A stretch of 64,000 nucleotides of DNA, taken from the IMG/VR virus record IMGVR_UViG_2541047850_000005, positions 3,554 through 67,553 of that record; one strand, 5' to 3'. Below the pieces are notes generated by a model, which was not told the origin of the DNA, ran no database searches, and worked only from the letters and a program-made list of their open reading frames with translations. Both the position numbers and the translations under genes were made by a program. The DNA comes from a virus (lineage: Duplodnaviria; Heunggongvirae; Uroviricota; Caudoviricetes). Each line of letters begins with the position of its first letter. Within the stretch, counting starts at the first letter, position 1. Of the stretch, positions 1 through 64,000 are shown in pieces.

Positions 1-2
1 AA

Positions 3-173
3 ATTAAATTGGACGCTGGCTATACTCAAGCCAACCAGTTGATCAATCTTTGCGAACGTCTTGGACTTGTTGAAAAAGTCAAAGGAGCTGGGATCGCAAA
101 AGCTGGTACTCAGCAATATCGCTTCATTAAAAATGATTTCTACAATTATTTAGCTGATGCTTTCAAAGCGTAA
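3..173 (+). CDS. 3' end of a hypothetical protein gene (5' part outside window)
   Basis: Frame 3 is open from the window edge (IKLDAGYTQANQLINLCERLGLVEKVKGAG..ADAFKA*). TAA at 171-173, followed by hairpin GCGCCCATAGTGGGCGC. Confidence 0.4.
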   Translation: MKLDAGYTQANQLINLCERLGLVEKVKGAGIAKAGTQQYRFIKNDFYNYLADAFKA

Positions 174-220
174 TTAATGGAATCAAGCGCCCATAGTGGG
201 CGCTTTAAAGGAGCTTTAAA

Positions 221-424
221 ATGATCAGCTATGACAAGATCCGCGCGGAATATCGCGCAAAGTATCGCGCTTATAAACTGGAATTAATCGATGATTTGAT
301 CGCGCAACGCGACCAATTAAATTTTACGTTTTCTGATTTGCTTAACAGCAAGCAAGATTGCAAGCGCAAACGTGAATACTTACGTTTAAGCGCATTAATC
401 GGAAAACTTCAAAATTCTATTTAA
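221..424 (+). CDS. hypothetical small protein (67 aa)
   Basis: ORF with SD AAGGAG (ttaAAGGAGctttaaaATG). No family recognised. Confidence 0.55.
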   Translation: MISYDKIRAEYRAKYRAYKLELIDDLIAQRDQLNFTFSDLLNSKQDCKRKREYLRLSALIGKLQNSI

Positions 425-445
425 TTTTTTTTAAGGAGCTTAATC

Positions 446-676
446 ATGTTTGTTCTTATCGCTGGCGTTAACGTCCATAATGAATATTATGTTAATCGCA
501 TCGCTGGGATCGCTGGTTACGCTGGGCGCGCAGTCGAGCTTATAGATGAAACGACGCGCAAAATTGACTTATTGAGCGACCAGGAGCGAAAAAAAGCAGA
601 CGTGAACGACGCTGATATATTTTTAATGTTAAAAGCGTTTGTAGAAATGGGGTTTAAAATCAGTTTACACAAATAA
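446..676 (+). CDS. hypothetical small protein (76 aa)
   Basis: ORF with the same SD context (ttAAGGAGcttaatcATG), followed by two terminators. Confidence 0.55.
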   Translation: MFVLIAGVNVHNEYYVNRIAGIAGYAGRAVELIDETTRKIDLLSDQERKKADVNDADIFLMLKAFVEMGFKISLHK

Positions 677-681
677 AATCG

Positions 682-706
682 AGCGCCCACTATGGGCGCT
701 TTTTTC
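682..706 (+). terminator. rho-independent terminator
   Basis: Hairpin AGCGCCCACTATGGGCGCT followed by TTTTT. Confidence 0.7.
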
Positions 707-726
707 GTTTCCAATACACCTACCAT

Positions 727-751
727 AACGCGCCAATGATGGCGCGTTTTT
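727..751 (+). terminator. second rho-independent terminator
   Basis: Hairpin AACGCGCCAATGATGGCGCGTT followed by a T run. Confidence 0.55.
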
Positions 752-1291
752 ATTGTCTTTAACTCACTCCAACAACATAAAAATAAGCGCCAAAATAACG
801 CCATAGACGCGATTTTATATCCTTGCCAGTACACACCCATTACTTAACACATTAACGCGCTTAAAACGCGTTATATTGCGCTATAGAGTATGGTTAATCA
901 TTGGCTTTTAGTCTTGCTTTATGATCCGCGTTTATTTGTCGGCGCGGATCGGCATTTTGTTTTGTTCCGTATCCGCTCGCGTATTATGTGCGCGTGATTT
1001 TTCACATAATCACACCACTTAATCACGTATGTGATTACGCTACGAAAGAAATCTGGATGTCTCAGGCGACGAAAGTCATAATAATTTTCCCCGCTCACCT
1101 GTCCGACAACCGCTGGTTGGATTCCACCAGCTTCCCGATGTTTTTTCTACATAAAGGCGAATGCAGCCGTTTCCCGAAAAAATCCTGGCCGTTTCCCGTC
1201 GGCTAATGAATACGTTCCTCGCCGTTTCTGAAAATTTCCCTACGGCAGCTGATGGATATAGAGAAAGGGCCGTTTCTGGCCCTCTTCTCAG

Positions 1292-1774
1292 TTACACGCC
1301 ATCAAGGATGTGGATGCGGTTGCTTGCGTATACATTCAGCATAAAGTTAGCGCAAAACAGTTTCCATGTATCAACGCCAGCGGTATACGTAATGTTTTTG
1401 CATTTAATTGCATTGTTGGCGATCCGCATCCCCTGCGATACTGCTTCATCGTCGGAAAATTTGAACGACGATTGAGTTTTAATCCAGACAGAAATCTGCG
1501 TAGCGAACTCAATCAGCTTGGACTGGCAGAATCGCCCGGAGCGCACCGGAAAGACGAACGTTCCGAATCCAGAATTTACCACATACGCTTTCTCAAATAC
1601 CCGCGAGTAACGACGATTGCCAATGATGTCGCGTGCAATAATGCATTTTTCTTGTGCTGACAGTTCTACCGTCTCATTGTCGCGCCATGCACCAAGTACT
1701 CGTTTTTCAATGTCAGAGAACGTTACAGCGATATTGCCATGTGCGGGTGCGTTTACAGTAGCGATAAAATTCAT
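1292..1774 (-). CDS. hypothetical protein (160 aa)
   Basis: ORF with SD AAGGA (gatAAGGAattaatcATG). GATAAT-like -10 and motif-1 palindrome (1794-1809) upstream. Confidence 0.65.
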   Translation of the reverse strand: MNFIATVNAPAHGNIAVTFSDIEKRVLGAWRDNETVELSAQEKCIIARDIIGNRRYSRVFEKAYVVNSGFGTFVFPVRSGRFCQSKLIEFATQISVWIKTQSSFKFSDDEAVSQGMRIANNAIKCKNITYTAGVDTWKLFCANFMLNVYASNRIHILDGV

Positions 1775-1978
1775 GATTAATTCCTTATCGTAAATAACAA
1801 ATTGTTTTCTTGTTGGCGTTAATTATCGTTGTACGAATAAGGCATCAAAGTGGAAAGTTGCGGTAGCCGGACGGGAACAGGTGGGTTTGTCGGTTGCCTG
1901 GAGGTAAGAGGTTGGTGTTTTTAGCCTGCGGGAAACAGGATGGTCATTTAAGGCCACCAGCAGTGGTGGCCTTAATAA

Positions 1979-2122
1979 TTATCGACCGATTACGCTAAGG
2001 ATCTTTTCCTCAACTGATTTGTTGTTGCGACTAAACTGCCTTGCGTATCTGATGACAGAAGAGGCGTTTTGCTTTCTGACTATCTCGGCTCTTTCCTTCA
2101 GGCGTTTCTTGAAATCGCCCAT
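1979..2122 (-). CDS. small basic protein (47 aa), below ORF-track cutoff
   Basis: MGDFKKRLKERAEIVRKQNASSVIRYARQFSRNNKSVEEKILSVIGR*. ATG lies 2 nt after the stop of 2125..2499. Hairpin 1951-1975 follows. Confidence 0.4.
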   Translation of the reverse strand: MGDFKKRLKERAEIVRKQNASSVIRYARQFSRNNKSVEEKILSVIGR

Positions 2123-2124
2123 AT

Positions 2125-2499
2125 TTACCACCAGGCGCAGAAGGTCAGTCTGTTATTGTGAAAGTCGTGGTTCTTAATCAGCTCTTCCACAAGTTTTTTC
2201 AACTCCCCCACGTCATGCCAGTACCCTTCATCGTACTCCTGACTGCCGAAGAAAAAACCTTCACAGGTAGGTAAGTACTCTTCGCAGTTACTTTCGTTCA
2301 TGTGCATCAAATGAGCTTTCAGAGCACAAATGTCATTCATCGTTAATTCTAAAAGCTCACAATTTTTGACTTCACCTACGTTGCGTTCCATCCACCCAAA
2401 GAGAGCATTGAACTTACGGAAGTAAGCAACCTTCTTTCTGGATGCATCGTTATTCAGATCGTTTTTTGGTTGCGTCTCAATGTAGATATCAAGTCCCAT
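2125..2499 (-). CDS. hypothetical protein (124 aa)
   Basis: ORF with SD AAGGAAA. Motif-1 copy at 2558-2574 sits 17 bp upstream of GAAAAT. Confidence 0.65.
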   Translation of the reverse strand: MGLDIYIETQPKNDLNNDASRKKVAYFRKFNALFGWMERNVGEVKNCELLELTMNDICALKAHLMHMNESNCEEYLPTCEGFFFGSQEYDEGYWHDVGELKKLVEELIKNHDFHNNRLTFCAWW

Positions 2500-2617
2500 G
2501 ATGGTTTCCTTATCAAGTTGCTTTCAGTGAAAGCATTTTCACAAATCAGATAAGGCAGAAAACAAATTGTTATCGGGCATAAGAAAATGGCGCGGTTTAC
2601 GCGCCATTCAAAGAGGA

Positions 2618-3025
2618 TTAAGCGAATACGCTTTCAGGGATTAAGGTGTCAGCAGGAATGCCGGAGGTAATGCGCAGACCATACTGACCAATCCAGGTAG
2701 TGTTAGTGTTCAGACTGGAAGCGAATACGGTGTTAACCATATTCATCATGGTTTCAAACACCTCTTTATTCACCTTACGGAAGTAACTTTCAATTTTCAA
2801 CAACAACGGGTCCGTTGCATCAAAAATGGACTGATATTGCGCCTCATATTCCCCGCCTGATGTATCTCCTTTACGCACAATAGTACTTGCCTGAACTTCA
2901 GTTCCAGTTTCGGTGTTGTACGTAACGACGGTGATTTTAGCTACATTCTTACCTTCGGCGCTTTCTGAAGCATAGTAGACATCAACTGTCAGGTTTTCTC
3001 GTTTAACGCTCATATCACTCTCCAT
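2618..3025 (-). CDS. hypothetical protein (135 aa)
   Basis: ORF preceded by TTGTAA-17-TAAAAT, which overlaps motif-2 site 3057-3076. Confidence 0.65.
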   Translation of the reverse strand: MESDMSVKRENLTVDVYYASESAEGKNVAKITVVTYNTETGTEVQASTIVRKGDTSGGEYEAQYQSIFDATDPLLLKIESYFRKVNKEVFETMMNMVNTVFASSLNTNTTWIGQYGLRITSGIPADTLIPESVFA

Positions 3026-3139
3026 AGTGTCTTGGTTATTTTTCTATTTTATAGACATAGGTATGTACTTACAATACAAAAAAAACCCGTAAGGATGGCG
3101 GGGCTGTCGTACTGTCGACTAATTACCACTTGCACATTA

Positions 3140-3451
3140 TCAGGCTATTGCCATCACTGATGCTCTCTGAATCTCTTGCTGGGCCACGCGGTTAACTTCC
3201 ATCAAAGCCAGTTCGAGCTGATGTTCCGGCCACATTCTTTGAAATGCCATCCAGCCTTTTCCACGCTGGCGACGAACATTCATTACATAACGAGTAAAGG
3301 TGTTTTTATCGAAAGACACCGCTGTTTCACGGAACAGACGAATAGAGGTTCCATTGGCAACGATGTCCAGCAAAGTTAATTGAGCAACCAGCGCAGGCTT
3401 CTCTTTTCTCTTCTGGTCTTTGTCCAGACCAAGAACCAATGATTTTTTCAT
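3140..3451 (-). CDS. hypothetical protein (103 aa)
   Basis: ATG 3451 has GGAG 7 nt upstream. The longer track start (3481) would lie inside motif-1 palindrome 3462-3477. Confidence 0.6.
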   Translation of the reverse strand: MKKSLVLGLDKDQKRKEKPALVAQLTLLDIVANGTSIRLFRETAVSFDKNTFTRYVMNVRRQRGKGWMAFQRMWPEHQLELALMEVNRVAQQEIQRASVMAIA

Positions 3452-3604
3452 CACAACTCCGTAAACAACTTGTTTTCTCAATGTCGTAAATAATACCAGT
3501 AAGAAAACGGCTACAAAGCATATTGATCAGGTGCATGAGCGATATGCAGGTTCTTCCCTGCGGCTATAGAGAAATTAAGCCAGCAATGCTGGCTTTGGTT
3601 GGGA

Positions 3605-3934
3605 TTACGCGAATACCTCAAGAAACTCCTGAACGTCCCAATGCTGGACGAGGTGAAGATAGACCTTAGAAATCACGTCATTTTCACTATCGCATGTGAA
3701 GTAGTACTTCTGGCTGCGGTTGTATGTGTCCACACAAAATTCGCTCATATCCATAAAGTCAGCATCTTCACCCATGTCGCAAATCATCAAAGCAGGTGCG
3801 TCATCACGAGTCATCAGCTCCAGCACCCATATTGAATTAATCAGAGTGGAAGACCAACCTTCCAGCTCATAAAACTGGTCAAACTCTTTTTGAGTCAATT
3901 TCTTAATTTGGTTGATGTCGATATTTGCAAACAT
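3605..3934 (-). CDS. hypothetical acidic protein (109 aa)
   Basis: ATG 3934 has AAGGA 8 nt upstream. Earlier in-frame ATGs fall in or after motif-1 palindrome 3946-3961. Confidence 0.6.
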   Translation of the reverse strand: MFANIDINQIKKLTQKEFDQFYELEGWSSTLINSIWVLELMTRDDAPALMICDMGEDADFMDMSEFCVDTYNRSQKYYFTCDSENDVISKVYLHLVQHWDVQEFLEVFA

Positions 3935-4073
3935 AAAGCAATCCTTAAACATGTTGTTTTCTGAATTACGTAAACAATACCAGTAAGAAAACGGCCACAA
4001 AGTATATCGTTACGGTGCTGCGCTGCCCCGGAGGTTAATAGCGACAAAAGCCACCGTGCTGGTGGCCTCACTC

Positions 4074-4292
4074 TTAATCTTGGTCGTCCGGGAACTCGCT
4101 GTGTACCGCGCCAACCAGCTCCCGCTTTTCATCTTCACTCAGCAGGTGCCAGATATCCTTCCCTTTGGGCGATTCCCCTTCTGCCGGGACGAACGACCAC
4201 AACTTGCGGTACAACTCCGGCCCCACTGCATCCAGACACTCAGCCAGGGAATCCACGCCCCACACCTCAACCGTCACAGGCATCTTAATCAT
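4074..4292 (-). CDS. hypothetical acidic protein (72 aa)
   Basis: ORF with SD GAGGA. Hairpin GCCACCGTGCTGGTGGC lies downstream. Confidence 0.55.
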   Translation of the reverse strand: MIKMPVTVEVWGVDSLAECLDAVGPELYRKLWSFVPAEGESPKGKDIWHLLSEDEKRELVGAVHSEFPDDQD

Positions 4293-4319
4293 CTCTTCAT
4301 CCTCACTTCGTTTCTATAA

Positions 4320-5760
4320 CGTCTAAATATGCTGTTTACTTGTTGGTGTTATTATCGCAATAAGACAAAGGCGAAAAAGGATTTTATGTCGGGAAAGCCA
4401 GGCTGGGCAGTGAATATCCGGGAACGACACGAGAGCCAGTATTTACGATATTCTGCTCTACGCACGCCGCGGGGCTGGTGGGCAGAATAATCCTCTCCCC
4501 GAAAACCTACTGAAATCGATTGTGACCCGCTGGCTGTCTGGCACAATTACGCTGTATCTGGCATTCAGAGGGAATCCAGCGGTAAGCAAGTCAGCCTGCA
4601 CGTGAGCGTCTCTCTTCTTCCCGCACATTACAGGTGGGTAGCTGCAACTCTCTCTCGCTATACCGGTACGCCGCCGTTCCTGAACCGGCATCGAGCCTTT
4701 TCCCGAAATCCACACAGGCAACTCGACCGTTTCCCTGAAAATCCCCAGCCGTTTCTGTAGCGTATGCAACCTTTTCTCTGTATGGACCGAAGGCTGACCG
4801 TAGGGGTGTTACGGGGGATGATGGTAAGATGTTGAATAAATACGAAAAAGGAGGCGACACCCCTCCTTCCCTCCCCACTTATACATACCTTGCTTCTTCG
4901 CTATACATGTTGTGTTTTCTTCGTGTTTTATCTGTCTCAACCTCTCTATAGGCGTTAATGCTTACTCCTTCCAGAACGTTCTATACGGCGACTATTTCTG
5001 TTGGTGAATTGGGTGTGTTGTTTTCTCTGTCGATGTATGTGGTTTCGTTCGTTTTGCGGTGGTTCTTCTATGGGGTGTTCTCGTCGTTTTGGTGATTGTT
5101 CTTCTCCGTGTATGGAGTAATGGCAGGTGGGCGATTCCTTTCGTTATTGTGTTTGAGTTGTTTGTCTGGAGTGTGTGAAGGGCTTTTGTAGTTATTCGTG
5201 TATTGGGTAATGGCGTTTCCCGTGATTGTTATGTTTCGTGTCTTTTGGGATTGAGAGAAACCTTGCGGTTACAGGCTTCGTTGGGGTTTCAGCGGTTCAG
5301 GTGTTTCTTCGCTGTTTGGGTAATGGCGTGTCGTGGGTATCGCGCGTATGAATGTTTTCGGATTGCCTGTGAAAGTTAGGTTGGTTATCCGGTAGCCTGG
5401 GAAGAAGAGGTGGGGTCTTTTCGGTAGCCTGCCATAAAGAGGTTGGTTGTTTTGGGTAATGGCATATGTGTTATTTGGTTGTTTTGTTATGCCTGAAAAT
5501 AAGTTGTTTATATGGTTGTGTAACGCAACGGGAGCGATTTTGAGCGTGTGTTTTTGTTGGTAGTGTGTTGAGTCGTCTGTGGTGAAAATTGGACGCTGTG
5601 GAGCTGTCTGCTGCGTAGGTTTACGGGTATAAGAAGTGATGTGTGAAAACGTCAATTTTTTAGACCAAATCGGGAGAAAGCGTTGATGTTTCGTTGATCT
5701 GTTATTTAGTTGTTTTCTTATTGGTATAAACAACTGTAACCTATTGATATTTAAGGATGT
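4320..5760. other. ORF-poor region; its right 0.9 kb is strongly G+T-rich on the + strand and carries dispersed short direct repeats
   Basis: Only low-complexity or overlapping ORFs. TGGGTAATGGC-type repeat at about 5113, 5203, 5316 and 5452. CGGTAGCCTG occurs twice at about 5390 and 5423. Confidence 0.5.
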
Positions 5761-5861
5761 GATTGCAGGCATGGAAGGGGAGTAGTGGCGATCAACGGAT
5801 TCTTATAGAAAAGAATCAAATTGTGACCGCCATTATCAACGGTTTGAATATGTTTGCAGAT

Positions 5862-6161
5862 TTACCAGTTCCAGCACTCAAGCCCTTCAACGACCGGCGC
5901 ACCACAATCAAAATGTACAGAGTCAAAGCCTACATCAAGTACTTTCTGAATGTTAGCAATCGCGCCTTCGGATATACCATATCGACGCAAGTCGTCTTTC
6001 CAGACATCATCCTGTAACCCGGCGTGGACAATACAACCGCCATCAATTTGTGAAACCCAATCCAGCTCATTGCTTGCGATCATGAATCGGCGAGCATCTT
6101 CCTCTGATGTATGAGATGAACTGATCAATGCCACCTGGTAGGCTTGGGTAATGTTCAACAT
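5862..6161 (-). CDS. hypothetical protein (99 aa)
   Basis: ATG 6161 has GGAG 8 nt upstream (track start 6170 is a GTG). Two motif-1 palindromes upstream (6174, 6224). Confidence 0.6.
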   Translation of the reverse strand: MLNITQAYQVALISSSHTSEEDARRFMIASNELDWVSQIDGGCIVHAGLQDDVWKDDLRRYGISEGAIANIQKVLDVGFDSVHFDCGAPVVEGLECWNW

Positions 6162-6274
6162 TTCAACCACTCCAAAACAAGTTGTTTTCTTATGTGGCTT
6201 ATTATCTCTAACAACAAAAGGCAGAAAACAAATTGTTTTAGGTACTGTGTAAATCAGAAGGGATTGTGTCTATA

Positions 6275-6303
6275 TGAAAATGCCCGGCGTGTTGCCGGGC
6301 ATT
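6275..6303 (-). terminator. metG terminator
   Basis: Hairpin AATGCCCGGC..GCCGGGCATT followed by TTTTC on the minus strand. Confidence 0.75.
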
Positions 6304-6322
6304 GCGAAGAGAGGTTGCTTAA

Positions 6323-8356
6323 TTACTTAACCTGGTGACCAGGTTTAGCACCAGCATCCGGGCTTAACAGGAAGATATCTTTCCCACCAGGACCAGCAGC
6401 CATCACCATGCCTTCTGAGATACCGAAACGCATTTTACGCGGAGCCAGGTTAGCCACCATAATGGTGTGACGACCAATCAGTGCCTGTGGGTCTGGATAA
6501 GCAGAACGAATGCCGGAGAAGACATTACGCTTTTCCCCACCGAGATCCAGTGTCAGACGCAGCAGTTTGTCAGAGCCTTCAACAAACTCCGCGTTTTCAA
6601 TCAGCGCCACACGCAGGTCAACTTTGGCGAAGTCGTCAAAGGTGATGGTTTCCTGAATCGGGTCGTCAGCCAGTGGGCCAGTTACCGGTGCGGCTGTGGC
6701 TTTCACTTCTTCTTTGGATGCTTCCACCAGTGCTTCCACCTGTTTCATATCGATGCGGTTATACAGCGCCTTGAACGGATTCACTTTGTGGCCCAGCAGC
6801 GGTTGCTGGATACCATCCCAGGTCAGTTCTGTATTGAGGAATGCTTCTGCGCGCTCGGTCAGTTTCGGCAGTACCGGTTTCAGGTAAGTCATCAGCACGC
6901 GGAACAGGTTAATGCCCATAGAGCAAATCGCCTGCAGATCGGCATCGCGACCTTCCTGCTTCGCCACCACCCACGGAGCCTGTTCATCGACATAGCGGTT
7001 AGCCAGGTCAGCCAGTGCCATGATTTCACGGATAGCTTTACCAAATTCGCGGCTTTCCCATGCTTCGCCAATCACTTCAGCGGCATCAGTAAAGGTTTTG
7101 TACAGTTGCGGGTCAGCCAGTTCGCTTGCCAGCACGCCGTCAAAACGCTTGTTGATAAAGCCTGCATTACGGGAGGCCAGGTTAACCACTTTGTTCACGA
7201 TATCGGCATTCACTCGCTGAACGAAATCTTCCAGGTTGAGATCGATATCATCAATGCGCGAAGAGAGTTTCGCAGTGTAGTAGTAACGCAGGCTGTCGGC
7301 GTCAAAATGATTCAGCCAGGTGCTGGCTTTAATGAACGTGCCGCGAGACTTGGACATCTTCGCACCGTTCACCGTCACATAGCCATGAACAAACAGGTTG
7401 GTCGGCTTGCGGAAGTTGCTGCCTTCCAGCATGGCAGGCCAGAACAGGCTGTGGAAGTAAACGATATCTTTACCGATGAAGTGGTACAGCTCGGCGGTGG
7501 AGTCTTTCTTCCAGTATTCATCGAAGCTGGAGGTGTCGCCGCGTTTGTCGCACAGATTCTTGAAGGAACCCATGTAGCCAATCGGCGCGTCCAGCCAGAC
7601 GTAGAAATATTTGCCCGGCGCGTTCGGAATTTCAAAACCGAAATAAGGGGCGTCGCGGGAGATATCCCACTGTTGCAGGCCAGATTCAAACCACTCCTGC
7701 ATTTTATTTGCCACCTGCTCCTGCAACGCACCGCTGCGGGTCCATGCCTGCAGCATTTCGCTGAAAGAAGGCAGATCAAAGAAGAAGTGTTCGGAATCAC
7801 GCATTACCGGCGTAGCACCAGAAACTACCGATTTCGGCTCGATCAGTTCAGTCGGGCTGTAAGTCGCGCCGCAGACTTCACAGTTATCGCCGTATTGATC
7901 TGGCGCTTTACATTTAGGGCAGGTGCCTTTTACAAAACGGTCCGGCAGGAACATGCCTTTTTCCGGGTCGTATAACTGAGAGATGGTGCGGTTTTTAATA
8001 AAACCGTTCTCTTTCAGGCGAGTATAAATAAGCTCGGACAACTGACGGTTCTCTTCGCTGTGCGTCGAGTGATAGTTGTCATAGCTGATGTTAAAGCCTG
8101 CAAAATCAGTCTGGTGTTCCTGACTCATTTCGCCAATCATCTGTTCCGGTGTGATACCAAGCTGCTGTGCTTTCAGCATGATCGGTGTGCCGTGGGCATC
8201 GTCGGCACAGATGAAATTAACCTCGTGGCCGCGCATTCGCTGGTAACGAACCCAGACATCAGCCTGGATGTGCTCCAGCATATGGCCGAGGTGGATTGAG
8301 CCGTTAGCGTACGGCAGCGCGCACGTCACCAGAATTTTCTTCGCGACTTGGGTCAT
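6323..8356 (-). CDS. metG: methionyl-tRNA synthetase
   Basis: 677 aa from [30 protein letters not shown] motif present, plus a C-terminal tRNA-binding domain. Near-identical to E. coli MetG as recalled. Confidence 0.97.
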
Positions 8357-8513
8357 AGTAGGCATTACTTCTTTGTAGTGAAAAGGGGCTTGATAGTAAC
8401 AAAATGGCCTTATGTCTGCCATGTGATAACAGCATTTCTCATAAATGATTAAATGCCGTAGCTGGAGTACACTACAAGGCGACAATTGCGCAAATTAAAA
8501 TAAAGGAGACGGG

Positions 8514-9614
8514 ATGAGCGAGTCCAAATCGCCGGATGCCCTGAGAGCAATGGTAGCCGGTACGCTGGCTAATTTTCAGCACCCAACCCTGAAACACAAC
8601 CTGACTACGCTTAAAGCGTTACACCATGTTGCGTTGATGGATGACACACTGCATGTCGAACTAATCATGCCTTTCGTGTGGAATAAGCCTTTTGAAGACC
8701 TGAAAGAGCAATGTAGTGGTGATCTGCTCCGTATCACTGGCGCAAAGGCTATCGACTGGAAGCTGTCGTACAACATTGCCACGCTTAAGCGCGTCAAAAA
8801 CCAACCAGGCATTAATGGCGTTAAGAACATTATCGCCGTCAGCTCAGGCAAGGGCGGCGTTGGTAAATCCTCCACGGCGGTAAACCTGGCACTGGCGTTG
8901 GCTGCTGAAGGTGCGAAAGTTGGTATTTTGGATGCCGATATCTACGGGCCATCAATTCCAACCATGCTTGGCGCGGAAAACCAACGTCCAACCTCACCGG
9001 ACGGTACTCACATGGCACCGATTATGTCTCATGGACTGGCAACCAATTCAATTGGTTATCTGGTAACTGACGACAATGCGATGGTGTGGCGTGGTCCGAT
9101 GGCGAGCAAGGCGTTAATGCAGATGTTGCAGGAAACTCTATGGCCTGATCTGGACTATCTCGTTCTCGATATGCCGCCGGGTACTGGTGATATTCAGCTG
9201 ACGCTGGCGCAGAACATTCCTGTAACTGGTGCTGTTGTGGTAACTACGCCGCAAGATATCGCGCTGATCGATGCGAAGAAAGGCATTGTGATGTTCGAAA
9301 AAGTCGAAGTGCCGGTACTGGGTATCGTCGAAAACATGAGTGTGCATATTTGCAGTAACTGCGGTCATCACGAGCCAATTTTTGGCACCGGTGGCGCACA
9401 GAAACTGGCCGAGAAATACAACACGCAGTTGTTAGGCCAAATGCCACTTCATATCTCTCTTCGTGAAGATCTGGATAACGGAACACCAACCGTTATTAGT
9501 CGTCCAGATAGCGAATTTACGGCTATTTATCGTGACCTTGCAGATCGCGTTGCTGCCCAAATGTATTGGCAAGGTGAAGTAATACCTGGCGAAATCGCAT
9601 TCCGCGCAGTGTGA
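8514..9614 (+). CDS. apbC: Fe-S cluster carrier ATPase ApbC/Mrp
   Basis: P-loop SSGKGGVGKSS and CSNCGHH motif. Divergent from metG as in E. coli. SD AAGGAG. Confidence 0.95.
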   Translation: MSESKSPDALRAMVAGTLANFQHPTLKHNLTTLKALHHVALMDDTLHVELIMPFVWNKPFEDLKEQCSGDLLRITGAKAIDWKLSYNIATLKRVKNQPGINGVKNIIAVSSGKGGVGKSSTAVNLALALAAEGAKVGILDADIYGPSIPTMLGAENQRPTSPDGTHMAPIMSHGLATNSIGYLVTDDNAMVWRGPMASKALMQMLQETLWPDLDYLVLDMPPGTGDIQLTLAQNIPVTGAVVVTTPQDIALIDAKKGIVMFEKVEVPVLGIVENMSVHICSNCGHHEPIFGTGGAQKLAEKYNTQLLGQMPLHISLREDLDNGTPTVISRPDSEFTAIYRDLADRVAAQMYWQGEVIPGEIAFRAV

Positions 9615-9615
9615 T

Positions 9616-9640
9616 AAAAAGGTGGTGCAATGCACCACCT
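9616..9640. terminator. bidirectional terminator shared by apbC and the humD-like gene
   Basis: AAAAA-GGTGGTGCAATGCACCACC hairpin between two convergent stop codons. Confidence 0.7.
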
Positions 9641-9651
9641 AAACAGTTCTC

Positions 9652-10041
9652 CTACATCACAGGACAATCATCAAACTCGCCACTTCTTGCGTCGTTGATA
9701 ATGTGAGTGATCACACCAAACACGGCATTGCTGCCCGTGCATCCATCATCATCCTTTGGCAATGCTTCCTTCTTACCAGTTCTTAAATCCTCCAGATGCT
9801 GACGTGGATACTTCCGGTATCTTTTTACGCGATATTCCCCATCCAGAGCACATACAAGAAGAGATCCATCAACAGGAGTGAGTGAGGAATCGACCACCAG
9901 CAATGCACCCTGCAATATTCCCTCACGATGATGGCTATCAGCTGCCCTCAAGAAGTAGGTCGCTGAAGGATGTCTAATTATCTGCTGATCAAGAGAAATA
10001 CGGCTCTCAGCATAATCCGCCGCAGGAGAGGGGTACCCCAT
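9652..10041 (-). CDS. humD: UmuD'-like protein encoded in pre-processed form (P1 HumD-like)
   Basis: MGYPSPAADYAE.. aligns with UmuD from the Cys24/Gly25 cleavage site onward. The ADSH Ser and VKRYRK Lys are retained. Confidence 0.85.
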   Translation of the reverse strand: MGYPSPAADYAESRISLDQQIIRHPSATYFLRAADSHHREGILQGALLVVDSSLTPVDGSLLVCALDGEYRVKRYRKYPRQHLEDLRTGKKEALPKDDDGCTGSNAVFGVITHIINDARSGEFDDCPVM

Positions 10042-10059
10042 AGCGTTTTACCTCAAAAA

Positions 10060-10079
10060 TACTGTTTATCTGTACAGTA
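10060..10079. promoter_or_regulatory. LexA (SOS) box upstream of the humD-like gene
   Basis: TACTGTTTATCTGTACAGTA equals CTGT-N8-ACAG, 19 bp upstream of the ATG. Confidence 0.8.
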
Positions 10080-10198
10080 TACATTAAAGAAGCACCTTTG
10101 GTGCATTAGAGAAATGCAAAACGATAATAGAGGCTAAATCGAGGTAGAAAACACATTGTTTAAGGCCACTAATTGTGGCCTTAATGGAGAGGGGATGC

Positions 10199-10723
10199 TT
10201 ATTGGCTATGGCTAAAAATCAAATTAGACACTTCATGTGGTTGTAGCTCGTCAAGATCCGGTGCCACAAAACCTTTTCCGAAAGACTTCACAAGTGATTC
10301 ACCAGCCGCATCATTGTCACCTATTACACGAAAGTCATACGGCAGCATTGCCAGTTGACGACGTAATCCTGCTGAGAAAGTCGAACCTAACAGCGCCCAC
10401 GAATTTCCGCCCGCGTTGTGCACTGCTGCACTTTTAAAAATCGACTCAGTTATCCATATCGGTCCATCTTTTAAAGGAAGATAGGTTCCCCATAGTAGCT
10501 GTCTGCCGTGCGCTCGTGTGAAATACCGGGCCATCTTCGGATTGCTGTGCTGCTTAGGAGCGCCTGGTCTGTATGTCTGATACCCGGCCAACATCCCATC
10601 AAACCTGTATAGAGGGAATGTAACAACTCCTTCGCTTTCATCGATCCACTGTCTATATGGGTGTATATCATGGCGGTAGTTACGAGTCAGCAAATGAGCT
10701 TCCAGCTTTCCAAATTTGGTCAT
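10199..10723 (-). CDS. Toprim-domain protein (primase-core-like)
   Basis: IWITESIFKSAAV (Toprim Glu) and VIGDNDAAG (DxD). ATG 10723 lies 13 nt after the upstream stop and has a GAGG SD. Confidence 0.55.
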   Translation of the reverse strand: MTKFGKLEAHLLTRNYRHDIHPYRQWIDESEGVVTFPLYRFDGMLAGYQTYRPGAPKQHSNPKMARYFTRAHGRQLLWGTYLPLKDGPIWITESIFKSAAVHNAGGNSWALLGSTFSAGLRRQLAMLPYDFRVIGDNDAAGESLVKSFGKGFVAPDLDELQPHEVSNLIFSHSQ

Positions 10724-10736
10724 AACTTCGCATCCC

Positions 10737-11591
10737 TCATAACACTTCCCATTTATCACCATATTTCTCCATAGCTCTTAGCCAGTAAACATGGCCACTA
10801 GGCATAGTGATGTGAGGCTCGCCAAACTCTTCTCCATGCACATCAAAGATGTCCCCAACAGAGAATTGGGGGATTTCTGTGCCGTTTTCACCTATATGCG
10901 TAATTCGTATACGTTTCGGTTGAGATTCGCCCCCTTTGAGCGAGTTGTTCACGGCTCTTGCAATCTTCTCCCGCAATTGCTGCGTTCCGTGATACGAAAC
11001 CGCAATATCCCGCAACTCGTTCACCAGTTCTCGAATTTGGTGATCTTTAAGCTCATTATTTGGGTGATGGGCAACAACTCTGGTTAATTCACCCTTGTCT
11101 TTTGCTCTTACGTATGCAGCTCTTGTGCATTCGACCCATGTATTACCGCCTACATTAACTTCGTAGATTAGGCTGGACTTATCTGTTAATTCGGCACAAA
11201 TACGGGCCGTGGTCTGACAACTAGAGCATTCGCAGTGATCACGGAAACCGTGATCTACTGGCTTCGGTTTCACATCATCAACTTTTTCTACCCTATTGGA
11301 ATTTAAATACTTCGAAGCCTTGCTATGCCAATCGCTGGTTTTAGGATCTTGTCCATCCATCAAACGCCAGGCTTCAGCGATTAACTCATAACTAGTGACT
11401 GTAGCTTCCTGCGCATCACCAATAAGTCGTGTAATCTCTCTTTCAAGCCGACCGCCTAATTCCGTTTTAGTGCAATGTTCTGACCAATCGCCAGCCTCAA
11501 GAAGCGCGAGAATGTTTAAAATATCGTCCAATAGAACGGTAGTATTTTCGACTTCCTTCTGAAGCTCTCCGGCTGCTGATTTATGCGTCAT
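10737..11591 (-). CDS. hypothetical protein (284 aa)
   Basis: Long ORF with Cys cluster HCECSSC, start overlapping the upstream stop. Confidence 0.65.
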   Translation of the reverse strand: MTHKSAAGELQKEVENTTVLLDDILNILALLEAGDWSEHCTKTELGGRLEREITRLIGDAQEATVTSYELIAEAWRLMDGQDPKTSDWHSKASKYLNSNRVEKVDDVKPKPVDHGFRDHCECSSCQTTARICAELTDKSSLIYEVNVGGNTWVECTRAAYVRAKDKGELTRVVAHHPNNELKDHQIRELVNELRDIAVSYHGTQQLREKIARAVNNSLKGGESQPKRIRITHIGENGTEIPQFSVGDIFDVHGEEFGEPHITMPSGHVYWLRAMEKYGDKWEVL

Positions 11592-11857
11592 TCGTCATCC
11601 TCATCCGACTCATCCTCATCACAGGTTGAGAGTAGTGGGTTAGTCATTCGTCCTACTTGAGTGGCGTAGCCACGCCGACAGAGATTGCGCAGCACACTGT
11701 ATATTTCGAACATCTCGGTTCGTTCCTCACCAACATCAAGCTCAGATGCTATAGCGTGGCATTCAGTCGCGAGAGCCGATATTTTCTGAAATAACTCTGC
11801 TTTATTCACTCTTCGACTCCTGCGGAGGTTCTGGTAGCGGCATCCAGTGTGTGACAT
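11588..11857 (-). CDS. hypothetical protein with acidic tail
   Basis: ORF ends CDEDESDEDDE. A GTG at 11809 with GGAG 7 nt upstream is a likely alternative start. Confidence 0.5.
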   Translation of the reverse strand: MSHTGCRYQNLRRSRRVNKAELFQKISALATECHAIASELDVGEERTEMFEIYSVLRNLCRRGYATQVGRMTNPLLSTCDEDESDEDDE

Positions 11858-12410
11858 TGCTAATCAGACCATATTCATTCGTTTGAGGATGGTTGCCGTT
11901 ATCGTCTCCGTATTTAAGACTCTCCATAAAGCCATAATGCCTATCACCATTAACGCTCACAAAGCCGTAATAAGCAGGTATAACGCCGATCTCACACGTA
12001 ACCAGCAAAGGAAAACTAGTTCTCCAATTTAGCTCGCCGATTACAGGCATCTGCTCACTACAGCTTATCCAACCATCAGGAGTAACCGGATAGTTGCGCA
12101 TTGCGACCTTAAATGCCTCATAGAAGCAACCTTTCAGATTATTGAACTGACGCCCGTTCAGAGGGCCATGTTCTGTCAACATGTTGTGTAATTTCCATGC
12201 CGCGTCGTTAACTTCGTTGGATGATCTGGGAGGCAACTTGCAAGTTTGGCTTACAGGTTCTGCACTATCAGCTTCGCGCCGCTTCTGTAGCTCTGCTGCC
12301 ATCGCTCTCACGACTTCAACTGGTGCCCTTGCAGCAAACTCTATGTTGGTGATCAGCTCATTAAGATATTGCTCGCCTGGATACTGTTTCTTATCGGTTA
12401 TAGTAGTCAT
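11802..12410 (-). CDS. DUF551-like phage protein (202 aa)
   Basis: C-terminal ..NVTHWMPLPEPPQ signature. ATG 12410 preceded by GGAGAGTGAT. Confidence 0.65.
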   Translation of the reverse strand: MTTITDKKQYPGEQYLNELITNIEFAARAPVEVVRAMAAELQKRREADSAEPVSQTCKLPPRSSNEVNDAAWKLHNMLTEHGPLNGRQFNNLKGCFYEAFKVAMRNYPVTPDGWISCSEQMPVIGELNWRTSFPLLVTCEIGVIPAYYGFVSVNGDRHYGFMESLKYGDDNGNHPQTNEYGLISNVTHWMPLPEPPQESKSE

Positions 12411-12411
12411 A

Positions 12412-12849
12412 TCACTCTCCTTTTCCCTGAAGCATGGCAGCGTGGCAGGCATCCTCTACGCCCTTAACTGCATCTGCGCAGTAGTTATAGCGATTGCATT
12501 CCACTAACTTCTGCTTGAGATTTTCAATTGCTTGCGCGACATCAGCCTGTATTACGGGAACGAGGGGAGCGGCGTATACTTCAATTGTCCCATTATCAAT
12601 AGGCCACTCCCCATCCTTGATGTAGTCACTTGTGCCGTCAACTTGCTGTTCTGCAATGTGGAATGCACCTATTGGTTTTGTCTCAAGTGAGGCCAGTGCA
12701 ATTCGTGCCAGTTTTAGATCTCGTTCGACCATCTCAATAACAACTTTGCAGTCCGCACCTTCTTTACTAACACGTCCTTTCAAGTCTTCCAGATAACTAA
12801 CGCTTTCGCGTGCATGGGAGATTAACTGTTCTTTGGTTAAGGTGGTCAT
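12412..12849 (-). CDS. hypothetical protein (145 aa)
   Basis: ORF in a tightly coupled minus-strand chain. Confidence 0.6.
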   Translation of the reverse strand: MTTLTKEQLISHARESVSYLEDLKGRVSKEGADCKVVIEMVERDLKLARIALASLETKPIGAFHIAEQQVDGTSDYIKDGEWPIDNGTIEVYAAPLVPVIQADVAQAIENLKQKLVECNRYNYCADAVKGVEDACHAAMLQGKGE

Positions 12850-13034
12850 TAGGCAGCTCTCTCAACAACAAGCAATTCGTCGTAGTCATAATCAGTTTCG
12901 GAACCATCCGTACCGAACAGAGTCACTTTGTCATCTTCCATCCAAAAAGATTTAACCGCACATTGTTGACCTTTAGATGTTATGAGCACATCACCAGGGA
13001 TTACATCTTCAGCGCGAACTTCTAGTGTTCTCAT
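12849..13034 (-). CDS. hypothetical protein (61 aa)
   Basis: ORF whose start and stop overlap both neighbours. Confidence 0.5.
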   Translation of the reverse strand: MRTLEVRAEDVIPGDVLITSKGQQCAVKSFWMEDDKVTLFGTDGSETDYDYDELLVVERAA

Positions 13035-13561
13035 CGTGCTGACCCCTCTTTGGTTAAAATGCCTGCTGCAATGCTGTTTATGATGCTGTCAGTGCATGGA
13101 GTAGAAAGCTGGGCATCTCCAGCAATTTTCATGACCTCAACATCCGCATATCGAATACCGAGGTGTATCAGACCGGCTATACCTGACTTAAGTCGAACAT
13201 TTTCCATAAACAGATCTTTTTCCCGCTGTTTAGCGGCTTCCAACTCCATCGACAATTTTTCCAACTGCTCTTTATGCTTCTTGTATTCCTGATACGCGTG
13301 CCAAGACTGACCTTTGCGCACACTATCAGTGATATCAGCAACCTGCTCCGGTGTTAGCGTGGTCAGTGGCTGTGCTGGAAAAATCATCACCTTCCCGGCA
13401 TCCCAATCAAAACCCGCCTGAATTGACTGAACCTCAACTGATGGTGTTGAACCGATGCGACCAGGCGAATGAACAACGATCGTTACATCCATATCGCGAC
13501 GATGGCTGTGGTTGTTGGACAAAATACGATTCACCAACTCAGAAAATTTGGAAAATTTCAT
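13031..13561 (-). CDS. hypothetical coiled-coil protein (176 aa)
   Basis: ATG 13561 overlaps the upstream stop (ATGA). Confidence 0.6.
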
Positions 13562-13881
13562 GCTGATCCCTCTTTTTCTCCCCGGATAATTCTGTTGCAC
13601 ACATCCACACACTCGTCGCAGATGAAAACGGCGTCCCCAGCAATTAACTTTTTGACGGCGTACTGGGATTTGTTGCAGAAGCTGCAACAAAGTGTTCGCC
13701 TGACTGATAAGGATGGAGCGCCAGATGTCAGCCGCTCCATATCGTTCTTGCGACGCAATATCACACGGCTGAACTCAACCAGTTTCTCCGGGGATATCTC
13801 CTCCTCCGTAGCAAGCGCCTCTAATCGTTCGAGTATGTGGAAGGCTTTTTTCTGGGTAATTGCAGAATGCGATGTGGTCAT
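13558..13881 (-). CDS. stand-alone ClpX-type C4 zinc-finger protein (107 aa)
   Basis: [35 protein letters not shown] matches the ClpX N-terminal domain (CSFCGKSQHEVRKLIAG..ICDECVDLCNDII). No AAA+ module. Confidence 0.75.
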
Positions 13882-13882
13882 C

Positions 13883-14413
13883 TCACTCTCCTTTGATGCG
13901 AATGCCAGCGGCGCGGGAATCATTCCATCGCTTTACTTCTTCACGAATTACGTCAATGCATTCTTTCGAATCCATTAGGTAATCTTCATCAAAAAGACGT
14001 TCCTGTTCGTTTTCTATCGCAACAATGATTGCTTCAACTAACTTTTGTGCCTGAGAATCACTTTCTAACTCTGCTATGCGCTTACTTCCATCCGAGATAA
14101 CGCCCTCGTAATACTCACGCTGCTCGTTGAGTTTTGATTTTGCCAACTCCAGTTGTTTTGTTAGTTCCGCAATACGGCAAACATCGTTGATACGCGTTTC
14201 CTCTAATGCGTTGATCTCATCCAGTAGTGCCAGCACGGTTTCTGGTCCGGCCAGAAATTTGAAGGCGTTGAGGGCATCAATATCAACACCGCTATCTTTA
14301 AGTTCCTGTTCACTTAACAAGTCATCATCAGCTGGCAACATTAACAGGCGTTCCATTGCTGGAATTGCACGTTCCGCCACCTCACGCAGTGCCTGGTAAT
14401 TAATTTCGCTCAC
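13883..14413 (-). CDS. hypothetical coiled-coil protein (176 aa)
   Basis: GTG start with AGGAGG 6 nt upstream. Confidence 0.6.
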
Positions 14414-14654
14414 TGGCTGCCTCCTGCTTTTCTGCCTTCAACACCATGCGAGAACCATCATCCAGCTCCCACACTATCTCACCACCTTCAGCCATGACCA
14501 GTTGCCACACCAATTGAGCAGCCTCATTGGTAACATCACGACCTGGATCATTGCCAACGCGCATACGTCCACCTTCAACATCGCGCATTTTTGCCAGCAT
14601 GATAGTTTTTGATAGCGGTGAAAAACCAAGCTGTAGTCGTGCTGAATTACTCAC
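14400..14654 (-). CDS. hypothetical protein (84 aa)
   Basis: GTG start overlapping the upstream stop (GTGA). GGAGG SD. Confidence 0.55.
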   Translation of the reverse strand: MSNSARLQLGFSPLSKTIMLAKMRDVEGGRMRVGNDPGRDVTNEAAQLVWQLVMAEGGEIVWELDDGSRMVLKAEKQEAASERN

Positions 14655-15157
14655 TGGTTGCCTCCTTTGCGAAGCTGGTCGGCGAACAAACGTACACCAG
14701 ACGCTTCACTGCGTAGAAACTTAACGGCATCATCAAAACCACCTCGTTCTGCGTCGTCTGCTCCGTTGTCGAGGTTATCTGCGTACATCTCTACCCCCTG
14801 CGCCCGTACTTCAGCCAGAAAAGCATCGGTGGCTGGAGTCTCCGTTAATTCGCTAACCCAATTATCTCCGTGTTCCTCGGCACGCATCGCATCGAATGCT
14901 CGCTCAGATTCTTTCAGGGCTGCATTCTCCGCCGCTAATGCGTCTCTCTGCGCCCGCAACTTCTCAATTTCGGCAGCCATGTAGTAACCAACCATAGCGA
15001 AGACGGCAAAAGAGTTGTCTGCCTCATCAGGCGACACTGAGGCCATTAGCAGACCATCGTAATAATCGTGACTCCCATTGGTGATCGCCACCGCATAGGA
15101 GTCGTGGTTCTCACGCTTGTGAATGAGAACTACGGGGTTTTCGATTTTGTTACTCAT
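14651..15157 (-). CDS. hypothetical protein (168 aa)
   Basis: First gene after the promoter with motif-1 (15230). Conserved leader AGAGAAAAACACATG. Confidence 0.65.
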   Translation of the reverse strand: MSNKIENPVVLIHKRENHDSYAVAITNGSHDYYDGLLMASVSPDEADNSFAVFAMVGYYMAAEIEKLRAQRDALAAENAALKESERAFDAMRAEEHGDNWVSELTETPATDAFLAEVRAQGVEMYADNLDNGADDAERGGFDDAVKFLRSEASGVRLFADQLRKGGNQ

Positions 15158-15295
15158 GTGTTTTTCTCTTCTTTGCTGTTACATAAGCACTACCAAGTGC
15201 TGGTTTATTTTCACAAATAAGAAAATGTAGAAAACAATTTATTTAAGGCCACAACTTATGGCCTTTATTTATTCATGCCGAAGGATTTGTAGCGT

Positions 15296-15676
15296 CTAAT
15301 TGCCGTATAAAATGGGGTGAGGTGCTTGCCAGTAGGCTCCACCGGTCCATGTGAACCCCATGCGAATAAGAGTGTTTATTGCGGCTTTGGTAGACTCCGA
15401 TTCGACACTGGCTTTACGAAACTCTTGAACCTCTTTCGCCAACCTGTATGTAATTGTGCAGGGGACGATTGCAGCCCAGCCTTTCTCATGACTGTTAATG
15501 ACCATCTGGATGTGACCATCCAGAATAGGTTGATTAGACATGTTATTGAAAATGTCTGCCTGTTTTTGAATGTGAAGAAAAAGCCTTGCCAGCTCCATTT
15601 GCTCACTACGAGACAAGGGATTATCAAGAGGGCTTTTTGCAAAAGCGGCTATACGCTGTGCGTCAATGCCAAACAT
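15296..15676 (-). CDS. hypothetical protein (126 aa)
   Basis: ORF whose start abuts the upstream stop. Confidence 0.6.
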   Translation of the reverse strand: MFGIDAQRIAAFAKSPLDNPLSRSEQMELARLFLHIQKQADIFNNMSNQPILDGHIQMVINSHEKGWAAIVPCTITYRLAKEVQEFRKASVESESTKAAINTLIRMGFTWTGGAYWQAPHPILYGN

Positions 15677-16380
15677 CAGCGCACCTCACCATCTTTATGG
15701 CTGGAGTTAACTTCCGCCATTAAATGTCTGACGTAATCGACAAGAGAGCCACCTGGTGGAATCTGGCATTCCTCAACTAACTGGAAGTAGATATCCGCAG
15801 CATTACGTGTATTGCTACCCGCGCATATTCTTTCTTCCCGAAGTGCATGAAGCTCGTTGATCAAACGGTCACACTCTCCGTTACGCTGATCCACAACAGC
15901 CTCAAGTTCTGCGACGCGTTCACCTGGCGTCTTACCTTCTTCGCGTTGGATGGTAACGACGAAATCGCCAATTGCAGGGACGTTGTAATCCAGCTCAAGG
16001 TAGTTTTTGGCACCGCTGCGGACGAACTCACCCGCGAACATGGTGGCGAACATCTCAGAGGCCATTGTGCTGTTGAAAAGTGACTCCAGATCTAACGGAG
16101 TCCCGGCAGCCAGAGCCTCTTTTGCTGTATCCATTGCATCCATGAACCGATCAAACTCATTAGCGCGCTTTTCCAGGTCTTTCCATTGCTCGCTCCAACG
16201 TTTGGCAATGAAGTCTATGAATGTTTTCGCGGATTCATCAAAATCCCCCTCAAACTTAACGATGCCTTTATCAATAATGATCTGGCCTACCGCATCCTCT
16301 GCATAACCTTTCAATGTAAACTTGAAAGGAAAATCAGAATGGCCTGTGACGTTAAAATGCTCTAACTGGAGGTTGTTCAT
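15676..16380 (-). CDS. hypothetical protein (234 aa)
   Basis: ORF preceded by motif-2 site 16423-16442 and leader AGAGAAAAACATATG. Confidence 0.65.
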   Translation of the reverse strand: MNNLQLEHFNVTGHSDFPFKFTLKGYAEDAVGQIIIDKGIVKFEGDFDESAKTFIDFIAKRWSEQWKDLEKRANEFDRFMDAMDTAKEALAAGTPLDLESLFNSTMASEMFATMFAGEFVRSGAKNYLELDYNVPAIGDFVVTIQREEGKTPGERVAELEAVVDQRNGECDRLINELHALREERICAGSNTRNAADIYFQLVEECQIPPGGSLVDYVRHLMAEVNSSHKDGEVR

Positions 16381-16441
16381 ATGTTTTTCTCTTATCGTTT
16401 AGTTATTACATTCTTACACAAATTAAGTAAGTATTTACCTA

Positions 16442-18127
16442 TCATTTAACGCGTTTGAAAACGTATACGCTGACTGTGATCCCTGTGTCTTCAAACTCGT
16501 TGGTAAACGACTTCCCTCTGGCATAAACGTAATTATCCATCGTCATCCAGTCCAGTATTGGCGCAGTGCCCGGCAATACTGCTACAAGACGCCCGCCGAC
16601 TTTCAGATGCCCCAGCGCAGCCAGCGTGTGCTCTCTATGACGACCAAGCGAGTACGGCGGGTTCATAACGATTTTGTCGAACTGATAACCTGCGTTGTCC
16701 TCAGACCACTTTATGAAGTCGCAGCAAATCGTGTTCGTATACCCTTTTCCACGCAGGATATCAGCGAAGAGAGGTGCGATTTCTATACAGGTAACATCTT
16801 CCAGATCGGCGTTAATATAGGCCAGAAGATCCCCACGTCCGGCTTGAGGCTCCAGCAGCTTCTCACCAGGCTTCAATTCAGTGGCTCTGGCAACGTACTC
16901 AGCAATCAAGCGTGGGGTAGGGTAGAACTGGTGTGATTTTGTATCCGGTATTAAACCGGTAGCCACAATCGTATTTAGCGTATGGCCGATCTCATACTGG
17001 AACTGCCAGTGCTTTTTCTCCTGCACGCCGCCAATGAAGCTCAGTGTGCGCTCAAGCTCTTCCACCTGCGACTTCTGGAGAGCTGAATCAGAGAAGTACC
17101 ATACGCCTTTGTCTTTGCTCAATCGCCCGTCACGAAGCGCAGTGCGAACCGGCACGGAGATCGTCTTCTGGATTAACCCGAACTGCTTTGGTGCCCGTGT
17201 TTTTGGCGCAGTTCGGCATGGCGCGGGGATTGCAGCAGGCATACTGTAAGCCAGCACCTCATTCAACTTCCAGGCCACGTCAGGATGTATTTCAAAGTGA
17301 ACGTTGCCGTTCTTGAACATCTTCACGCGCATCAGATTTCCATCGACGTTCATCCAGTCACCGGTCTGGCAGTCGTTTGCCCTATACGCAGCTGATAGCA
17401 CCTCAGCAGTGCGGTTGATGGTAATAAATTCTTTGTGCGCGAAGAAATGAAGCAAGACACGCAGATCGTCGATGTAGTCCTCTTTGCGATAGTTCACGCT
17501 AACGCTGTCCCGCCAGAAATCAGAAATGCAGTCAGCGATTATCAGCCGCTCGCTGAAACCGTTTGTCTTATTTGTCTTGTGCGCAGGACTCAGCGCCTTA
17601 AACAAGCCATACACGCGCTCAGAGAGATATTTGTGCCTGTCATTCAGCAAATTAAGCATCGTGGGTATGACCGTTTCTGCTTTGAACTCCGGTACACCAA
17701 CGAACTCTTTAACCTTCATCTGATAGCCGGTTCTGTCAGTTTTGATGACTTCCTGCTTGCCCTCGATAAATTGCTCACGCCACTCGTCGCGACGGGAAGC
17801 TGGCATGATCAGCAGAACGTTAGTCATATCCGTGACCTTCCTCCAGTACTCGGCCCAAATATTCTGTTTCACCCATTCCAGATCGACGTTATCCAGCCAG
17901 ACTCGATTCAAACGTGAGCGATCTTCATCTGGTCGGTGGTTTAGTCGAAGCAGGCGATTAATCATGTTGTGGCGTTCATCGCCATAAACGAAGTCGTGTA
18001 CCTGATACATGAAGGAGATCTCTTTCTCGCACTCGGCCACAATTTCGTGGATGACGTTCATTTCCTGTCGATAGTCGATAGCAGTGTTTGAGCTGGCATC
18101 GTCCATGATGGAAAGAGCTGTATTCAT
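16442..18127 (-). CDS. N6-adenine DNA methyltransferase with a large N-terminal domain of unknown function
   Basis: C-terminal LLEPQAGRGDL (SAM motif I) and IVMNPPYS (motif IV). Confidence 0.8.
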   Translation of the reverse strand: MNTALSIMDDASSNTAIDYRQEMNVIHEIVAECEKEISFMYQVHDFVYGDERHNMINRLLRLNHRPDEDRSRLNRVWLDNVDLEWVKQNIWAEYWRKVTDMTNVLLIMPASRRDEWREQFIEGKQEVIKTDRTGYQMKVKEFVGVPEFKAETVIPTMLNLLNDRHKYLSERVYGLFKALSPAHKTNKTNGFSERLIIADCISDFWRDSVSVNYRKEDYIDDLRVLLHFFAHKEFITINRTAEVLSAAYRANDCQTGDWMNVDGNLMRVKMFKNGNVHFEIHPDVAWKLNEVLAYSMPAAIPAPCRTAPKTRAPKQFGLIQKTISVPVRTALRDGRLSKDKGVWYFSDSALQKSQVEELERTLSFIGGVQEKKHWQFQYEIGHTLNTIVATGLIPDTKSHQFYPTPRLIAEYVARATELKPGEKLLEPQAGRGDLLAYINADLEDVTCIEIAPLFADILRGKGYTNTICCDFIKWSEDNAGYQFDKIVMNPPYSLGRHREHTLAALGHLKVGGRLVAVLPGTAPILDWMTMDNYVYARGKSFTNEFEDTGITVSVYVFKRVK

Positions 18128-18230
18128 AATTGCACCATTAAGAAATGATTTGTTTAATGATGCAATTATTTCAAAAATAAAAAGGTGCTAAATAGAAATT
18201 AACAGGCAATACTTAAAATAAAGGCATTGA

Positions 18231-18845
18231 CTAATCATACTTGGATGTATTTATAACCAGGACTTTATTTGTATATAGTTTTTTTACATCCCATGTAACA
18301 TTACTTGAATACCATTCACCATTATATATTTGGTTTCCCGTTGCGCCTGTCATTGTTACGTATACAGGTCTGTCGTAAGGTGTTCGTCTATAGTTATATA
18401 CTCCAACCATTGCAGGCATTATCGCACACGGGTATCCCATATTTATGGTAAATTGAGGATTTGTAATAGTGATAATCTCTGCATCAAGGGGCATCATCTC
18501 ACCGTGATATACCATTTTACCTGCGCTATTATACATGGCAATACCATATCCTGAATGTGGTAACACCATATCAGAAAAAGCATAAACTGTTATCGTTCCG
18601 GGGTTTCCTCCAACCTGATTCAGTCTGAGAACATTATACCCATCTCTAAATTCATGAACGAACATCATATTCGCCTTATTACTGCTTTTTATAAAGAAAA
18701 AACATGATTTGTTCGACGGTATTGAAGTCTTAAAAACAGAACCTTTAGACGTGGACATTGTCCCCCTATTAATCAAATTTTGCGGTGTAAATTCTGGACT
18801 CATCCACACATTACCATTTGACTGAGTAATTGACATCCCGAACAT
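18231..18845 (-). CDS. hypothetical protein (204 aa) in an AT-rich cassette
   Basis: ATG 18845 with GGGGA 8 nt upstream, 5 nt after the stop of 18851..19132. Beta-rich sequence, no family recognised. Confidence 0.55.
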   Translation of the reverse strand: MFGMSITQSNGNVWMSPEFTPQNLINRGTMSTSKGSVFKTSIPSNKSCFFFIKSSNKANMMFVHEFRDGYNVLRLNQVGGNPGTITVYAFSDMVLPHSGYGIAMYNSAGKMVYHGEMMPLDAEIITITNPQFTINMGYPCAIMPAMVGVYNYRRTPYDRPVYVTMTGATGNQIYNGEWYSSNVTWDVKKLYTNKVLVINTSKYD

Positions 18846-18850
18846 TATTG

Positions 18851-19132
18851 TTATCCCCAATATGTATATATATAAGATCCAAGTCCCTTGTATAAATTTG
18901 ACCAACTTACTGTATTGCCGTTAATAGTGATAGTTGGTGTAGGTATATTTACATGGTTATCGTTATTTAAAGGCATCAATGAGCACACAGCATGTAATGA
19001 TTTGCCAGGTGGTGGATTTGGGTAAGTCTTAGAGCCTGACGTGGTTGTAAATCGATCAAGAAAAAAAATAGGAGTAAGGAAGCCGGTAACGTTAACTCCC
19101 TTATTATTGTAGATCCCTGTACCGTATGCCAT
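18851..19132 (-). CDS. hypothetical protein (93 aa) in an AT-rich cassette
   Basis: The ORF shares a G(Y/T)GI(Y/M)YN..GK motif with the next gene. Confidence 0.5.
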   Translation of the reverse strand: MAYGTGIYNNKGVNVTGFLTPIFFLDRFTTTSGSKTYPNPPPGKSLHAVCSLMPLNNDNHVNIPTPTITINGNTVSWSNLYKGLGSYIYTYWG

Positions 19133-19186
19133 TTTTCATCCTTGTTTTTATCAACATAATATGGCCGATCATGCGGCCATATCAGA

Positions 19187-19756
19187 TCAATTAGAGCTTT
19201 GAAAGGCTTTGTGTGGCTGTGTTGCGAGGTTATGTCGATGGCTTAACTCACGCATCATGTCTTCAAAGCGACTCTTTGTGTCGTCGAGTTGGTCAGCCAT
19301 TGCTCCTAAAAGCTGACGAACTACCATCGGATCGTCGCTGTTTAGTGATGGCATTTTATAACCCGCCTGAGAAGACATCAGATTGAATGCAGACATCAAC
19401 ATCGTTAGAGAGGATTTAAGCCCGGCAATTTCACGATCTTTGCTGGCAATAATCGTCTCACTTTTGTTACTGTCATGAGTTCCTTGAGTCTCGCTCACCA
19501 TATCCAAAGTCGCCTGCAACTTATCAGCGCGCTCTTTTTCAGCAAGATAATGAACACCGAAATGATGTGCTAAAGCTACAACCTGAGTTGGCTCTTCAAA
19601 GGTGGACTCAAAATTAAGTGCTGTAACCACTCTCTCAAAAATGGAAACGTCTTCTATTCCTCGAAGAATGGCTAACATTTTGACCAGTTCATTAGCATCC
19701 ATTTCTTCGAATAAGGCGTTTTGTTCATCAGCTATCGCTTTGCATTTCTTGCACAT
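19187..19756 (-). CDS. hypothetical protein (189 aa)
   Basis: Motif-1 promoter (19774-19789) and leader AGGAAAAACACATG. Confidence 0.65.
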   Translation of the reverse strand: MCKKCKAIADEQNALFEEMDANELVKMLAILRGIEDVSIFERVVTALNFESTFEEPTQVVALAHHFGVHYLAEKERADKLQATLDMVSETQGTHDSNKSETIIASKDREIAGLKSSLTMLMSAFNLMSSQAGYKMPSLNSDDPMVVRQLLGAMADQLDDTKSRFEDMMRELSHRHNLATQPHKAFQSSN

Positions 19757-19895
19757 GTGTTTTTCCTAATGCTTAAACAAGTTGTTTTCTTATTGGCTTT
19801 ATTGTGATGTGGCATAAAAGGGGAGCAAGCTAAACGTAAAGGTGCAAACTCTCTATTTCGGTCAACGAAACACAATGGCCATTTGACCCTTGTCA

Positions 19896-20054
19896 TTAAC
19901 ACGTTGCTTTACGGACTAGCGGATAAGCGAAGTAGATCGCCAGACCAATGAGGACGCCATCAGAAATGACAGACATCATCTTTCCCGTAAAATCCACCAA
20001 CACCGCCATCACCAGAAGAGCAATGACGGTCACAAGCCGGAATCTCTCAAGCAT
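19896..20054 (-). CDS. small hydrophobic protein (52 aa), below ORF-track cutoff
   Basis: MLERFRLVTVIALLVMAVLVDFTGKMMSVISDGVLIGLAIYFAYPLVRKATC*. The ATG overlaps the TerB-like stop (TAATG). Confidence 0.45.
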   Translation of the reverse strand: MLERFRLVTVIALLVMAVLVDFTGKMMSVISDGVLIGLAIYFAYPLVRKATC

Positions 20055-20479
20055 TAGAGATAAGCATCCAGTGACAACTGAAGCGCCTGGGCGATCTTTT
20101 TCAGCGCCTGCTCTTCTGGTTCATCAATGCCGTCTTGGTCGGCAATATCAAGGCACAGACAAAGTACATCTACTGCATCATCAGTCCCGGCCACATCCGC
20201 CAGCTCACGTAAAGCCTGGGCATTAGCACGGCGCGGTGAGGCTTCGTATTGAGCGCGGATATTGGCGCTCATCTGGGCAATCTCACCAGCAAAAGGAGAA
20301 AATGCAGGCAGAGCTGCAATTGTTTTCTCAAGAATGGAAATTTCTTTTGCATCGCATGTACCGTTGGCATAGGAGATCATGTACCCACCCCACACGGTGG
20401 CTTCAACCGCATCACGGTTCTCCATTTTTTTGACTTCGATAACTGCTTTACGAGTTTTCTTTTTGAAGAAACCTAACAT
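20054..20479 (-). CDS. TerB-like domain protein (141 aa)
   Basis: Helical protein with DQDGIDEPEEQAL, resembling the TerB acidic motif. Motif-1 promoter and conserved leader upstream. Confidence 0.55.
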   Translation of the reverse strand: MLGFFKKKTRKAVIEVKKMENRDAVEATVWGGYMISYANGTCDAKEISILEKTIAALPAFSPFAGEIAQMSANIRAQYEASPRRANAQALRELADVAGTDDAVDVLCLCLDIADQDGIDEPEEQALKKIAQALQLSLDAYL

Positions 20480-20572
20480 GTGTTTTCCTTTTGTTATTTG
20501 TCAAAACAAGTTGTTTTCTAGTTAAATAAATTGCTTACGCAAAGGCGGTCAATGCATATGCACTAACAACCG

Positions 20573-20761
20573 TCAGAAATAACCAAGTACCGAACCGACT
20601 GGAAAAATAAAAATCCCAACTACACGAGCCAAGGTCATGCCAGCCTGAAACTGGAGATCGCCAGAGCAAACAAGTTTTATAATGTTCGATACCCAACCGG
20701 CGGCCATGAGGGCAAGAATTGCCAGCCAAATTTTTCCAAAGTGATTTGAAAACCAGTTCAT
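20573..20761 (-). CDS. small membrane protein (62 aa, two hydrophobic segments)
   Basis: The ATG overlaps the stop of the embedded ORF 20758..21009 (ATGA). Confidence 0.55.
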   Translation of the reverse strand: MNWFSNHFGKIWLAILALMAAGWVSNIIKLVCSGDLQFQAGMTLARVVGIFIFPVGSVLGYF

Positions 20762-21009
20762 ACAACCGCCTTAGTCACAGCATGATCCTGAGTAACTGGA
20801 TGAACTTGAGGTATCGCATCCACCGTCATCCCATCCAGAGTGACAGGACGCTCTGCTGGAGTGGTGGTAATTGTCGTCGACGGAGGTGTGGTGATGGATG
20901 AATCCGGCATCAAAAGGCTCTGGCCGGCTGGAACGGCTACCGTCGCCAGTGAAACTATAATGAGAACGTAGGCCATTGGTTTCAGCCTCTTTCTTTGAAA
21001 ATTTTCCAT
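20758..21009 (-). CDS. alternative-frame ORF embedded in 20771..21265 (TM segment plus Pro/Thr-rich, 83 aa)
   Basis: AAGGA SD 9 nt upstream and a 4-nt ATGA overlap with the next gene. Only one of the two frames may be real. Confidence 0.3.
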   Translation of the reverse strand: MENFQRKRLKPMAYVLIIVSLATVAVPAGQSLLMPDSSITTPPSTTITTTPAERPVTLDGMTVDAIPQVHPVTQDHAVTKAVV

Positions 21010-21265
21010 TCGAACTGTCCTTGTTGTTTTTCTCCTTCACTAAAGGCCGTGCATTTTTCGCTTGGTGTGAAGAACCAGAGGTAACAATCGCCCCCACGTT
21101 CGCAACAACTGACGCTTGCTTATCTAAACGTTCATTCAGCAACCGAACGGTAGTCTCAAGTTCATCAAGACGTGACAGAACACGACCGCTAAATAATTCG
21201 GCCAAAATTTGACGTAGTGAACGAGGACGTTTAGTTGCAGAAGTGAAATAGGTTTGACGTGCCAT
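20771..21265 (-). CDS. hypothetical protein with coiled-coil N-terminus and Ser/His/Cys-rich tail (164 aa)
   Basis: ATG 21265 with GGAG 6-7 nt upstream. Tail ..HHHTSVDDNYHHSS..GGCDTSSSSSYSGSCCD. Confidence 0.5.
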   Translation of the reverse strand: MARQTYFTSATKRPRSLRQILAELFSGRVLSRLDELETTVRLLNERLDKQASVVANVGAIVTSGSSHQAKNARPLVKEKNNKDSSNGKFSKKEAETNGLRSHYSFTGDGSRSSRPEPFDAGFIHHHTSVDDNYHHSSRASCHSGWDDGGCDTSSSSSYSGSCCD

Positions 21266-21410
21266 GTGGACTCCATCCAGTGTCATAAAGAGTTGCGGCT
21301 GGCGATTGCCAGCCGCCTTTCTCGTTCCATCCTGGAACTGTGTCTTACCGACACATTGTCATCCTGACGCCGATAAGATACATGATTTATAATGATAGGT
21401 AAACACTTAC

Positions 21411-22004
21411 TTACTGCTTGTTATAAACAAAACCAATATCTTTCTTGTGAGGCATATCTGCTGCGGAAAAAGCTGCGATCTTCGCGAGTCGATCACATAT
21501 TTCATTTTCACGATGCCCGGCGTGACCTTTAACCCACTTCCAGCGAACATTATGTCGACTTGCGGCCTCATCCAGACGCTTCCACAGATCAACATTCTTT
21601 ACCGGTTTTTTGTCAGAAGTCATCCATCCATTGCGTTTCCACCATTTCATCCACTGTGTCATGCCGTTTTTCAGATACTGGCTATCAGAGTGCAAAATAA
21701 CGTTGCATGGATATTTCAAACGCTCCAGCCCGATAAGTGCCCCCATCATCTCCATGCGGTTATTGGTGGTGCTATGAAAACCATCTGAGAACTCGCGTTC
21801 CTCACCACGATACTGAAGAACGATACCGTAACCGCCCGGGCCACCCGGATTTTTAAGGCAAGAGCCATCACTGAAGATTTTCACGGTTTTAAGCTGGGGA
21901 TTGAACTCTACGACAGGCGTTGTGGGATTGGTACGGGGAGAATTTTTGTTTTTGGCTTTTTTGCGAGTTTTTGCTTGCGATCGGGCTGGTGTCTTCGTCG
22001 TCAT
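21411..22004 (-). CDS. rnhA: ribonuclease HI with a basic N-terminal extension
   Basis: [25 protein letters not shown] and [17 protein letters not shown] 22004 with an AGGAG SD. Confidence 0.9.
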
Positions 22005-22588
22005 ATAAACTCCTGAATCAAGCGCCGCGCCGATTTTTTTTTCCTCGCGCGTGCGCACACGCGTGCGTGTTAATAATTATTAAAATAAACAAATTACTTC
22101 CCAGAACAGGTTTTTATAAACCTGAACTGAACGAACGAAGTGAGTGAAGTTCACCTCGAACGAAGTGAGAGGTTGTCTTTTCAGGTAATACTCTCCCAGG
22201 GAGGTGAGTATAAAATTCCTCACCAACCTGGTCGTTTCATAACCTGAAAAGTTATGGTCTAAGTCTACTGCCAGCTTAGACTTGGGAAGTTATGGATGAC
22301 AGCACCCCAGAACCGAGATCTTCCCACACTTTATGAAGGGGAGTACTGGATTCAACCTCTCGAAACACCCCAGACTCGACAATCATAAAGTGACCCTTGT
22401 CTCTGCTCACTTTGGTTCCCCCTTCCCCGACACCTAAACGGCACCGGTTCTACGCTGGTAGTGAGCTTTTTAAACCTGACGCCAGTGACGCTTACCCCCA
22501 CCCATCAGGTCGAGCCTCCAGTCTACGACTGGAAACAATCAGATCTTAGCACTTACAATTCACTTTATGAATAGTTTGTACTTATCTA
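22005..22588 (-). other. ORF-free, hairpin-dense region (candidate long leader, ncRNA or origin)
   Basis: No ORF of 60 aa or more lies within about 22148-22588 on either strand. At least 6 stems of 6-7 bp, repeated words CATAAAGTG and TCTGGGGTG, motif-2 site at its upstream end. Confidence 0.35.
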
Positions 22589-22819
22589 TCATTGTGATTG
22601 ATTATTTTCTCGACCATGTAGTTGAACATTCAAGGCAAACACCTCATTGATCAACTCACCTAAAAGCTGTTCAACAAGTTCGCGATGCTCCCCAAGATGC
22701 AAGCACTTAATTGCCCATTCGTACAAGTTGAAAGCCTGCTCTCGATCTTTCATCATTTCACGAGCCTTAGCCAGAAAATCGCTCTCTACGAGCGCAACGA
22801 CATTAGTCGGGTATGACAT
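22589..22819 (-). CDS. hypothetical protein (76 aa)
   Basis: ATG 22819 with AAGGA 9 nt upstream. Confidence 0.55.
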   Translation of the reverse strand: MSYPTNVVALVESDFLAKAREMMKDREQAFNLYEWAIKCLHLGEHRELVEQLLGELINEVFALNVQLHGRENNQSQ

Positions 22820-23003
22820 GTTGGTTTCCTTAAAGTGGTTCATAAAATCGATTTTAAAGCGTCTGGGAAGGGGGTCTAGTGGATTCTGTAGTGATGTTCA
22901 GGTCTGGGAGTCTCTGATACAAAACAGCCTGCTTCCGTATATTAATAATTAATATGTAGTTATTTATATACAGAAGCAGGTTAATTACACTCGCCAGAAC
23001 AAA

Positions 23004-23597
23004 CTAAGCAGCCTTCTTTGATGCTCTTTTTTTTCTGACCACATTCGCAGGATCATACCCTCCCAGACTTTTCATGACGTCCAAAGGGATCTTGCTTATA
23101 GAGTGCCCAGCGTCCTGACAGAATCCTCGAAAAACAACGAGCATACTGCCACCGGGGTTGATGTTTACTTCTACCTGACCCAAATTGACGTCAGGCTCGA
23201 CAAACGCTACGCGGCCACCAGACAGAATAATCGTCTCATTCGCATACTCTGTTGCACGCTCATACCACTTTGTATCGAGGGATTGAGGAATTAGCATCAC
23301 TGTTGTAACTCCGCGAGCCTGCTCACGTATAGCCGCATCAATCCAGGGGGAGATTTTGGAGTAGGGTGGATTGAGGAAGGCAATTGTACCTGGCTGCCCC
23401 CATTCAGATTTCAAAGCATCGCGCTCAACGCCTATGAAAATAGGCAGCTTTGCATTGTCCTTGTTGCAGGCAACGTCAACATCAAATGTCACTCCAAGAT
23501 AACGTTGAATGGCAGAAAACAGCCAATCAGGTGTTCTCCAGAGATCACGAAGAGAGTTGTCGCGCTTTCGCTGTTTGATTTTTTCGGCTGCAATCAT
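23004..23597 (-). CDS. phage Dam-family N6-adenine DNA methyltransferase
   Basis: WRTPDWLF.., FDVDVACN.. and AFLNPPYS, as in the phage Dam family. Confidence 0.85.
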   Translation of the reverse strand: MIAAEKIKQRKRDNSLRDLWRTPDWLFSAIQRYLGVTFDVDVACNKDNAKLPIFIGVERDALKSEWGQPGTIAFLNPPYSKISPWIDAAIREQARGVTTVMLIPQSLDTKWYERATEYANETIILSGGRVAFVEPDVNLGQVEVNINPGGSMLVVFRGFCQDAGHSISKIPLDVMKSLGGYDPANVVRKKRASKKAA

Positions 23598-23608
23598 CTT
23601 TTTTCTCG

Positions 23609-23628
23609 ATAGGTAAGTGATTACCTAT
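23609..23628. promoter_or_regulatory. perfect motif-2 palindrome between the -10 and the start of the Dam-like gene
   Basis: ATAGGTAAGTGATTACCTAT (8-4-8), downstream of TTGCCA-16-CAAAAAT. Confidence 0.6.
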
Positions 23629-23780
23629 TTTTGCATTTGATTTCATGTATGGCAATCAAATAAAACGCGCCAGAAATGCGAACAAGAAGCTCTCTGGCGC
23701 GTTTTTGTGGTGCTGGGTATGGGTTATGCTTACCCAGCACTATAAAGCTCTCTATGGGCTTTATTTTCAGTAGGGGAACG

Positions 23781-24590
23781 TCATCCAATAGTGTACTCCG
23801 CGACAAACTTCTTAACGATCGGTGATTCTTCGTTCAATGTTAGATTTCCACCGTCTCTAACAGCAATTCCTGTAGCTGGAAATACAGCCATCATTTGCCC
23901 AGCCTGAGTTGACGCAGTGTTAAGCGGATACGGTTTTTCTGGATTGCTCATTAAAGCAATCTTAATACTATTACTTGTAGCCTTCTTTTCTGTGAGAAGG
24001 TGTCTCATGGAAATTACCGTGTAAACACTAATATCTGGACCTCCGCTAAACCAATTAAGAAGATTTAATATCTTATCCTTCGCTTTGACAGGCGCGTTTT
24101 CGTAAGCGTCTAAGAAAATATCTTTTTCTAAGCCTGCTTTATTGAAAAACGAATCATCTTTATCACTTAAAGTAAAACGAGGACCTCTTGCAACACGAGC
24201 TTTTTTATTTGTATTGCTATCATTTGACTGTTGAACTTTTAATTCATCATTAACCTCAACACACTCTTCAACCTCAATAAATCCCAATTGTTCTGGCTCG
24301 TTTTCGGCAGCTTCAACACTTTCAGCGTTAATTACGTTTATAGGCTCATGCGCTAACTCCAACTCATTTAAAGCAGAGCTGAAATCACCTGCTTTTTCTT
24401 CATTGAACAGTTCTTCGGCAACATCATCAGAACTCATGGCTACGCCAGCATCGAGGCCGAGAAGCAGATCGTCAATATCATCAGTATTTTCAACCTGTGC
24501 AGCTTTTTTTACTGGTTCATCAAGTGATTGCAACATGGCTGTCAGCTCATCCAGATCATCATTTGTCATTACATTTTCAACCGAACTCAT
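23781..24590 (-). CDS. hypothetical protein with an acidic N-terminal half (269 aa)
   Basis: Long ORF with an AAGGAG SD. No family recognised. Confidence 0.65.
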   Translation of the reverse strand: MSSVENVMTNDDLDELTAMLQSLDEPVKKAAQVENTDDIDDLLLGLDAGVAMSSDDVAEELFNEEKAGDFSSALNELELAHEPINVINAESVEAAENEPEQLGFIEVEECVEVNDELKVQQSNDSNTNKKARVARGPRFTLSDKDDSFFNKAGLEKDIFLDAYENAPVKAKDKILNLLNWFSGGPDISVYTVISMRHLLTEKKATSNSIKIALMSNPEKPYPLNTASTQAGQMMAVFPATGIAVRDGGNLTLNEESPIVKKFVAEYTIG

Positions 24591-24750
24591 GTAAGTCTCC
24601 TTCTGTTTAGTTGCATTTGCGTTTCGATGGCTACATTTTGACTAAACCTATCAGGCGGAAAAGTATTAAATACAGGCAGGAAATGATTGAAAGGCGACTG
24701 TTCTTTAAAAGAAAGCCTGCTTCAAACTCTCTTTAAAGCAGGCTTTTGTT

Positions 24751-25308
24751 TTACACAATTTCAGAGGGTAATTTAAAAAATCCGTATTTATTACGTGCCT
24801 TAAAGAAGCATTGCATCATTAAGTTTGTGTCATATAAGGCACTATGTGCTTTGGCATGATCGTATATAAAGCCAAGAGAGAAGGCCAATTCTTCAAGGCG
24901 AGGACGTTTACCGTCTTCTGTGGCCCACAATCCCGATAACATAGTATCTATAACGGGAACGTCTGGCAGTCTTACTCCATACCCTGAAAACTCGTGTCGA
25001 ATAAATGGTATATCAAACGCTTCGCCGTTATGAGCAATCCACGCACTACATGCCCCCATATAAGCGCCAATTTCGCTGGCATGATTTGACAACAAAGGTT
25101 CAGCTGCGAGCTGTTCTAATGAAATGCCATGAACGGCTTGAGCTTTCGGATCTATGTTTCTGCGAGGGTTAAAACGCATCTCCAGACTATCAATATGTCT
25201 CTGTGTCTCCAGTTCATAGCGGGTAATTGCGATTTCAATAATTTTATGACCAGCAAGGAAATCCAGTCCCGTAGACTCGATATCGATGCCTGCAACAATC
25301 GTTGTCAT
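24751..25308 (-). CDS. DnaQ-like DEDDh 3'-5' exonuclease
   Basis: GIDIESTGL (ExoI), HNGEAFDIPF (ExoII) and HSALYDTNL (ExoIII). Confidence 0.85.
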   Translation of the reverse strand: MTTIVAGIDIESTGLDFLAGHKIIEIAITRYELETQRHIDSLEMRFNPRRNIDPKAQAVHGISLEQLAAEPLLSNHASEIGAYMGACSAWIAHNGEAFDIPFIRHEFSGYGVRLPDVPVIDTMLSGLWATEDGKRPRLEELAFSLGFIYDHAKAHSALYDTNLMMQCFFKARNKYGFFKLPSEIV

Positions 25309-25317
25309 CAGAACTCC

Positions 25318-25737
25318 TTACAACTTCTTAGCGCCCTTAAGTAGTGCGCTACGTACAAATTGAGCCGCTTTTTTCAAAGTTTCTTGACTGGTTTCACAGA
25401 CAATCGGATTTTTCCACTTACCTGACGCAGTGTTGAGAATATTGATTTGGTTGCTATCCAGACAAACAGAGATATAAAGCACCGTGCCACCAGCCAGCAT
25501 CAAATGCATAGGAAACAGAGGCTTTTTACTGTCTTCACTGAACTGAGACATGGCGATGTTAATGGCTTCACCTACTTGTGCGCCAACAAGCCCCTGCGCA
25601 GTTTCGAATATGGCACGAATAGCCAGACGAGCCTCTCGATCGCTCATAAGCGACCGGGAATGTTCGTCCGCTACACGAATCAAAGCCTCTGTTGTTTTCC
25701 GATCCAGTTCATCTTCAAGCAACATTTCACTAAACAT
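25318..25737 (-). CDS. hypothetical protein (139 aa)
   Basis: ORF inside the operon. Confidence 0.6.
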   Translation of the reverse strand: MFSEMLLEDELDRKTTEALIRVADEHSRSLMSDREARLAIRAIFETAQGLVGAQVGEAINIAMSQFSEDSKKPLFPMHLMLAGGTVLYISVCLDSNQINILNTASGKWKNPIVCETSQETLKKAAQFVRSALLKGAKKL

Positions 25738-25798
25738 TTTTTATCCTTAACCCATTTTGAGAGTTTTATTGTCGCAATGTCGAAGAGGCGAACAATTT

Positions 25799-26443
25799 CT
25801 AATGAACGGTCACTCGGCCACAGAACCGGTTTTCTATCTTTTCTACAGCGTTATCTAGCACTCTCATCACTGATCTGGCTCTTGCTTCAACCGTGCGATA
25901 TCGGTTGGAAACGACGAAGGTTTGCAGATCCCCCCTTTGCGGATGCAGGTGAATTTTTGTCAGTTCCCCGCACATCAACGCATCAATACGAGCGACATAC
26001 AGACGGTCTAATGATGCTCGTTGTGATCGCAAGTAATCTCGCTCTGAGAGAGCGACTCCCGGGCGTAGGCCAGCAATGGCGTTAAAGTTTGAAATAGCAG
26101 TTTTGTGGCAAAACTTTTCGATATCGAGGGCTAACTCAATACATCGATCTTCATTGGTATGGCCGACCAAATCCAACGTGTAGGCCATAACATCAGCAGG
26201 TGTGCGATCGATAACAAAGCCTTCAACACCACGCGTAAGTAGCTCTATATGCTTTGCTATTTCCATTTGAATCTGAAGCCGCTCATATAGAGGCATAGAC
26301 TCACCTACTCGAACACCGAGTCGGCTCATCAAACTTCCGACACCAGCATCCACGTAAGGGATTCCGTAATGTTTGTCGATATATTTTGCCAGGGTTGTTT
26401 TCCCACTGCCCTGAGCACCAGTGATCCCAATCCGGTAATCCAT
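25799..26443 (-). CDS. P-loop NTPase/kinase-like protein
   Basis: GITGAQGSGKTTLAKYI Walker A at the N-terminus. Overlaps the folA stop. Confidence 0.6.
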   Translation of the reverse strand: MDYRIGITGAQGSGKTTLAKYIDKHYGIPYVDAGVGSLMSRLGVRVGESMPLYERLQIQMEIAKHIELLTRGVEGFVIDRTPADVMAYTLDLVGHTNEDRCIELALDIEKFCHKTAISNFNAIAGLRPGVALSERDYLRSQRASLDRLYVARIDALMCGELTKIHLHPQRGDLQTFVVSNRYRTVEARARSVMRVLDNAVEKIENRFCGRVTVH

Positions 26444-26919
26444 TACGACCTTCTGTATACGATCTGCGAAAAGCCAGGCTCTTCCTCGCTGGCTCGTTGG
26501 GTAAAAACTGTTTCAACAGGCACAAAGCCTAAATTACGCATCATGCTTGCCGGGAAGAATGCATCGGCGTTTGGCACATCAACGCCGATGTGGGAGAGCC
26601 AAATCTCTTCAACATGCGGCATGAATAGCGAGTAAATTTGTTCCCCGCCAATCACCCACACAGGCTCTGGTAATCGCAACACATCATCCACACCAGCAGG
26701 GTAGAATCCATTTGGTACAAAGCCATGAGAGCGCGTCAAAACGAGGTTATGACGCTCTGGAAGAGGGCGTTTGAGACTTTCCATCGTTTTACGCCCCATA
26801 ACGACAGTGGCGTTTTTGGTGAGTCTCTTAAATAGCTTCAGATCGGTAGAACAACGCCAGGGCAGTTCGTTCGCTATGCCGATCTCATAGTTACGGCCAA
26901 CAGCAGCTATCATCTTCAT
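26443..26919 (-). CDS. folA: dihydrofolate reductase
   Basis: MIAAVGRNYEIG..LPW..DLKLFKRLT..VVMGRKT aligns with E. coli FolA. Confidence 0.9.
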   Translation of the reverse strand: MKMIAAVGRNYEIGIANELPWRCSTDLKLFKRLTKNATVVMGRKTMESLKRPLPERHNLVLTRSHGFVPNGFYPAGVDDVLRLPEPVWVIGGEQIYSLFMPHVEEIWLSHIGVDVPNADAFFPASMMRNLGFVPVETVFTQRASEEEPGFSQIVYRRS

Positions 26920-27329
26920 TTGCTCACCTCATAGATGACCGGTCTATGATGAGAGTCAGCTAAAGCGGCACGGAGTCGAGGATCGTGCACCAGCGCAGCG
27001 ATAAGCAGATCGCCTTTATGCTCCGCTAATGTGCGCTTAATATGCTTCTCATAACTGGTGCCATTCGGTACGAGATGAAGCCAGTCGTAATCAACGCCAA
27101 AATCTTTCAGCCATCGTTTAGTGGGCGCTTCAAGAGTTTCAGAGCGGCTACTGATAAGCACCACTTCAGCCCCTGAGCGAGCAAAACCACGCAACATACG
27201 GCTGGTGGGGAAAATGAGTTCATCACCGGCAATGAGCTGGTCTGCATCCGTGTCAGGTACAGATTTACGATGGCTGGTATTTGCCAGCACACCTTCAATT
27301 TCGCATAAGACATACATACCTCTTGCCAT
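26916..27329 (-). CDS. HAD-like hydrolase candidate with degenerate motif I
   Basis: VLCEIEGVL sits where HAD has DxDG(T/V)L, with LISSRS as motif II. ATG 27329 lies 1 nt after the thyA stop. Weak call. Confidence 0.4.
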   Translation of the reverse strand: MARGMYVLCEIEGVLANTSHRKSVPDTDADQLIAGDELIFPTSRMLRGFARSGAEVVLISSRSETLEAPTKRWLKDFGVDYDWLHLVPNGTSYEKHIKRTLAEHKGDLLIAALVHDPRLRAALADSHHRPVIYEVSK

Positions 27330-27330
27330 A

Positions 27331-28434
27331 TCACACCGCCACTGGAACCTTGATCCACGGTAGAGGGTCATAGCCAAGAATCAGAATATCGTCCCATTTG
27401 AAATCATCCAGCTCAGACCATTCATGAGGGAAAATAACGACCGGATCTGAATGCTCTGGAGCCTGTCGTTTCATTAGCTCACACACACCTTCCATGTGGT
27501 TGTTGTACAAATGCACGTCAAAGCCAAAATGCACAAATGCACCGGCCATGTGACCCGTAATCTTCGCGAGAAAATGAGTGAGAATGCCATAGCCAGCAAT
27601 ATTGAATGGCATACCAACAAAAGTGTCTACGCTACGCTGTACGAGGCAGGAGTTGAGGATGCGTTTGGGGATTCCAAGTTCATCCAGTTCAGTTTCAGTA
27701 ACACTGCCGTCCATCTCCAGATCGTATAGCATCTTGGTGTAGATAGACTCATAACCGAGGCGACTGTGTTGAAGACCAATGTCAGTTGCCATCGTTAAAC
27801 GGGTTTCAAAATCAAGCTCACGACTCCACAAAGAGAAGACAAAGTGGCAAGGTGGCAGTTTCATATCCTCAAGCTCGCCTACGTTCCATGCGTTAAGCAT
27901 GATGCGACGATCGGTAGGGTTCGTGCGCAGTGTGTCGACAATACGCTGTAGCTGATCGATTTCACGGGACAGCACTACGCGATCTTCACTGATACCCAGG
28001 TATCCCTCGACTTTGTACCCGCGTTCACGGAAAGTAGCGATCTTGCTCAGATATTCACTATGGCTCACGATGCGGGTATCTTCCCATCGACGCCACTGCT
28101 TACCGTAAACCGGCCCCAAATCGCCATTCTCATCGGCCCATGCATCCCAAATCTTAACGCCGTTATCCTTAAGAAATTGGATGTTGCCCGTGCCTTTCAG
28201 ATACCACTCAAGTTCGACAAGCAGTGGTTTAAGATTTACCGCCTTTCCAGAAATAAGCGGCACAGTCCCACCAGTAAGCATGTAGTAAGAGGGAACGTAG
28301 CAGGTGCTTAAAGTACCAGTGCCTGTGCGATCATCAGTCTGCACGCCGCTTTTAAGCACCGTCTCAATAACTTTTGCATACGATGCGTTTGTTACCTGAC
28401 CGTTCGTATGCTCACGATTCAAAAGGAGTGACAT
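27331..28434 (-). CDS. thyA: thymidylate synthase (ThyA family, with insertions)
   Basis: DRTGTGT, PPCH and VDTFVGMPFNIAGY (specificity Asn retained). Confidence 0.85.
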   Translation of the reverse strand: MSLLLNREHTNGQVTNASYAKVIETVLKSGVQTDDRTGTGTLSTCYVPSYYMLTGGTVPLISGKAVNLKPLLVELEWYLKGTGNIQFLKDNGVKIWDAWADENGDLGPVYGKQWRRWEDTRIVSHSEYLSKIATFRERGYKVEGYLGISEDRVVLSREIDQLQRIVDTLRTNPTDRRIMLNAWNVGELEDMKLPPCHFVFSLWSRELDFETRLTMATDIGLQHSRLGYESIYTKMLYDLEMDGSVTETELDELGIPKRILNSCLVQRSVDTFVGMPFNIAGYGILTHFLAKITGHMAGAFVHFGFDVHLYNNHMEGVCELMKRQAPEHSDPVVIFPHEWSELDDFKWDDILILGYDPLPWIKVPVAV

Positions 28435-28510
28435 AAAACCTCACGAAGATAAGTAATCAATTATTTATCACGTGAGTTTACATTCATTGATAACACAAGA
28501 CCAGATAGAT

Positions 28511-28540
28511 AAAAAATGGTGGCCATAGGCCACCAAAAAG
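28511..28540. terminator. bidirectional-looking terminator
   Basis: AAAAAA-TGGTGGCCATAGGCCACCA-AAAAAG. Confidence 0.65.
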
Positions 28541-28601
28541 AATAGTCGCTCCAGAGTTTTATACGCAAATCAAATATACATTAGTAGATAATCACCTACA
28601 A

Positions 28602-29471
28602 TTATTTTTTGATCATTCCGTACATTGCTGAGGCTTTAGCTTGCTCAACAAAGGAGGATAAATCGACATCACTATAGGTTGGAGACTTCAGAATCTTTCC
28701 ATCGGAAATTCGAAAACCGATCATCTTATCGGTGCCATCAGCATGGCGGAATCCCAGATCTGAAGAGTCGTATTTGCAGTTGGCCACAGCCTGGCGACGT
28801 TCCTCGACATCAGCAGGCCATAATTTTGTCATGTTAGACCGATGAATTTCGCCAACCAGCTCGACTACATTGATACCGAGGAAATCAGCCAGTCGATAGG
28901 TCATCATGCACGCCACATAGATTTTGTTCATGACACGGCGCAGTTCCTGAATCAGCTCAGAATCCTTAACAGTCTTGTTCTCAAGTTTATCTGCCAGCTC
29001 TTCGAGCATACATGACGCCTCACGAGCTTCCTGAAATGGCATTGCCATATCATCGAAAACAGTGTTACCGGGCACAAAAATTGTCTGCATAAAGCGATCA
29101 ATGCTCTGTTCCTGCGTGTAATAGGTCATGCCGGTAGAAATACCACCTTTGATGGCGACCATCGTACCAACACCAACGTATAAAAAGTCGGCCATTGCAT
29201 CCAGCAGTTGCTCAATATCCCCATTCATTGCAGCTGGAATACCTTCCACTACAGCTTCTTCATGAATCAGGCTTGCACGGAGACGAAGCAGCTCTGGTGT
29301 CGGCATAACGCGTCTCGGATGCTGGAAGAGTTCATGAAACTGATCGACCATCTTGTAAATACTTTCAGTAGCTACACCATGACCTTCATGCAACTCATAT
29401 GGTTCTGGCTTAAATCCAATGAGACGATCGGTGGCAAGTTTCAGGTGGTCAGTCAGTTTGGTAAAGTTCAT
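28602..29471 (-). CDS. MazG-like all-alpha NTP pyrophosphohydrolase candidate
   Basis: LIHEEAVVEG.. and LLDAMADFLYVGVG, resembling the EExxE/DxxD motifs. ATG 29471. Confidence 0.5.
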   Translation of the reverse strand: MNFTKLTDHLKLATDRLIGFKPEPYELHEGHGVATESIYKMVDQFHELFQHPRRVMPTPELLRLRASLIHEEAVVEGIPAAMNGDIEQLLDAMADFLYVGVGTMVAIKGGISTGMTYYTQEQSIDRFMQTIFVPGNTVFDDMAMPFQEAREASCMLEELADKLENKTVKDSELIQELRRVMNKIYVACMMTYRLADFLGINVVELVGEIHRSNMTKLWPADVEERRQAVANCKYDSSDLGFRHADGTDKMIGFRISDGKILKSPTYSDVDLSSFVEQAKASAMYGMIKK

Positions 29472-29548
29472 GCTAGTTTTGTTCCTTCTTAATTCTTGTG
29501 ATCCATTGTGGCCCAGCGTTGCCAGGCCACATAATGCTTTGTATCGGT

Positions 29549-30691
29549 TTACAGGTCTGCAAACTGGCTTAGAGAAGCCTTGTCCACGGTAGAATCGATC
29601 TGACCTACCAGATATGTGCTTTGCTCTGCCTCTTGTGGTGCAATTTGCAGTGTGTCGGTTAACAACCACTTGTTCATCCAGACCAGCGGATCGGTGGTAA
29701 CCTCTGGAAATAAAGCCTTCAGGCCAAGACGATTCATAGCCAGATTGGTGCGGTATTTTACATAGGTCTTCAAAATATCCGCGTTTAAACCAATCATCGA
29801 ACCGTCTTTGAAGAGATACTCGGCCCAGTTCATTTCTTGTTCGGCGACTGATTTCATGGTGTCGTAAATGACGTTTTCTTCATCAGCAGCAATCTCTTTC
29901 CACAATAAACCTTCGCGACCGGTACGCATGAAGCGGATCATGCGTTCAGTTCCTTCGCAATGCAGAGCTTCATCACGGGCAATAAAGCGCATAATTTTGG
30001 TGTTACCCTCAAGCAACTTCCGTTCGCCAAAGGCAAACGTACATGCAAAACTTACATAGAAACGGATCGCCTCAAGCGCATTAATGGACACCAACGTGCG
30101 GAAAAGCTGACGGTGCAAAGGGTATGGCTCCCAGCCATATTCATTTACGTACAGACGTTCAAACTCCTTCTCACCTAACGACTGGCGCTCGCAGGTCATC
30201 CCATAAAGCCTGTCATATTCAGCAGAGATACTGATCGCTCGGTTGATGATTTCTTCATCCGTAACAATACCGTCAAAAACAATGCTCGGATCGTCCACCA
30301 TGCCACGAATAATGTGGGTGTAGCTGCGGCTATGGATAGTCTCAGAGAAAGACCATGTTTCAACCCACGTTTCCAGTTCAGGAATAGAGATAAGCGGCAG
30401 CAGCGTTGCATTTGGGCTACGTCCCTGAACTGAATCGAGTAACGTTTGATAACGGAGATTGCTCAGAAAAATGTGACGTTCGTGGTCCCGCAGCTTCGTG
30501 TTGAAGTCGATACGATCGCTCGAAATATCAACTTCTTCCGGCCGCCAGAAGAAAGACAATTGACGTTCAATCAACTTTTCAAAATCACGGTATTTTTGCT
30601 GATCGTAACGTGCCACGTTGACAGATTGTCCGAGGAACATAGGCTCTTTGGTTGCATCATTAGCACCCAAACGGAACGTTGAATATGACAT
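29549..30691 (-). CDS. nrdB: ribonucleotide reductase class Ia beta subunit
   Basis: 380 aa from MSYSTFRLG. Ferritin-like RNR2 motifs (..EALHCEG..). Leader AGGAAAAACACATG. Confidence 0.92.
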
Positions 30692-30760
30692 GTGTTTTTC
30701 CTTTTGCTTTTTGATGTGTTTAAACAAGTTGTTATCCTATTTGTTTAAACAAGGCTTACA

Positions 30761-30791
30761 AATCAAAGAGAAGGTGGGGATACACCCCACC
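30761..30791 (-). terminator. terminator between nrdA and nrdB
   Basis: GGTGGGGTGTATCCCCACC followed by TTCTCTTTGATT on the minus strand. Confidence 0.6.
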
Positions 30792-30796
30792 ATATG

Positions 30797-33112
30797 TCAG
30801 ATTTTGCAGGCTCCGTCGCACTCATCTTCTGGCTCGACGGCTACAGCTTGCGTCAGTGGATTCTGCGGTTCGTCGTCATCACGCTTTCCTGCCCCATCTC
30901 TGGTGTTGTGGTAGTAAAGCGTTTTAACTCCCATCTTGTAGGCGAGAAGCAAATCTGACAGTAGCGTCATCATTGGGACTTTATCGTCTTCAAAGCGAGA
31001 AGGGTCATAGTTGGTATTGGCCGAAATAGCCTGGTCAAAGAACTTCTGGATGATCGCCACCTTTGTCAGATAGCCGCGGTTGTCCGGCATATCCCACAGG
31101 TATTCATACTGTTCCTTCAGTTTTTCAAACTCAGGCACGACCATCTTAACGATGCCGTCCTTAGAAGATTTCACCGACACCGGTCCACGAGGCGGTTCGA
31201 TGCCGTTTGTGGAATTAGTGATCTGGCTGGAAGTCTCGCATGGCATTTGTGCCGTCAGTGTGGAGTTGCGAAGACCGTATTTTGCAATACGTTCACGCAG
31301 TTCTTCCCACGGCATCTTTAACTCAAAGTTGGTTTCGCCACTTTCGTCTAATGAAGAACGATAGTGGTCGATCGGCAACTGACCAATTGCGTACTTGGTC
31401 TGCTCAAACCAGTCACACTCACCTTTTGCTTCAGCAAGTCGGCAGCTGGCATCAAGAAGGTAATACTGGATAGCTTCGAACGTTTCATGCACCAGTTTAT
31501 TGCCAGCGGTATCAGAATAACGAACGCCATTCTTTGCCAGGTAATAAGCAAAGTTGGTTACACCGATTCCCAGGCTACGACGAGCTTTGGCAGGCACTTC
31601 AGCTGCCTCCATCGGATAGTCTTGATAATCCAGTAACGAATCCAGTGCAGCAACGGCATAGAACGCCACCTCTTTAAGAGACTCCAGTGAACGGATGGCT
31701 CCGAGGTTAAAAGCGGATAAAGTGCAAAGCGCGATCTCACCGTTCGGGTCGTCGGTAAATGCCAGTGGACGAGTGGGTAGAGTGATCTCCATGCACAGGT
31801 TTGACTGGCGAACAGGTGCAAGAGCAGGAATGAAAGCGCCATGCTCATTAATATGATCGACGTTCGCAATATAAATTCGGCCAGTGGACGCTCGTTCCTG
31901 CATCAGAGATGAAAACAGCTCAATGGCAGGCACTGACTTCTTGCGAATTGAATCATCGGCTTCGTATTTATGGTACAGCTTTTCAAACAGATCTTGGTCT
32001 GTGAAAAAGGCTTCGTACATATCAGGCACATCATGCGGGCTGAACAGAGTGATGTTCTCGCTTCTGACGAGTCGACGGTACATCAGACGGTTACTCATGA
32101 CGCCGTAATCAAGATGGCGAACGCGGTTTTCATCGATACCACGGTTATTTTTCACCACCAGCAGACTTTCAACTTCAAGATGCCAGATCGGGTAAAACGC
32201 TGTTGCTGCGCCACCACGAACACCACCTTGCGAGCAAGATTTAACAGCAGTCTGGAAATGCTTCAGGAATGGAATAACTCCGGTATGGGTGGCTTCACCA
32301 TTGCGGATCTCACTGCCCAGCGCACGGATACGGCCAAAACCAATACCAATTCCAGCACGACGTGAAACGTAGTCGATAATTGCGGCTGAAGCTGCACTAA
32401 TACCTTTCAGACTATCGCCAGACTCAATCAGCACACAACTGGAGAACTGACGGGTTGGAGTACGGACGCCGACCATGATTGGTGTGGGCAGAGACAGTTT
32501 GAACGTACTTGTAACGTCATAGAAACCTTTGACCATCTCCATACGTGTTTTGCCAGCGCAGTCGTCTTCCCAATTCTGGAACAGACACATGCCCACCAGC
32601 ATATAGATATGTTGCGGCCCCTCATGAATCTCACCAGTAACACGGTTTTGAACGAGGTATTTGCTTTGCAACTGCGCCGTAGCTGCATAGCCAAAAAGAT
32701 CGTCACGTTTCGGCTTAATGTAATTGCCGAGTTCTTCGATCTCTTCAAACGAATAATGTGTCAGCAAATCCTTGTCATAAACGCCCTTGTTAACGTTCTT
32801 GACAATGTGTTGGTAGAAGTTCGGATAGTCGTAACGACCGAAGGCATCTTTGCGGATTTTAAAAATGTTCAGGCGGGCAGCCACCTGCGAGTAATTTGGT
32901 GCATCTGGTGAGATCAAATCAGCGGCAGATTTAACCAAAGCCTCATGCAACTGGCTGGTGGTAATCCCATCAAAAATGCTGGCCGCAGCTCCCATTGCTA
33001 CAGCGGATGCGCTTACACCACGAATGCCTTCTACGCCATACATTACGACGCGGTTGTATTTTTCTTCGGATAACGGCTCTGTTTGGCCGTTACGTTTTAC
33101 GATGCTTATCAT
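30797..33112 (-). CDS. nrdA: ribonucleotide reductase class Ia alpha subunit
   Basis: 771 aa. ATP-cone start (VKRNGQTEPL), SNLCMEI active site and a C-terminal CDGACKI. Confidence 0.95.
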   Translation of the reverse strand: MISIVKRNGQTEPLSEEKYNRVVMYGVEGIRGVSASAVAMGAAASIFDGITTSQLHEALVKSAADLISPDAPNYSQVAARLNIFKIRKDAFGRYDYPNFYQHIVKNVNKGVYDKDLLTHYSFEEIEELGNYIKPKRDDLFGYAATAQLQSKYLVQNRVTGEIHEGPQHIYMLVGMCLFQNWEDDCAGKTRMEMVKGFYDVTSTFKLSLPTPIMVGVRTPTRQFSSCVLIESGDSLKGISAASAAIIDYVSRRAGIGIGFGRIRALGSEIRNGEATHTGVIPFLKHFQTAVKSCSQGGVRGGAATAFYPIWHLEVESLLVVKNNRGIDENRVRHLDYGVMSNRLMYRRLVRSENITLFSPHDVPDMYEAFFTDQDLFEKLYHKYEADDSIRKKSVPAIELFSSLMQERASTGRIYIANVDHINEHGAFIPALAPVRQSNLCMEITLPTRPLAFTDDPNGEIALCTLSAFNLGAIRSLESLKEVAFYAVAALDSLLDYQDYPMEAAEVPAKARRSLGIGVTNFAYYLAKNGVRYSDTAGNKLVHETFEAIQYYLLDASCRLAEAKGECDWFEQTKYAIGQLPIDHYRSSLDESGETNFELKMPWEELRERIAKYGLRNSTLTAQMPCETSSQITNSTNGIEPPRGPVSVKSSKDGIVKMVVPEFEKLKEQYEYLWDMPDNRGYLTKVAIIQKFFDQAISANTNYDPSRFEDDKVPMMTLLSDLLLAYKMGVKTLYYHNTRDGAGKRDDDEPQNPLTQAVAVEPEDECDGACKI

Positions 33113-33120
33113 GTATCACC

Positions 33121-33151
33121 AAATAAAGAGGGCCACTAAATATAGTGGCCC
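33121..33151 (-). terminator. terminator-like hairpin in the nrdA leader
   Basis: GGGCCACTATATTTAGTGGCCC followed by TCTTTATTT, between motif-2 site 33158-33177 and the nrdA ATG. Confidence 0.5.
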
Positions 33152-33185
33152 ATGTTAATAGATAAGCACCTACCTATCAATGAAA

Positions 33186-33755
33186 TCAAATGAGAGACTT
33201 AAGAACATCGCGCACCTGGCGGAACTGATCTGTTTGCATACCGGTATGGATGGCAGCCACCGCATCAGCCAAATGTTCGTTTTTGTTCACGAGAACATCC
33301 TGTCCAGATTGCTTACGACGCAGCCACGGTGCTTTAGGGTGTTTTTTCGTAGCCCACTGGATAATCTCTTCTTTCGATGTAGTAAGTTTATTGCCGACAA
33401 AATGCTTGATTTCGTTTGGAGTAACCTGGATCAATGGCTTATCCACACACGCAAGTACACCGATACAAATACCGTAAGACGTCTGCGAACGAGAGTTTTG
33501 GCTCCCAACCGGTAGCTCACAAAAAACCATATTTGCCTTATCAATGATTGGCTTCGCAACACGCCATATTTCACTGGCTCGGCGCAGATCGTCACTGTTC
33601 ACACGAACGGTCTTTTTGTTACTCCCCGCTTTAGTCTCAACAAGAGTAAGGCCGTGAATCTCAAGTTCGTCCGTCTCAAGGTCTAAAGTGCCCACAGCAA
33701 GCCCAAAGTTGCTCATTGAGGGATCAACACCAACTACGCTGATTTTTTTACTCAT
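33186..33755 (-). CDS. RuvC-like Holliday junction resolvase
   Basis: VVGVDPS.., ..FCELP.. and HLADAVAAIHTG match the RuvC-fold catalytic positions. Confidence 0.7.
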   Translation of the reverse strand: MSKKISVVGVDPSMSNFGLAVGTLDLETDELEIHGLTLVETKAGSNKKTVRVNSDDLRRASEIWRVAKPIIDKANMVFCELPVGSQNSRSQTSYGICIGVLACVDKPLIQVTPNEIKHFVGNKLTTSKEEIIQWATKKHPKAPWLRRKQSGQDVLVNKNEHLADAVAAIHTGMQTDQFRQVRDVLKSLI

Positions 33756-33764
33756 ATAGTCTCC

Positions 33765-34523
33765 TTACCATGTTCCCCATATAGGGTTTTCCAATAATCT
33801 CGCCTCCAACGAATTGGCTACTATTGCCGTTTGCAACGTTGGTTGGGGATAGTTTGCAAAGTCTGAATACTCATTTTCCTGCGTGACACGTTTATCTGCG
33901 GCATGTTTATCTGCGGCATGTTTTACACCACTTGCTATGAAATGACGCATGATGCCCAACAGCCTCCGACTGTCTGCACTATCGTTTGCTAAAACATGAG
34001 GGAGCTGAAGTTCGATTTCTACCATTTCTCCATACTTACCAACAAACTGTAGTTTGTCCGCACTGTACTTTTTATCCCTCCTTTGGATAAGGAAACCAAT
34101 AAAAGCATCACCTGGCGATGCCAAACTATCCACCCGCTTATTGGCAAGTCGAATAAGGTTCGTGAAAGCCATACAGTGATGCGCACCCATTCCCCCAAAG
34201 AACCCTTCGCTATTAATGTTAAGATCTTCAGTTTCATGGGATGCAATAAACCCAGGCCCGACGTTGGGAAGATATCCCCCCTCAACAAAAGGATTAATCA
34301 GGATCGGCGCAATACATCCAGGTGGTAGTGATTTCAAACTTTGCATCAATGGCGTCTCGGATATTAGACCAAGCAACGCGGCGAATTGTACTCCGTCAAT
34401 ATTGTTGCTGCCCCACAGAATACGTGGAGCCGCACCATTGGAAGTATGCCCATTGATCAGTTTTATCGACTGCATCACTGCAAATACCTGCAAAAACTGC
34501 GAGCGGCTTAATTTAAACGACAT
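33765..34523 (-). CDS. hypothetical protein (252 aa)
   Basis: Long ORF. Contains a 15-bp perfect tandem duplication (KHAADKHAADK). Confidence 0.6.
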   Translation of the reverse strand: MSFKLSRSQFLQVFAVMQSIKLINGHTSNGAAPRILWGSNNIDGVQFAALLGLISETPLMQSLKSLPPGCIAPILINPFVEGGYLPNVGPGFIASHETEDLNINSEGFFGGMGAHHCMAFTNLIRLANKRVDSLASPGDAFIGFLIQRRDKKYSADKLQFVGKYGEMVEIELQLPHVLANDSADSRRLLGIMRHFIASGVKHAADKHAADKRVTQENEYSDFANYPQPTLQTAIVANSLEARLLENPIWGTW

Positions 34524-36429
34524 AGCTGCGCCCCTCTTTAACTTCCAGCGTAATAGTTTCCCGGAACCATGACTTCATCTCTTTATGGGAGATAATCAGC
34601 ACAGTACCTCGCTCGCGAGCTTTGGACTCCAGAATACCCATGAGGCGTTCAAGACCGGCTGTATCGAGTGCATCGTCAATTTCGTCGCCGATAAACAAAT
34701 CGATGTTTTTACTCGCCCGGTTACTAACCAGATCCTGCAATGCCAAAGAACACGCAATGCGAACCTTCCGCTTCTCACCACCAGAGAGGGTCTGGAACGA
34801 CTTACTTGAACCTTTCTTCTGCACACTAATGTTGAATTTGTCGCGATACTCACCTTTTTTGGTGACATCCATCGTCGACCACTCAGCAGTAATATTCCCG
34901 TCAGACAACGTATTGAGATACTCGGCAGTGCGTGTATTCAGGAAAGGCGTAACAGACGTCAAAATATGAGAACGCACCCCGGCAGGAGAGTAGACCTGAC
35001 GAGCTTTTTCCAATAGCAACGTTTGTTCCTGAATAGCCTTCAACTCATCTTTTAAGGACTTGAAGGTAGACTTACTGGATACCAGGTTATCTTCGTGTCT
35101 GGCGATAAGAGCAATAAACGGATTAATCTCTTTTGATATACGATCGACCTCAGTACGAGCACGAGTCACAAGAGACTCAATAGCAACAACCTCCTTCTCA
35201 CGATGACGCAAAGATGAGAGTTGTTTCGTAAGCTCTTCAATCCGGGCAATGATAGCCGTTACATCAGGTGTCGTTTTAACAAGGGCAGACTCAATGCTTA
35301 ACGCTTTCTCAAGATTCGTTTTGTGTTTAGCCATTGCCTCTGCAAGTGTCTTCGCCTGACCAATTTCCTGACGTGCTTGTTCAATGAAATTCTCCTTCAC
35401 CGTTGATAGATCTTCTTCGCAGTAGGCTTTGCCACAAGTAGGGCATGGTGATCCCACTTTAGTACCAACCTCTTCTGCTTTGGTCTTAAAATTACGCGCG
35501 CGGCTCATTGCATCAGCCTGACTATTTTCTGTAGCTTTGATGCTTGCCCGAATATCAGTTATCGCACCACGAACTTTGAGCAACTTGGCGTCATGTTCTT
35601 CTTTTGAGGCTAACTTTTTGCGCTCACTTTCGATTGCCTTCTCGGTATCACGGATCTGTTCGGGAAGAGTGCGGATCTCAAGTTCAACTTCCGTTAACTC
35701 AACTTCGGCACTGGCCAGCCCAGCCAGGGCATCGTCATAACGTTTAGAACGCTCTTGCTCCCATGATTCAGAGGAGGCTTTCGCTGACTCAATTTCTGAC
35801 TGTGTTGCCTCAATGGTCGAGATTGTCGACTCCAATTTGGTTTTAACCACATCCATACGTGCGGCAGCTGCATTAGCTCGCTCACGAGCAATAGCGTAGG
35901 CGCGTGTCAGTCTGTCAACGCCAGCGGCTTCTTCTACGATGGTTTTGAGGTTTTTGTCGGACATTCCAGGTAAATCTGGCATAGCTTCTTGGCTCGCATA
36001 GATGGAAGCCATGAAAACCTCTTTAGATGCACCGATCAGACGCTCGACGAACTCTTGCGTCAGCGCATCTTTGCCTTTCGTCATATCGCCGTCTTCACCA
36101 CGAACGATAAGCCGATTTTTGAACTCTTTGTGTTTACGGTGACGAATGATCGCATATCTCTTGCCTTCATCCTCGATGGTTACTGCAACACGACAGTTCT
36201 TTTCATGGTCGGTAGACAACACATCGTCACCCTTCACACCATGAGCTGTTTCGCCATAAAGACACCACATCAGGCTATTCATTAGCGTTGACTTTCCAGA
36301 GCCATTACTTGATGCGGAACTATCATCACTATTAACACCCTGAATGAGCACTAAACCACGCTGATCTAACTCGACCTCCGCGCTGGCGATAGCCATAAAA
36401 TTCTCAACCTGGAGCTTTAAAAACTTCAT
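34513..36429 (-). CDS. SbcC/Rad50-like ATPase
   Basis: N-terminal NGSGKST, a CPTCGK zinc hook in the coiled coil, LSGGEKRK signature and DEIDDALD. Confidence 0.85.
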   Translation of the reverse strand: MKFLKLQVENFMAIASAEVELDQRGLVLIQGVNSDDSSASSNGSGKSTLMNSLMWCLYGETAHGVKGDDVLSTDHEKNCRVAVTIEDEGKRYAIIRHRKHKEFKNRLIVRGEDGDMTKGKDALTQEFVERLIGASKEVFMASIYASQEAMPDLPGMSDKNLKTIVEEAAGVDRLTRAYAIARERANAAAARMDVVKTKLESTISTIEATQSEIESAKASSESWEQERSKRYDDALAGLASAEVELTEVELEIRTLPEQIRDTEKAIESERKKLASKEEHDAKLLKVRGAITDIRASIKATENSQADAMSRARNFKTKAEEVGTKVGSPCPTCGKAYCEEDLSTVKENFIEQARQEIGQAKTLAEAMAKHKTNLEKALSIESALVKTTPDVTAIIARIEELTKQLSSLRHREKEVVAIESLVTRARTEVDRISKEINPFIALIARHEDNLVSSKSTFKSLKDELKAIQEQTLLLEKARQVYSPAGVRSHILTSVTPFLNTRTAEYLNTLSDGNITAEWSTMDVTKKGEYRDKFNISVQKKGSSKSFQTLSGGEKRKVRIACSLALQDLVSNRASKNIDLFIGDEIDDALDTAGLERLMGILESKARERGTVLIISHKEMKSWFRETITLEVKEGRSYVV

Positions 36430-36617
36430 ATAACACCTTTGATACCGTGTGTTAGCTTTTGACCTTCTTTCAATCTGAACTCCGTATGCGCCGGGAAGGA
36501 TCTGCGCCTCAATACGCCTTTTCTGGTTAACCTTCCAAGATAAAACGCTACGGGATTTCCTTGTGGCGGGTAGGGCTTGTGAAACATCACCGTCTGGCCT
36601 CGTTCAAGTCTTTTCAT
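36426..36617 (-). CDS. small basic protein (63 aa)
   Basis: MKRLERGQTVMFHK... The stop overlaps the SbcC-like ATG (ATGA). Start uncertain. Confidence 0.4.
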   Translation of the reverse strand: MKRLERGQTVMFHKPYPPQGNPVAFYLGRLTRKGVLRRRSFPAHTEFRLKEGQKLTHGIKGVI

Positions 36618-36658
36618 CGTGATGGCAAAGTCTCGAAAGCTCCCATAACGACTTTGCC

Positions 36659-37744
36659 TCACACAGCCTCCGAACTCTCCGCTTCGGTGAGGATTTCCTG
36701 ACACAAAATATCCAACTTGCTCAGATCAAATCCGCCGTCAGTATCGTGGACAATCTTGCAATAAGCAGATACCGACTCTCCCAGGCTATCGATTTTGCTG
36801 GTTTCCGTTGTGCTTACTGTCCCTTCCATCATTGATGACTTACGGATGAAGTTGCACACGACACCTTTTGCACCCATTGTTTTGAGGATGTTCTGGTACT
36901 TAATGCCTTCTTCATCGTTCTCAATTACGGCGCGGAAACGCACGTAGTTGCCGCGAATTTGGTCATCGGCAACATAATCTTCTAGGTTAATGAATTTAGG
37001 CGCACTGGTTTCGTAGTGACTGAAACTGCCGTCCGGGTTTACGATCATGTAACCAGCCAGAGATCCAACATCTCCCCAATTTTGATGGGTCAGCGCACCG
37101 ACACTGATAACTCCAGGAATGACCTCTTTGTGGTTGTGGTAATGCCCACTAAGCACGAGACGAAAGCCGATATCCTTTAACTCCTGCGCATCGATACCGA
37201 CGTCAGGCATTGTTGGAATGGCTTTGTTAATGGATGTATGGATAACAACGTCATGATTATCACCTTCTACGCTCTTACGTAATGCTTTCAGATCGCTGAT
37301 AAGCTCCGCATGATTGTTACGCCAGCTAATCAGGTGGACAGTCACATCACCAATTTTTATTGAGTGTGGGCGTTTGCCACATACGATTACCACGCCGATA
37401 GAACTCAGCGATGCTGCTGCGTTGGCGCTATATACTGAATCGTTGGTTTCAAGATCGTGATTACCGGCCAGCATTACTACTGTCAGATCAAGCTCGTTGA
37501 TAATCCACTTGTACGTTTCAGTTACGTAATGCAAAACAGAAGGGGACACAGTTCCTCGGACGTGAAATGTATCACCGGCAACCAACATGTACTTACAACC
37601 GGCCTTCTTCATGGCGATGGCTGCTTCTTTCGTTGCTTCCAACTGTATTTCAAGTCTGGAGTTAAGCCCCTCAGCGTTCGTCGTGGAGAACGCATCCCAT
37701 TTGTGGTAGTGGCAGTCAGAAATGACGCCGTATGGCAAAGTCAT
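36659..37744 (-). CDS. SbcD/Mre11-like nuclease
   Basis: Metallophosphoesterase motifs DCHYH, GDTFH, GNHD and GHYHNH. Leader AGGAAAAACACATG. Confidence 0.85.
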   Translation of the reverse strand: MTLPYGVISDCHYHKWDAFSTTNAEGLNSRLEIQLEATKEAAIAMKKAGCKYMLVAGDTFHVRGTVSPSVLHYVTETYKWIINELDLTVVMLAGNHDLETNDSVYSANAAASLSSIGVVIVCGKRPHSIKIGDVTVHLISWRNNHAELISDLKALRKSVEGDNHDVVIHTSINKAIPTMPDVGIDAQELKDIGFRLVLSGHYHNHKEVIPGVISVGALTHQNWGDVGSLAGYMIVNPDGSFSHYETSAPKFINLEDYVADDQIRGNYVRFRAVIENDEEGIKYQNILKTMGAKGVVCNFIRKSSMMEGTVSTTETSKIDSLGESVSAYCKIVHDTDGGFDLSKLDILCQEILTEAESSEAV

Positions 37745-37998
37745 GTGTTTTTCCTTTGTGGTTATTTTGATACAAATTTTAAGAGCAATGAGAAGGTAAA
37801 CAACTATGCATAACGGTATGTTAGGAATGAAACGAGCGTCTTAATATACAAAATTTATAAGTAAGTATATACCTATTTGTTGTGACGCAACTTTGCTTGT
37901 CTGTATGACTAAAAATAAGACAGGATCACTGTAGAACGCTATGAGAGCTATTTTGAGGGGGCGTAGATTCTATCTACGCCAATATACGATCTGGAGGG

Positions 37999-38643
37999 TT
38001 ACAGCGCGTCAGTGGGCTTTTTACGCGCTGCGTTTATGCTTATGACGCCAGCTTTTGGACGTGGGTCAACAAGGTTAAGCTCTTCTTCACTGTGGTATTC
38101 GAGGTCGAACTCACGTTTTACATGTCTGATGTAGATTGCGGTGAGCAGGCTATCTTTGGTCAGAAAGTGTCCGTAGGATTTGCGGATCACTTCTTTTACC
38201 TTCTCGATTTTCTCACCACCCATACAGAGATGATTAAATCGGCTGTGTTTCCGCAACATTTCGTCTACTGGGCCTGAGTAAACCTTGTCCACTTTCCCAA
38301 AACGGATGATTTTCCCTGTGTCTGCGGATACGAGGCAAATCAGCTTGTCTGGTGATAAACGATCTCGCCACGTCACACCTGAACGGAGTGTGTTGAAGTA
38401 GGGGGCATCCAATCCGATGATCGGTTTACGAAATGCGAGCAATGGAACGTACCTGATGCAACTGTTTAAATGAAAATTCACACCAGCCTTATCAAGTTTT
38501 ATTCTGGTTTCGTAGATCGGGCACTTCGCCGCTATACCGCAGATGTCACAAAGCAACTTCTGCTTGTTCAGGTTGGAATTTGATTCGATAGTGTAGGAGC
38601 CGTCTTCAAGACGACGAACCCAGCGCGTGCGTTTTAGATCCAT
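37999..38643 (-). CDS. hypothetical protein (214 aa)
   Basis: Long ORF followed by terminator GGCGTAGAT..ATCTACGCC. Confidence 0.6.
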   Translation of the reverse strand: MDLKRTRWVRRLEDGSYTIESNSNLNKQKLLCDICGIAAKCPIYETRIKLDKAGVNFHLNSCIRYVPLLAFRKPIIGLDAPYFNTLRSGVTWRDRLSPDKLICLVSADTGKIIRFGKVDKVYSGPVDEMLRKHSRFNHLCMGGEKIEKVKEVIRKSYGHFLTKDSLLTAIYIRHVKREFDLEYHSEEELNLVDPRPKAGVISINAARKKPTDAL

Positions 38644-38721
38644 ATGTCATTTTTCTGTGATTGTTAGCCGAGGCAACGATAACCCACCAGGTGCGCCGAA
38701 GGTAGTAAATGCCTGTTTTAA

Positions 38722-38944
38722 TTATTCACATATCCACAGGATAGATCCTAATAAAGAGATCCATAGATAGATCCTTGTATAGATCAAATAAGATCCCCGA
38801 TCGCTGTAAGCCGCGCCACGACTGGTCTGAAGCCATGTTCATGTATGCTGTCAGCGGTAATTGATAGTCTGTCAGCGGTTCACCGTATGCTGCCAACTGT
38901 TTTTGGTATTCTGTCAGCGGCAAATCAAGTATGCTGTCAGCGGT
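38722..38944 (+). other. P1-oriR-like plasmid origin (DnaA boxes, GATC cluster, 5 iterons)
   Basis: TTATTCACA and ATATCCACA at 38722-38738. GATC at 38744, 38758, 38770, 38782, 38792 and 38799. Iterons at 38843-38944. Confidence 0.75.
38843..38944 (+). repeat. upstream iteron array (5 copies, spaced about 21 bp)
   Basis: GTATGCTGTCAGCGGT at 38843 and 38929. Variants at 38865, 38885 and 38906. Confidence 0.85.
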
Positions 38945-38964
38945 TGAATGACAAAGGTGTCCAC

Positions 38965-40059
38965 ATGTCCACAAAAAATAAAAAAGGTAAAAATAACAAA
39001 GAAGTAGAAGATAACATCGACAACTTTGAAGAAGGTTCCCTTGAATTGTACACAGGGGAACTTGTCCCTAATAGCAACAATACAGTCCAACCAATTGCGT
39101 TGATGCGACTGGGGTTGTTCGTCCCCACGCTTAAGGGAACAAAATACAGTAAACGTAACAAGCCAAATGAGATCGATGCTTCAAAGGAGCTTGTCCAGCT
39201 CGAAGTAGCCCGTTCTGAAGGCTATTCCGATATCAAGATAACCGGTCCTCGTCTCGACATGGATCATGATTTCAAAACGTGGGTGGGCGTTGTGCGTTCG
39301 CTGGCAGAATACGGCGAACCTAATGGTCGTGTCGAGTTAAGCATCACGAAATTTGCGAAGTTTTGTGGCTATCCATCGTCACAGATCCGCAAAACACTCC
39401 GCGACCGGCTTACAAACAGTCTTTTGAAGATCATGCGTACAACTCTGTCTTTCCAGAGAACGTATGAAGAAAAGAACGTCGACGGCTCTAACAAGATCTC
39501 GCTTCTGATGGTGCACCTCATCAATAGCGTGGACTACAACGAGCAGAAAGATACGGTGGTGTTCTATGCAGAACCGAAGCTGGCCGAACTATATCGCTTT
39601 GACCATAAGGTTCTTTTGCAGTTAAAGGTTATCAATAAGCTACCACGCAAAGAAACAGCACAGGCTCTGTACACCTTCATCGAAAGTCTTCCAACCAAGC
39701 CTGCGCCGGTATCGCTTGCTCGATTGCGTGCGCGACTCAATTTGAGTAGCAGGAATGTCAGCTCGCAGAATCAGACTATACGTAACGGCTTAAAAGCTCT
39801 CCAAGATTTGGGCTATCTCGAATACAGCGAGATTAAGCGTGGGCGGTCGATCTATATCCAGATTCACAGCCGCAATCCAAAACTCAAAGTCGCACCGCCA
39901 AAACCTGAAGACATCGAACCCAAAAAACCAGATGAGAAAGCTGGGGAAATTGATGCCAAACAGAACATTATCAACAAGATAACCGAACTTTCGCAGAATT
40001 TGACGCCTGAAAATATCAAGATGATTGAGATCCTTTCCAATAGTCTCAAACTGCTTTGA
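38965..40059 (+). CDS. repA: iteron-type replication initiator
   Basis: 364 aa from MSTKNKKGKNNKE. ATG lies 20 bp after the last iteron. The track start 38845 lies inside the iterons. Flanked by arrays as in P1/RepFIB. Confidence 0.8.
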   Translation: MSTKNKKGKNNKEVEDNIDNFEEGSLELYTGELVPNSNNTVQPIALMRLGLFVPTLKGTKYSKRNKPNEIDASKELVQLEVARSEGYSDIKITGPRLDMDHDFKTWVGVVRSLAEYGEPNGRVELSITKFAKFCGYPSSQIRKTLRDRLTNSLLKIMRTTLSFQRTYEEKNVDGSNKISLLMVHLINSVDYNEQKDTVVFYAEPKLAELYRFDHKVLLQLKVINKLPRKETAQALYTFIESLPTKPAPVSLARLRARLNLSSRNVSSQNQTIRNGLKALQDLGYLEYSEIKRGRSIYIQIHSRNPKLKVAPPKPEDIEPKKPDEKAGEIDAKQNIINKITELSQNLTPENIKMIEILSNSLKLL

Positions 40060-40176
40060 TATGCTGTCAGCGGTGAAATGTATGCTATCAGCGGCTATTT
40101 TTCTGAAAAGTATGCTGTGAACGGTTAAAGATATGCTACCAGCGGTATAGTGAGATAAACGTATGCTGTGAGCGGT
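40058..40176 (+). repeat. downstream iteron array A (5 copies)
   Basis: (G/A)TATGCT(G/A)(T/C)(C/G)A(G/A)CGG(T/C) at 40058, 40080, 40110, 40131 and 40161. Confidence 0.85.
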
Positions 40177-40336
40177 AAATCATCTATCACCACTCAATGC
40201 TCTTTTATACCTCCCCAGTGGTTACTAACCTCGAAGAGTGCATTCCATATAGGTTTGCGCTCACTAACATTCTATTCCCATTGCGCTGATTACTTGTAGT
40301 GAAAGGTATTTATTGCCTGCTGCTCCCTGATAGAAC

Positions 40337-40591
40337 GTATGCTGTCAGCGGTGTTTTATTGAGGAATTTTTGTTTGGATATGCTATCAGCGGTAATTAAT
40401 GGCATATGTCAGACCTTCGTATGCTGCCAGCGGTAATTTTGTTCTGGTTATACCCATACCGGTACACATTATTCATGCAATGTCTTAAGTATGCTGTCAG
40501 CGGTAAAAAATCGAGTAAAGTATGCTGTGAGCGGTGAGATAGACTCTCGATATGCTATCAGCGGCAGTTGATTGTGTATGCTGTCAGCGGT
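40337..40591 (+). repeat. downstream iteron array B (7 copies)
   Basis: Same 16-mer at 40337, 40378, 40419, 40489, 40520, 40550 and 40576, all in one orientation. Confidence 0.85.
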
Positions 40592-40600
40592 GACGACTAT

Positions 40601-40629
40601 GAAATATGACTGCGGAACGTGCCGCAGTC
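40601..40629 (-). terminator. terminator of the 40639..41186 operon
   Basis: GACTGCGG..CCGCAGTC hairpin followed by an AT-rich tail. Confidence 0.55.
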
Positions 40630-40638
40630 AGTTTGCAT

Positions 40639-40851
40639 TTAGTGTATTTTCTTCAACAGACCCCAAAGTGTTCCGGCTTTTGTAGTCAGTTTTCCTGTTT
40701 CTGGATCGTACATACGCCATTCACGCCGCTGGTGGACGATATACCCATCTTCACGTTCCAGACGCTCAAGAATGCCAGGCTGCTTGAAACCCTTAGCACG
40801 CCAGTATCCGCTTGTTTTCTCGATTTCCAGACCTGCCAGTGTTAATGCCAT
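40639..40851 (-). CDS. hypothetical protein (70 aa)
   Basis: The ORF start abuts the upstream stop. Confidence 0.5.
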   Translation of the reverse strand: MALTLAGLEIEKTSGYWRAKGFKQPGILERLEREDGYIVHQRREWRMYDPETGKLTTKAGTLWGLLKKIH

Positions 40852-41186
40852 TATCCAACCTCCTTGCAGTCATCGAAAAGGTAGCTTTGCTGAGAAGCGT
40901 GAACGCCATAGAAGCCCTTGTATTTGTTGTATACGAAGTGGTCTTCTCCGACGCCGGTTAATTTGCCATTACGGTTTGTGAGATATGGGGATGACAATAC
41001 TCGATCGTCACGCACAACATAGAACTGGTCGCCGCTGTCTACGACCATCGCTCCATATGGTGCTTTTATGACGTCGGTAAGAGCGCCATTCTTAACGTCG
41101 GCTACAGACATTTCACACTGATAAACAGTGGTGTCGGTCACAACGATCGAGGAAAGGAACAACAGAGCGAATGGGATGGCCTTCAT
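40851..41186 (-). CDS. secreted/periplasmic hypothetical protein (111 aa)
   Basis: Signal-peptide-like MKAIPFALLFLSSIVV. Confidence 0.6.
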   Translation of the reverse strand: MKAIPFALLFLSSIVVTDTTVYQCEMSVADVKNGALTDVIKAPYGAMVVDSGDQFYVVRDDRVLSSPYLTNRNGKLTGVGEDHFVYNKYKGFYGVHASQQSYLFDDCKEVG

Positions 41187-41401
41187 GCTGCCACCTCTTT
41201 GATTACATCAAATGCTGAATTAAATACGAGCACGATAGCCAAAGCGTTTATGACTACGTCGTTCACCGGGGAAAAGACTTTACGAATGACACCGGTGAAA
41301 ATGCAGTCGATGACAAAAGCTATTGAAACGATGAGTAACAAGTATTCAATAAAAATCTTAATGATAGGTAGATACTAACTTATATAAATTTTACTGTAAA
41401 C

Positions 41402-41677
41402 TCACTCAAAAGTGCTGATGCTTAAAATACGCTCAAGATGTGCGGCATCTTCATCACTGATTTGTTGAGTCTCTTCTACGTACCAACAGTTGCCGTTATG
41501 CCAACAAACACCATCATCATCAACCATCACTGAATCAGCGTCATGACCTGTATATTCAACGAGAATACGCTGGATCAGCGCGTCAGTTTCTTCGTCGTTA
41601 AGACCATCGGCTTTGACCATAAAAAGCGGAAACACGTCATAGACAGTGCTGGTAACGATTCGAACTAAAACTCTCAT
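41402..41677 (-). CDS. hypothetical protein (91 aa)
   Basis: ORF with leader AGGAAAAACACATG. Confidence 0.55.
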   Translation of the reverse strand: MRVLVRIVTSTVYDVFPLFMVKADGLNDEETDALIQRILVEYTGHDADSVMVDDDGVCWHNGNCWYVEETQQISDEDAAHLERILSISTFE

Positions 41678-41732
41678 GTGTTTTTCCTTTTGTGGTTAGT
41701 GTTTACTTATTTTGTTAGTTATGAATAGGCGA

Positions 41733-42158
41733 TCAATCTTCTTGTTTAGGGAAAAACTGTTCAATAACTCTGTCAACGGCTGTGTCTATATGGAGTAGAT
41801 GCCACACAACCATATCTTTGCTTCCCATGCCTTGTGTGAATATCACGTCATACTTACGCCATGCGCAGTGGAACCAATATGCTGAGTCATCAATTGGTAA
41901 ATCCTCTCCCGCCTCTTTGAAGTATTTCAGCAGCATTGCCTGCTCTGCCGTTGGCGTTGGGCCTATTTCCTGAGCGTACATACGGATGAATCGCTGCCAG
42001 TCTGTCTCGTCGGGGGTTGGATCTGGTGGGGTCATTTCTGAGATAGCGTTTCGTAGCTGATGCGCCCAATCAGGTTCAGGAAAGCCTTTTGCTACTTCAT
42101 CATCAATAACATCCAGAGCCACGTTTGCGGCATCGTAGAGTTTCTTAATAGCTGTCAT
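41733..42158 (-). CDS. hypothetical protein (141 aa)
   Basis: ORF with motif-1 promoter (42174-42189). Confidence 0.6.
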   Translation of the reverse strand: MTAIKKLYDAANVALDVIDDEVAKGFPEPDWAHQLRNAISEMTPPDPTPDETDWQRFIRMYAQEIGPTPTAEQAMLLKYFKEAGEDLPIDDSAYWFHCAWRKYDVIFTQGMGSKDMVVWHLLHIDTAVDRVIEQFFPKQED

Positions 42159-42207
42159 GTTTTCTTATCCTTTTAAACAAATTGTTTTCTTAATAAGATA
42201 ATTGCGA

Positions 42208-42233
42208 TAAAAAAGGCGTCCAACTGGACGCCT
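42208..42233 (-). terminator. rho-independent terminator
   Basis: AGGCGTCCAGTTGGACGCCT followed by TTTTTT on the minus strand. Confidence 0.8.
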
Positions 42234-42250
42234 GATCTTCTCAAAGAGAG

Positions 42251-43081
42251 TTATTTCACTGTAATGAAAGGAGTGTTAGCCCCTTGAGTCATGTACTGCG
42301 GTAACTGGCCATTCCATTTATTGATGGCTTCCAGCTCCATAACGTTCGGGTTTTGACGCAGAGCTTCACCGCGCAGACGAATGGCGTCTGCTTCTGCTTG
42401 CGCACGAGCACGGATAGCATCAGCTTCACCATTAGCCTGTTCACGTAGCATATTCGCCTCAGCTTTACGTTGTTCAACTTCCTGCTGACGTTGCAGAGTA
42501 CGCTGGTTAGCCGTTACTTTGGCGTTGATAGATTCAATGACGGTTTTTGGGTAATCAGGCTTTCCAACCCATGACAGGCTCAGTACCTCAATACCAACCG
42601 GAGACATCTCTTTCTGAATATCTTTCAGTGCGTTGTCCAGCAATTGTGCCTTACCACCGTCGATAAATGAGTCAGTGGTCATACGGCTGGCCAAACGGTT
42701 TAGAGAGTCGGCAATTTTCTGACGCAGATCTGATTCGGTGATATCGTCTACGCCTTTGCGATAGGTCTGGAACACCGTCGTTACCTTGTCACGATTAACC
42801 AGATACGCAACGCCAATTTTGTGACCAATAGCAGTACCGTCACTCATCTGGAATGTGAACGGCTCGTCGTAGGTCTTCATTTGTTTGAAGGTCGGGAATA
42901 CGTAAAGTTCGGTGTTAAGACCTGTCCATTGGCGACCAACGCCAACTACTTCACCAATCCCTTTGTCTTCACCTAATTTGTTTACTTTGATGCCAACGTA
43001 TCCAGGCTCCACGCGATCACAGCCAGTAAGACCCATTGTGCAAACAGCGGCCACGATCACTGCCAGTAAACCTTTCTTCAT
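42251..43081 (-). CDS. SPFH/band-7 (prohibitin-like) lipoprotein
   Basis: Lipobox LTGC. SPFH-like core and an Ala/Glu/Arg/Gln-rich coiled-coil tail. Confidence 0.75.
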   Translation of the reverse strand: MKKGLLAVIVAAVCTMGLTGCDRVEPGYVGIKVNKLGEDKGIGEVVGVGRQWTGLNTELYVFPTFKQMKTYDEPFTFQMSDGTAIGHKIGVAYLVNRDKVTTVFQTYRKGVDDITESDLRQKIADSLNRLASRMTTDSFIDGGKAQLLDNALKDIQKEMSPVGIEVLSLSWVGKPDYPKTVIESINAKVTANQRTLQRQQEVEQRKAEANMLREQANGEADAIRARAQAEADAIRLRGEALRQNPNVMELEAINKWNGQLPQYMTQGANTPFITVK

Positions 43082-43084
43082 TAC

Positions 43085-43285
43085 TTACTTCTCCTTCGAA
43101 TTGATGAGTGACTTTAGAAACTTACGACCTGCAATAAACCCGATCACAGGAGCGCCAAAAGCAACGATGATTCCAAGCATTACGGCAATGTCGCTTTTAG
43201 TAGAGATCAGCGACGGAACCAGCAAACAGTAGATGAAAACTACAGATAGACCTGTAACTACTGCCATAAGATAGAGTTTGATCAT
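43085..43285 (-). CDS. small membrane protein (66 aa) co-transcribed with the SPFH gene
   Basis: Two hydrophobic segments. Leader AGGAAAACACATG. Motif-2 site 43318-43337 upstream. Confidence 0.55.
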   Translation of the reverse strand: MIKLYLMAVVTGLSVVFIYCLLVPSLISTKSDIAVMLGIIVAFGAPVIGFIAGRKFLKSLINSKEK

Positions 43286-43347
43286 GTGTTTTCCTATGTG
43301 GTTGTTATGCGAAAATAATAAGTAAGTGCTTATGTATTTTCAAGAGA

Positions 43348-43372
43348 TAAAAAAGGCGTCCTGTGGACGCCT
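43348..43372 (-). terminator. rho-independent terminator after recA
   Basis: AGGCGTCCACAGGACGCCT followed by TTTTT on the minus strand. Confidence 0.8.
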
Positions 43373-43377
43373 TGTGT

Positions 43378-45717
43378 TTACTCTTCTACTGACTCGGTGG
43401 GGTTGTCTTTTGCTCTTCGGTCGTCGATTGCCTGCAAAGCCGCAATGATTTCAGCCAGTGGCTTCTCCCGATACATCTCGACGATCTGCGATTTGGTGTA
43501 TTTCTTGTCACCAATTTCAACTCGCCCGCTGGCGTTCTTTGGCAGGTATCCTTCTTCCAGCATGTACTCGACGAGCGATTCGATAACGTCGAGGCCACGA
43601 GTAGGATCGAAGTAGAATTTCCAGGTGCATTTGCCATACGGTGGTGCAACTTTGTTTTTGATGCATTCTGCGCCTACGTCCTGGCCGATCTTCTCTTTAC
43701 CATCCTTCATCACCGATGCACCAAGACGGATACGTACAGAAGCGTAGAACTTCGGTGAATCTCCACCTGGCGACGTAGTAGGGTCGCCAAACATTACACC
43801 GATTTTTGTGCGAACCTGATTCAAGAAGATGATGCAGGCGTTGTATTTGCGTGCCCACAAAGCCAGAGTAGGGAAGTTCGCACTTGTCGCACGAGCCAGT
43901 GCCGTATTGTCGTTCATGTTTAGCTGATCTTTGTCTTTGGCAGTGCCTTCAGCCATCTTTTCGAACTTCTCGGCTTTGGAGTTCGGAACCATAGACGCAA
44001 GTGAGTCAGCCACGATACAGATAGGTGCTGATTCAGGAATAAGCTCTTCATCACGTACCAATTTAAGAATTGTGCCGATCAACTCTACAGAGTCTTCGAA
44101 GGTATCAGGCTGCTTGTATACCCACTGACCGTCATCCTCATCTGCGTTCAGGCCATTGGCTACAGCCAGGCCAACGTCAAAACTGTTTTCATGATCGAGG
44201 AATACCGCCAGACCATCTTGTTTTTGAGCGGAGATCATCGCTGCTGTTGCAAGGAATGTGTTGTGGCTGATAATCCCGTTAGACCAGAAAGAGTGTGTTT
44301 CCGGCATCGCTACGTCGAACGTTGGTGCTTCACCTTCCTCAATAGCCACGACTTCGTCGTAGAATAAGTTAGAGCCAATTACCGCTGCCAGTTGTGCAAA
44401 CAGATGCTCGTTAAAACGATTCTTTCTGCCAATGAAGGAGACATAGATTTCTCGCAGTTTGTCTATTCCGACACGATCGCCGCGGCCAATAACGTGGTCT
44501 ACCAGAGCGTAGTCTTCACGGGTGGTCTTGGTGAGCGACTCGTAGAGTGATTTCACTAAGCCGCTGATGTGCGGAACATAGCCTGAGTAAGTGCGGTCAA
44601 AACCAATGTCCCGTTTGGTTGCCACTGATAAACGTGCCGGAGATTCGAAACCAATCGTTGACAGAAAAAGGTCGTAATTAGAGCCACTGAATGACAGCCG
44701 GTAATATGTATTTTCATAACCCGCGACGTGTTTTTCAGAGATAGTTGACGTAATCCCCAGATTCAGGAGCATGAGGCGAATTTGCTGTAGCAGCAGCCCA
44801 CTCGCGCTCACAACCTCAATGCAGCGACCACCATTGACGTGGCATTCCAGCTCAAAGTAGCCGCGAAGGAATGCAATTTGAGCCTCGCTATTGGCGCGAC
44901 GCACACTCAACGGAACCTGCTTGCCAGCAGCTTTCTCATACTCCAGACCATATTCTTTAAAAAGCAGCGAACGCACCTCTTTGCTAAACAGCACATGGTC
45001 TTCCGAGCCGTTATGTTTTCTCGTAACTGGCATCTTGTCTGATACCAGCGAAATGAGGCGGTAGTACTCATCCTTGATGAATGGATCTGTGTTAGAAAAA
45101 TGCACAGAATTTTCAGAGGCCACGTATCCGTCAGCAATTAAATAGCCCATCAGTTTTGCGATATTGGCATCCAAGTGCTGATCGCCGAATTGATGTGTGC
45201 CAACCATTGAAGGAATCGTGTCGCCTACACTGATTTTTTCAGCATACCGCCAGACGATATTGCCTAAGTCGTCAACCACACGAATTGGGTGACGGAACGT
45301 AGCCTCGATGTAACCCCCTGATGCCAGCTTAATGCGCTTGAATTTGCGACGGTTGTTCCATGTCAGGTGTGAGGTTTTCTCTATCACGCCATTTTCATTG
45401 ATGAGTCCAACGTTATGCTCTACATCGCGAGTAGTGCATGTTGCTTTGTGCCCCTCAATCTCAAACAGTTCTTTCACTGTTACCATTCCACGCTCCGTCA
45501 GCAGCATGGTGTCTGCGGTAACACATTTCCCCGCACTTGGAGGACCGAATACTTCGACGATACGACCACATGGGAAACCGCCATCGTAACGACCGGAAAT
45601 CGCTTTGTTTAACGGAGGAAAGCCTGTGTCAATCCAATGAGTTACTTTCTGAATTTCGTCGTTGCTACCGATTTTCTTTTTCAGAGCAAGTGCCAGTGCG
45701 GATTTTCCTTTTGCCAT
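43378..45717 (-). CDS. recA: RecA recombinase interrupted by an intein
   Basis: The exteins read GRIVEVFGPPSAGK|TFLA.., QPDTFE and FLNQVRTKIGVMFGDPTTSPGG..KFYASVR, which is RecA-like. Confidence 0.9.
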   Translation of the reverse strand: MAKGKSALALALKKKIGSNDEIQKVTHWIDTGFPPLNKAISGRYDGGFPCGRIVEVFGPPSAGKCVTADTMLLTERGMVTVKELFEIEGHKATCTTRDVEHNVGLINENGVIEKTSHLTWNNRRKFKRIKLASGGYIEATFRHPIRVVDDLGNIVWRYAEKISVGDTIPSMVGTHQFGDQHLDANIAKLMGYLIADGYVASENSVHFSNTDPFIKDEYYRLISLVSDKMPVTRKHNGSEDHVLFSKEVRSLLFKEYGLEYEKAAGKQVPLSVRRANSEAQIAFLRGYFELECHVNGGRCIEVVSASGLLLQQIRLMLLNLGITSTISEKHVAGYENTYYRLSFSGSNYDLFLSTIGFESPARLSVATKRDIGFDRTYSGYVPHISGLVKSLYESLTKTTREDYALVDHVIGRGDRVGIDKLREIYVSFIGRKNRFNEHLFAQLAAVIGSNLFYDEVVAIEEGEAPTFDVAMPETHSFWSNGIISHNTFLATAAMISAQKQDGLAVFLDHENSFDVGLAVANGLNADEDDGQWVYKQPDTFEDSVELIGTILKLVRDEELIPESAPICIVADSLASMVPNSKAEKFEKMAEGTAKDKDQLNMNDNTALARATSANFPTLALWARKYNACIIFLNQVRTKIGVMFGDPTTSPGGDSPKFYASVRIRLGASVMKDGKEKIGQDVGAECIKNKVAPPYGKCTWKFYFDPTRGLDVIESLVEYMLEEGYLPKNASGRVEIGDKKYTKSQIVEMYREKPLAEIIAALQAIDDRRAKDNPTESVEE
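44260..45525 (-). other. 422-aa intein with a LAGLIDADG homing-endonuclease domain inside the RecA Walker A
   Basis: Starts with Cys (GK|CVTADT) and ends ..GIISHN|T. LMGYLIADGY and FLRGYFELECH blocks. Confidence 0.85.
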
Positions 45718-45719
45718 GA

Positions 45720-45992
45720 TCAGGCTCCTTTTGTTTCGTTGATTCGTTTTAAAGCGGCGGATTCGTCGAATACAATCGCATCGTGGTTAAGGTGTCTGGA
45801 TACACGAGCGAGGATTTTTACGACCTGCTCGCTGACTAATCCAAACTCGCGATCTGTCGCTTTCATTCCGGCAGCGTCTAGAATTGACGGCAGTGCGATG
45901 ACAGCGTACTCACCGTGATAAAAGACAATCTCTTTTGCCAGTTGGGTAGGGGTGGTTGTAGCGCCATTAATAATCGATTTAAGCATTAGCAA
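45720..45992 (-). CDS. hypothetical protein (90 aa)
   Basis: ORF coupled to both neighbours. Confidence 0.5.
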   Translation of the reverse strand: MLMLKSIINGATTTPTQLAKEIVFYHGEYAVIALPSILDAAGMKATDREFGLVSEQVVKILARVSRHLNHDAIVFDESAALKRINETKGA

Positions 45993-46981
45993 TACCTTTC
46001 GAATGGAAGAACAAACACTTCAAGGTCTTCAAGGAACGAACGGAAATTCAGCTCGTAGCACAGTTGCTCGAATGCTTTCACGTCACGATTGCCTTTGATT
46101 GTTTCGATTTCGGTAGGCGGAAACTTCGTCTCAATCAGGTTCATTAGCGTGATGTTTCTCTTGAACGCTTCGAGCATTCGACAGCCTGTTTTCTCGTTGA
46201 AGGCATTCTTCGCTAGTTTGTTGAAGGCGGTCTTATGACGCCCTTTATTAACCACGATTGAGCCGTCGTTGATGCCGCGTACCATCGTTGCGACACTTCC
46301 CCATTCATGCAGTAGCTCTTTCGCACCGCCAGCACCAATGCCACCAACACCGCTAATGTTGTCCGATTTATCGCCTTGTAATGCTTTTGCTTCCAAAAAT
46401 GCGCGAGGAGTAGCGAATCCTGTCAGCTCCGCAAATTGCTCAAAATTAACCTGCTTGTTTTTGGCGTCTTCGCGCAGGCTTACCCAGCTTACGTTTTCGC
46501 GAACTAACTGAAGCCAGTCGCTATCGCCTGTTAACAGATAGATGTGTTCAACGATTGGCTGCGGTGCAATGCTGGCTACCAGCAGCCCGGCCAGATCATC
46601 CGCTTCTGCATCTTTTGCAATGAGTTGGGTAACTCCAAGCGCGGTCATCATTTTGAGGATGTATGGCTTCTGGATAGCAAAGCCTTCCTTCATCTTTTTC
46701 ATATCAGGATCGTCGTCGCGATTTGCTTTGTAGTCCGGGTAAAAGTCGCGACGCTTGTCACTAAATCCATCCCAAAGAATCATAGGTCGGGCATGGAGGA
46801 TGGAGGCATAACGACGGACGTTCTTAACAAAGCCGAAAGCAGCCTGTACTTCCATTTCGCCGTTGTGCAATTTGTCAGATTGTTGGTGGTAATAACCCAG
46901 GCTATTGCCATCTACGAAGAGATAATTCTCCGGTACATTCCTTCCAAAAAGTAAGGCGTCCGTAGACGCCTTACTGGTCAC
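45986..46981 (-). CDS. 5'-3' exonuclease / flap endonuclease
   Basis: YLFVDGNSLGYY and GDKSDNISGVGGIGAGGAKELL (H3TH). GTG start. Confidence 0.85.
   Translation of the reverse strand: MTSKASTDALLFGRNVPENYLFVDGNSLGYYHQQSDKLHNGEMEVQAAFGFVKNVRRYASILHARPMILWDGFSDKRRDFYPDYKANRDDDPDMKKMKEGFAIQKPYILKMMTALGVTQLIAKDAEADDLAGLLVASIAPQPIVEHIYLLTGDSDWLQLVRENVSWVSLREDAKNKQVNFEQFAELTGFATPRAFLEAKALQGDKSDNISGVGGIGAGGAKELLHEWGSVATMVRGINDGSIVVNKGRHKTAFNKLAKNAFNEKTGCRMLEAFKRNITLMNLIETKFPPTEIETIKGNRDVKAFEQLCYELNFRSFLEDLEVFVLPFERYC
46946..46974 (-). terminator. terminator-like hairpin inside the first 12 codons of the FEN gene
   Basis: GTAAGGCGTCTACGGACGCCTTAC followed by TTTTT on the minus strand. Confidence 0.5.
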
Positions 46982-46990
46982 GTAATGGGA

Positions 46991-48019
46991 TTAAAGAGAG
47001 TCCAGCTCTCTCAGTAGGTCATCCAGACCTTCATCTTCCGTCGCAGATGCGGCTGCTACAGATGTCGCTGCGACTGCTTCAGACTCTTTGACTGATACTG
47101 CAACGGCAGCGGAACTTGCTTCTGGTTTAAATTCAGTTTCAACGGCACGGAGGATTTCTTCATCAACCAGACTGGTTGGTTCAGAAGCTGGGGTGTGAGC
47201 GGTAGCTACAGCAGTCGCACCCTCCGTATGACCAGTGACAGAGCCAAATCCAGGCAGTGCCGCAGCCGATGTTTTCGCGGTTGAGGAAATTGCTGGTGCA
47301 GATGCTGCGGCAGTTGGTGCAGCGATGCCAATCAGACGACCCATAGTGCGAACTGTCGACAGAAGACGAGTTTCATCAGCCTGATTTGCGTATGCGATCA
47401 GATCATGCTGGGTGTTCCAGAATTTATCTTCGATATCGCCTTTGTAGACTTTACGCTTAGGCGAGACGTCATATTTGGTATCGCGACCAGAGCCAGTACG
47501 TTTAATCAGGAATGCGTAGCCTTCCTCTTTGCTCAGTGGATTACCGATATCATCAGCGATGTCTTCGGTGATTGCTTTGCAGATATCATCGAATACAGTA
47601 GACGGCAGCTCGATTAACTGGCATTTCTCAGCATCTGCGAAATCCTCACGAGCAGAAAGAATGCCGTTGACCAGGTAGCGAGGAGTGGCACGCATTTGAC
47701 CGATGCGTTCTTCCATTGCTTTGTTACCCTTGTGACGAGCGCGACCTTCCATCACCATTTCGCATAGCTGACAAGCGCGACCGTGAGTATGTTGCTCACA
47801 AATATAAGCGTTGGTTGCTTCTTTACCTTCCTCGTTCTGATACTTAACGTAGTGCATACCGAAAGTCTGGAAGAACTTACCGTTTGGGTCGTCTTTATTC
47901 GGGAAGATGCGGATATAGTTGACGCCGTCTTTTAAGCGAGTCAGATCAACGTTGTTACCACGTTTGGCGGCAATGTCTTCACGAGTTTTGTTAAGCAAAT
48001 CAAGTAATGTCTTAGACAT
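46991..48019 (-). CDS. gp32-like single-stranded DNA-binding protein candidate
   Basis: CEQHTHGRACQLC zinc motif, an Ala-rich linker and an acidic tail EDEGLDDLLRELDSL. Confidence 0.55.
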   Translation of the reverse strand: MSKTLLDLLNKTREDIAAKRGNNVDLTRLKDGVNYIRIFPNKDDPNGKFFQTFGMHYVKYQNEEGKEATNAYICEQHTHGRACQLCEMVMEGRARHKGNKAMEERIGQMRATPRYLVNGILSAREDFADAEKCQLIELPSTVFDDICKAITEDIADDIGNPLSKEEGYAFLIKRTGSGRDTKYDVSPKRKVYKGDIEDKFWNTQHDLIAYANQADETRLLSTVRTMGRLIGIAAPTAAASAPAISSTAKTSAAALPGFGSVTGHTEGATAVATAHTPASEPTSLVDEEILRAVETEFKPEASSAAVAVSVKESEAVAATSVAAASATEDEGLDDLLRELDSL

Positions 48020-48136
48020 GTGTTTCTCCTTGTTGTGATTTGGCCGATGGCGCTATGCGCGTTGGGCTTTCGTTCATTCGTGGCTCTTTCGAGCTGTTTA
48101 ATGATAGATCAGTGCTTACTTATTATCTATCAAAAA

Positions 48137-48568
48137 TCAACGGGGAGTAATAAAGCGTTCAGAGCCTAATCGCTCTAATTCAACGATGGCCATCTTTGAC
48201 GCCTGAACGATCATGTCTCGGCGATGCGAAAAGGCGGCGACAGCATGTTTGTATATGTCTGCGATGTGCCGTGCTTCATCCAACTTCTGCCGTTTAGACA
48301 GATACTGTGGGTTTGTTTTAACCTTAGCGTCCAGTACAGATTCGTTGAACTTAATGCCGTTCATACTCAAGTTCTTACGCTCTGTGTCGTATAGCTTTGC
48401 TTCAACAGCTTCAAGGTTAAGTTTTGCTTCTGCGACACTTCTTTCTGCATGGGCGAGTTTTGAGCCATATTCCATCAACAGGCGGGGTTGTCTACGCCAG
48501 ACTTCCTCCAGATTGTCTCGGTCAAACTCGAGATCAGACATTATTTTCTCGTAAATATCGGTGATCAT
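48137..48568 (-). CDS. hypothetical coiled-coil protein (143 aa)
   Basis: ORF downstream of dnaE. Confidence 0.6.
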   Translation of the reverse strand: MITDIYEKIMSDLEFDRDNLEEVWRRQPRLLMEYGSKLAHAERSVAEAKLNLEAVEAKLYDTERKNLSMNGIKFNESVLDAKVKTNPQYLSKRQKLDEARHIADIYKHAVAAFSHRRDMIVQASKMAIVELERLGSERFITPR

Positions 48569-48693
48569 GTGCTTTCCTTTTTACTTATCATCTTATATTG
48601 ATTATATCATTGTGATGATAAGGCAAGGAGTTCGAGGATAGGGGATATGAGGGGATAAGAGAAAACATGGCCATAGAGGCCATGTTTATTGGA

Positions 48694-51600
48694 TCACGAC
48701 TTAATAGTTTCTGCTACGTCGGCTAATATCGCTTCTAGTCGTTCTCCCTCTTCAGGTCTGAAGTAAAGAATGTTGGGGTTAAACCCGTAAAAGACAGTAA
48801 CGTCAAGGTCTGGAAGATACTCCTTCCTGCCGACCAAATCGGATGGCTTGTTTTTGTTGTTAAACAATGCCGTTGCCCGGCTGCCACACGTCAGCACATA
48901 GGTCGGACGCACCAGATTGATCTCTTCACGTATAAAGTCGGTGAACTGGCCGATCTCGTCTTTGGTGTAGTCTTTTTCTTTGTCTTTAACCTTCTTGCAA
49001 ACGCCTGTGACATAGAGATCGCCCATGCGTAAATCTCCAGCCGTCAATAGCTTGGCCTTAAAGTCGTCGTATCCGTTCTCCATAAAGTAACCTGTTCGAG
49101 CATCATTGCCGTTCGCATTGTCCAGAATGATCATGATTTTCGGCTTAATACCAATGCTGGGGCGGATTAGTTCATCACCTAAGCCCATTTCAGCCGCCAT
49201 CCGTGTCATGAGCACGTTAATCTCAGCCGAACGTTTGGGGTTCATCTCAAACGGACGTGAGGCTTTAACTGCGTCTATGACAAGATTTCCCATCAATTCC
49301 GCTTGGTCGCGGAGACGTTCTGGATCAGTTGCTGGCAGACTACCTGGCTCGATGGATGCAAACGCACCTACTTTTCGCAGTGATTCGCGCACTCGACTAT
49401 TACAGGCACGTTTCTCGACAGCTTCTTCGAATTGCGCCAGTGACTCGAATTTGCCGCCAACTTTTTCTCGCGCTCTCATGATGGCTTGGCAGCCATTCTC
49501 AGAACACCCCTTCACAGCAGAGAAGGGTGCATACAGAACCTGGCTGCCATCTTCAAGCGTGCGGATCTCGATTCGGTTAGATGACACGTTAACGTCTGGT
49601 GGCAATACGCGAATACCATAGGTCAGCGCATCTTTAACCAGCCCTTGGTGTTTATCTTCGCCAAGAATAGTGAGAGCAGCAGCGAAAAACTCTGCGGGAT
49701 AATGAGTTTTCAACCACATAGATTGATAACTGATTAAGGAGTAAGCAACAGAGTGTGATTTGTTGAACTGGTAGGCACCATTTTTTTCGAATGCGGTCCA
49801 GATCTCCTTCGCTTTCATCTCTGATAGGCCAGGATGTGACGCTGTAACGCGTACTGCGTTTATAGGTAGTTTTGCGCCGTGCTCAAGTGCCTCTTCGACA
49901 GTTTTCAGAGTTCCGTCTTCGCATTTAAAATGTTCCGCACGGTGAATGCGCTGTGTAGTGCCATCTTCCAGCTCAACGTCTATCCAGCCAGCTTGAGCCT
50001 GAACGATGAACTTCTCGCCCATGCTCTTCATTTTTTCCATGTTCTTCTTACCGATTGCGGAACGCACACCGTCAGCTTCAGCCATTGTGAAGCCGGCAAG
50101 CAATCGAGTCGCGTTCATCGTCTGTTCCTGATAGAGAATCACGCCATTTGTTTCCGCGGTAAGTTCATCAAGAACGGGGTGTAATGATTCCGGCGTCATA
50201 AAGCCTTTGGCGACAGAAACATAGTCATCCAACATGCCTGATTGAATTGGCCCCGGCCGGAAGAGCGCAGTTGTAGCGACGACCGTTTTAAAGCTCATTG
50301 GCTCAATTCCACCACCTAAATCTTTAAGCAGCTTGCGCATTGGGCCTGATTCAAGCTGGAAAACACCTTGAGTGTACCCAGCAGCAAAACCATCCAGTAC
50401 CTTGCGATCTTCAAGAGAAATGGCATCAAGATTGATATCCTCACCTGTGTTCTCTTTAATGTAGCGTTTTGCACTATCGAGCAAATCGAGAGTCGCCAGG
50501 CCAAGTACATCCAGCTTAATTAGGCCCATAGCCTCGCAGTAACGCTTGTCAAATGCGATACAACGCGCGTCACCACGGCGTTCAACCGGTGTACGTTCTG
50601 TCAAGGGAACACCTGCTACGATCATCCCTGCCGCATGTCTGCCAAAGCCACGCATAATGCTTTGTAACTTACAGGCTGCATTGAATGCATCAGGATATTT
50701 TGTCGCGTATTTGTCGAGACTTGCTAGTTGTTCGCGCAGCTCTTCCAATGGAAGGCTATCATCCTCGACGTTCTTCAGTTCTTTTGATACCGCCATATCC
50801 GCAGCATCGACACCGTAAATACGCGCAGTGTCACGCAGCGCAGAAGCAGCGCCCAGATAGGTGAAGTTCGGAATACCGGCAACGTAATCTTCGCCATAGC
50901 GTTCATTCAGATACTCGATCACCTCATGACGACGTGCCTGACTGAAGTCTAAATCAGCATCCGGCAAGTCGAGACGCTCAGGGTTGATGAAACGCTCAAA
51001 CAGAAGACCGTGACGGATTGGGTCGACGTTGGTTATGCCTATGCACCACGCCACCAGAGAACCGGCAGAGGAACCACGACCAGGCCCAACGGGAATGCCA
51101 GTTTCACGACTATGATTCATCAGATCGCGCACCATCAGGAAGTAACCACAGAATCCCAGGCGAGTCAGCGTGTCCATTTCGTACTTTAGCCGCTCAACAT
51201 AAACCCTGTTCTCAGAAGCAGGTGGTGTGTATCCAAACTCTTTTGTGGTAAGACGTTTACGCAGCCCTGCAACAGCCAGTTTCATCAGCGTTGCAGGTTC
51301 GTCGTCTGCCATCTTGGGCAGTGCTGGTGGCAATTCATGCCAGCGCCATGTGCAGGCATCGATAATGGTATCCTGCGTTGTTGAGGCCATTGCAGCTGTT
51401 ACCGGCACATCCATGCGAACGGAGAAGGCTTTAAGCGACTCAAGGAGATGGCGGCGACCATTGACGGCGTTATCTCGCTGGTGGGGGATACGCAGACGAT
51501 GCGGCTGGTCGATTTTTATGTTGTTCGTAACCATGTGCGCAATGTCTTTAATGTCTGCATCGTCGATCGATTCGTAATAAGCGGGATAGAACGCTACTGG

Positions 51601-52212
51601 CTCTATTTTCAGTGCGCTGGCTACTTTCATCGCTCGGACGTTAATCTGGTCGTAGAATGGGGTAGGGTGCGGATAAACCACGCTATAGAAGTTGTCTTTT
51701 CCACCCGCTGTAATCAGTGTGCTTATGATTTTTGCAAAATCGTTGCGTTGGAACACGCTACCGATGTCGGAAGTGAGCAGGATGATGTTGCCTTTGGCAT
51801 ATGTAGAAACCAACTGTTCGAGCGAGAGACGCGGTACAAAGTAGAACTGTTCTCGTGTGTTGGCCACCGTCATTAGTTCGCAGATGTCGCGATATCCTTG
51901 CTCATTTTTAATTAGAGCGGTAAACGAGTAGTTACGTCCCCGCTCTAATGATTCCATACATCTCATAGATTCTTTAGCAAGTTTAGCACGGTGCTCGTAT
52001 GTGGGATCATCAACAATGTTTAGTTTCACACCACAAATAACCGCCATGTCGTCACCAGCGGCACGTTGTAGTGGAATAACGCTCGCAATATTCATGCTAT
52101 CTGCTGAAATTACAGCGGTGTAGCCAGCTTCTCTGGCAATCTTCACCGCGTTTTCTGCTTTTAAAGCCGACTCCCCAAGTGAGAAGTCAGTTCGAACCAT
52201 CAGTGCCTTCAT
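48694..52212 (-). CDS. dnaE: DNA polymerase III alpha-type (C-family) polymerase
   Basis: 1172 aa. GRGSSAGSLVAWCIGIT and PDADLDF palm motifs. The N-terminal PHP region lacks the usual His residues (MVRTDFSLGESAL). Confidence 0.93.
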   Translation of the reverse strand: MKALMVRTDFSLGESALKAENAVKIAREAGYTAVISADSMNIASVIPLQRAAGDDMAVICGVKLNIVDDPTYEHRAKLAKESMRCMESLERGRNYSFTALIKNEQGYRDICELMTVANTREQFYFVPRLSLEQLVSTYAKGNIILLTSDIGSVFQRNDFAKIISTLITAGGKDNFYSVVYPHPTPFYDQINVRAMKVASALKIEPVAFYPAYYESIDDADIKDIAHMVTNNIKIDQPHRLRIPHQRDNAVNGRRHLLESLKAFSVRMDVPVTAAMASTTQDTIIDACTWRWHELPPALPKMADDEPATLMKLAVAGLRKRLTTKEFGYTPPASENRVYVERLKYEMDTLTRLGFCGYFLMVRDLMNHSRETGIPVGPGRGSSAGSLVAWCIGITNVDPIRHGLLFERFINPERLDLPDADLDFSQARRHEVIEYLNERYGEDYVAGIPNFTYLGAASALRDTARIYGVDAADMAVSKELKNVEDDSLPLEELREQLASLDKYATKYPDAFNAACKLQSIMRGFGRHAAGMIVAGVPLTERTPVERRGDARCIAFDKRYCEAMGLIKLDVLGLATLDLLDSAKRYIKENTGEDINLDAISLEDRKVLDGFAAGYTQGVFQLESGPMRKLLKDLGGGIEPMSFKTVVATTALFRPGPIQSGMLDDYVSVAKGFMTPESLHPVLDELTAETNGVILYQEQTMNATRLLAGFTMAEADGVRSAIGKKNMEKMKSMGEKFIVQAQAGWIDVELEDGTTQRIHRAEHFKCEDGTLKTVEEALEHGAKLPINAVRVTASHPGLSEMKAKEIWTAFEKNGAYQFNKSHSVAYSLISYQSMWLKTHYPAEFFAAALTILGEDKHQGLVKDALTYGIRVLPPDVNVSSNRIEIRTLEDGSQVLYAPFSAVKGCSENGCQAIMRAREKVGGKFESLAQFEEAVEKRACNSRVRESLRKVGAFASIEPGSLPATDPERLRDQAELMGNLVIDAVKASRPFEMNPKRSAEINVLMTRMAAEMGLGDELIRPSIGIKPKIMIILDNANGNDARTGYFMENGYDDFKAKLLTAGDLRMGDLYVTGVCKKVKDKEKDYTKDEIGQFTDFIREEINLVRPTYVLTCGSRATALFNNKNKPSDLVGRKEYLPDLDVTVFYGFNPNILYFRPEEGERLEAILADVAETIKS

Positions 52213-52396
52213 GTGTTTTTACCTTTCTGGTTTTTTTGATTTTGTCATTTGGGAAGCCTACGAACTTCCCATGCATCGAAATCGCAACTTCTTTTGCTGA
52301 TTGGTGACAATAAGGCTTGTCTGGACACACCAGACAAGCCTTACCAGTTTCAGAAGCAGCGATAAGAGAGCCGAAACATCCTTTACGCACGATCAA
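52187..52396 (-). CDS. small Cys-rich ORF bridging the cobS-like gene and dnaE
   Basis: TTG or GTG start overlapping the cobS-like stop. CLVCPDKPYC. Overlaps the dnaE start by 26 nt. Uncertain. Confidence 0.35.
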   Translation of the reverse strand: MIVRKGCFGSLIAASETGKACLVCPDKPYCHQSAKEVAISMHGKFVGFPNDKIKKTRKVKTHEGTDGSN

Positions 52397-53628
52397 CCAA
52401 ATATTTTTTGAACAACTTCACGAGCCGCTTGTGCAGAAGCTGAAGGGAGTTTGTTAATGAAAGAACGCTCAATACCTGTCACAAAATCGCCTCGCATCAT
52501 TCCAATCTTGGCCGACAACAAAAGCTCACGAGGCCCAATCGGTTGGCTGATATTGTGTTCTTCGTATCCATCGCGAACGATACCGGCAAACTTAACCATC
52601 TTTTCAGCGTATTCATCCACGATGCCGGCATTTATCAACATGTTGATCTCTGCCTCTTTGCTCATGTATTTCACATTCGAAACGATGCCAAAACGCGAAA
52701 AGTTAGCGGCGTTCTGGATGTTTGTACCCTGGTACAAGCCGGTTTCATCACCAGATCCGTTCGTGTTGCCAGTGCCAATGAAAGCAAACCGTTCATGCGG
52801 AGTAATGCGACGCCATTCTGGAGTCGCCTCTTTGATGACCAACGCTTCACCTTCCAGCACTGGCTGATACACGCCAAGAATCTGTGGAAACGCAAAGTCG
52901 TATTCATCCGCGAGGTAAACCCAGCCATGCTTCATTGCGAGCGCAAGCAAACCAGGCTCGAAATACGTAGAGCCATCACGCGCCAGAATTTGTCCCGTAA
53001 CATGAGCCTCTTCCATTGATGCTGTATGTTGGGCACGGATTAACGGACGATTGAGCAAAGCACATAGTTGTGTAGGCAATGAAGATTTGCCTGTTCCTGC
53101 ATGACCCCACAAATAGCCTGGTATGCCAAGTTCAAGCATCATGAAAATGTCTTTGATCAGTTCGAAGTCGCCATATACGTATCCCTTCTTCACTTCTGGA
53201 ACGAACTCTGGAAACGGCGTATTGACGTTGACGCTAACCATGAGCGGCGTCCCACGTTTTGTTCCGAGTTCTTTCACCGTTACATTTAGCATTTCGTGAG
53301 CTGCGACCAGATCTGTCTTGTACTCAACTGTGCCTGTATAGCCTGGGCTATTGGTCACGCCAGATGATTTGGCCATTTCGCTTTTTTGCTCGGCACGTTT
53401 AGCTTGAATTGCATCAAGTGCCTTTTTCGATAGCGTTGGCTCATCTGGAAACTGCGTTGTGTACATTTTCAGTACGGTGTCAGGATCGGCATCTTTTACT
53501 GACTCAGGAATGCCCTCGCAATTACCATTGGCTACATGGGACTTAAAATAGTGAAATGATTTTCCGCACCACTTGCAAACAAGGTAATCAGAAGGATTTT
53601 TTTCATTTTGCAGTGCAGTAGTAGTCAT
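52393..53628 (-). CDS. CobS-like MoxR-family AAA+ ATPase with an N-terminal zinc ribbon
   Basis: WGHAGTGKSS, VYLADEYD and FIGTGNTNGSGDETGLYQGT are CobS-like. CKWCGK..C at the N-terminus. Confidence 0.85.
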   Translation of the reverse strand: MTTTALQNEKNPSDYLVCKWCGKSFHYFKSHVANGNCEGIPESVKDADPDTVLKMYTTQFPDEPTLSKKALDAIQAKRAEQKSEMAKSSGVTNSPGYTGTVEYKTDLVAAHEMLNVTVKELGTKRGTPLMVSVNVNTPFPEFVPEVKKGYVYGDFELIKDIFMMLELGIPGYLWGHAGTGKSSLPTQLCALLNRPLIRAQHTASMEEAHVTGQILARDGSTYFEPGLLALAMKHGWVYLADEYDFAFPQILGVYQPVLEGEALVIKEATPEWRRITPHERFAFIGTGNTNGSGDETGLYQGTNIQNAANFSRFGIVSNVKYMSKEAEINMLINAGIVDEYAEKMVKFAGIVRDGYEEHNISQPIGPRELLLSAKIGMMRGDFVTGIERSFINKLPSASAQAAREVVQKIFG

Positions 53629-53723
53629 GCGTTTTTCCTTTGTTTTCTAATGAGCTTTCAACTTCTTATATAAATATACCATCAAATATCGTAAGTGATT
53701 ACTTATCATTAAGGCTATTCTAA

Positions 53724-55832
53724 TCACTTCAAAATGATACGAGATAGTTCAGTAACTACAGATGAACCAAGACTATCAACGCTCGTTACCAGGGCATGGT
53801 TTGCGTAAAATCTCTCCGGTGCGTCAGTCATGATGCCAATTGCCATCAAATCAATGTCAGTCTGCGTTTCAATTTGCTTCGCAACCGAACGCAAATGAGC
53901 GTCAAAACCTCTCCCAACAGCCAACGGCTCGCCATCATTCAGAACAAGCATGATCTTCCTGTCCTCCATGCGACCGGAAAATAACGATGCAAGGCTGGCT
54001 ATGCTTTCACCATCCACGTTATTAAGAAGTGGGAATGTGTAGCCTACGCACCCCATACGTGAGCGAACTTCGCGAGAATTTACCTTTTCATTCCAATTTT
54101 TGATGATAGGTAGCATTAAAGATTCAAAGCGAGAGAACTCATACTTGACAGCCTTAAGTTCTCCTGCCGCCATATGACTACCAAATGTAGTGAAGCCGGT
54201 GATAATGTTGGGAACATTTATTCGATCAAGGGCATCGGCGATGGTATATGCACTTGCAAGAGCCAATTGTATCGTTATACCACTCATTGAACCTGATAAA
54301 TCAATCACTTGTTGAACACAGGCGTTAACGGCTTTAGATTCTTCTTTTTTACGAAACACGCGATCATCATTCATTGCTAATCTGTAGATACTAGAACCAT
54401 GAATGCGCCCCCGACGCTGGCCCGGTATAAACTGAACTCTGTTTCTGCTTGCTATTGCTCGCTCCAGGTCTTTTGCCAGCGTCGACGAAACACCTGACGA
54501 AAGATGCTTTTCAATATATTTGTCGAAGAGCTGGTTGCCTTCAGGAACGATGCGATAGCGGCTGATTGGATATCCTCCTAAATCAATATCGGAGAATGTT
54601 TTAATAAGCCGTTTGATATGGGCTTCTGCCTGATCAATCGAGCCGATGAAGTCGTATGAGCGATTGTATGGCCTGTATTCACTTTTCGAGCTTTCTGTTA
54701 ACTCGCTTTTAATCGTTTCGGATAGAGCATCTTCTGTCATGCCTCCGACTTCATCTTCTATGCTATCCAGCTCCTCTAAAGCCTCTTCCAGACTCATTTT
54801 TGACGTAGTTGGAATATCTGAAGAGCCGTCTTCTGTCGTTTTTCTTTTTTCGTGGTCAGCGGTTAATGATTCTGACGCCGCGTTATCAGAAGCATCAGAA
54901 TCTGATACCTCTTTATCATTTTCTGTATCATCGAATATTGTTTCTGATGATTCAGAATTATCTGAATCATCACTGTCGTTATTATCATGTTTGTGCTTAC
55001 TATGTGATTCTGATTTGATAGATTTGTGATTATCTAACAATGAGGGTGTCTCATGATCTTCGTTGTCTTCATTGTTTTCTCCAGAGGCATCCGTCTGGTC
55101 AGCGTCTGAAGGATCGGAAGTTTTTCCCGGAGCTGACTCCTTACCTTTGCTTTCACTTTCAGTGTCTTTGAGGATCTTAGCTATGGTCGCAGCCACCTTT
55201 ACACAATCCTCGGTGCAAGACATGTTACGCACGGCCACATCGATACCATGTTCTTTTAATAATGAAATTGGTTTCTCAATGACAGGCCAATATTCATCCA
55301 TGAAATCTACGAACGGTGCTTGGCCATCCCAGGCTCTTACAACCGGACAGAGAAAGAAGTTTAGAAAAAGCGCGCGCTGATCTTTGCCACAATAAGCAAT
55401 AGCCTCTGAAGCCTTTGGTTTAAAGACTTTTTCGATTATAAGGCGCTGAGTTGCCATCAGATTACGTCTTGTTCCGTTAAAGACCTGACCCATTTTTCGC
55501 TCGATGAACACGTCTTCTAAGGCATTCCATAGCGACCAGGAAGGAACGCGTCCTTTTTCTTTCATTTTGTTGGACACACGAATATCGGTAAACAAAATGT
55601 GAGCAACCTCATGATCGAGAAATCCGCGCACAGCATTCATCAATGCCGGTGTTGCGTTATCCGGGATTGATGGGATGTTTACGAGAATTGGCTCTCCATC
55701 ATCATTATAGCGTACATAAGCGTCGTCCCCTCGTTCTGCAACAGGGATGTTTTTACCTGAAAGGAGAGCGACTACTCGTTTTACACTGTCACGGAAGTCC
55801 TGAACCTCTTTGATGGAACGTTTTTTAGACAT
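53724..55832 (-). CDS. CobT-like vWA-domain protein with an N-terminal HExxH motif and an acidic linker
   Basis: C-terminal VIDLSGSMSG MIDAS. HEVAH at aa 74-78. D/S/E-rich segment at about aa 225-345. Confidence 0.8.
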   Translation of the reverse strand: MSKKRSIKEVQDFRDSVKRVVALLSGKNIPVAERGDDAYVRYNDDGEPILVNIPSIPDNATPALMNAVRGFLDHEVAHILFTDIRVSNKMKEKGRVPSWSLWNALEDVFIERKMGQVFNGTRRNLMATQRLIIEKVFKPKASEAIAYCGKDQRALFLNFFLCPVVRAWDGQAPFVDFMDEYWPVIEKPISLLKEHGIDVAVRNMSCTEDCVKVAATIAKILKDTESESKGKESAPGKTSDPSDADQTDASGENNEDNEDHETPSLLDNHKSIKSESHSKHKHDNNDSDDSDNSESSETIFDDTENDKEVSDSDASDNAASESLTADHEKRKTTEDGSSDIPTTSKMSLEEALEELDSIEDEVGGMTEDALSETIKSELTESSKSEYRPYNRSYDFIGSIDQAEAHIKRLIKTFSDIDLGGYPISRYRIVPEGNQLFDKYIEKHLSSGVSSTLAKDLERAIASRNRVQFIPGQRRGRIHGSSIYRLAMNDDRVFRKKEESKAVNACVQQVIDLSGSMSGITIQLALASAYTIADALDRINVPNIITGFTTFGSHMAAGELKAVKYEFSRFESLMLPIIKNWNEKVNSREVRSRMGCVGYTFPLLNNVDGESIASLASLFSGRMEDRKIMLVLNDGEPLAVGRGFDAHLRSVAKQIETQTDIDLMAIGIMTDAPERFYANHALVTSVDSLGSSVVTELSRIILK

Positions 55833-55930
55833 GGCTAATCCTTTGTTATGAAAACAAATTATTTACTAGTATGTTTAATGTAGCACTGCGCGAACAGGGA
55901 ACTAAGCCATTCGCGCAGGTAGCAGAGGGG

Positions 55931-56143
55931 TTAACAGGTTCTGACGGCTAAAGAGCCAGAGCCGGTATTGATAAGCGTGAAGCGTTTGTTATTAAGTAGG
56001 AATATAAAGGCTGTTGCGTCATGCATACCAACCTGAATCTGCTCATTTGGTAATTCGGTGAGAATGTCAGCTACACATTCATCAGCTAATTTTTCAACGT
56101 GTCCGATCTCAAGAGTGATTAGGCTGGAAATAGTTGTTTTCAT
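55931..56143 (-). CDS. hypothetical protein (70 aa), first leftward gene of the divergent control region
   Basis: ORF divergent from the XRE gene. Confidence 0.5.
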   Translation of the reverse strand: MKTTISSLITLEIGHVEKLADECVADILTELPNEQIQVGMHDATAFIFLLNNKRFTLINTGSGSLAVRTC

Positions 56144-56318
56144 TCAATCAATCCATTCTAACTTAAAATATGGTAGGGAGTACTATTAAATCTTATATCA
56201 TAATTGAACTTATCTATATCATATCTGAGTTAGTTTTGTTACATGTTATTAGTCGTTTTTCTCCATTAATGAATGCTGATTGGTTAATATTTGTGCCTGT
56301 AGAAAAAATGATTATATC

Positions 56319-56361
56319 TTTACAACCCTAACCTTTGATGTAATATCGGTAAGCACTTACC
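56319..56361 (+). promoter_or_regulatory. candidate promoter of the XRE gene with a motif-2 half-site palindrome at +1
   Basis: TTTACA-16-TAATAT, then GGTAAGCACTTACC at 56348-56361. Confidence 0.5.
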
Positions 56362-56390
56362 AGAGAGTTTAACGCGCAAAGGTCGCAATA

Positions 56391-56777
56391 ATGTCTGACA
56401 AAAACATTGAATTTATAGAAAGTCGCTATGCTGCTTTTATCGCAGGGCTGATTGAATCCTCACCTATGAGTCAGGCCCAAATAGCCAGACTTATTGGTTA
56501 TAAAAATGCCAACAACCTTTCTTTAATTAAAAGTGGTAAAATTCCTTTGCCTATCGATAAGGTTCGTCCGCTGGCGTTGGCGCTGGGTATTGAGCCAAGT
56601 CGTCTTATGATGATGGTGCTGGAAGAACGCCAACCTGAACTCGCAGCATTTTTATACAAAGAAGGCACCGCTCCTCTTAACGAGGACGAAAAACAGGTTC
56701 TTGCTGCATATAACGAGCGATTCGGTAAAGAGAAAGGCGCATCACAAAAGGTTGTTGAGGCCATAAAGTCTCTATGA
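56391..56777 (+). CDS. XRE-family helix-turn-helix regulator (repressor candidate)
   Basis: SQAQIARLIGYKNANNLSLIKSGK HTH. The only obvious HTH protein in the block. Confidence 0.8.
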   Translation: MSDKNIEFIESRYAAFIAGLIESSPMSQAQIARLIGYKNANNLSLIKSGKIPLPIDKVRPLALALGIEPSRLMMMVLEERQPELAAFLYKEGTAPLNEDEKQVLAAYNERFGKEKGASQKVVEAIKSL

Positions 56778-57875
56778 AAAATTTAGACGAATAAGCTCTG
56801 TTGATAGACGATCTCCCTTGAATTTGTGGTCAATTTCGTCTAAATCCGGTTGCTCTACGATTGATGCGATGTACGTTGAGAAACTTTCTAAGGCGTCTCG
56901 CATCTCGTCCATATAATCGTGCCGGTCGTAGACCCGATCTATCCCCTCAAGACTGTGGTTCATGATTTTGCGTGATACCTCCTGGCTTATGCCTAATGCT
57001 GGGAAGTAACTACGCGCAGTACGACGCAAATCTCGGGGTGTAAATGGCGCAAGCTCCATCAGTTCTGGTCGTTCCAGAATACGACGTAATGCCTGGGCTA
57101 TTGCCACTTTAGACATAGGAAGGTCTTTCCCGATTTTTTTATTCGAAGGCACGAGCCACTGGCTGTCTTTACCGTATTCGAACAACTCTTCAATGCATGT
57201 GCGCATTAATGTGCTTAAAGGCAGCGAATGCTCACGTGCTGACTTGTTTCTCTTGCCTTGATTCCAAACTCCACGCTTAAGATTGAACTCACTTTTTTTA
57301 GCCCTCAGTACTTCGTCAGGTCGTCTTGCTGATACAAGACACAGCCTGGCCGCCCATTTTGTACCAGCGCACACATTGAAGTAGTCCCATATATTCCAGA
57401 ACACCCATACCTCTGCGTCGGTCAGCTTCCGCTCGCGAGGTGTGGGCTTTGCGCCACCGGCAACTTTGTTTAGTGACATATCGTTTAACGGTGACACGTC
57501 TATCATCCCCTGGAAGGCGCACCAGCTAAGGAACTGCTTCATCAGAGAGAAAACGCGGCGGCCCATAACAATTTTGCCATCCAGTATTAGTGGGTTGACC
57601 AGTTGGTTCACCATGAACCTATTAATGTCACTTACTTTTACATCGGCAATGTGCGGCAAAACATGTATCAAAATACAATGAACAGCGATCTCTGGCCGAC
57701 GTCTGGTTATCAGCAGAGATAAGCGAGTGAATAACATGAATGCGTCCGAGAATTTCATATCATTGCTAACCTGCGAGATCATAACGGCCTGCATTTGAGA
57801 TGCTCTTTCGAGATACTCAATCGCCTCTTTTGAGGTGTTCTCAGCAGCGCGTGCTCTGTCAAAGCTATTTTTCAT
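56772..57875 (-). CDS. int: tyrosine recombinase/integrase
   Basis: ..RDLRRTARS.. and ..MNHSLEGIDRVYDRHDY (R, H-x-x-R-like, Y). Confidence 0.88.
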   Translation of the reverse strand: MKNSFDRARAAENTSKEAIEYLERASQMQAVMISQVSNDMKFSDAFMLFTRLSLLITRRRPEIAVHCILIHVLPHIADVKVSDINRFMVNQLVNPLILDGKIVMGRRVFSLMKQFLSWCAFQGMIDVSPLNDMSLNKVAGGAKPTPRERKLTDAEVWVFWNIWDYFNVCAGTKWAARLCLVSARRPDEVLRAKKSEFNLKRGVWNQGKRNKSAREHSLPLSTLMRTCIEELFEYGKDSQWLVPSNKKIGKDLPMSKVAIAQALRRILERPELMELAPFTPRDLRRTARSYFPALGISQEVSRKIMNHSLEGIDRVYDRHDYMDEMRDALESFSTYIASIVEQPDLDEIDHKFKGDRLSTELIRLNFS

Positions 57876-57901
57876 ATGACAATCACCGAGTTACGCCGAT
57901 T

Positions 57902-57921
57902 TACTGTATAAGTAAACAGTA
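57902..57921. promoter_or_regulatory. LexA (SOS) box overlapping the -10 of the recombinase gene
   Basis: TACTGTATAAGTAAACAGTA equals CTGT-N8-ACAG. TAATAT lies adjacent on the coding strand. Confidence 0.75.
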
Positions 57922-57969
57922 TATTAGGCATAGATTCTTATAGGATCAAGAGTAAAAGTAACTCATTTT

Positions 57970-58010
57970 CAGTAATGATTCCATACATAGTAGGTATGGA
58001 ATCATTACTG
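57970..58010. repeat. perfect 17-7-17 inverted repeat (candidate recombinase core site)
   Basis: CAGTAATGATTCCATAC atagtag GTATGGAATCATTACTG, 95 bp upstream of the int start. Confidence 0.8.
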
Positions 58011-58340
58011 CATTTTCAGCCAATTCTGTAGCGCCTACGACTACGCTAACGAAGCGTTCGGGGTAACAGTTCCTCCCATCGTTAACTTGGTGAATATGTA
58101 CTATTATCTACTAACTTAATAGGGCAATGTGATAAGGGGCATCAATTTGTATAGTCTGCATTCACTGCCCTTATAGCCAGGCGTGATAGTGGAAAAACGG
58201 TCAGGATCAAATCATCTTGGATGACAAAAAAACTATTGCAAAAAATAATAACTAGTATTTTCCACTTTCTGAGTATGTGTGGGTTTTTAATAAATACTGT
58301 CTATATATTATACCAAAAAATATAAATATTTAGATAATAA

Positions 58341-58365
58341 ATAAAAAGCCACAATGCGGTGTGGC
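58341..58365 (-). terminator. terminator of the fimbrial operon
   Basis: GCCACACCGCATTGTGGC followed by TTTTT on the minus strand. Confidence 0.75.
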
Positions 58366-58407
58366 AAGATCTGAAGGGGTATATCAGAGGGCTGGTTTAA
58401 TTGTGGG

Positions 58408-59190
58408 TTATTTTGAGATATATAAAGTTTTGTGTGGCTGTTTATTTTTCAGGTAAAATTGTTTAGGTGTCATATTGAAGTACCTCTTAAACACTGAGAT
58501 AAAGTATGCTTCACTTGTATATCCTAAACACTTGGCGACAAAACCAACTTTCCCAGTGTTGTGTTCTAATAGTTGTAACGCGTTTTTCATTTTAGTATCT
58601 AAAGTTAACTGTGTAAAAGTATAATTTTCCTCTTTTAGTCTTCTCCTCAATGAGGATTCTGAAGTATAAAGAGCGGAAGCCATTTCGCCTATACGCCATT
58701 GTTGAGTTAAGTTTTTTTCTAAGATGGATGATACTTTTTCTGAAATCAAAATTACTGGCATTGACTGCTTAAAGAAGTTTGTAAGTTCATAGGTGTCTAT
58801 GCGGCTGAATAAAAATAACAGTATGCTAACGCGTCTAAAACCTGATTTTTCATTTTTAAGTTGTCTAAAGGCTAACTCTTCTTCCGTGTTCAGACTTGGT
58901 CCGATAATTAATGGTGGTTTGTTGTTGGTCGGGTGTATATTAACGCAGGAGAGAAATTTCACAATAATTCCAATATCCTCATCTTGAATAGTATAAATTT
59001 CGTCAGCAGAAACACGTCCGCTCAAACCAACAATTTTACTCTTTTTGCTAATAATGAAAAATGTATTTTTTAAAAGTTCTATCTCTTGATGCTCATTCAA
59101 ATAAATTTTTATTGATTGATGTTTGACATAAACTAAGGTGTATTTATTAAATATCATGTTTTTAAATGGCAACATGGTATTTTCCATCAC
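58408..59190 (-). CDS. Rns/CfaD/AggR-like AraC-family regulator
   Basis: 260 aa, AT-rich. C-terminal double HTH (..SESSLRRRLKEEN.., ..GYTSEAYFISVFKRYFNMTPKQF). N-terminus resembles Rns. Confidence 0.85.
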   Translation of the reverse strand: MMENTMLPFKNMIFNKYTLVYVKHQSIKIYLNEHQEIELLKNTFFIISKKSKIVGLSGRVSADEIYTIQDEDIGIIVKFLSCVNIHPTNNKPPLIIGPSLNTEEELAFRQLKNEKSGFRRVSILLFLFSRIDTYELTNFFKQSMPVILISEKVSSILEKNLTQQWRIGEMASALYTSESSLRRRLKEENYTFTQLTLDTKMKNALQLLEHNTGKVGFVAKCLGYTSEAYFISVFKRYFNMTPKQFYLKNKQPHKTLYISK

Positions 59191-59246
59191 GCAAATTTTT
59201 ATATTACCACACCATGATTATGATGTGGTACATACTATATGAATAT

Positions 59247-61727
59247 CTATTCGCAAACTAGGGAGAGTCGACTTATCTTGCTTTGGTTTGCTTTTAATTC
59301 AAATCGTGCGGAGCATTGGCTTTCTTTATTGTCTCCCCATTGGACATGCATTTCACCTCTGTCAGGCATACCACTCATCCATACCTGCCCATCGTTCGAA
59401 ACAATGCTTGTTACACTGATATCTCCGGCTTCTCCTTTTAACGAGGCAATAGCGCCAAAAGGAACGAAATTACCATTTTTTCTAATCAAAGTAATAAGTG
59501 CCTTATGTCCAGATACTACATTAAATTTGGCGTGAACTAACGCCCCACGGGAAGGTACTACCGTTAAATCAGATTTAATTATTTCAGTTTCTTCATTAAC
59601 CTTGTTTACGTCTAGAGATATTCCATTTTTTCTATAGGGTGAAAGGTAAGGAACCACAGCATATCCATTGAAATCTGTGCTAATACCAATACCTCTTTTT
59701 ACTTTGATGTCTTCTACGCCATTAGTGTCGATCAATGCATTAGCTCCGTCAAGAGATAACGGCTGAGACAATACAATCCCTTTTTTGTGTACAACTACTC
59801 CACCGCTAATGCCAAATTGTAATTGTTTTGAGTTATGTTGATGTGACACTGTTGATTGTATCTCTCCCTTGGAGGATTTATATCTCAGCGTTGCATTACC
59901 TGAACTGGAGTCACGACTACCGCTATGATAACCTTCCATGAAACTATAATATAATTGCTGGTCTATAAAATAACCACTCACACCTGCTTGTGTATTTGTG
60001 CTATTTCCTGAATTGTATACATTTGTTGTCAATGATGCATTACTATAGTTCGAAAAAGAACTAAAAGGTACTGAAACTGAAAGATAAACAGATTTATCTA
60101 TATCTTCATATTGTGGTTGTTTATTATAGTTTAATGACAAGGATGTAAATACCTTTTTTACAGGAAACGAATACGATAGCCGAAATTGGCGACTATCTTT
60201 AGCATTTCTATAAGTAGTCCAGTCTGAGGATAAGGTCAATTGGTTAGTATTGCCAATACTTTGTTGCAACTGAGTGGTAATTCTATTTATTTTATTAAAT
60301 TTGGAATTATTACCAATCTTCATCTGTTGATAATCATTAAAAGAATAGAAGTTCTGTGAATTATAAAGTTGCTCTGTCAAATTCAAATAAGTACCTGTAG
60401 ACTCAAATCCTTTCGCAAACATTAGTCGAGTTACAGAACCATTTTCACTTTTTCCATTATCTTTAGACACCGTATCAGAATCGGAGTAGCTCAGATCTAA
60501 TGAAAAAGCACCAATTGAAGATATGTACTTGCCAACTCCAAATGAAGCCGAACTATAGTTTTCGGCAACAATTATTCCACCAAAGATTGTAGTGTCCCAT
60601 CCTATACCCCATGCCGTTGAATATTGTAAGAATAAGGGCTTGTCTTTGAATGAGCTATTGATATCTCTATACTTACCAATTGCTGCGTGATAACGCATGC
60701 GACCTTTACGTTGGAGAATCGGTAATGTTGATGATGACTGTGTAAAGTGTCTAATCTCGCCATTACTTTCTCGTATTTCGATATCCATATCCCCTCCATA
60801 CAAAGGGAAGACATCTTGCAGCTCGAATGGACCTGCAGGAACGTCACCTTGCCAGATTATCATATTATTTTGCTTTACGATTATTTGGGATGGAGTGAAT
60901 GCGATTCCTCTAATTGTAGGGCTGTAAGTGCTCATCCAAGGGACGAGCATGCCATCATCGGACCCTATTGATATCCCTTCAAACGGAAAGCTTTCAAACA
61001 CTCCATCATCAGTTGATGATTGTCCAAATGTCAATTGTCCACCTTGTCCGAAGCTATAGTCATGACGCAAGTAGGTATTCAAATTTGTCCAGCCATATTT
61101 ACTTGAATTCCAGTACCCATTATGTCTCACTCTCCACCCCCCGATATTCAGTCCACTGTTAATTGCCAGTGATTGATTGTTCTTGGATGTTGAGTTTAGC
61201 CTTTGTCGTACATCAGAATAACGGTAATTTACAAGCAGTGAGGTTTCACCATCATCCCATGCTTGAGGTGGTATTTCTGACCACACAGGACGATAGATCC
61301 AACTTTGTGGAATGTTTACACTTAGAATCTGCTTGCTCTTATTGAATTTTACTTCAAACCCTTTGATCTGTTTTGAAAGTTCATTAGAAAGAATACTGCC
61401 ATTAGTTATATTTAAATTCGTTACATCAACCCCCCACTTTTTTAGACTCGTCTCTGTAAGTAGAGGAACAACCTTTCCTTTTCCTGATGATACGAATCGG
61501 ATCGTTTCCGTACCGAATGATTCATTGTTGACTTTAACATCAACAAGATATTCTCCAGGAAGAACTCCGTCCGCATGAGAGAAATAACTTAAATCAGGAG
61601 CATTAACCTTTTTATCATTACCAATATTAATAAATGCAGGATCAAATGTGTAGTTGGTTGCTAACTCTTCTGCATTGCTATAATGTATGACAAAAAAGAC
61701 AAATAAGGCTATTTGTTTTGTTTTCAT
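59247..61727 (-). CDS. fimbrial outer-membrane usher
   Basis: 826 aa, signal peptide, FimD/PapC-like length and beta-rich sequence, positioned between chaperone and regulator. Confidence 0.92.
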   Translation of the reverse strand: MKTKQIALFVFFVIHYSNAEELATNYTFDPAFINIGNDKKVNAPDLSYFSHADGVLPGEYLVDVKVNNESFGTETIRFVSSGKGKVVPLLTETSLKKWGVDVTNLNITNGSILSNELSKQIKGFEVKFNKSKQILSVNIPQSWIYRPVWSEIPPQAWDDGETSLLVNYRYSDVRQRLNSTSKNNQSLAINSGLNIGGWRVRHNGYWNSSKYGWTNLNTYLRHDYSFGQGGQLTFGQSSTDDGVFESFPFEGISIGSDDGMLVPWMSTYSPTIRGIAFTPSQIIVKQNNMIIWQGDVPAGPFELQDVFPLYGGDMDIEIRESNGEIRHFTQSSSTLPILQRKGRMRYHAAIGKYRDINSSFKDKPLFLQYSTAWGIGWDTTIFGGIIVAENYSSASFGVGKYISSIGAFSLDLSYSDSDTVSKDNGKSENGSVTRLMFAKGFESTGTYLNLTEQLYNSQNFYSFNDYQQMKIGNNSKFNKINRITTQLQQSIGNTNQLTLSSDWTTYRNAKDSRQFRLSYSFPVKKVFTSLSLNYNKQPQYEDIDKSVYLSVSVPFSSFSNYSNASLTTNVYNSGNSTNTQAGVSGYFIDQQLYYSFMEGYHSGSRDSSSGNATLRYKSSKGEIQSTVSHQHNSKQLQFGISGGVVVHKKGIVLSQPLSLDGANALIDTNGVEDIKVKRGIGISTDFNGYAVVPYLSPYRKNGISLDVNKVNEETEIIKSDLTVVPSRGALVHAKFNVVSGHKALITLIRKNGNFVPFGAIASLKGEAGDISVTSIVSNDGQVWMSGMPDRGEMHVQWGDNKESQCSARFELKANQSKISRLSLVCE

Positions 61728-61762
61728 CGCGTTTTTCTATAAATTTGAGTTATTTCTTATCA

Positions 61763-62440
61763 TTAAAATGAAATGTTTCTGCTGGCGCTATTACCACCAA
61801 AATCATTAATGATTGAAAAAGACATAGAGTTAATATTATTCTCTCTCAATATTATATCAGAAAATGGCTTAATCATTTCTGGCTGCCTATTGGTATTTAA
61901 ATTATTAAACTTAAAATTTGCTATTGTGACAAAGTATGGAGTGGGGTTTTCTATTCTTATACCGCTTTTATTTTTCGACAAAATTAGTTTATCTTGCAAA
62001 TGCTCAATAGTTAAAGGGTCATTTATTTCTCTAGGCCTGTATATTAGCTTGATCTTAGTGTTTAAGGCCATTTGTACTTCAGTTTTTTCTTTTTTTGGTG
62101 GAATAGCAAGTACATTTATCGCAAATAAACTCTCTCTATCTTTTGGCAATCTTTCAATGCTGTCTAATTTATTTATTCTAAACTGGATATCGCTATTAGG
62201 TTCGATTCTATTCAGTGGGGGGGTTATGAAAAATGGAACATCTTTATTATCGTTTGAATAATAGTTATTCGCGGTAGCACGAATAAGCAAGACCATCTGT
62301 GACGATGTGTTTTTCATAGTGAATGACTGACTGTTGTTTTGAGAGTCAAAAACAACTCTAGAAACATCTAAAGTAATTCCCCCAGAGCTAGCTATAGCTC
62401 CAAATGAAATAAAAATAAAAAGTATTAATGTTTTATACAT
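61763..62440 (-). CDS. PapD-like periplasmic fimbrial chaperone
   Basis: 225 aa from MYKTLILFIF. ..RVVF.. and ..LIRA..PPL.R.EP.. are chaperone hallmarks. Confidence 0.9.
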   Translation of the reverse strand: MYKTLILFIFISFGAIASSGGITLDVSRVVFDSQNNSQSFTMKNTSSQMVLLIRATANNYYSNDNKDVPFFITPPLNRIEPNSDIQFRINKLDSIERLPKDRESLFAINVLAIPPKKEKTEVQMALNTKIKLIYRPREINDPLTIEHLQDKLILSKNKSGIRIENPTPYFVTIANFKFNNLNTNRQPEMIKPFSDIILRENNINSMSFSIINDFGGNSASRNISF

Positions 62441-62517
62441 TTTTCCACCCACAATTGGTGTAGAAAGTTGATAAAAGGCATATTATAAAAATATGCCTTT
62501 ATATTAATTAATCGATA

Positions 62518-63102
62518 TTAGTCATAGCTAACGGAGTATTGAATAACCGTGCTAAAGTTGCCAGAATATACTGCCCCATCAACTGTTGGAGCTGGATTAT
62601 TACCGCGCTTCAGAAGAACAGCGTACGCAGGGATACTTAAGCTACCTTGTGCATTTGTAGTACCCAAACCTCGTTCTGATCCGTCAAGATACCAGTAACC
62701 AGATTTACCACCGGATTGTGCGGTAAAACTTAGAGCAAGACCACTAACCTCTTTTCCGGAAGCATCCTGAACAAGCGCCTGGAAGGCATTACCTTGCGCA
62801 CGTTGAGGGGCAGTTACGGTATATTTCATCGCTGTGTTAGCTGGGCAGTTTTCCAGTTCAAATTGCCCTTGTTGCATGTTCTGAATTACTGAGTTGTGAG
62901 ACAGAGTAGCATAGTCAGCCACACTAACTGGATCAAATCTAATGTCTGTAGGCCAAGAGGTAACTGTACAAGTCGGTGACACAACAGAACCTGAAATAGT
63001 TGCCTGAGAGCTACCAACATTATTGGCTGCTGCCATAGACACCACTGAAGTACCCATTAGCAGGGTGCCTACCATCATGCGTACAACAAATTTTTTATTC
63101 AC
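62518..63102 (-). CDS. fimbrial major subunit
   Basis: 194 aa, signal peptide ..VVSMAAA, a Cys pair, and a C-terminal beta-strand ..STVIQYSVSYD. Confidence 0.85.
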   Translation of the reverse strand: MNKKFVVRMMVGTLLMGTSVVSMAAANNVGSSQATISGSVVSPTCTVTSWPTDIRFDPVSVADYATLSHNSVIQNMQQGQFELENCPANTAMKYTVTAPQRAQGNAFQALVQDASGKEVSGLALSFTAQSGGKSGYWYLDGSERGLGTTNAQGSLSIPAYAVLLKRGNNPAPTVDGAVYSGNFSTVIQYSVSYD

Positions 63103-63513
63103 GAAAATCTCCTAGAGAAAGCTTAGTTCATTTTTATTACTGGATCACTAGGATAACCAGCGAATTAATTTTCAATTAATAGCTTTCCATCTGTCAATTT
63201 TCGTCTTTATCTTAATCTAAACTCAGAAACATAAATTAAACTTCAAAAAACATTAAAATTAGTTCATTTCAGAATAATATTCTGATTGTTTTAATTGTGC
63301 TCATACAATATCTTTTTAAAAGAGATGAATTTTGATTTCATCTGAAAAATTTTTACCGCAAAACCAAACTGTTATCATAATAGAAAACTGAGTTTTGTTA
63401 CTCTGAAACTCCTTTTGAGCCCTAGACTGGCCCCCTGAATCTCCAGACAACCAATATCACTTAAATAAGTGATAGTCTTAATACTAGTTTTTAGACTAGT
63501 CATTGGAGAACAG

Positions 63514-63879
63514 ATGATTGATGTCTTAGGGCCGGAGAAACGCAGACGGCGTACCACACAGGAAAAGATCGCAATTGTTCAGCAGAGCTTTGAACCGGGG
63601 ATGACGGTCTCCCTCGTTGCCCGGCAACATGGTGTAGCAGCCAGCCAGTTATTTCTCTGGCGTAAGCAATACCAGGAAGGAAGTCTTACTGCTGTCGCCG
63701 CCGGAGAACAGGTTGTTCCTGCCTCTGAACTTGCTGCCGCCATGAAGCAGATTAAAGAACTCCAGCGCCTGCTCGGCAAGAAAACGATGGAAAATGAACT
63801 CCTCAAAGAAGCCGTTGAATATGGACGGGCAAAAAAGTGGATAGCGCACGCGCCCTTATTGCCCGGGGATGGGGAGTAA
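63514..63879 (+). CDS. insC: IS2 transposase OrfA
   Basis: 121 aa, [26 protein letters not shown]... A6G slippery site at 63831-63837. Confidence 0.92.
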
Positions 63880-64000
63880 GCTTAGTCAGCCGTTGTCTCC
63901 GGGTGTCGCGTGCGCAGTTGCACGTCATTCTCAGACGAACCGATGACTGGATGGATGGCCGCCGCAGTCGTCACACTGATGATACGGATGTGCTTCTCCG
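63837..64000 (+). CDS. insD: IS2 transposase OrfB, 5' part (truncated by window end)
   Basis: (V)[37 protein letters not shown].., in the -1 frame relative to insC. Confidence 0.8.

Follow-up and report, generated by a model that had tools for sequence, protein, structure and literature searches.

A divergent pair of housekeeping genes, metG and apbC, is found between element-type DNA on a viral sequence of 64,000 nucleotides (positions 3,554 to 67,553 of the IMG/VR record IMGVR_UViG_2541047850_000005), hereafter called the window. This locus raises the question of how the pair came to lie there. A preliminary description of the sequence offered two readings: a mobile SSU5/pHCM2-like replicon has captured an aminoacyl-tRNA synthetase together with an Fe–S carrier, or related elements have moved into the chromosomal locus from both sides. 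We favor the first reading and assign a probability of roughly 0.8 to metG–apbC being a host-derived cargo cassette that has become fixed in SSU5-like phage-plasmids of the Escherichia/Shigella branch.

Gene content of the metG–apbC locus

The preliminary description saw a normal divergent metG/apbC pair, and both genes are indeed intact within 6239-9651. The locus comprises the following features, in window coordinates:

5862-6170, minus strand: left neighbor gene, DUF5983 C-terminal domain protein (Pfam PF19419, E 6.9e-11), annotated in PhiR41_1
6171-6190, minus strand: motif-1 copy directly upstream of the ribosome-binding site of the DUF5983 gene, 3 mismatches to the consensus
6223-6242, plus strand: motif-1 copy marking the left boundary of the cargo slot, 0 mismatches
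6239-6322, minus strand: left non-coding end of the cassette, containing the metG terminator hairpin (A-run/hairpin/U-run at 6279-6303)
6323-8356, minus strand: metG, methionine-tRNA ligase, 677 aa (NCBIfam NF001100)
8357-8513, no strand assigned: divergent metG–apbC intergenic region with putative promoters
8514-9614, plus strand: apbC (mrp), iron-sulfur cluster carrier P-loop NTPase, 366 aa (NF008669)
9615-9651, no strand assigned: right non-coding end of the cassette with hairpin 9620-9640
9652-10041, minus strand: humD, UmuD-like S24 peptidase, right neighbor (NCBIfam NF051876, 215.5 bits against a cut-off of 120)
10060-10079, minus strand: LexA-box-like palindrome TACTGTACAGATAAACAGTA upstream of humD, read from the sequence
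10146-10185, plus strand: motif-1 with a GGCCAC..GTGGCC terminator hairpin (hairpin family D6; dG -15.6)
15229-15268, plus strand: second intact motif-1 and hairpin unit (dG -12.1)

MetG scores 1019.6 bits on NF001100 (cut-off 587), with residues 4-677 of 677 covered. Its translation contains HLGH (HIGH-type) and KMSKS motifs as well as four zinc-knuckle cysteines (CPKC...CEVC), and it matches Anticodon_3 and, at 581-674, the Pfam tRNA_bind model of the C-terminal tRNA-binding domain. With 98.8% identity to the K-12 enzyme, it is predicted to be active in aminoacylation. ApbC reaches 759.3 bits on NF008669 (cut-off 348; residues 2-366 covered) and bears both the deviant Walker A motif GKGGVGKS and the CXXC cluster-binding motif CSNC. 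In phage-plasmid Cyrano, its counterpart has been listed as a moron and called ‘septum site-determining protein’ (PMC9928086). Since MinD models score far under their own cut-offs on ApbC, this ‘MinD’ annotation is a misnomer.

The intergenic region resembles Escherichia only over the 47 nt adjoining metG; the remainder is plasmid-specific and near-invariant among plasmid copies (pi 0.004). A sigma-70 consensus scan returned no strong site here or at motif-1, with overall counts not above those of shuffles—the metG and apbC promoters are therefore only putative. An Rfam search of window positions 1-20000 matched no family.

Borders of the cassette and motif-1 units

The left end of the cassette (6239-6322) matches neither E. 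coli chromosomes nor pTB212. Its hairpin at 6279-6303 (dG -19.1 kcal/mol, z -4.9) is followed by a U-tract on the minus strand, the strand of metG. For the hairpin at 9620-9640 (dG -15.8, z -4.3), the U-tract is found on the minus strand only. Hence, this hairpin fits a terminator of humD and not of apbC, and should keep humD transcription out of the cassette. Both hairpins named in the preliminary description, like its other elements, were recovered at the positions given there. The stop codon of humD occupies 9652-9654, which agrees with the reported end of this gene 37 bp past apbC.

Plasmid pTB212 carries an alternative cargo, a DUF4145 gene, between the same breakpoints: its homology to the window stops at about 6238-6240 and restarts at about 9650, at the humD stop codon. 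This confirms the segment limits independently.

Motif-1 (AGAAAACAAATTGTTTTAGG; up to 3 mismatches allowed in the search) occurs 8 times in the window where 0.01 sites would be expected, and all of these lie within 2.5-20 kb. Among these are 6171-6190(-) and 6223-6242(+) on the left and 10146-10165(+) and 15229-15248(+) on the right, so the motif is present on both flanks as previously described. Two further observations of that description were reproduced: the flanking genes lie exclusively on the minus strand, and the flanks share hairpin families, the GGCCAC..GTGGCC hairpins at 10161-10185 and 15245-15268 forming a single repeat family. By sequence comparison, the unit at 10146-10185 is taken as the intact form of the motif-1 unit that is truncated at 6242. 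It was suggested that the metG segment replaced the hairpin beside motif-1; this is plausible because the break coincides with the end of motif-1 that faces the hairpin, which is also where the alternative cargo begins.

The motif-1/hairpin unit is also common to SSU5 and, between SSU5 and the window element, is better conserved than the genes that it flanks. T4-type phages bear PeSLs (promoter-early stem-loops), regulatory cassettes that flank shuffled genes. Like these, the hairpin-plus-motif unit of the window recurs between genes of a hyper-variable co-directional early region. Unlike these, motif-1 has a sequence unrelated to T4 PeSLs, and its promoter/operator role is only putative.

Identity of the replicon and the second gene pair

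The first 20 kb of the window (1-20000) are collinear with and 99.6% identical to PhiR41_1, a circular phage of 107,998 bp that was deposited as a phage genome record. Collinearity with p09EL50 extends over 58 kb, including nrdAB, dnaE, and RepB, and 87% of the window aligns at 96-99.8%. This plasmid encodes terminase, portal, capsid, and tail fiber proteins besides RepB and ParB. The window is likewise collinear with pLF82 (Cyrano), where the same metG–apbC cassette is found at 96.9% identity. With the SSU5/pHCM2/pLF82 (Cyrano) phage-plasmids it shares siphovirus structural genes, RepB/ParB, nrdAB, thyA, folA, and dnaE. On these comparisons, we identify the window as an SSU5-like phage-plasmid of the Escherichia/Shigella branch, with the DUF5983 gene at 5862-6170 being part of the phage-plasmid backbone and accessory region. 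In contrast to the window, SSU5 itself and the relatives from Salmonella and Klebsiella do not bear metG–apbC.

Phage-plasmids of the SSU5/pLF82 type are common in E. coli/Shigella (about 4-5% of complete genomes), and some carry CTX-M-15. Cyrano/pLF82 is present at 5.5 copies per chromosome, and its virions are ciprofloxacin-inducible (PMC9928086).

The copy count called for in the preliminary description separates the two readings. A chromosomal metG–apbC pair is present in 5,426 of 5,426 complete E. coli genomes at 90-91% identity to the window, the homology spanning 6322-9610 only. A plasmid-specific probe found 218 genomes; its matches fall at 219 places on plasmids and, weakly and never convincingly, at 2 places on chromosomes. 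The plasmid pair is hence additional to a chromosomal pair that is always present, and, as every carrier cell has the chromosomal copy, lysogens hold extra copies of both genes. With an SSU5-like backbone gene in 251 of the complete E. coli genomes, about 85% of the E. coli elements carry the cassette.

An invasion of the chromosomal locus from both sides would account for the element-type repeats and small minus-strand genes on both flanks. It is contradicted by the collinearity of the whole window with complete circular phage-plasmids, by the separate chromosomal copy of about 90% identity in all E. coli genomes, and by the location of the plasmid-type allele on plasmids in 218 genomes. Moreover, the homology to chromosomes breaks off precisely where the coding sequences end (6322 and 9610), and the DUF5983 gene and humD follow as neighbors; the native order yehD-yehE-mrp-metG-yehF was looked for at the window locus and is absent, with neither yehE nor yehF present. 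This reading is refuted, and we leave it next to no probability. Capture is the right reading, since the window is collinear with circular phage-plasmids and all E. coli keep their own chromosomal pair.

Two candidates for further captures were rejected. A Klebsiella ‘plasmid’ of 256 kb with metG–apbC, considered as a second independent capture, shows full chromosomal synteny (btsSR, yohO), and Salmonella and Klebsiella matches at 82-84% are chromosome-like.

The cassette as cargo

A contiguous chromosomal piece, made up of metG and apbC with the divergent control region that they share and with hairpins on the flanks, occupies a variable slot in the leftward-transcribed accessory region. On one side the slot is bordered by a motif-1 regulatory unit, on the other by the stop codon of humD. 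The piece probably goes back to a single old capture from an Escherichia-related chromosome. The surroundings of the slot are themselves variable: in pZ1323, der occupies the place of humD. The cassette is kept in about 85% of E. coli elements although its neighbors vary.

The cassette can be compared with prophage morons and auxiliary metabolic genes. Like these, it is an insert with its own terminators and a non-phage control region that is missing from close relatives: it is absent in SSU5, replaced by DUF4145 in pTB212, and bordered by hairpins at both ends. As with morons, apbC is transcribed in the lysogen; metG is only partly phage-independent, at low expression. Unlike morons, the cassette duplicates a core housekeeping pair, of which one gene is essential, and brings no new trait. 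A search of the literature on SSU5/pHCM2/pLF82-type phage-plasmids with metG, MetRS, or aaRS found no treatment of the metG–apbC cassette.

Discordant histories of apbC and metG

The key clue of the whole analysis is the greater divergence of ApbC. The preliminary description had judged ApbC more diverged from K-12 than MetG, especially at the N terminus, and the amino acid identities of 94.1% and 98.8%, respectively, bear this out. ApbC has lost 3 residues in its N-terminal part and shows clustered substitutions, and dS to K-12 amounts to 1.47 for apbC versus 0.27 for metG. In the apbC tree, the plasmid copies form a clade of their own (bootstrap 100) on a long branch; this branch, sister to Escherichia, is roughly 1.7-fold accelerated in a relative-rate comparison. 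Between plasmids, an apbC dN/dS of 0.010 at dS 0.14 marks strong purifying selection. The ApbC protein is 100% identical in about 30 IMG/VR contigs, and a search of IMG/VR for more divergent viral versions gave this same allele or chromosomal-type copies only. The intergenic region shares the long-branched, plasmid-only clade of apbC. Both would evolve in isolation on the plasmid, with the ApbC protein nearly invariant nonetheless.

Among the genera listed, none is close to plasmid apbC. Of Escherichia-type genomes, those listed for the donor comparison were a K-12-like one and E1V33; apbC may therefore have been captured recently from an Escherichia-related species beyond these, with E. albertii, E. 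fergusonii, and E. marmotae among the species to be considered.

For metG, the picture is different. Plasmid metG is about 94% identical to K-12 at the nucleotide level. In the metG tree, the plasmid copies group with Escherichia (bootstrap 100) and are monophyletic in only 46% of replicates. Judged from these trees and distances, the histories of metG and apbC are discordant, which is new here. Within the plasmid family, metG is mosaic, with tracts of plasmid type next to tracts of the E. coli chromosomal type. K-12-identical tracts of 344 bp (p<1e-4), 237 bp (p=0.0014), and 191 bp (p=0.0006) are found on different plasmids, and because different plasmids hold different chromosome-identical tracts, recurrent gene conversion from host chromosomes is indicated. 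Between the window and PhiR41_1, 62 of the 76 differences in 20 kb fall within metG (P=4e-48). In the metG of the window itself, no single conversion tract reaches significance, the longest run being 109 bp (p=0.15). The mosaic is a property of the family, and the window carries the plasmid-majority allele.

The resident chromosomal metG overwrites plasmid metG in patches, repeatedly, by homologous recombination. Such overwriting makes metG look ‘Escherichia-like’ and turns it into the most variable part between otherwise near-identical element genomes. Diversity among cassette copies rises with local chromosome identity (rho 0.44, p=0.01) and is near zero below 83% identity; conversion would be limited to stretches that match the host copy at about 85% or more. 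If this is true, nature has provided, in the metG/apbC discordance, an experiment on how much identity plasmid–chromosome gene conversion requires.

A mosaic could also arise as an assembly or polishing artefact, by mixing of chromosomal and plasmid reads. The BHUCD01 ‘chromosome’, which gives the best match to the window metG 3' end in complete genomes (98.8%), is clearly such a case: it has K-12 length, and plasmid- and K-12-type alleles alternate exactly by mappability. We rejected it as a plasmid-to-chromosome conversion, as its allele switches track the mappability of the plasmid copy to K-12, and regard it as an artefact of reference-guided consensus building. For the plasmid mosaics in general, this explanation is very unlikely. 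Three S. sonnei plasmids, sequenced independently and coming from two countries, have an identical 344-bp tract; PhiR41_1 is a phage record whose imported tract is not K-12-identical but has 20 private sites; and the metG tracts are long, contiguous, and lineage-specific. If conversion holds, read-mapping or reference-guided metG assemblies in carriers can turn chimeric—one public ‘chromosome’ appears so—and caution is due for mapping-based metG allele calls in lysogens.

In Salmonella, tufA/tufB exemplify concerted evolution of duplicated genes via gene conversion. The metG copies resemble them in that homologous recombination homogenizes a duplicated translation gene in patches. They differ in residing on separate replicons, a multicopy transmissible phage-plasmid and the chromosome, so that the plasmid copy samples the alleles of successive hosts.

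Expression and possible function

In the LF82 lysogen, transcript levels of about 92 for the apbC homolog CYRAN_99 and about 16 for metG (CYRAN_100) stand against a floor of about 5 (PMC9928086). In these data, the apbC homolog is 9-fold over background and metG only weakly transcribed in the LB-grown lysogen; the humD homolog CYRAN_98 is strongly induced under some conditions. We suggest that the cassette is kept for an extra, element-controlled, multicopy supply of MetRS and Fe–S carrier that would benefit the element or the lysogen. This might be a dosage or back-up role, comparable to that of the element's own nrdAB, thyA, folA, and dnaE.

Alternatively, the cassette might be a neutral hitch-hiker, a functionless frozen accident that rides with the backbone. 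The host already owns both genes, the Salmonella and Klebsiella relatives do without the cassette, and metG transcription in the lysogen is low, all of which would suit this idea. Yet metG and apbC are intact in 25 of 25 plasmid copies examined, and about 200 PLSDB records annotate full-length genes. Against drift also stand the low dN/dS of apbC, without chromosomal import over most of its length, the identity of ApbC in about 30 contigs, and the retention of the cassette in most E. coli elements despite its variable neighbors. We hence consider a hitch-hiker unlikely. For metG, low dN/dS could partly mirror the import of already-purified chromosomal alleles, and not selection acting on the plasmid allele itself.

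When a mobile element carries a second aaRS gene, it is classically for resistance: plasmid-borne mupA/ileS2 is a second aaRS that gives mupirocin resistance. The cassette might similarly provide immunity against a MetRS-targeting agent, or counter a toxin or defense system that hits Met-tRNA charging. In line with this, the element carries a DUF1778-GNAT toxin–antitoxin pair, a type that acetylates aminoacyl-tRNA, and a sub-lineage also carries a second der, so that translation genes recur as cargo. Like MupA/IleS2, the window MetRS is a second aaRS on a mobile replicon beside a chromosomal one. The resistance enzyme, however, is strongly diverged from the sensitive one, whereas the window MetRS shares 98.8% of its residues with the sensitive enzyme of the host, from which it differs only outside the catalytic motifs and mostly by ancestral enterobacterial residues. 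MupA and MupB models give only about 33 bits on MetG against a cut-off of 1900, and metG freely accepts host-allele tracts, so any protection could come only from dosage. A literature search found no MetRS-targeting agent linked to an SSU5/pLF82-type element and no resistance phenotype data. The cassette thus probably does not encode an inhibitor-resistant enzyme, and a role in immunity is quite improbable.

Virus-encoded aaRS are also known from other settings: mimivirus has a MetRS among its four aaRS, and aaRS genes occur in huge phages. The window shares with these a cellular-type MetRS on a viral genome, presumably supporting translation. Its metG differs in being near-identical to that of the host and in having come with a chromosomal neighbor and control region. 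Furthermore, its carrier is a temperate plasmid-prophage with a size of about 108 kb, and it still recombines with the host copy.

Returning to extra supply, this would mean that, in most SSU5/pLF82-type elements, an essential aminoacyl-tRNA synthetase gene and an Fe–S carrier gene are each present as a second copy that is under selection. The cellular functions brought by such elements would then extend from DNA metabolism to translation and cofactor delivery. Maybe, exchange even runs in both directions, making plasmid metG a transmissible multicopy shuttle or reservoir of essential translation-gene alleles that might be a spare for a damaged chromosomal copy; we hold this to be a rather doubtful idea. 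If it were true, the recurrence of der as a second copy in one sub-lineage would suggest that ‘translation insurance’ is a general class of cargo in these elements. One 13-kb draft contig joins the chromosomal yehF flank, via a crossover inside metG, to plasmid-type metG-apbC-humD, and continues through about 6 kb of accessory genes into a 3'-truncated chromosomal metG.

Gene content and boundaries of the cassette

The divergent metG–apbC pair beside humD, the minus-strand gene at 9652–10041, is as the preliminary description had it: both genes are full length and lie above their NCBIfam equivalog cut-offs. The MetG translation contains HLGH, KMSKS, four zinc-knuckle cysteines, and the C-terminal tRNA-binding domain; that of ApbC contains GKGGVGKS and CSNC.

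Features of the cassette
6279–6303, hairpin downstream of metG, U-tract on the metG (minus) strand, dG −19.1 kcal/mol, z −4.9
6323–8356, minus strand, metG, ORF with full-length equivalog match, 1019.6 bits against a cut-off of 587
8514–9614, plus strand, apbC, ORF with full-length equivalog match, 759.3 bits against a cut-off of 348
9620–9640, hairpin between apbC and humD, U-tract on the minus strand only, dG −15.8

The pair had been credited with its own terminators. This holds for metG, whereas the hairpin behind apbC bears its U-tract solely on the minus strand and should therefore halt humD transcription—the humD stop codon lies, as described, 37 bp past the end of apbC—rather than terminate apbC. 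The limits of the cassette are marked in the related plasmid pTB212 (NZ_CP033252.1), whose homology with the window runs up to ~6238 and resumes at ~9650. In between, a 0.93-kb DUF4145-domain gene with its own hairpin fills the slot (4141–5073 of the retrieved stretch L002). These breakpoints fix the cassette limits within 2–3 bp of the 6241 and 9651 proposed before and define the site as a cargo slot, and the alternative cargo points to a cargo hotspot. We show the cassette to be a self-contained insert of host origin within a variable slot of a phage-plasmid.

Capture by a phage-plasmid

Window positions 1–20000 share 99.6% identity with Escherichia phage PhiR41_1 (circular, 107,998 bp) and 97.6% with p09EL50, a plasmid of E. 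coli O104:H4. The latter is collinear over the whole window (87% covered, 96–99.8% identity), including rnhA, folA, thyA, nrdAB, RepB, and dnaE, and additionally encodes terminase, portal, capsid, and tail proteins. The metG–apbC segment is also found, at 96.9% identity, on pLF82 of strain LF82, an SSU5-like phage-plasmid characterised under the name Cyrano (PMC9928086). This collinearity identifies the window as part of an SSU5-like phage-plasmid rather than a chromosome; on sequence grounds, the replicon belongs to the SSU5/pLF82 group.

Two origins had been considered for the segment: capture by a mobile replicon, giving a second metG, or invasion of the chromosomal locus on both sides by related elements. 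The second does not hold, as the replicon is a phage-plasmid, neither yehE nor yehF—the neighbours of metG–apbC in K-12—occurs in the window, and chromosomal homology ends at the coding limits. The chromosomal pair is present in all 5,426 complete E. coli genomes at 90–91% identity to the window, the match being confined to 6322–9610, and 214 of these genomes bear an additional full-length copy at 95–99% identity. A probe for the plasmid allele (8380–8850) had hits in 218 genomes: 219 places lie on plasmids and only two on chromosomes, both weak (~80%) matches to chromosomal apbC. Together with the collinear phage-plasmids, these separate chromosomal copies and the plasmid location of the plasmid-type allele make capture the correct reading. 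The DUF4942 methyltransferase gene of the backbone is found in 251 genomes of the set, which means that ~85% of the E. coli elements of SSU5-like type carry the cassette. SSU5 itself lacks metG, apbC, and humD.

Discordant histories of metG and apbC

ApbC had been suspected to be farther from K-12 than MetG, especially at its N-terminus. Indeed, protein identities are 94.1% for ApbC—with a three-residue N-terminal deletion and a cluster of substitutions—and 98.8% for MetG. At the nucleotide level, the dS of metG to K-12 is 0.27, equal to that between K-12 and Escherichia sp. E1V33, and the dS of apbC, at 1.47, reaches the level seen with Citrobacter. In 100-bp windows, identity to K-12 amounts to 88–100% in metG, ~53% in the intergenic region, and 74–83% at the ends of apbC; ten plasmid or phage copies are 94–98.6% identical to each other.

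Neighbour-joining trees differ accordingly between the two genes. For metG, the plasmid copies group with E. coli and E1V33 (bootstrap 100), with plasmid monophyly in 46% of replicates. For apbC, they form a clade of 100% support on a long branch, sister to Escherichia with 91% support. Plasmid apbC lies at a distance of 0.203 from K-12 and 0.206 from Citrobacter werkmanii, and its distances to eight outgroups consistently exceed those of K-12 apbC. These values imply that the plasmid apbC branch is ~1.7-fold faster and that its split predates the E. coli–E1V33 divergence. The simplest reading is that the contiguous pair was captured once, long ago, from a chromosome related to Escherichia; apbC and the control region would then have diverged in isolation, and metG would not.

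Gene conversion of metG

On its background of ~90% identity, metG displays K-12-identical tracts that differ between plasmids.

K-12-identical tracts in plasmid metG
S. sonnei plasmids, 344 bp, 7587–7930, permutation p<1e-4
pEc2-51408, 237 bp, p=0.0014
pZ1323HEC0016-2 (a related plasmid), 191 bp, p=0.0006

Three S. sonnei plasmids that were sequenced independently (Australia, UK) have exactly the same 344-bp tract, so that it is no assembly artefact. Of the 76 positions that distinguish the window from PhiR41_1 over 20 kb, 62 fall in the 2-kb metG, one in the remaining cassette, and 13 outside it (binomial P=4e-48). In 34 of these cases, PhiR41_1 carries the base of K-12 and the window that of the plasmid majority, marking PhiR41_1 as the recent recipient and the window as retaining the conservative allele. 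Among 25 full copies (23 haplotypes), nucleotide diversity is highest in metG (0.035), lower in apbC (0.019), where it is concentrated in the conserved middle of the gene, and lowest in the intergenic region (0.004). Per 100 bp, diversity tracks chromosomal identity (rho 0.44, p=0.01) and stays at <=0.013 wherever identity is <=83%, as expected for recombination between homologous plasmid and resident chromosomal copies. These comparisons show a metG that is repeatedly homogenised with host alleles. A role of the cassette as homology handle or allele shuttle would be a rival to the dosage or back-up role weighed below.

Selection, expression, and possible role

Both reading frames are intact in 25 of 25 copies. 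Among plasmids, dN/dS is 0.010 for apbC, where chromosomal import is small, and 0.018 for metG, where variation is partly imported. The ApbC protein is 100% identical in ~30 IMG/VR contigs and most RefSeq plasmids. Cyrano is present at 5.5 copies per chromosome, and in the LB-grown lysogen normalised expression is ~92 for the apbC homolog, ~16 for metG, and ~148 for humD, with a floor near 5 (PMC9928086). The cassette is retained, kept intact, and gives its carriers additional copies of both genes; a neutral passenger seems improbable to us. Rather, an element-borne supply of MetRS and Fe–S carrier might be useful to the element or the lysogen, in keeping with a genome that supplies nucleotide-synthesis and replication enzymes of its own. 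We give such a dosage or back-up role a probability of roughly one half. Dosage-based protection against an agent targeting Met-tRNA charging is rated slightly lower still than the neutral passenger.

A resistance-type MetRS was also considered. The MetG residues unlike K-12 are mostly states that Citrobacter and Salmonella have as well, none within the catalytic motifs, and such ancestral-type, non-catalytic differences argue against it; unlike MupA, plasmid MetG lacks the defining sequence feature of resistance aminoacyl-tRNA synthetases.

As cargo, metG–apbC resembles virus-encoded aminoacyl-tRNA synthetase genes and prophage morons; the apbC homolog appears in a published list of morons as 'septum site-determining protein' (PMC9928086). 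Both genes are already annotated in public records of these elements, and we found no paper discussing the cassette in the literature on SSU5-type phage-plasmids with metG, MetRS, or aminoacyl-tRNA synthetases. The discordant origins and the ongoing plasmid–chromosome conversion appear undescribed so far. The cassette is not a new kind of system, but an unusual cargo with a clear evolutionary dynamic that is open to test.

Repeated units and surrounding DNA

Motif-1 (AGAAAACAAATTGTTTTAGG), a 20-nt intergenic unit, has eight sites at <=3 mismatches in the window against 0.01 expected, all intergenic and within 2.5–20 kb. All four sites listed before on the cassette flanks were recovered (6171–6190, minus; 6223–6242, 10146–10165, and 15229–15248, plus).

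Further elements
2557–2576, 3459–3478, 3943–3962, and 19771–19790, motif-1, intergenic, accessory and early region
10060–10079, minus strand, near-perfect LexA box (TACTGTACAGATAAACAGTA) upstream of humD

The unit is partly palindromic (AAAACAA-TTGTTTT), often adjoins a terminator hairpin or start codon, and probably serves as operator or promoter. Such short units are common to SSU5 and the window, whereas the intervening genes differ. The GGCCAC..GTGGCC hairpins adjoining motif-1 at 10146 and 15229 form a single repeat family. Of the suggestion that the metG segment replaced such a hairpin, the left break stands—it falls at the motif-1 edge where intact units run into the GGCCAC hairpin—and replacement itself is consistent with it. 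In architecture, the units of motif-1 and hairpin are similar to T4 PeSL cassettes, the promoter role of motif-1 being putative.

In published LF82 transcriptomes, the humD homolog CYRAN_98 goes from ~7 to ~12 (log2) across conditions. The region ~4880–5460 has few genes and extreme strand asymmetry (GC skew +0.33, AT skew −0.29 over 5001–6000), with a 32-bp unit repeated 2.2 times at 5390–5458 and families related to 1887–1950 and 5102–5332. It has no Rfam match and no annotation in p09EL50 or pTB212. Within the methyltransferase gene, 33 bp (17420–17452) match a CRISPR-annotated sequence of the E. coli AST85 chromosome (NZ_AP043644.1) at 100%, which suggests a spacer targeting elements of this type.

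Related loci in other records

In pZ1323HEC0016-2 (NZ_CP148383.1), a second der directly follows apbC at the position of humD (8124–9596 of the retrieved stretch L097). This gene encodes an essential ribosome-assembly GTPase; like metG, it shares ~91% identity with its chromosomal counterpart in all 5,426 genomes, and it is found at 36 plasmid places. The E. albertii plasmid p3RM15115 (CP043243.1), which agrees in replicon type but is much smaller (62 kb), has the cassette without humD, the next annotated gene to the right being a GNAT gene; it is probably a deleted phage-plasmid derivative that retained metG–apbC.

In the 13,004-bp draft contig IMGVR_UViG_2740892421_000017, a chromosomal flank from the yehF side runs into a hybrid metG with the crossover inside the gene; plasmid-type apbC–humD and accessory genes come next, up to window position 16041, and then a non-homologous joint to an internal chromosomal metG point, followed by mrp and yehE. 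The contig represents either a phage-plasmid fragment that has truly inserted into a chromosome or a chimera. In the K-12-length 'chromosome' of E. coli BHUCD01 (NZ_CM183442.1, 2192929–2196203), metG–apbC switches between plasmid and K-12 type according to mappability to K-12, probably as a reference-guided consensus contaminated by multicopy phage-plasmid reads. At 100.0% identity, the metG–apbC locus of CP170191.1 matches that of E. coli K-12; this record, deposited as the chromosome of Enterobacter hormaechei strain B56, probably bears a wrong label or represents an E. coli genome.

Follow-up and report, generated by a model that had tools for sequence, protein, structure and literature searches.

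What does a gene that encodes only the processed form of UmuD do on an element that carries no umuC? The gene in question, humD, occupies positions 9652-10041 (129 codons plus the stop) on the minus strand of a 64-kb window, by which we mean the whole 64,000-nt stretch of DNA that was analyzed, and it encodes a pre-truncated, UmuD'-like protein with an S24 domain. At a probability of roughly 85%, we favor the reading that this humD is an ortholog placed in a self-contained damage-inducible unit, made up of a LexA-type box, a ribosome-binding site, a pre-truncated UmuD' analog, and a terminator, and that its product would serve the UmuC of the host. HumD of phage P1 has reportedly been known since the 1999 work of McLenigan et al. 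The gene considered here is also already known, as an identical copy has been deposited in GenBank for phage PhiR41_1 (XSB42473.1, "error-prone repair protein"), and the HumD family already has a curated NCBI model.

The list of open reading frames and their translations gives a 129-residue product that begins MGYPSPAADY, as the first-pass annotation had stated. In an alignment with the solved chains 1umu, 1i4v, and 8gmt, Gly2 of HumD falls in the column of UmuD Gly25, Ser36 in that of Ser60, and Lys73 in that of Lys97, and the position of the Lys column is confirmed by the K97A chain 8gmt_B. Gly25 is the first residue of cleaved UmuD'. HumD starts at the equivalent of this residue, as Met-Gly-(Phe/Tyr)-Pro-Ser-Pro-Ala, and both the N-terminal arm of UmuD and its cleavage site are absent. 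The alignment thus upholds two earlier claims, that the protein starts at the residue created by UmuD cleavage and that the Ser and Lys positions are kept in the protein of the window. The DNA 5' of the ATG, read in frame, gives KVLL-stop-CILYR-stop-TVFLR-stop-NA before the initiator Met. The last of these stops, a TAA, stands three codons before the ATG and therefore makes an N-terminal extension impossible. An upstream in-frame start, which the first-pass annotation had named as a finding that would count against it, is excluded by this TAA, and the in-frame stop likewise rules out that the start of a full-length UmuD had been overlooked.

HumD of the window and HumD of P1 are identical at 116 of 129 residues (90%) with zero gaps, and the NCBIfam equivalog NF051876 ("HumD family translesion DNA polymerase") scores 215.5 bits, where the cutoff is 120, with residues 1-129 matched to profile positions 1-129. 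The HumD-type, P1-like identity proposed at first pass is borne out by the ungapped identity and the full-length match above cutoff. Other members of the superfamily fit less well. The UmuD subfamily model NF007621 scores 84.9 bits, below its cutoff of 110, and UmuD proper, an autoproteolytic Pol V subunit, was rejected on this score and on the absence of the N-terminal 24 residues, which cannot be restored. A LexA model reaches 29.4 bits, below its cutoff of 110.95, and covers the C-terminal domain only. The Pfam search returned only Peptidase_S24 (PF00717), and a LexA or phage CI-type S24 repressor was set aside because the S24 domain stands alone, with no N-terminal DNA-binding domain. UmuD' in the PDB (1umu) matches HumD at E=1.9e-22, and identity to UmuD residues 25-139 is 41%. 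An AlphaFold model has a mean pLDDT of 44; the family alignment behind it holds 94 sequences, all at least 66% identical, and is hence shallow. We predict a UmuD'-like S24 β-fold for HumD from the match to the solved UmuD' chains.

At the DNA level, the window and P1 share 84% identity over a segment that begins 25 nt 5' of the LexA box and runs through the stop codon. Between the two humD genes dS is ~0.98 and dN is 0.049, giving a dN/dS of 0.05; humD is under strong purifying selection. The 65 nt upstream of the gene are ~88% identical to P1 in an alignment read by eye, far above the level at synonymous sites. Judged by these sequence comparisons, the gene is the ortholog of P1 humD.

A search of ~5.8 billion proteins returned 411 clusters at E<=1e-10, many of them already named "HumD family," from Escherichia, Salmonella, Citrobacter, Klebsiella, Enterobacter, and their relatives. 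Residues were counted in the best 120 representatives of the 411 clusters, or in 118 of them for some columns. The exact start M-G-F-P-S-P is present in 107 of these 120, and the truncation is therefore taken to be ancestral and selected; longer members look like mis-calls of an upstream start, with the Met retained. Tyr3 of the window protein is unusual, the residue being Phe in 117 of 118. The equivalent of Lys97 is Lys in 116 of 118, and the equivalent of Ser60 is Ser in 65 of the best 120, Thr in 54, and Ala in 1. In the window this Ser is residue 36 (codon at ~9934-9936), and the GDSM motif around it reads ADSH; the flanking motif is not kept across the family. Given a degenerate GDSM motif and the presence of Thr in 54 of the 120 representatives, retention of Ser36 is probably vestigial. 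The Ser appears not to be required by the family, consistent with a protein that no longer cleaves itself, and the self-cleavage site seems to have been released from selection, but the Lys position does not. Beyond the point at which UmuD ends, the family carries a near-invariant 10-residue C-terminal tail, x-G-E-F-D-D-C-P-V-M (residues 120-129 in the window; 9652-9681, minus strand).

The absence of an umuC partner, also proposed at first pass, withstood a wider search. In the 64-kb window, tblastn with E. coli UmuC gave a best match of only E=1.7 over 33 residues; in PhiR41_1, the same query gave nothing at E<=1 across four loci covering the whole genome, and the PhiR41_1 record annotates no Y-family polymerase. 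E. coli K-12, the recorded host of PhiR41_1, has umuDC. Prophages of Citrobacter and Salmonella likewise carry humD, divergent from dinI, with no Y-family polymerase domain nearby, and the humD-type genes of P1, N15, and phiKO2 are also without umuC. A stand-alone humD is the norm of the family and is common in enterobacterial prophages and phage-plasmids. In many prophages and in phiKO2, humD and dinI form a divergent pair around a shared LexA box; no dinI homolog was found in the window. DinI inhibits UmuD cleavage, and a pre-cleaved HumD would therefore escape DinI.

Should host UmuC be taken as the main partner? HumD could instead act mainly beyond it, either on the replication proteins of the element or on RecA* and UmuD by heterodimerizing or competing, and so be a modulator of the SOS response rather than a Pol V subunit. 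The SSU5-like backbone does encode candidate targets, namely a DnaE-like Pol III α subunit of 1172 residues (48694-52212, minus strand), an ε-like exonuclease, and a RecA-like protein. In P1 and D6, humD sits beside hot, which encodes a homolog of the Pol III θ subunit, and many prophage copies are divergently paired with dinI, the product of which modulates RecA*. The near-invariant tail (GEFDDCPVM), absent from UmuD, and the replacement of the nucleophile Ser by Thr in 54 of the best 120 representatives point the same way. Against this, the 90%-identical HumD of P1, described as a shorter UmuD that is already activated, is reported to replace UmuD' in SOS mutagenesis (P1 annotation; PMC7092418); the humD note in the P1 record (NC_005856) reads "functionally complements E. 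coli UmuD'," and the equivalent box is annotated there as a LexA site. Moreover, such an activity would add to the main function and is compatible with service to host UmuC. We consider a main role beyond UmuC unlikely. The related proposal, that the HumD family might also engage the replication machinery of the element or RecA* after damage and so couple the SOS response to phage-plasmid replication, is somewhat less likely still.

The window is 99.7-99.9% identical to Escherichia phage PhiR41_1 (107,998 bp) over ~63.4 kb, the match stopping beyond ~63422, and PhiR41_1 has been deposited as a complete phage genome with E. coli K-12 as its listed host. The DnaE-like polymerase of the window shows 94% identity to its counterpart in Salmonella phage SSU5, and the backbone, which also carries genes for ribonucleotide reductase, thymidylate synthase (ThyA), dihydrofolate reductase (DHFR), ParA, and lambda-like tail proteins, is SSU5-like, not P1. 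Embedded in this SSU5-type backbone, beside a captured metG-apbC pair, is a P1-type block consisting of a toprim gene, a remnant of lxr, and humD. SSU5 itself is absent from the DNA-level humD matches, and the literature on SSU5-like phage-plasmids that was checked contains no mention of humD, LexA, or metG. The presence of a P1-type segment in an SSU5-type backbone is evidence of what would be gene exchange between two phage-plasmid families.

The adjoining host-type genes are metG, for methionyl-tRNA synthetase (minus strand, annotated start near 8356), and apbC/mrp (8514-9614, plus strand), which together lie within 6323-9614. They form a second, apparently intact, divergent host pair with ~90% DNA identity to their chromosomal counterpart in E. 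coli. In a set of 5,426 complete E. coli genomes, plasmids hold similar copies at 222 places, and phages PhiR41_1, CMS-2020a, and Cyrano have them as well; a literature search turned up nothing on a phage-plasmid copy of metG/apbC.

Comparison with the P1-like plasmid pO111_2 shows how the block was altered upstream of humD. By blastn, window positions 10724-10105 correspond to 1977-2595 of the pO111_2 locus at 94.5% identity and hold the toprim gene and the last ten codons of lxr, and positions 10105-9653 correspond to 3255-3707 at 87% and hold the humD unit. Position 10105 is thus the junction of a 659-bp deletion that, relative to pO111_2, has taken out all other codons of lxr together with the DNA 5' of that gene. 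What is left of lxr is its last 10 codons and stop (ending IREMQNDNRG; 10105-10137, plus strand), at the end of an open reading frame at 9970-10137; this remnant, recognized in the DNA alignment, excepted, no full lxr was found in the window. Homology to P1 begins 25 nt upstream of the box, at the same point as the junction, and ends at the humD stop codon. Directly inside the junction is a small hairpin, GCACCAAAGGTGC then TTCTTTAATG (10092-10104, minus strand), that is conserved with P1. By a count based on coverage, 117 complete E. coli genomes out of 5,426 have a place covering at least 80% of a 601-bp junction-spanning query, and most of these places are on plasmids.

A Shine-Dalgarno sequence, GAGG (10051-10054, minus strand), stands 9 nt before the ATG of humD and is conserved in P1, pO111_2, and D6. 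Downstream, an intrinsic terminator (9615-9640, minus strand) with a 9-bp GC-rich stem, AGGTGGTGC/GCACCACCT, followed by TTTTT, sits between the humD stop codon and the convergent end of apbC; it is not shared with P1. The promoter is the weakest link in the explanation by SOS control. A consensus scan of 9500-10300 found no σ70 promoter. A weak candidate -10 hexamer read by eye, TATACT (10076-10081, minus strand), overlaps the left arm of the box, but it lacks a good -35 element and is not conserved, P1 having TGTACT at this place. Also considered as a -10 element was TATTTT at the right arm, which was rejected, as the promoter candidates read by eye are weak or would leave the transcript without a Shine-Dalgarno sequence. 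The lxr deletion left only 25 nt of the DNA that once preceded the box and took the place of the predicted PhumD of P1, so transcription may need either a weak promoter that overlaps the box, for which TATACT is the best candidate, or read-through from the toprim operon, with LexA as a roadblock.

These gaps bear on whether humD could be a decaying remnant, that is, a umuD truncated by loss of its 5' end together with umuC and silent since the lxr deletion took its promoter. The empty promoter scan, the deletion ending 25 nt upstream of the box, and the degenerate protease motif (ADSH for GDSM) would all fit decay. A dN/dS of 0.05 would not, nor would an intact reading frame that has kept its box, its terminator, and a Shine-Dalgarno sequence. 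Of the best 120 representatives, 107 share the exact M-G start, which so belongs to the family. A place covering at least 80% of the junction-spanning query occurs in the 117 E. coli genomes counted above, and the element, deposited as a complete genome with a K-12 host, is a viable phage. A decaying gene is therefore very unlikely.

The remaining element of the unit is the LexA-type SOS box at 10060-10079. Its plus strand reads TACTGTTTATCTGTACAGTA, the string quoted at first pass, and its gene-strand reading, TACTGTACAGATAAACAGTA, lines up with the LexA site annotated in P1. The textbook LexA consensus of 20 nt is TACTGTATATATATACAGTA. The description of the box as perfect therefore needs to be divided: the arms, TACTGT-N8-ACAGTA, match the consensus at all 12 positions, but the whole 20-mer matches at 17 of 20, with three central positions different. 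Nor was the spacing of 19 bp to the ATG borne out; we count 18 nt in the window and 19 in P1, a difference due to a 1-nt deletion in the window. With at most one mismatch, TACTGT-N8-ACAGTA has two matches in the 64-kb window, where 0.10 would be expected, and none of 100 shuffles reached two. A position weight matrix (PWM) was built from 17 known LexA sites of E. coli, which themselves span 14.9-26.6 bits. It scores the two window boxes at 20.5 (humD) and 23.2 bits and the next-best 20-mer at 13.5. A third match, to CTGT-N8-ACAG at 3322-3337, was dismissed as chance, given its GC-rich center, its place inside a coding sequence, and a heterology index of ~19. A box is found in the same position 5' of the homologs in P1, pO111_2, D6, N15, and phiKO2, and the records of P1 and phiKO2 label it a LexA site. 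The box has been kept in N15 and phiKO2 even though the surrounding DNA can no longer be aligned with the window. By homology, then, the box is the putative LexA operator of humD. That it is instead a chance palindrome, or a relic operator of the deleted lxr alone, is very unlikely. In favor of this view, the P1 site is annotated as common to lxr and humD, and lxr is gone here. Against it, the arms are perfect, the box scores with the PWM as genuine sites do, its spacing from the ATG has been conserved (18 versus 19 nt), boxes also stand 5' of the N15, phiKO2, and D6 homologs, and humD is described as an SOS gene under LexA regulation (PMC9603915).

At 23.2 bits, the second box, TACTGTTTACTTATACAGTA (57902-57921), scores higher with the PWM than any other site in the window. 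Its position, 26 nt upstream of a gene for a tyrosine recombinase ("integrase") of 367 residues (56772-57875, minus strand), overlaps a TTGATC-17-TAATAT promoter, an arrangement that suggests a recombinase under SOS control on the phage-plasmid. Adjoining the integrase gene are genes for an AraC-family regulator (260 residues) and a complete PapC-type fimbrial usher (826 residues; 58408-61727, minus strand), a combination that looks like fimbrial cargo.

Put together, the parts of the humD unit suggest the following course of events. Homology and the literature would predict LexA binding and repression at the box, dimerization of HumD, partnership with UmuC, and a mutagenesis phenotype. In the plasmid-prophage state, host LexA would sit on the box and keep humD off. 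Upon DNA damage, RecA* would promote self-cleavage of LexA, and HumD would be made alongside the products of host umuDC. As a dimer, HumD would then join host UmuC in a translesion polymerase that resembles Pol V. As HumD starts at the equivalent of Gly25, the residue exposed by RecA-dependent cleavage, it would need no activation; the slow step from UmuD to UmuD' would be skipped, and error-prone lesion bypass could begin earlier in carriers of the phage-plasmid. McLenigan et al. (in 1999) are said to have dealt with HumD function, going by the title of their paper, works that cite it, and the annotation of P1.

Lysogens of the SSU5-like phage-plasmid probably acquire a cofactor of Pol V that is both damage-inducible and pre-activated. 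Such a cofactor could raise SOS mutagenesis and, with it, the rate of adaptation or of resistance mutation. As a discovery the locus carries little weight, and its value lies in a clean annotation. The local architecture shows exchange of cargo among phage-plasmid families.

UmuD homologs borne by mobile elements are described as accessory subunits of Y-family polymerases (PMC7092418), and HumD of the window can be placed among them by degrees of likeness. Closest is HumD of P1 (YP_006569.1; LexA site at 87545-87564 of NC_005856), which has the same length of 129 residues, the same start at the Gly25 equivalent, and the same C-terminal tail. As in the window, its LexA box stands at the same place with identical arms, and the phage is without umuC. 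The window protein differs by 13 substitutions, Phe3 to Tyr among them, and the window box differs from that of P1 at three central positions. The surroundings differ more: divergent lxr is present in P1 and deleted in the window, and phd-doc, downstream in P1, is replaced in the window by the terminator and the apbC-metG block.

Somewhat more distant are gp26 of N15 and Gp23 of phiKO2, both linear phage-plasmids, and the dinI-paired prophage genes, whose products are 66-72% identical and share the truncation and the tail. These too have a LexA box upstream and no umuC, as in the window, but they have Thr at the position of the nucleophile Ser, where the window protein has Ser. A divergent dinI partner accompanies the phiKO2 and chromosomal prophage copies, whereas N15 and the window are without such a pairing.

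E. coli UmuD/UmuD' (1umu, 1i4v, and 8gmt) shares with HumD the S24 C-terminal domain, with Ser and Lys at the Ser60 and Lys97 positions, and a LexA box lies upstream of both genes. UmuD has N-terminal 24 residues and a Cys24-Gly25 cleavage site, both of which HumD lacks, and HumD would therefore need no RecA*-dependent activation. GDSM of UmuD reads ADSH in HumD, which also has a 10-residue C-terminal extension and no operon with umuC. MucA, RumA, ImpA, and SamA are UmuD homologs of plasmids and integrative and conjugative elements. They are made at full length and depend on cleavage, and each is encoded alongside its own polymerase gene (such as mucB or rumB) in one operon. Set against these, HumD of the window is pre-cleaved and stands alone.

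Follow-up and report, generated by a model that had tools for sequence, protein, structure and literature searches.

The analysed window, a 64,000-nucleotide stretch of a tailed-phage (Caudoviricetes) genome, matches Escherichia phage PhiR41_1 with 100% identity; this phage is an SSU5-like phage-plasmid. The features considered here all lie on its minus strand and are listed in Table 1. We re-derived the ORFs from the window sequence, and every placement and junction that an earlier note on this DNA had proposed was reproduced. Three of the genes, designated L, E and M62, sit within a run of co-directional genes for nucleotide metabolism and replication and are followed by a TerB-domain gene and a small membrane protein gene. 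The earlier note had left it undecided whether the overlap of L and E is genuine overprinting or an artefact; as described below, the comparative evidence favors genuine overprinting.

Table 1. Coordinates of genes and regulatory features at the L/E locus (window positions).
Feature	Position	Strand	Details
Promoter-like site ("motif-2")	21375-21403	minus	TTTACC (21403-21398), 17-nt spacer, TATCTT (21380-21375)
Structured 5' leader of the putative L/E/M62 operon	21266-21368	minus	four hairpins, H1-H4
H1	21368-21358	minus	GGA loop
H2	21354-21340	minus	leader hairpin
H3	21338-21324	minus	GGA loop
H4	21316-21295	minus	GC-rich terminator-like stem, then AACUCUUUAU
L SD (GGAG)	21274-21271	minus	SD region UGGAUGGAG
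L	21265-20771	minus	ATG to TAA, 164 aa
E	21009-20758	minus	ATG to TGA, 83 aa; +1 frame of L, embedded in L
Dual-coding overlap L/E	20771-21009	minus	239 nt
M62	20761-20573	minus	62 aa, two hydrophobic segments
Operator-like palindrome ("motif-1")	20504-20516	minus	AAACAACTTGTTT, ~24 nt upstream of TerB start
TerB-domain protein (P1 TciA-like)	20479-20054	minus	141 aa
DUF3927/P1 TciB-like small membrane protein	20054-19896	minus	52 aa

L is annotated in public records and belongs to phrog_10411. The PhiR41_1, Cyrano and RefSeq annotations lack E (phrog_15659) because annotation pipelines forbid long same-strand overlaps. These two PHROGs families and that of M62 (phrog_6006) are without known function. 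Sequence searches of Pfam, NCBIfam, PADLOC and PDB returned no match for L, E or M62, and no homologue with a known function was found for any of them in family, PDB and large protein searches. Only 22 relatives of L were present among 1.84 billion representative proteins, and when large protein sets were queried with L, E, M62 and a profile of L, the matches were confined to the same phage-plasmid family. Judged by these searches, the L/E/M62 module is an ORFan of the SSU5-type phage group. A literature search found no paper on the L/E overlap. Within the group the module is common: it occurs in 210 of 5,426 complete E. coli genomes and in ~680 PLSDB plasmids, with at least 80% of E covered by tblastn in 676 of 679 matching plasmids. 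L and E are conserved across Escherichia, Salmonella, Klebsiella, Enterobacter, Citrobacter, Cronobacter and others, as well as in unidentified hosts.

Both reading frames of the overlap are open in ~55 distinct sequences from at least nine lineages, including distant ones in which the L N-terminus is only 15–37% identical. In 52 distinct sequences (73 loci) the overlap measures 239–266 nt and the L stop lies 13 nt ahead of the E stop; three further distant lineages, one of them with 41% GC, also keep both frames open. The third frame of the overlap contains 2–7 stops in the 52 sequences and 9 stops in the 41% GC lineage. Homologues with a stop in one frame, which the earlier note had named among the observations that would count against overprinting, were absent among the ~55 distinct sequences, and the exceptions to dual openness amount to two frameshift variants among 75 loci (the genome-collection scan contributed only two loci). 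The large protein searches with L, E, M62 and the L profile revealed no lineage with L but without E, or with E but without L. M62 is absent in L077 and L079, two distant lineages that retain L and E. On this distribution, the universal part of the module is L and E only.

We then considered how often such openness would arise by chance. In simulations with random synonymous codons, the probability that L is open given the E protein was 0.03–0.12 per lineage over nine lineages. On the tree ~10.3 L-stop-creating substitutions were expected and none was observed (Poisson P ~3e-5), with P = 0.02 when the test was restricted to E-synonymous changes. Two blocks of the overlap, CCAATGGCCTAC (20979-20968) and CTCTGGATGGGATG (20840-20827), are invariant in all 52 distinct sequences, E-synonymous sites included. 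The synonymous-site comparison in homologues that the earlier note had suggested gave a qualified result. The overlap is indeed more conserved than its neighbors, with an E-synonymous rate of 1.82 versus flanking synonymous rates of 2.36 and 3.54 and a codon identity at conserved residues of 0.53 versus 0.28–0.48 in neighboring genes, but synonymous sites are unsaturated and the excess is modest. Because of this lack of saturation, an apparent 2-fold excess of L-frame identity over the expectation from E is inflated by shared ancestry and is supportive only. RNA structure was tried as the cause of the invariant synonymous sites and rejected: a hairpin can be drawn around CTCTGGATGGGATG, but only one of its pairs is compensatory, its covariation term is −0.16 and its stability is unexceptional (z −1.3). 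Such a hairpin could not account for maintenance of the ORFs.

If the annotated gene L alone were real, E would be an accidental open frame, as the annotation of only L in most genome records might suggest. Given the L tail, E is indeed open by chance with a probability of 0.2–0.67 in some lineages. However, the range over all lineages is 0.014–0.67, the value of 0.014 being that of the 41% GC lineage, and the tree shows no E-stop-creating substitution, against an expectation of ~5.8. Substitutions in the overlap also follow the periodicity of E: entropy at the three L codon positions is 0.64/0.45/1.02 upstream of the overlap versus 0.70/0.53/0.47 inside it, where L third positions are the least variable. 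E is under purifying selection, with an omega (dNN/dNS) of 0.54 and a 95% CI (0.40–0.71) that lies below 1, and its SD, start, basic N-terminus and hydrophobic segment are kept out to the most distant lineage. An accidental E is thus already contradicted by the comparative data, and we regard it as very improbable; by the same data, the dominant selective constraint in the overlap is that on E.

The AAGGA SD that the earlier note had assigned to E is present at 21022-21018, 8 nt ahead of the E start, and is conserved in relatives. Across lineages the E SD (AAGGA, GGAG or GGAAGG) lies 7–9 nt before a conserved ATG, which is replaced by a GTG in L079, and no conserved RNA structure that masks the E start was detected. 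E would accordingly initiate at its own SD and AUG within L, in the +1 frame. The TM-like segment and Pro/Thr-rich tail described before are recognizable in the product, which has a basic N-terminus, a hydrophobic segment at residues 12–26, a Pro/Thr-rich linker and a conserved LDGMxxDxIP motif; its AF2 model (helices and disorder) is of low confidence. Because of the basic N-terminus and the single hydrophobic segment, E would be exported or anchored N-in/C-out, with the segment acting as a predicted signal peptide or membrane anchor and with a Pro/Thr-rich periplasmic part that ends in LDGMxxDxIP.

Several database proteins read through L and then E (P0012, P0014, P0023, P0056, P0061), which is what would be seen if programmed ribosomal frameshifting yielded one L–E fusion protein. 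These fusion cluster representatives are, however, mostly singletons or small clusters, and two of the fusion junctions fall at homopolymers (TTTT, AAAAA), as would result from sequencing errors or rare mutants. In addition, the E frame of the E. coli clade is closed 9 codons upstream of the ATG, E has its own conserved SD and start, and a +1 shift site is not evident. Based on the homopolymers at the fusion junctions and the closed upstream frame we rejected programmed frameshifting, to which we assign next to no likelihood.

Turning to L, an in-frame ATG upstream of its start, at 21286, is not conserved in relatives. The coiled-coil N-terminus and Ser/His/Cys-rich tail proposed in the earlier note fit both the structure prediction and the tail composition: the N-terminal helical/coiled-coil part spans approximately residues 17–66, AF2 predicts a helix at residues 28–66 with pLDDT up to 91, and the disordered Ser/His/Cys/Asp-rich tail (residues 86–164) has pLDDT below 50. 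L would reside in the cytoplasm, its N-terminal half being helical and of coiled-coil type and its tail disordered. As a side observation, the coil gave a non-significant match to SlyX (E 0.16).

The tail of L requires separate consideration. Its omega (dNN/dSN) of 0.80 has a CI of 0.59–1.20 and is indistinguishable from 1, and hence not significant at the amino-acid level. A composition of S, G, D, H and C, as in the L tail, is the typical −1-frame output of a Pro/Thr/Leu/Val-rich gene. Together with the predicted disorder and with an L stop placed within the M62 SD region, T(A/G)AGG, these properties would fit a situation in which the tail is a translated but functionless by-product of the E frame and the proteins that count are E and just the N-terminal half of L. 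The tail would then be kept open for ribosomes to pass through the overlap, either to reach the M62 start 9 nt past the L stop or to set internal initiation at E. What speaks against such a role is that the L and E stops are still 10–13 nt apart in L077 and L079, where there is no M62. Moreover, the tail is never interrupted, and several of its features survive deep divergence: the C-x-SGW(D/N) motif, the run of His and the terminal CD. The most distant L homologues still end in CD, carry either a run of His or a stretch rich in His, and have SGW(N/D), which in P0067 reads SGGD. Four Cys are found in most L tails, one of them lying elsewhere in the E. coli clade, and NGLR is kept too, though it is invariant only in enterobacterial clades. 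Cys141 is conserved (TGT/TGC) despite changes in the overlapping E residues (PV/SA), and the T that forms the L stop is invariant even though it is an E-synonymous site. We consider a functionless tail unlikely; as a peptide, the L tail is probably constrained only weakly. In this case the tail would be kept open with a few motifs retained (NGLR, the His run, C-x-SGW-D/N and the C-terminal C-D) and would otherwise be free to vary.

Overprinting of the 239-nt stretch is well supported at the level of sequence comparison because of the selection on E, the E-frame periodicity and the conservation of the E SD and start, and because the L tail is uninterrupted and keeps its motifs. Translation of both frames may be predicted from the same signatures.

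Lambda Rz/Rz1 and phiX174 E within D are known phage examples of a small gene that is nested completely within a larger one in the +1 frame and has an SD and start of its own. The likeness to the Rz/Rz1 type extends further, as the protein from the embedded gene carries a hydrophobic segment at its N-terminus ahead of a Pro-rich body, and relatives conserve both frames. With a coiled-coil protein encoded by the larger gene and a small two-TM protein (M62) coming next, L and E could be taken for an embedded spanin pair or another lysis part. Unlike Rz, however, L is no membrane protein: none of its 15-residue stretches exceeds a hydropathy of 1.29, which indicates that a TM segment is absent, and AF2 depicts a soluble helix. 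E, unlike Rz1, is not a lipoprotein, since it has no Cys in the window and most lineages and therefore no lipobox; where a Cys is present (Klebsiella ITIC, L079 LAVC), the residue at −1 is other than G, A or S. Sequence similarity is absent, and the pair is outside the lysis cassette. In Cyrano the annotated holin, endolysin, Rz and Rz1 genes are CYRAN_22-25, 52 kb away from L (CYRAN_83), and L/E lie among early DNA-metabolism genes. As the defining features are contradicted, the spanin or lysis role was rejected; we would give it hardly any chance of being correct.

At the downstream end of the overlap, the E stop and the M62 start share an ATGA at 20761-20758, as first noted for the 62-aa two-TM gene. 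All enterobacterial clades retain M62, with the junction reading ATGA or GTGA. A single mRNA would bear L, E and M62. Because its AUG overlaps the E stop (AUGA) and sits 9 nt after the L stop, M62 is probably translated by termination-reinitiation. This coupling, like the topologies of E and M62, is a prediction from gene arrangement and hydrophobicity.

Upstream of L, the earlier note had proposed a promoter at motif-2. The hexamers TTTACC-17-TATCTT are conserved in all aligned lineages, but the site occurs as a single copy in the window and falls below the threshold of the sigma-70 scan, because only 8 of 12 positions match the consensus. We infer that it may function as a promoter. Between this site and L lies a leader whose conservation exceeds that of coding DNA. 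Of the cells in its four-hairpin structure, 95.7% are paired, compared with 24–51% in slid controls, and pairs changed on both sides number 10 versus 4.3 in shuffles (0/500). H3 is maintained by compensatory changes with GGA still in its loop, and H4 is followed by a weak, interrupted U-tract. A covariance model of the leader found one copy (126 bits) and no second one.

The loops of the leader resemble binding sites of CsrA, which typically binds GGA in two hairpin loops, with one site often overlapping the SD (PMC11052181). The leader has this arrangement: GGA is found in the loops of H1 and H3, in both cases as CAGGAUG (21366-21360 and 21334-21328), and again at the SD of L. CAGGATG is not enriched in the window as a whole (9 copies versus 7.3 expected). 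No above-threshold Rfam match was obtained for the leader; the sole match was CsrB (RF00018) at 17.6 bits and E 0.051, versus a gathering score of 71. CsrA-controlled leaders of the glgC, pgaA and evgA types and the CsrB/RsmZ decoys share with this leader GGA in short hairpin loops, the CAGGAUG context, several sites of which one overlaps the SD, a strong 3' stem and a weak match to the CsrB model. It differs from CsrB/RsmZ in a score far below gathering, in having only two or three sites, in its position upstream of a phage ORFan operon and in that its binding is predicted. By these measures it is not a member of the CsrB family, and the likeness lies only in the architecture of the binding sites. 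Motif resemblance and the sub-threshold Rfam match suggest that host CsrA may control the operon, possibly together with the terminator-like H4; CsrA would act on the leader via the two CAGGAUG loops and the GGA in the SD.

Taken together, the ORF structure observed and its conservation, along with the signs of selection and the covariation in the RNA, lead us to an explanation that we hold to be probable as a whole: L and E would be a genuine same-strand overlapping pair, old within SSU5-like phage-plasmids, and part of an L/E/M62 operon with a structured leader.

The two genes that follow M62 belong to known families. The earlier assignment of a TerB-like protein is upheld by a Pfam TerB match (PF05099) of 26.2 bits against a cutoff of 24.4 (E 1e-5); the protein also matches phrog_632 over its full length at 2.8e-61 and is annotated in Cyrano as 'P1 TciA-like'. 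The 52-aa ORF had been called unannotated, which is incorrect, as it is annotated in public records and belongs to a known DUF3927/TciB-like family (Pfam DUF3927, 47.4 bits against a cutoff of 25, E 1.9e-12; phrog_1470, TciB-like, 7.8e-21). Its start does share one base with the TerB stop (TAATG), as claimed, and this adjacent, 1-nt-overlapping TerB–DUF3927 pairing recurs in other phage-plasmids. The palindrome AAACAACTTGTTT upstream of TerB has 29 strand-matches (14 sites) in the window versus 3.5 expected, a number reached in 0 of 100 shuffles, with copies lying 10–30 nt upstream of start codons; the motif is found upstream of TerB in L077 and L079 as well. In SSU5, CT29 and an Enterobacter plasmid the TerB/DUF3927 genes are replaced by a Rha/antirepressor gene. 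The pair thus has in common with P1 tciA-tciB the TerB and DUF3927 family membership and the adjacent 1-nt overlap. By its family assignments it is the known P1 TciA/TciB pair, a separate, swappable module that its own upstream palindrome and the antirepressor substitution in several relatives place outside the L/E module.

This separation bears on the function that the earlier note had envisaged, a single envelope-associated system of three small membrane proteins and TerB. Such a system is unsupported as stated, since TerB/DUF3927 form a separate module and M62 is absent in L077 and L079. In RNA-seq of the LF82 lysogen that carries Cyrano, CYRAN_83-86 are at background level; exclusion as a lysogen-expressed function is therefore unlikely, and a role as lysogenic moron was likewise set aside as unsupported by these data. 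PADLOC defence-system models gave no match for L, E, M62, TerB, DUF3927 or a 189-aa neighbor. An envelope-directed function of the L/E/M62 module is plausible because E has a predicted signal or anchor and M62 has two TM segments. We infer the timing of its expression and its cellular target as follows: the module would act during lytic growth, because it is silent in lysogens and located among early DNA-metabolism genes, and most likely at the inner membrane or periplasm. A bolder proposal is that L/E form an ancient dual-coding switch peculiar to SSU5-type phage-plasmids. The same codons would yield a cytoplasmic coiled-coil protein, whose His/Cys tail binds metal, and a periplasmic peptide that is secreted or anchored, in a ratio set by ribosome traffic, and host CsrA would gate the unit as a whole through a new class of phage leader RNA. 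We think this rather unlikely. If true, it would tie a membrane-directed lytic step, such as superinfection exclusion or lysis timing, to the metabolic state of the host.

Non-trivial overlaps that annotation pipelines skip, with an ORFan-like distribution, have also been described in E. coli by means of Ribo-seq and RNA-seq (laoB, ano, pop and the like). Most of these are antisense and young, with weak conservation, whereas L and E are on the same strand and purifying selection on the embedded frame is clear. E would be a conserved gene missed in the annotations of SSU5-like phage-plasmids, which are frequent in clinical Enterobacteriaceae, and the practical value of the finding lies in a corrected gene map and in specific experiments. 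The leader with its CsrB-type hairpins is a candidate new cis-regulatory RNA family and suggests that gene expression of the phage-plasmid may be tied to a global regulator of the host. Because L/E is deeply conserved, same-strand, embedded and outside a lysis cassette, it may serve as a clean test case on which dual-coding detection methods can be tried and the sharing of codons between two proteins studied, with one frame strongly constrained and the other mainly kept open with a few motifs.

The region that holds the overlapping genes is identical (100%) to that of Escherichia phage PhiR41_1, and is 96.5–98.3% identical to the corresponding regions of phage Cyrano (the pLF82 plasmid of E. 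coli LF82) and of two 'CMS-2020a' records, all of which are SSU5-like phage-plasmids. The gene coordinates in the earlier note were confirmed in the sequence, as were its AAGGA Shine-Dalgarno (SD) sequence for the embedded gene (E), the ATGA junction between E and the following gene M62, and the TAATG junction between the TerB and DUF3927 genes. Public records annotate the outer gene (L), M62, TerB and DUF3927 and leave out E.

Features of the L/E region and sites of the recurrent palindrome (window positions)
Feature	Position	Strand	Description
44-codon ORF	22276-22410	minus	upstream of RNase H; = CYRAN_81 of Cyrano
RNase H	ends 21411	minus	
Conserved leader upstream of L	21266-21403	minus	four hairpins, covariation
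L	21265-20771	minus	164 aa
AAGGA SD of E	21022-21018	minus	
E	21009-20758	minus	83 aa, +1 frame of L
M62	20761-20573	minus	62 aa, two hydrophobic segments
TerB-domain protein	20479-20054	minus	141 aa
DUF3927 protein	20054-19896	minus	52 aa
189-aa gene	19187-19756	minus	phrog_5508; after TciB; own palindrome copy
Palindrome, 14 sites	1795, 2560, 3463, 3947, 5497, 6175, 6226, 10149, 15232, 19775, 20504, 30722, 42175, 55852		13 nt each

With either the L or the E product as query, tblastn recovered the same ~680 PLSDB phage-plasmids and 12 phage records from Escherichia, Klebsiella, Enterobacter, Salmonella (including pHCM2 and SSU5), Citrobacter, Cronobacter and other hosts, with E covered over at least 80% of its length in 676 of 679 plasmids. 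We collected 75 loci and set aside two frameshift variants; the remaining 73 represent 52 distinct L/E sequences. The earlier note had pointed to a double open frame and left undecided whether it reflects overprinting or an artefact. Both frames are indeed open across 239–266 nt in 52 of 52 sequences, and in every one the L stop comes first and lies 13 nt from the E stop, while the third frame contains 2–7 stops across the overlap. Only 22 relatives of L were found when 1.84 billion representative proteins were searched with a profile. They include three more distant lineages (P0053, P0060 and P0067) whose contigs are syntenic, with L between RNase H and either M62 or TerB, and in which an E frame with the same features is again open. 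One distant lineage has 41% GC and nine stops in the third frame. No lineage with L lacking E, or E lacking L, was found among the loci and relatives collected, and in these comparisons L plus E is the invariant core of the module. The L genes of P0008, P0009, P0015 and locus L062 are chimeric, joining an N-terminal half of the CT29/SSU5 type to a tail of the E. coli clade type. Their breakpoints differ, which indicates recombination inside the gene and the overlap and complicates any single-tree analysis.

Selection was assessed from substitutions counted by parsimony on neighbour-joining trees, using an L-guided alignment that was back-translated. Variability at the three L codon positions follows the normal pattern 5' of the overlap (0.64/0.45/1.02 bits) and becomes 0.70/0.53/0.47 bits within it, indicating that the periodicity there changes to that of E. 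With the effect on the other frame held constant, omega is 0.54 for E (dNN/dNS; bootstrap 95% CI 0.40–0.71) and 0.80 for the L tail, residues 86–164 (dNN/dSN; CI 0.59–1.20). Changes in the overlap that are synonymous in E and non-synonymous in L amount to 1.82 per site; synonymous change per site is 2.36 in the L-only part and 3.54 in M62. Codon identity at residues conserved between lineages is 53% in the overlap as compared with 28–48% in neighbouring genes, and no E-stop-creating substitution was observed where 5.8 were expected. E is thus clearly selected as coding sequence, and we regard it as very probably a real gene that has mostly gone unannotated. The L tail peptide appears to be at most weakly constrained.

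The main rival explanation, which is possible, is that the L tail is open solely for ribosome traffic. The L frame is nonetheless maintained. When the E protein was held fixed and synonymous codons were randomized, L remained open in 3–12% of trials per lineage; the product of these probabilities over nine lineages is ~1e-11, a value that overstates significance since the lineages are not independent. On the tree, 0 L-stop-creating substitutions were observed as opposed to ~10.3 expected from class-specific rates (Poisson P ~3e-5), and those that are synonymous in E were likewise absent where 3.8 were expected (P = 0.02). Opposing the ribosome-traffic explanation, the ends of L and E lie 10–13 nt apart even where M62 is missing, and motifs of the L tail persist. 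Two blocks, CCAATGGCCTAC (NGLR in L, PMAY in E) and CTCTGGATGGGATG (SGWD in L, LDGM in E), are invariant in all 52 sequences, E-synonymous sites included. Cys141 of L stays TGT or TGC as the overlapping E residues switch between PV and SA, and the first T of the L stop codon, an E-synonymous site, never varies. Most L tails have four Cys residues, one of them differently placed in the E. coli clade, and the C-terminal end of the most distant L homologue still reads ...HHSHGHHHHYSGGDTGGYDSGCSDSSSSFSGCD. Between distant lineages, no part of L is better conserved than the overlap (41–44% identity versus 15–46% in the N-terminal half), as double constraint predicts. A pairwise test gave an L-frame identity about twice that expected from E alone, a figure inflated by incomplete saturation and hence supportive only. 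Taken together, we consider genuine dual coding of the overlap probable, and we lean, somewhat less firmly, toward the L tail being a selected product and not merely an open frame.

Two other explanations of the overlap were rejected. No conserved RNA structure was detected at the E start, and a hairpin placed around the second of the invariant blocks has hardly any covariation and an unremarkable folding energy. Five database proteins (P0012, P0014, P0023, P0056 and P0061) read L and then E; like loci L057 and L072, they are variants in which 1-nt indels fuse L to the E frame. Frameshift fusion of L to E was discarded given that fused variants are mostly singletons or small clusters, that two junctions fall at TTTT or A-run homopolymers, and that in the window's clade the E frame is closed nine codons 5' of the E ATG. 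The fused variants are probably sequencing errors; P0014, present on five contigs, could be a natural mutant.

Structure prediction gives L a confident helix at residues 28–66 (pLDDT up to 91) and a disordered tail, which is rich in Ser, Gly, Asp, His and Cys; L contains no transmembrane (TM) segment. E begins with MENFQRKRLKP; next come 15 hydrophobic residues (hydropathy 2.5), the sequence VPAGQ, a segment rich in Pro and Thr, and a conserved motif, LDGMxxDxIP...VT(K/E/D)A. Judged from sequence, its N-terminus would be either a signal peptide or a signal anchor in N-in orientation, with cleavage uncertain because the -3/-1/+1 residues differ among lineages. Met12 of E is Ile or Leu in distant lineages, where the SD and the first start are kept (as GTG in L079); the conserved start is this first one and not Met12. 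M62 has a strongly conserved core, GW-x-N-x3-L...GDL...G-x-T-x-ARV-x-G. Family and database searches with L, E and M62 gave no match to a family of known function. All three are present in PHROGs as function-unknown families (phrog_10411 for L, phrog_15659 for E from Met12, phrog_6006 for M62), so some annotators have called E.

In every enterobacterial clade M62 comes directly after E, joined to it by ATGA or GTGA. It is missing altogether in loci L077 and L079–L081, and in L039, L046 and L055 it is cut to 35–45 codons after a conserved MKWSF start, with L and E intact. TerB and DUF3927 are found in the E. coli, Klebsiella, Cronobacter and E. ludwigii types and are replaced by a Rha/antirepressor gene in SSU5, CT29 and an Enterobacter plasmid. 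They correspond to the tciA/tciB pair of P1, whose own function is conjectural. The single envelope system of three membrane proteins plus TerB proposed in the earlier note is thus only partly supported, as the TerB pair is a separate known module. The 189-aa gene adjoins this pair in relatives that have it and directly follows M62 in locus L082, which lacks it. The palindrome (A)GAAAACAA-N-TTGTTT has 29 strand-matches in the window versus 3.5 expected; most copies are gene-oriented and lie 10–30 nt 5' of a start codon, and it also precedes TerB in the distant relatives L077 and L079. The palindrome resembles an operator bound by a regulator of the phage, or else a promoter element specific to the phage, and two of its copies set TerB and the 189-aa gene apart from each other as units.

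The whole region is part of a long run of nucleotide-metabolism and replication genes that share one direction. In RNA-seq of LF82 lysogens CYRAN_83–86 (L, M62, TciA and TciB) are at background, as are structural genes, and the 13 morons of Cyrano do not include them (PMC9928086). A constitutive exclusion role in the lysogen was rejected on this background expression, and a spanin or lysis-cassette role was rejected since the annotated holin, endolysin, Rz and Rz1 genes lie 52 kb from L/E and L has no TM segment. From the lysogen expression and the gene context we infer that the module functions in lytic growth. We tentatively place its action at the inner membrane or periplasm, where E and M62 are predicted to reside. 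CYRAN_81 is expressed in LF82 lysogens ~12-fold over the prophage background (117 normalised reads versus 5–10 for its neighbours); its 44-codon equivalent is unannotated in PhiR41_1, where an opposite-strand ORF is annotated instead, and may encode a small protein or correspond to a non-coding RNA.

In the 145-nt gap between RNase H and L, conservation exceeds that of the coding sequences, and this extends to the most distant lineages. The gap contains, in order, TTTACC, a 17-nt spacer, TATCTT, four hairpins (H1–H4) and the SD of L. In a 25-sequence leader alignment 95.7% of cells are paired as compared with 24–51% in slid controls, and 10 pairs changed on both sides versus 4.3 in shuffles (0 of 500 shuffles). 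Compensatory changes are mostly in H2 and H3, with two covarying pairs at the loop end of H4; in L079 four pairs of H3 have changed, yet the hairpin re-forms and retains the loop GGA. H1 has a possible alternative partner in the U-rich stretch 3' of H4, and the data fit either pairing. H4 is a terminator-like GC stem, the loops of H1 and H3 are CAGGAUG, and the SD region of L is UGGAUGGAG. The CsrB repeat is CAGGA(U/C/A)G. CsrB is also the only Rfam match for the leader, at a sub-threshold score (17.6 bits, E 0.05), although the leader, single-copy in the window by covariance model, is not a member of that family. CsrA typically binds GGA in two hairpin loops, with one site often across the SD (PMC11052181). 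Given the CAGGAUG loops, the SD site and this binding pattern, we propose that CsrA would control L translation or termination at H4. The element may act as a leader that responds to CsrA, or may give rise to a short terminated RNA. The L/E pair belongs among the same-strand embedded genes of phages, an already known kind, and is accompanied here by a leader that is possibly a new cis-regulatory RNA.

Follow-up and report, generated by a model that had tools for sequence, protein, structure and literature searches.

In this work, we found that the intergenic gap at positions 22005–22588 of the window (the whole stretch of 64,000 nucleotides of phage DNA analyzed here) is probably the gene for a roughly 450-nt, highly structured, stand-alone non-coding RNA (ncRNA) that is encoded on the minus strand and expressed during lysogeny. 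The element is genuine, occurs widely, lacks annotation, and resembles none of the curated RNA families. A stand-alone ncRNA was among the options listed in an initial annotation of this DNA, and it is the one favored by our results: the element has no preserved coding sequence, has a conserved predicted promoter of its own, folds into a structure with covarying pairs, is transcribed 12–40 times as strongly as either flanking gene in a lysogen with a 97%-identical element, and persists where the downstream gene rnhA is replaced. The RNA is one of a small number of loci expressed in the dormant phage, and one phage record wrongly annotates it as a protein. The features of the locus are as follows, in the direction of transcription.

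22592–22819, minus strand: 76-aa ORF (phrog_5343), the constant upstream neighbor, which adjoins the RNA at every locus.
22573–22586, no strand assigned: operator-like palindrome GATAAGTACAAACT (part of the earlier "motif-2"), GGTAAGTACTTACC in relatives; center at about −43.5 from the predicted start.
22543–22571, minus strand: predicted sigma-70-type promoter, with −35 TTCATA at 22566–22571, a 17-nt spacer, and an extended −10.
22085–22536, minus strand: predicted structured ncRNA of ~450 nt, based on conservation, non-coding indels, covariation, folding energy, and expression in the LF82 lysogen.
22514–22536, minus strand: H1, the 5′-terminal hairpin; sequences of the lineages are wholly different and always form a hairpin, with double changes in three pairs.
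22473–22511, minus strand: H2 (GACCUGAUG.../...CGUCAGGUU) with a G-rich apical part; 3–5 compensatory double changes, and invariant G-U pairs that fit the minus strand only.
22405–22466, minus strand: three-way junction H3–H5 with the conserved purine-rich strand GGGGAAGGGGGAACCAAAG.
22327–22392, minus strand: extended hairpin H8–H10 with arms CACUUUAUGA/UCAUAAAGUG; double changes in H8, H9, and H10.
22257–22326, minus strand: H11/H12, UGGGAAG...CUUCCCA around the conserved loop AUCUCGGUUCUG, and H13, GUCUAAG/CUUAGAC.
22177–22251, minus strand: long hairpin H14/H15; two double changes in H15.
22155–22174, minus strand: universal motif AACCUCUCACUUCGUUCGAG (AACCUCUCACUYCGUUCGAG), invariant in 82 unique sequences.
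22096–22130, minus strand: 3′ hairpin H18, CAGGUUU/AAACCUG, and the universal UUCUGGG (22100–22106), followed by a U-rich tract.
22005–22084, minus strand: spacer between the RNA and rnhA, a variable AT-rich stretch whose composition is kept, with the rnhA ribosome-binding site.
21411–22004, minus strand: rnhA (RNase HI; Pfam RNase_H, E = 1e-44), the downstream neighbor in the window's lineage only.

Host Element and Distribution

A query of 801 bp around the gap had 100% identity to Escherichia phage PhiR41_1 (PV340561.1), 97–98% identity to phage Cyrano (pLF82) and other E. coli phage-plasmids, and 86% identity to Salmonella phage SSU5. In megablast comparisons with Klebsiella phage genomes, the same query aligned solely over the conserved core. 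In PLSDB, the RNA region was found in 685–687 plasmids, nearly all of which are non-mobilizable replicons of ~105–120 kb, with Klebsiella, Escherichia, Enterobacter, Salmonella, Citrobacter, and Cronobacter as hosts. Based on these identities and this plasmid distribution, the window belongs to an SSU5/pHCM2-type phage-plasmid. Phage-plasmids of the SSU5/pHCM2/pKpn type occur frequently in clinical isolates of E. coli, Klebsiella, Enterobacter, and Salmonella and are carriers of resistance and anti-defense cargo. Among the complete E. coli genomes, 232 of 5426 (~4%) carry the RNA region, and the RefSeq E. coli records listed have no annotation beneath the match.

From IMG/VR, 79 loci were gathered via the RNase H protein, and 59 unique sequences were aligned over the region. 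Among the more distant relatives examined, the RNase H loci at 38–49% identity lack the RNA element. A scan of species-representative genomes found the element in Kluyvera and Buttiauxella only; three further hits were chance matches in GC-rich genes. Because the 3′ half of the RNA is nearly invariant in the first alignment, divergent copies were searched for via the upstream 76-aa ORF. These copies were found in an Enterobacter hormaechei-type lineage (L143–L145) and in a further lineage (L146), with nhmmer scores of 165 and 370 bits vs. 585 bits for the window copy. The best-supported reading is a new RNA family specific to SSU5-like phage-plasmids of Enterobacteriaceae.

Non-coding Nature and Conservation of the Gap

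The gap is bordered on the right by the upstream 76/84-aa ORF (22589–22843, minus strand; stop at 22589) and on the left by the coding run of rnhA, which reaches its ATG at 22004. As the initial annotation described, the gap is hairpin-dense and has no ORF of at least 60 aa within 22148–22588; the longest ORFs there on both strands are 44–50 aa. On either strand of the gap, no ORF is kept in length across lineages, including the 44-aa ORF annotated as CYRAN_81 in Cyrano. The indels in the core are of 1–2 nt rather than multiples of three, and every small ORF is disrupted in some lineage.

Among 12 representatives with mutual identity below 97%, positions 22095–22515 are 90–99% conserved in 30-nt bins (~95% overall), and the flanking genes of the same representatives are 54–85% conserved (mostly 70–80%). 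The promoter-proximal segment (22515–22570) is 55–59% conserved in this set. Within the ~1-kb interval compared (21900–22900), the RNA is the most conserved stretch, and its 5′ domain shows a gradual divergence by lineage, as vertical descent predicts. Given this conservation profile and the unpreserved ORFs, the gap is a non-coding element under a constraint above that of its neighbors and no decayed gene. The pseudogene that had been named as an alternative in the initial annotation is excluded by conservation above the adjacent genes and by indels that do not come in threes. Part of the near-invariance of the 3′ half could come from recombinational homogenization at a module boundary.

Structure and Strand of the RNA

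The minus strand folds into ~17 helices, most of which are supported by compensatory substitutions. The minimum free energy is −156.6 kcal/mol (z = −3.8) for the minus strand and −129.4 kcal/mol (z = −3.3) for the plus strand. With 49 unique cores, RNAalifold predicted 135 pairs in 18 helices for the minus strand, with 99.6% of the cells paired. In the first alignment, changes on both sides were observed in 11 pairs, compared with 2–4 when the 3′ partner was slid by 1–3 columns. The compensated cells in this alignment numbered 115, vs. 4–19 in the slid controls and 29 ± 6 in shuffles, none of which (0 of 500) reached 115. The covariation check among related elements that the initial annotation proposed is best seen in the second alignment, which comprises 17 sequences with the divergent homologs: 97.6% of the cells are paired, and double changes occur in 32 of 115 pairs, vs. 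4–7 in the slid controls and 11.7 ± 2.5 in shuffles (0 of 500). Several helices that are invariant in the first set gain support from the divergent copies, namely, H11 (three double changes), H13 (five), H12, and H15.

Two observations bear on the strand. The consensus energy is −150.4 for the minus strand vs. −116.3 for the plus strand in the first alignment, and −111.2 vs. −84.3 in the second. Furthermore, numerous invariant G-U pairs turn into A-C mismatches if read on the plus strand. Because both the G-U pairs and the consensus energy fit the minus strand, we infer that the functional molecule is the minus-strand RNA.

All of the short stems reported in the initial annotation are present: CAGGTTT/AAACCTG (22107–22113/22118–22124), GGTGAG/CTCACC (22203–22208/22219–22224), TCTAAG/CTTAGA (within 22257–22281), CCAGTC/GACTGG (within 22514–22536), and CATAAC/GTTATG, which had been placed one base off and lies at 22238–22243/22251–22256. 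The last of these corresponds to an alternative local hairpin (CAUAAC/GUUAUG, 22238–22256) that is mutually exclusive with H14 and has one double change; by hand analysis, H14 is still possible in L143 once re-registered. The repeated words were also recovered. CATAAAGTG and its complement are the arms of one helix, H8–H10 (22383–22392/22327–22336), and a third, non-conserved copy lies in the promoter, whereas CTCACTTCGTTCG is found at 22157–22169 and 22132–22144.

Within the three-way junction, H3 has 1–3 double changes, and H4 has both one-sided and double changes. H11 and H13 are both 100% paired in the second alignment, and H18 has UA to GC double changes in eight sequences. In the universal motif at 22155–22174, one base is changed in L143/L144, and one base, the third A, is changed in L146. 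CCUC and GAGG of this motif can pair as a hairpin stem around an 11-nt loop, UCACUUCGUUC, that has a YUNR-type UUCG. CUCACUUCGUUCG is present again at 22132–22144, and there is a three-way pairing competition around the universal motif among CCUC, GAGG, and CUUC. Function most likely resides in the motifs that are kept even among the divergent copies: the 22155–22174 motif, AUCUCGGUUCUG, GGGGAAGGGGGAACCAAAG, and UUCUGGG.

The approximate 3′ end of the RNA is just past the conserved UUCUGGGAAGUAA, ahead of the U-rich tract. A terminator scan of the window found no canonical intrinsic terminator at this end; in L143, the 3′ end reads ACCCA-UUC-UGGGU followed by a U/A-rich tail and is terminator-like by the scan. 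The spacer beyond it includes an alternating purine-pyrimidine tract (22046–22069), a T9/A9 run (22034–22042), and a GC block (22022–22033). Its GC-rich tract was considered as a conserved terminator hairpin and rejected, based on unconvincing covariation and the variable length of the alternating purine-pyrimidine tract. Promoter and palindrome scans of the spacer (22005–22084) found no promoter and no operator copy at up to three mismatches. The strand, start, and stop given here for the RNA are predictions from its structure and promoter.

Promoter, Operator Palindrome, and Putative Repressor

The initial annotation took "motif-2" at 22570–22589 to be a promoter. Instead, the site is a 14-bp palindrome in degenerate form, and the predicted promoter lies just downstream. 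The −10 region in the window consists of TG at 22550–22551 and TAAGAT at 22543–22548, and the relatives have TAAAAT, TACAAT, or TAGAAT. The TA..AT of the −10 is invariant in 12 lineages, and the upstream TG is present in most, with TTG in the L061/L057 type. The divergent L143 has TTTACC/17 nt/TGcTAACAT. The window promoter has a weak −35 and matches the consensus at 8/12, which is below the threshold of 9 used in the promoter scan and explains why the scan missed it. The promoter geometry would place the transcription start near 22536–22539.

The palindrome is perfect (GGTAAGTACTTACC) in the Klebsiella-type relatives and degenerate in the window. In 12 lineages, it lies at a constant 24 nt from the −10, although the sequence of the spacer varies. 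With up to three mismatches allowed, 10 copies were found in the window vs. 1.6 expected. Several of these are intergenic and just ahead of minus-strand transcription units, including one immediately past the stop codon of rnhA and another ahead of dam. For the copies at 3060 and 21398, a TATAAA box follows after 6 nt, and for others, a weaker TA-rich −10-like box follows after 0–12 nt. The best copy (56348–56361, one mismatch) is located 30 nt upstream of a putative repressor gene, which encodes a 128-aa protein (56391–56777) with weak HTH matches, lies beside the integrase, and is a homolog of the "putative repressor" of Cyrano.

These positions suggest that the element's repressor uses the palindrome as its operator, and a center at ~−43.5 would fit activation or fine-tuning better than occlusion. 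Because the promoter abuts this predicted operator, the RNA may be part of the lysogenic (plasmid-state) program and may be activated by the repressor. A palindromic operator that is dispersed among early transcription units and also precedes the repressor gene would provide a first view of the regulatory logic in SSU5-type elements.

Neighboring Genes

The protein family of the upstream 76-aa ORF is confined to the SSU5-like phage-plasmid group; the protein has a predicted three-helix fold with no informative structural match. On the downstream side, rnhA is replaced in L087, L143, L144, and L145. In the Enterobacter-type lineage, two genes follow the RNA: one encodes a 200-aa protein whose match to DUF7557 is weak and below the cutoff, and the other encodes a Tad2-like anti-Thoeris protein. 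In Kluyvera sichuanensis, two opposite-strand genes lie in the place of rnhA, and the RNA is intact. In Buttiauxella gaviniae, the RNA is reduced to its 3′ 330 nt, which are fused behind a foreign 387-aa ORF. Because the downstream gene varies, the RNA marks the edge of a variable cargo block, of which rnhA is a lineage-specific member.

Expression in a Lysogen

RNA-seq of the lysogen LF82, which carries Cyrano, has been re-analyzed previously (PMC9928086). CYRAN_81 (78657–78791 of Cyrano), annotated as a 44-aa protein, falls within the gap. In LB, its normalized counts were 113 and 121 (~117; counting strandedness unstated), compared with 10 and 9 (9.5) for the upstream ORF CYRAN_80 and 6 and 11 (8.4) for rnhA (PMC9928086, S1 Table). 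The authors classed CYRAN_81 as a "moron" at 12 times the background (PMC9928086). Over five conditions, CYRAN_81 had log2 values of 6.8–10.3 and the putative repressor mRNA 6.4–10.4, and the two co-vary in most of the conditions, whereas the neighbors of CYRAN_81 stay at 2.6–5.8 (PMC9928086). In macrophages, CYRAN_81 reached a log2 of 10.3, close to the value of the repressor mRNA, vs. ~5 for the neighbors (PMC9928086).

RNA abundance thus falls 14–42 fold from the element to rnhA. These data show that the dormant element makes an abundant transcript independent of the neighboring genes, and that rnhA is covered by very little signal. Another Cyrano gene, CYRAN_43, is very highly expressed; at the corresponding place, the window carries different cargo.

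Searches for Known Families and Targets

Consistent with the initial annotation, which could not match the region to any RNA family, no Rfam 15 family reached its gathering score at any place in the window. With permissive thresholds, 21900–22700 and the divergent L143 gave chance-level matches only (E ≥ 0.066, far below the gathering score). The Rfam 15 families with no match include C4, RNAI, 6S, GOLLD, ROOL, HEARO, OLE, riboswitches, group I/II introns, and small ribozymes. ARAGORN found no tRNA or tmRNA in the window, and literature searches found no published description of the RNA.

For antisense targets, blastn-short searches against the window and the other 44 kb of PhiR41_1 (108-kb genome) returned chance-level matches only. 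Inspection by hand of the RNA against the start of rnhA found just 6–7 bp of complementarity. Over 11 nt, the universal loop motif matches the Shine-Dalgarno region (4302–4312) of a 72-aa ORF at 4292; this candidate was rejected as unconserved, the match being kept in SSU5 and lost in Klebsiella pJN2-26, and the ORF itself being absent from Cyrano. When the universal motif was compared with 821 translation-initiation regions, its duplex energies were no better than those of shuffled motifs.

Several known classes were also considered and rejected. A type III toxin-antitoxin RNA does not fit, since there are only two 13-nt words 25 nt apart, no tandem repeats of ~35–45 nt, and a variable downstream gene. 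A hok-like type I toxin mRNA does not fit, since no ORF is preserved across lineages. For a c4/CI-type immunity antisense RNA, the structured unit is ~450 nt, and no target-complementary loops were found downstream. For a riboswitch or leader with one constant regulated gene family, the downstream genes are too different (rnhA, DUF7557-like and Tad2-like, or opposite-strand genes).

Proposed Function and Alternative Explanations

In the mechanism that we propose, transcription would start near 22536 from the conserved sigma-70 promoter with an extended −10, which would abut the operator (~−43.5) of the element's HTH repressor. Transcription would stop, or the transcript would be processed, near 22085–22020, such that little of it reaches rnhA. 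In the most speculative step, the RNA would work in trans as a stand-alone molecule. Its invariant exposed motifs, namely, the 11-nt UCACUUCGUUC loop, the AUCUCGGUUCUG internal loop, and the purine-rich junction, would recognize a conserved partner of host or phage origin and not an extended antisense target within the phage genome. As the partner, we favor a conserved protein of the host or phage, or else a host RNA, because no phage target was found and the 3′ half is near-invariant from Escherichia to Klebsiella. The term "trans-acting" is reached by elimination, as the partner and target searches were negative.

More tentatively, the RNA may possibly represent a new class of large structured RNA, of a complexity like that of OLE, GOLLD, or ROOL, that acts in the lysogenic program and is switched on by the prophage repressor. 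It could serve as an RNP scaffold, a ribozyme, or an RNA-based immunity or anti-defense factor acting on a conserved host component. To our knowledge, well-studied enterobacteria have few large structured RNAs that lack an assigned function. PhiR41_1 is listed with MG1655 as its host, and Cyrano resides in LF82. Because these hosts are genetically tractable, a role of the RNA in maintaining lysogeny, in copy control, in immunity, or in manipulating the host is directly testable.

The main rival explanation, which we regard as unlikely, is a cis-acting leader or attenuator. In this case, the region would be the 5′ untranslated part of the following operon; most transcripts would terminate early in lysogens, and a factor or ligand would allow lytic read-through (by a riboswitch, an attenuator, or processive antitermination). 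The RNA is co-oriented with and directly upstream of the next gene, rnhA has no separate detected promoter or operator, and the 14–42 fold drop would be expected, as would the mutually exclusive pairings (CAUAAC/GUUAUG vs. H14, and CCUC/GAGG/CUUC). However, the RNA is intact regardless of whether it is followed by rnhA, by the DUF7557-like and Tad2-like genes, or by the two opposite-strand genes of Kluyvera. In addition, a length of 450 nt with many invariant loops is far above the known leader size, and no riboswitch or leader family in Rfam matches. The version raised in the initial annotation, a long 5′ leader of rnhA, is poorly supported, since rnhA is not conserved downstream and little transcription reaches it. 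Because no rnhA promoter was found, the region may double as the 5′ part of an rnhA transcript in the lytic cycle.

An origin based on a primer RNA or R-loop, also raised in the initial annotation, is improbable. Under this explanation, the transcript would hybridize to the downstream DNA and be cut by RNase H, priming lytic replication in the manner of RNA II. The location among replication and nucleotide-metabolism genes beside RNase HI, the ~450–500-nt folded RNA with G-rich tracts, and the AT-rich stretch with an alternating purine-pyrimidine tract just downstream are all in line with this. However, in the plasmid/lysogenic state, when the lytic genes are silent, the RNA reaches levels similar to those of the repressor mRNA, and the RNase H link is lineage-specific, with several lineages that keep the RNA having no rnhA at the locus. 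GC skew is monotonic through the region, with no inflection at 22 kb. As for an antisense RNA I of a ColE1-type origin, there was no RNAI match and no suitable promoter, and the sole plus-strand promoter-like site (22530–22559) points away from the element.

Still less probable is a DNA-level element or module boundary, in which the sequence identity would come from phage-plasmid recombination at the core/cargo junction and not from an RNA function. The variable cargo starts right after the element, many metagenome and IMG/VR contigs end inside it, and the partial copy in Buttiauxella is joined to a foreign gene. However, compensatory double changes, G-U strand asymmetry, and a strand-specific energy gap are unexpected for a linker. 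Moreover, the region is strongly transcribed, and its 5′ domain diverges gradually with lineage. The least probable explanation is a decayed pseudogene or the mRNA of a small protein or type I toxin: the 44-aa ORF annotated as CYRAN_81 is intact in 35 of 48 sequences, but 1–2-nt indels alter or truncate it in 13, L143 lacks an internal AUG found in the window's 44-aa ORF, the predicted peptide is not hydrophobic, and the region is conserved above real genes nearby.

Comparison With Known Systems

The stand-alone ncRNA proposed here shares several properties with known systems. Similar to c4 of P1/P7, CI of P4, and CA of N15 (Rfam C4), the SSU5-type RNA is a (plasmid-)prophage RNA gene that is expressed in lysogeny and located at the head of a lytic/antirepressor gene block, beside the main repressor operator; in SSU5, an ant gene is found three genes downstream. 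The c4, CI, and CA RNAs are ~70–80 nt, are cut from a longer precursor, and pair with complementary sites just downstream. In contrast, the SSU5-type RNA is ~450 nt, has no Rfam C4 match, and has no complementary target that we could find. RNA II of the ColE1 type is likewise plasmid-borne, ~500 nt, and highly folded, with an involvement of RNase H, but for the SSU5-type RNA, no RNA I was found, rnhA is not constant, and expression occurs without runaway replication.

GOLLD, ROOL, HEARO, OLE, and raiA resemble the SSU5-type RNA in being several hundred nt long with multiple helices and many conserved loops, in their location on a prophage or mobile element, and in being conserved above their neighbors. 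The SSU5-type RNA differs in having no Rfam 15 match, in being limited to phage-plasmids of Enterobacteriaceae, and in its expression in lysogeny. Finally, the 6S RNA of lambda (pR′-tR′) and the "off" transcripts of riboswitches are also abundant short transcripts that end upstream of genes silent in the lysogen. Compared with these, the SSU5-type RNA has far more structure and stronger conservation, and it is followed by an interchangeable gene.

Operator-Like Palindromes and the Putative Repressor

The 14-bp palindrome ataGGTAAGTACTTACCtat, counted with up to three mismatches, has 10 copies in the 64-kb window compared with 1.6 expected. Several early transcription units have a copy immediately upstream, and for two of the copies (3060 and 21398) a TATAAA box lies 6 nt downstream. 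The repressor of the phage-plasmid probably uses this set of copies as its operators. Those at 2270, 47868, and 60520 are located inside ORFs or are weak matches, and may have arisen by chance.

Palindrome copies (14-mers; window positions)
2270
3060
16426
21398
23612
33161
37860
47868
56348
60520

The best copy is found 30 nt upstream of the gene for a 128-aa protein that has weak HTH matches and is a homolog of the putative repressor in Cyrano, a phage-plasmid of Escherichia coli LF82. The candidate promoter of this gene (TTTACA, 16 nt, TAATAT) has its predicted start within the operator, which points to autoregulation of the putative repressor. The neighboring integrase gene is convergent with the 128-aa protein gene, and the two meet at the 3' end of the latter.

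Repressor region (window positions)
56348-56777, putative repressor locus
56772-57875, integrase gene

Sequences Flanking the RNA Gene

The predicted structured RNA is encoded between a 76-aa ORF and rnhA. The rnhA ribosome-binding site is immediately preceded by a series of tracts: an alternating purine-pyrimidine tract of 24 bp (CGCGCGTGCGCACACGCGTGCGTG), which is Z-DNA-prone, then a T9/A9 run, and then a GC block. The alternating tract is present in all lineages with variable length, behaving like a (CA/CG)n microsatellite. Beyond the 76-aa ORF, on its dam side, a pure AT stretch of approximately 36 bp (tattaataattaatat...) is flanked by the inverted repeat CCTGCTTC / GAAGCAGG, which is also kept in the divergent Enterobacter-type lineage. 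This inverted repeat could be a terminator, a DNA-unwinding site, or a binding site.

Flanking tracts (window positions unless stated)
22022-22069, purine-pyrimidine tract, T9/A9 run, and GC block
22927-22982 (2840-2900 in the Enterobacter-type locus L143), inverted repeat with AT core between dam and the 76-aa ORF

Numerous contigs from metagenomes and from IMG/VR terminate within or beside the RNA gene (L022, L028, L045, L104, L105, L113, and others). Most likely, assemblers break at a near-identical segment that is common to diverged, co-occurring phage-plasmids, and these ends probably do not represent a physical genome end.

Candidate Target of the RNA

A 72-aa ORF has a ribosome-binding region (window 4292-4312; AACGAAGUGAGG, 8 nt, AUG) to which both copies of the CUCACUUCGUU word in the RNA have perfect 11-nt complementarity. 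This site is kept in SSU5 and is not conserved in Klebsiella-type relatives; the ORF itself is missing from Cyrano. The site may be a lineage-specific target or a chance match.

Cargo and Remnants in Other Lineages

Downstream of the RNA lies a cargo hotspot. In Kluyvera (L087, 4800-6900), rnhA is replaced by two opposite-strand genes without assigned function. At this position, the Enterobacter-type lineage (L143, 3829-4916) encodes a protein of 200 aa, whose DUF7557 match is weak and below cutoff, and carries a Tad2-like (anti-Thoeris) gene. Buttiauxella gaviniae (L083, 4830-6188) has just 330 nt from the 3' end of the RNA (96% identity); they follow a 387-aa ORF, to which they are fused in frame. 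Because this copy is partial, fused, and in a different genomic context, it looks like a recombination remnant.

Other Loci of the Element

A methionyl-tRNA synthetase gene, which is unusual for a phage-plasmid, is annotated in the record of Escherichia phage PhiR41_1 (28059-30092; window ~6323-8356). A low-GC (0.35) block at window 58408-61727 is accessory cargo and encodes an AraC-like regulator (260 aa) and a fimbrial usher-like protein (826 aa), as labeled from their translations; Cyrano differs at the corresponding place. In Cyrano (OV696614.1), the "hypothetical protein" CYRAN_43 (40268-40822; not located in the window) reached log2 values of 11.5-14.9 in LF82 RNA-seq. At 723 times the prophage background, its expression far exceeds that of every other gene on that element. 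CYRAN_43 could represent a further RNA or a lysogeny gene with very strong expression.
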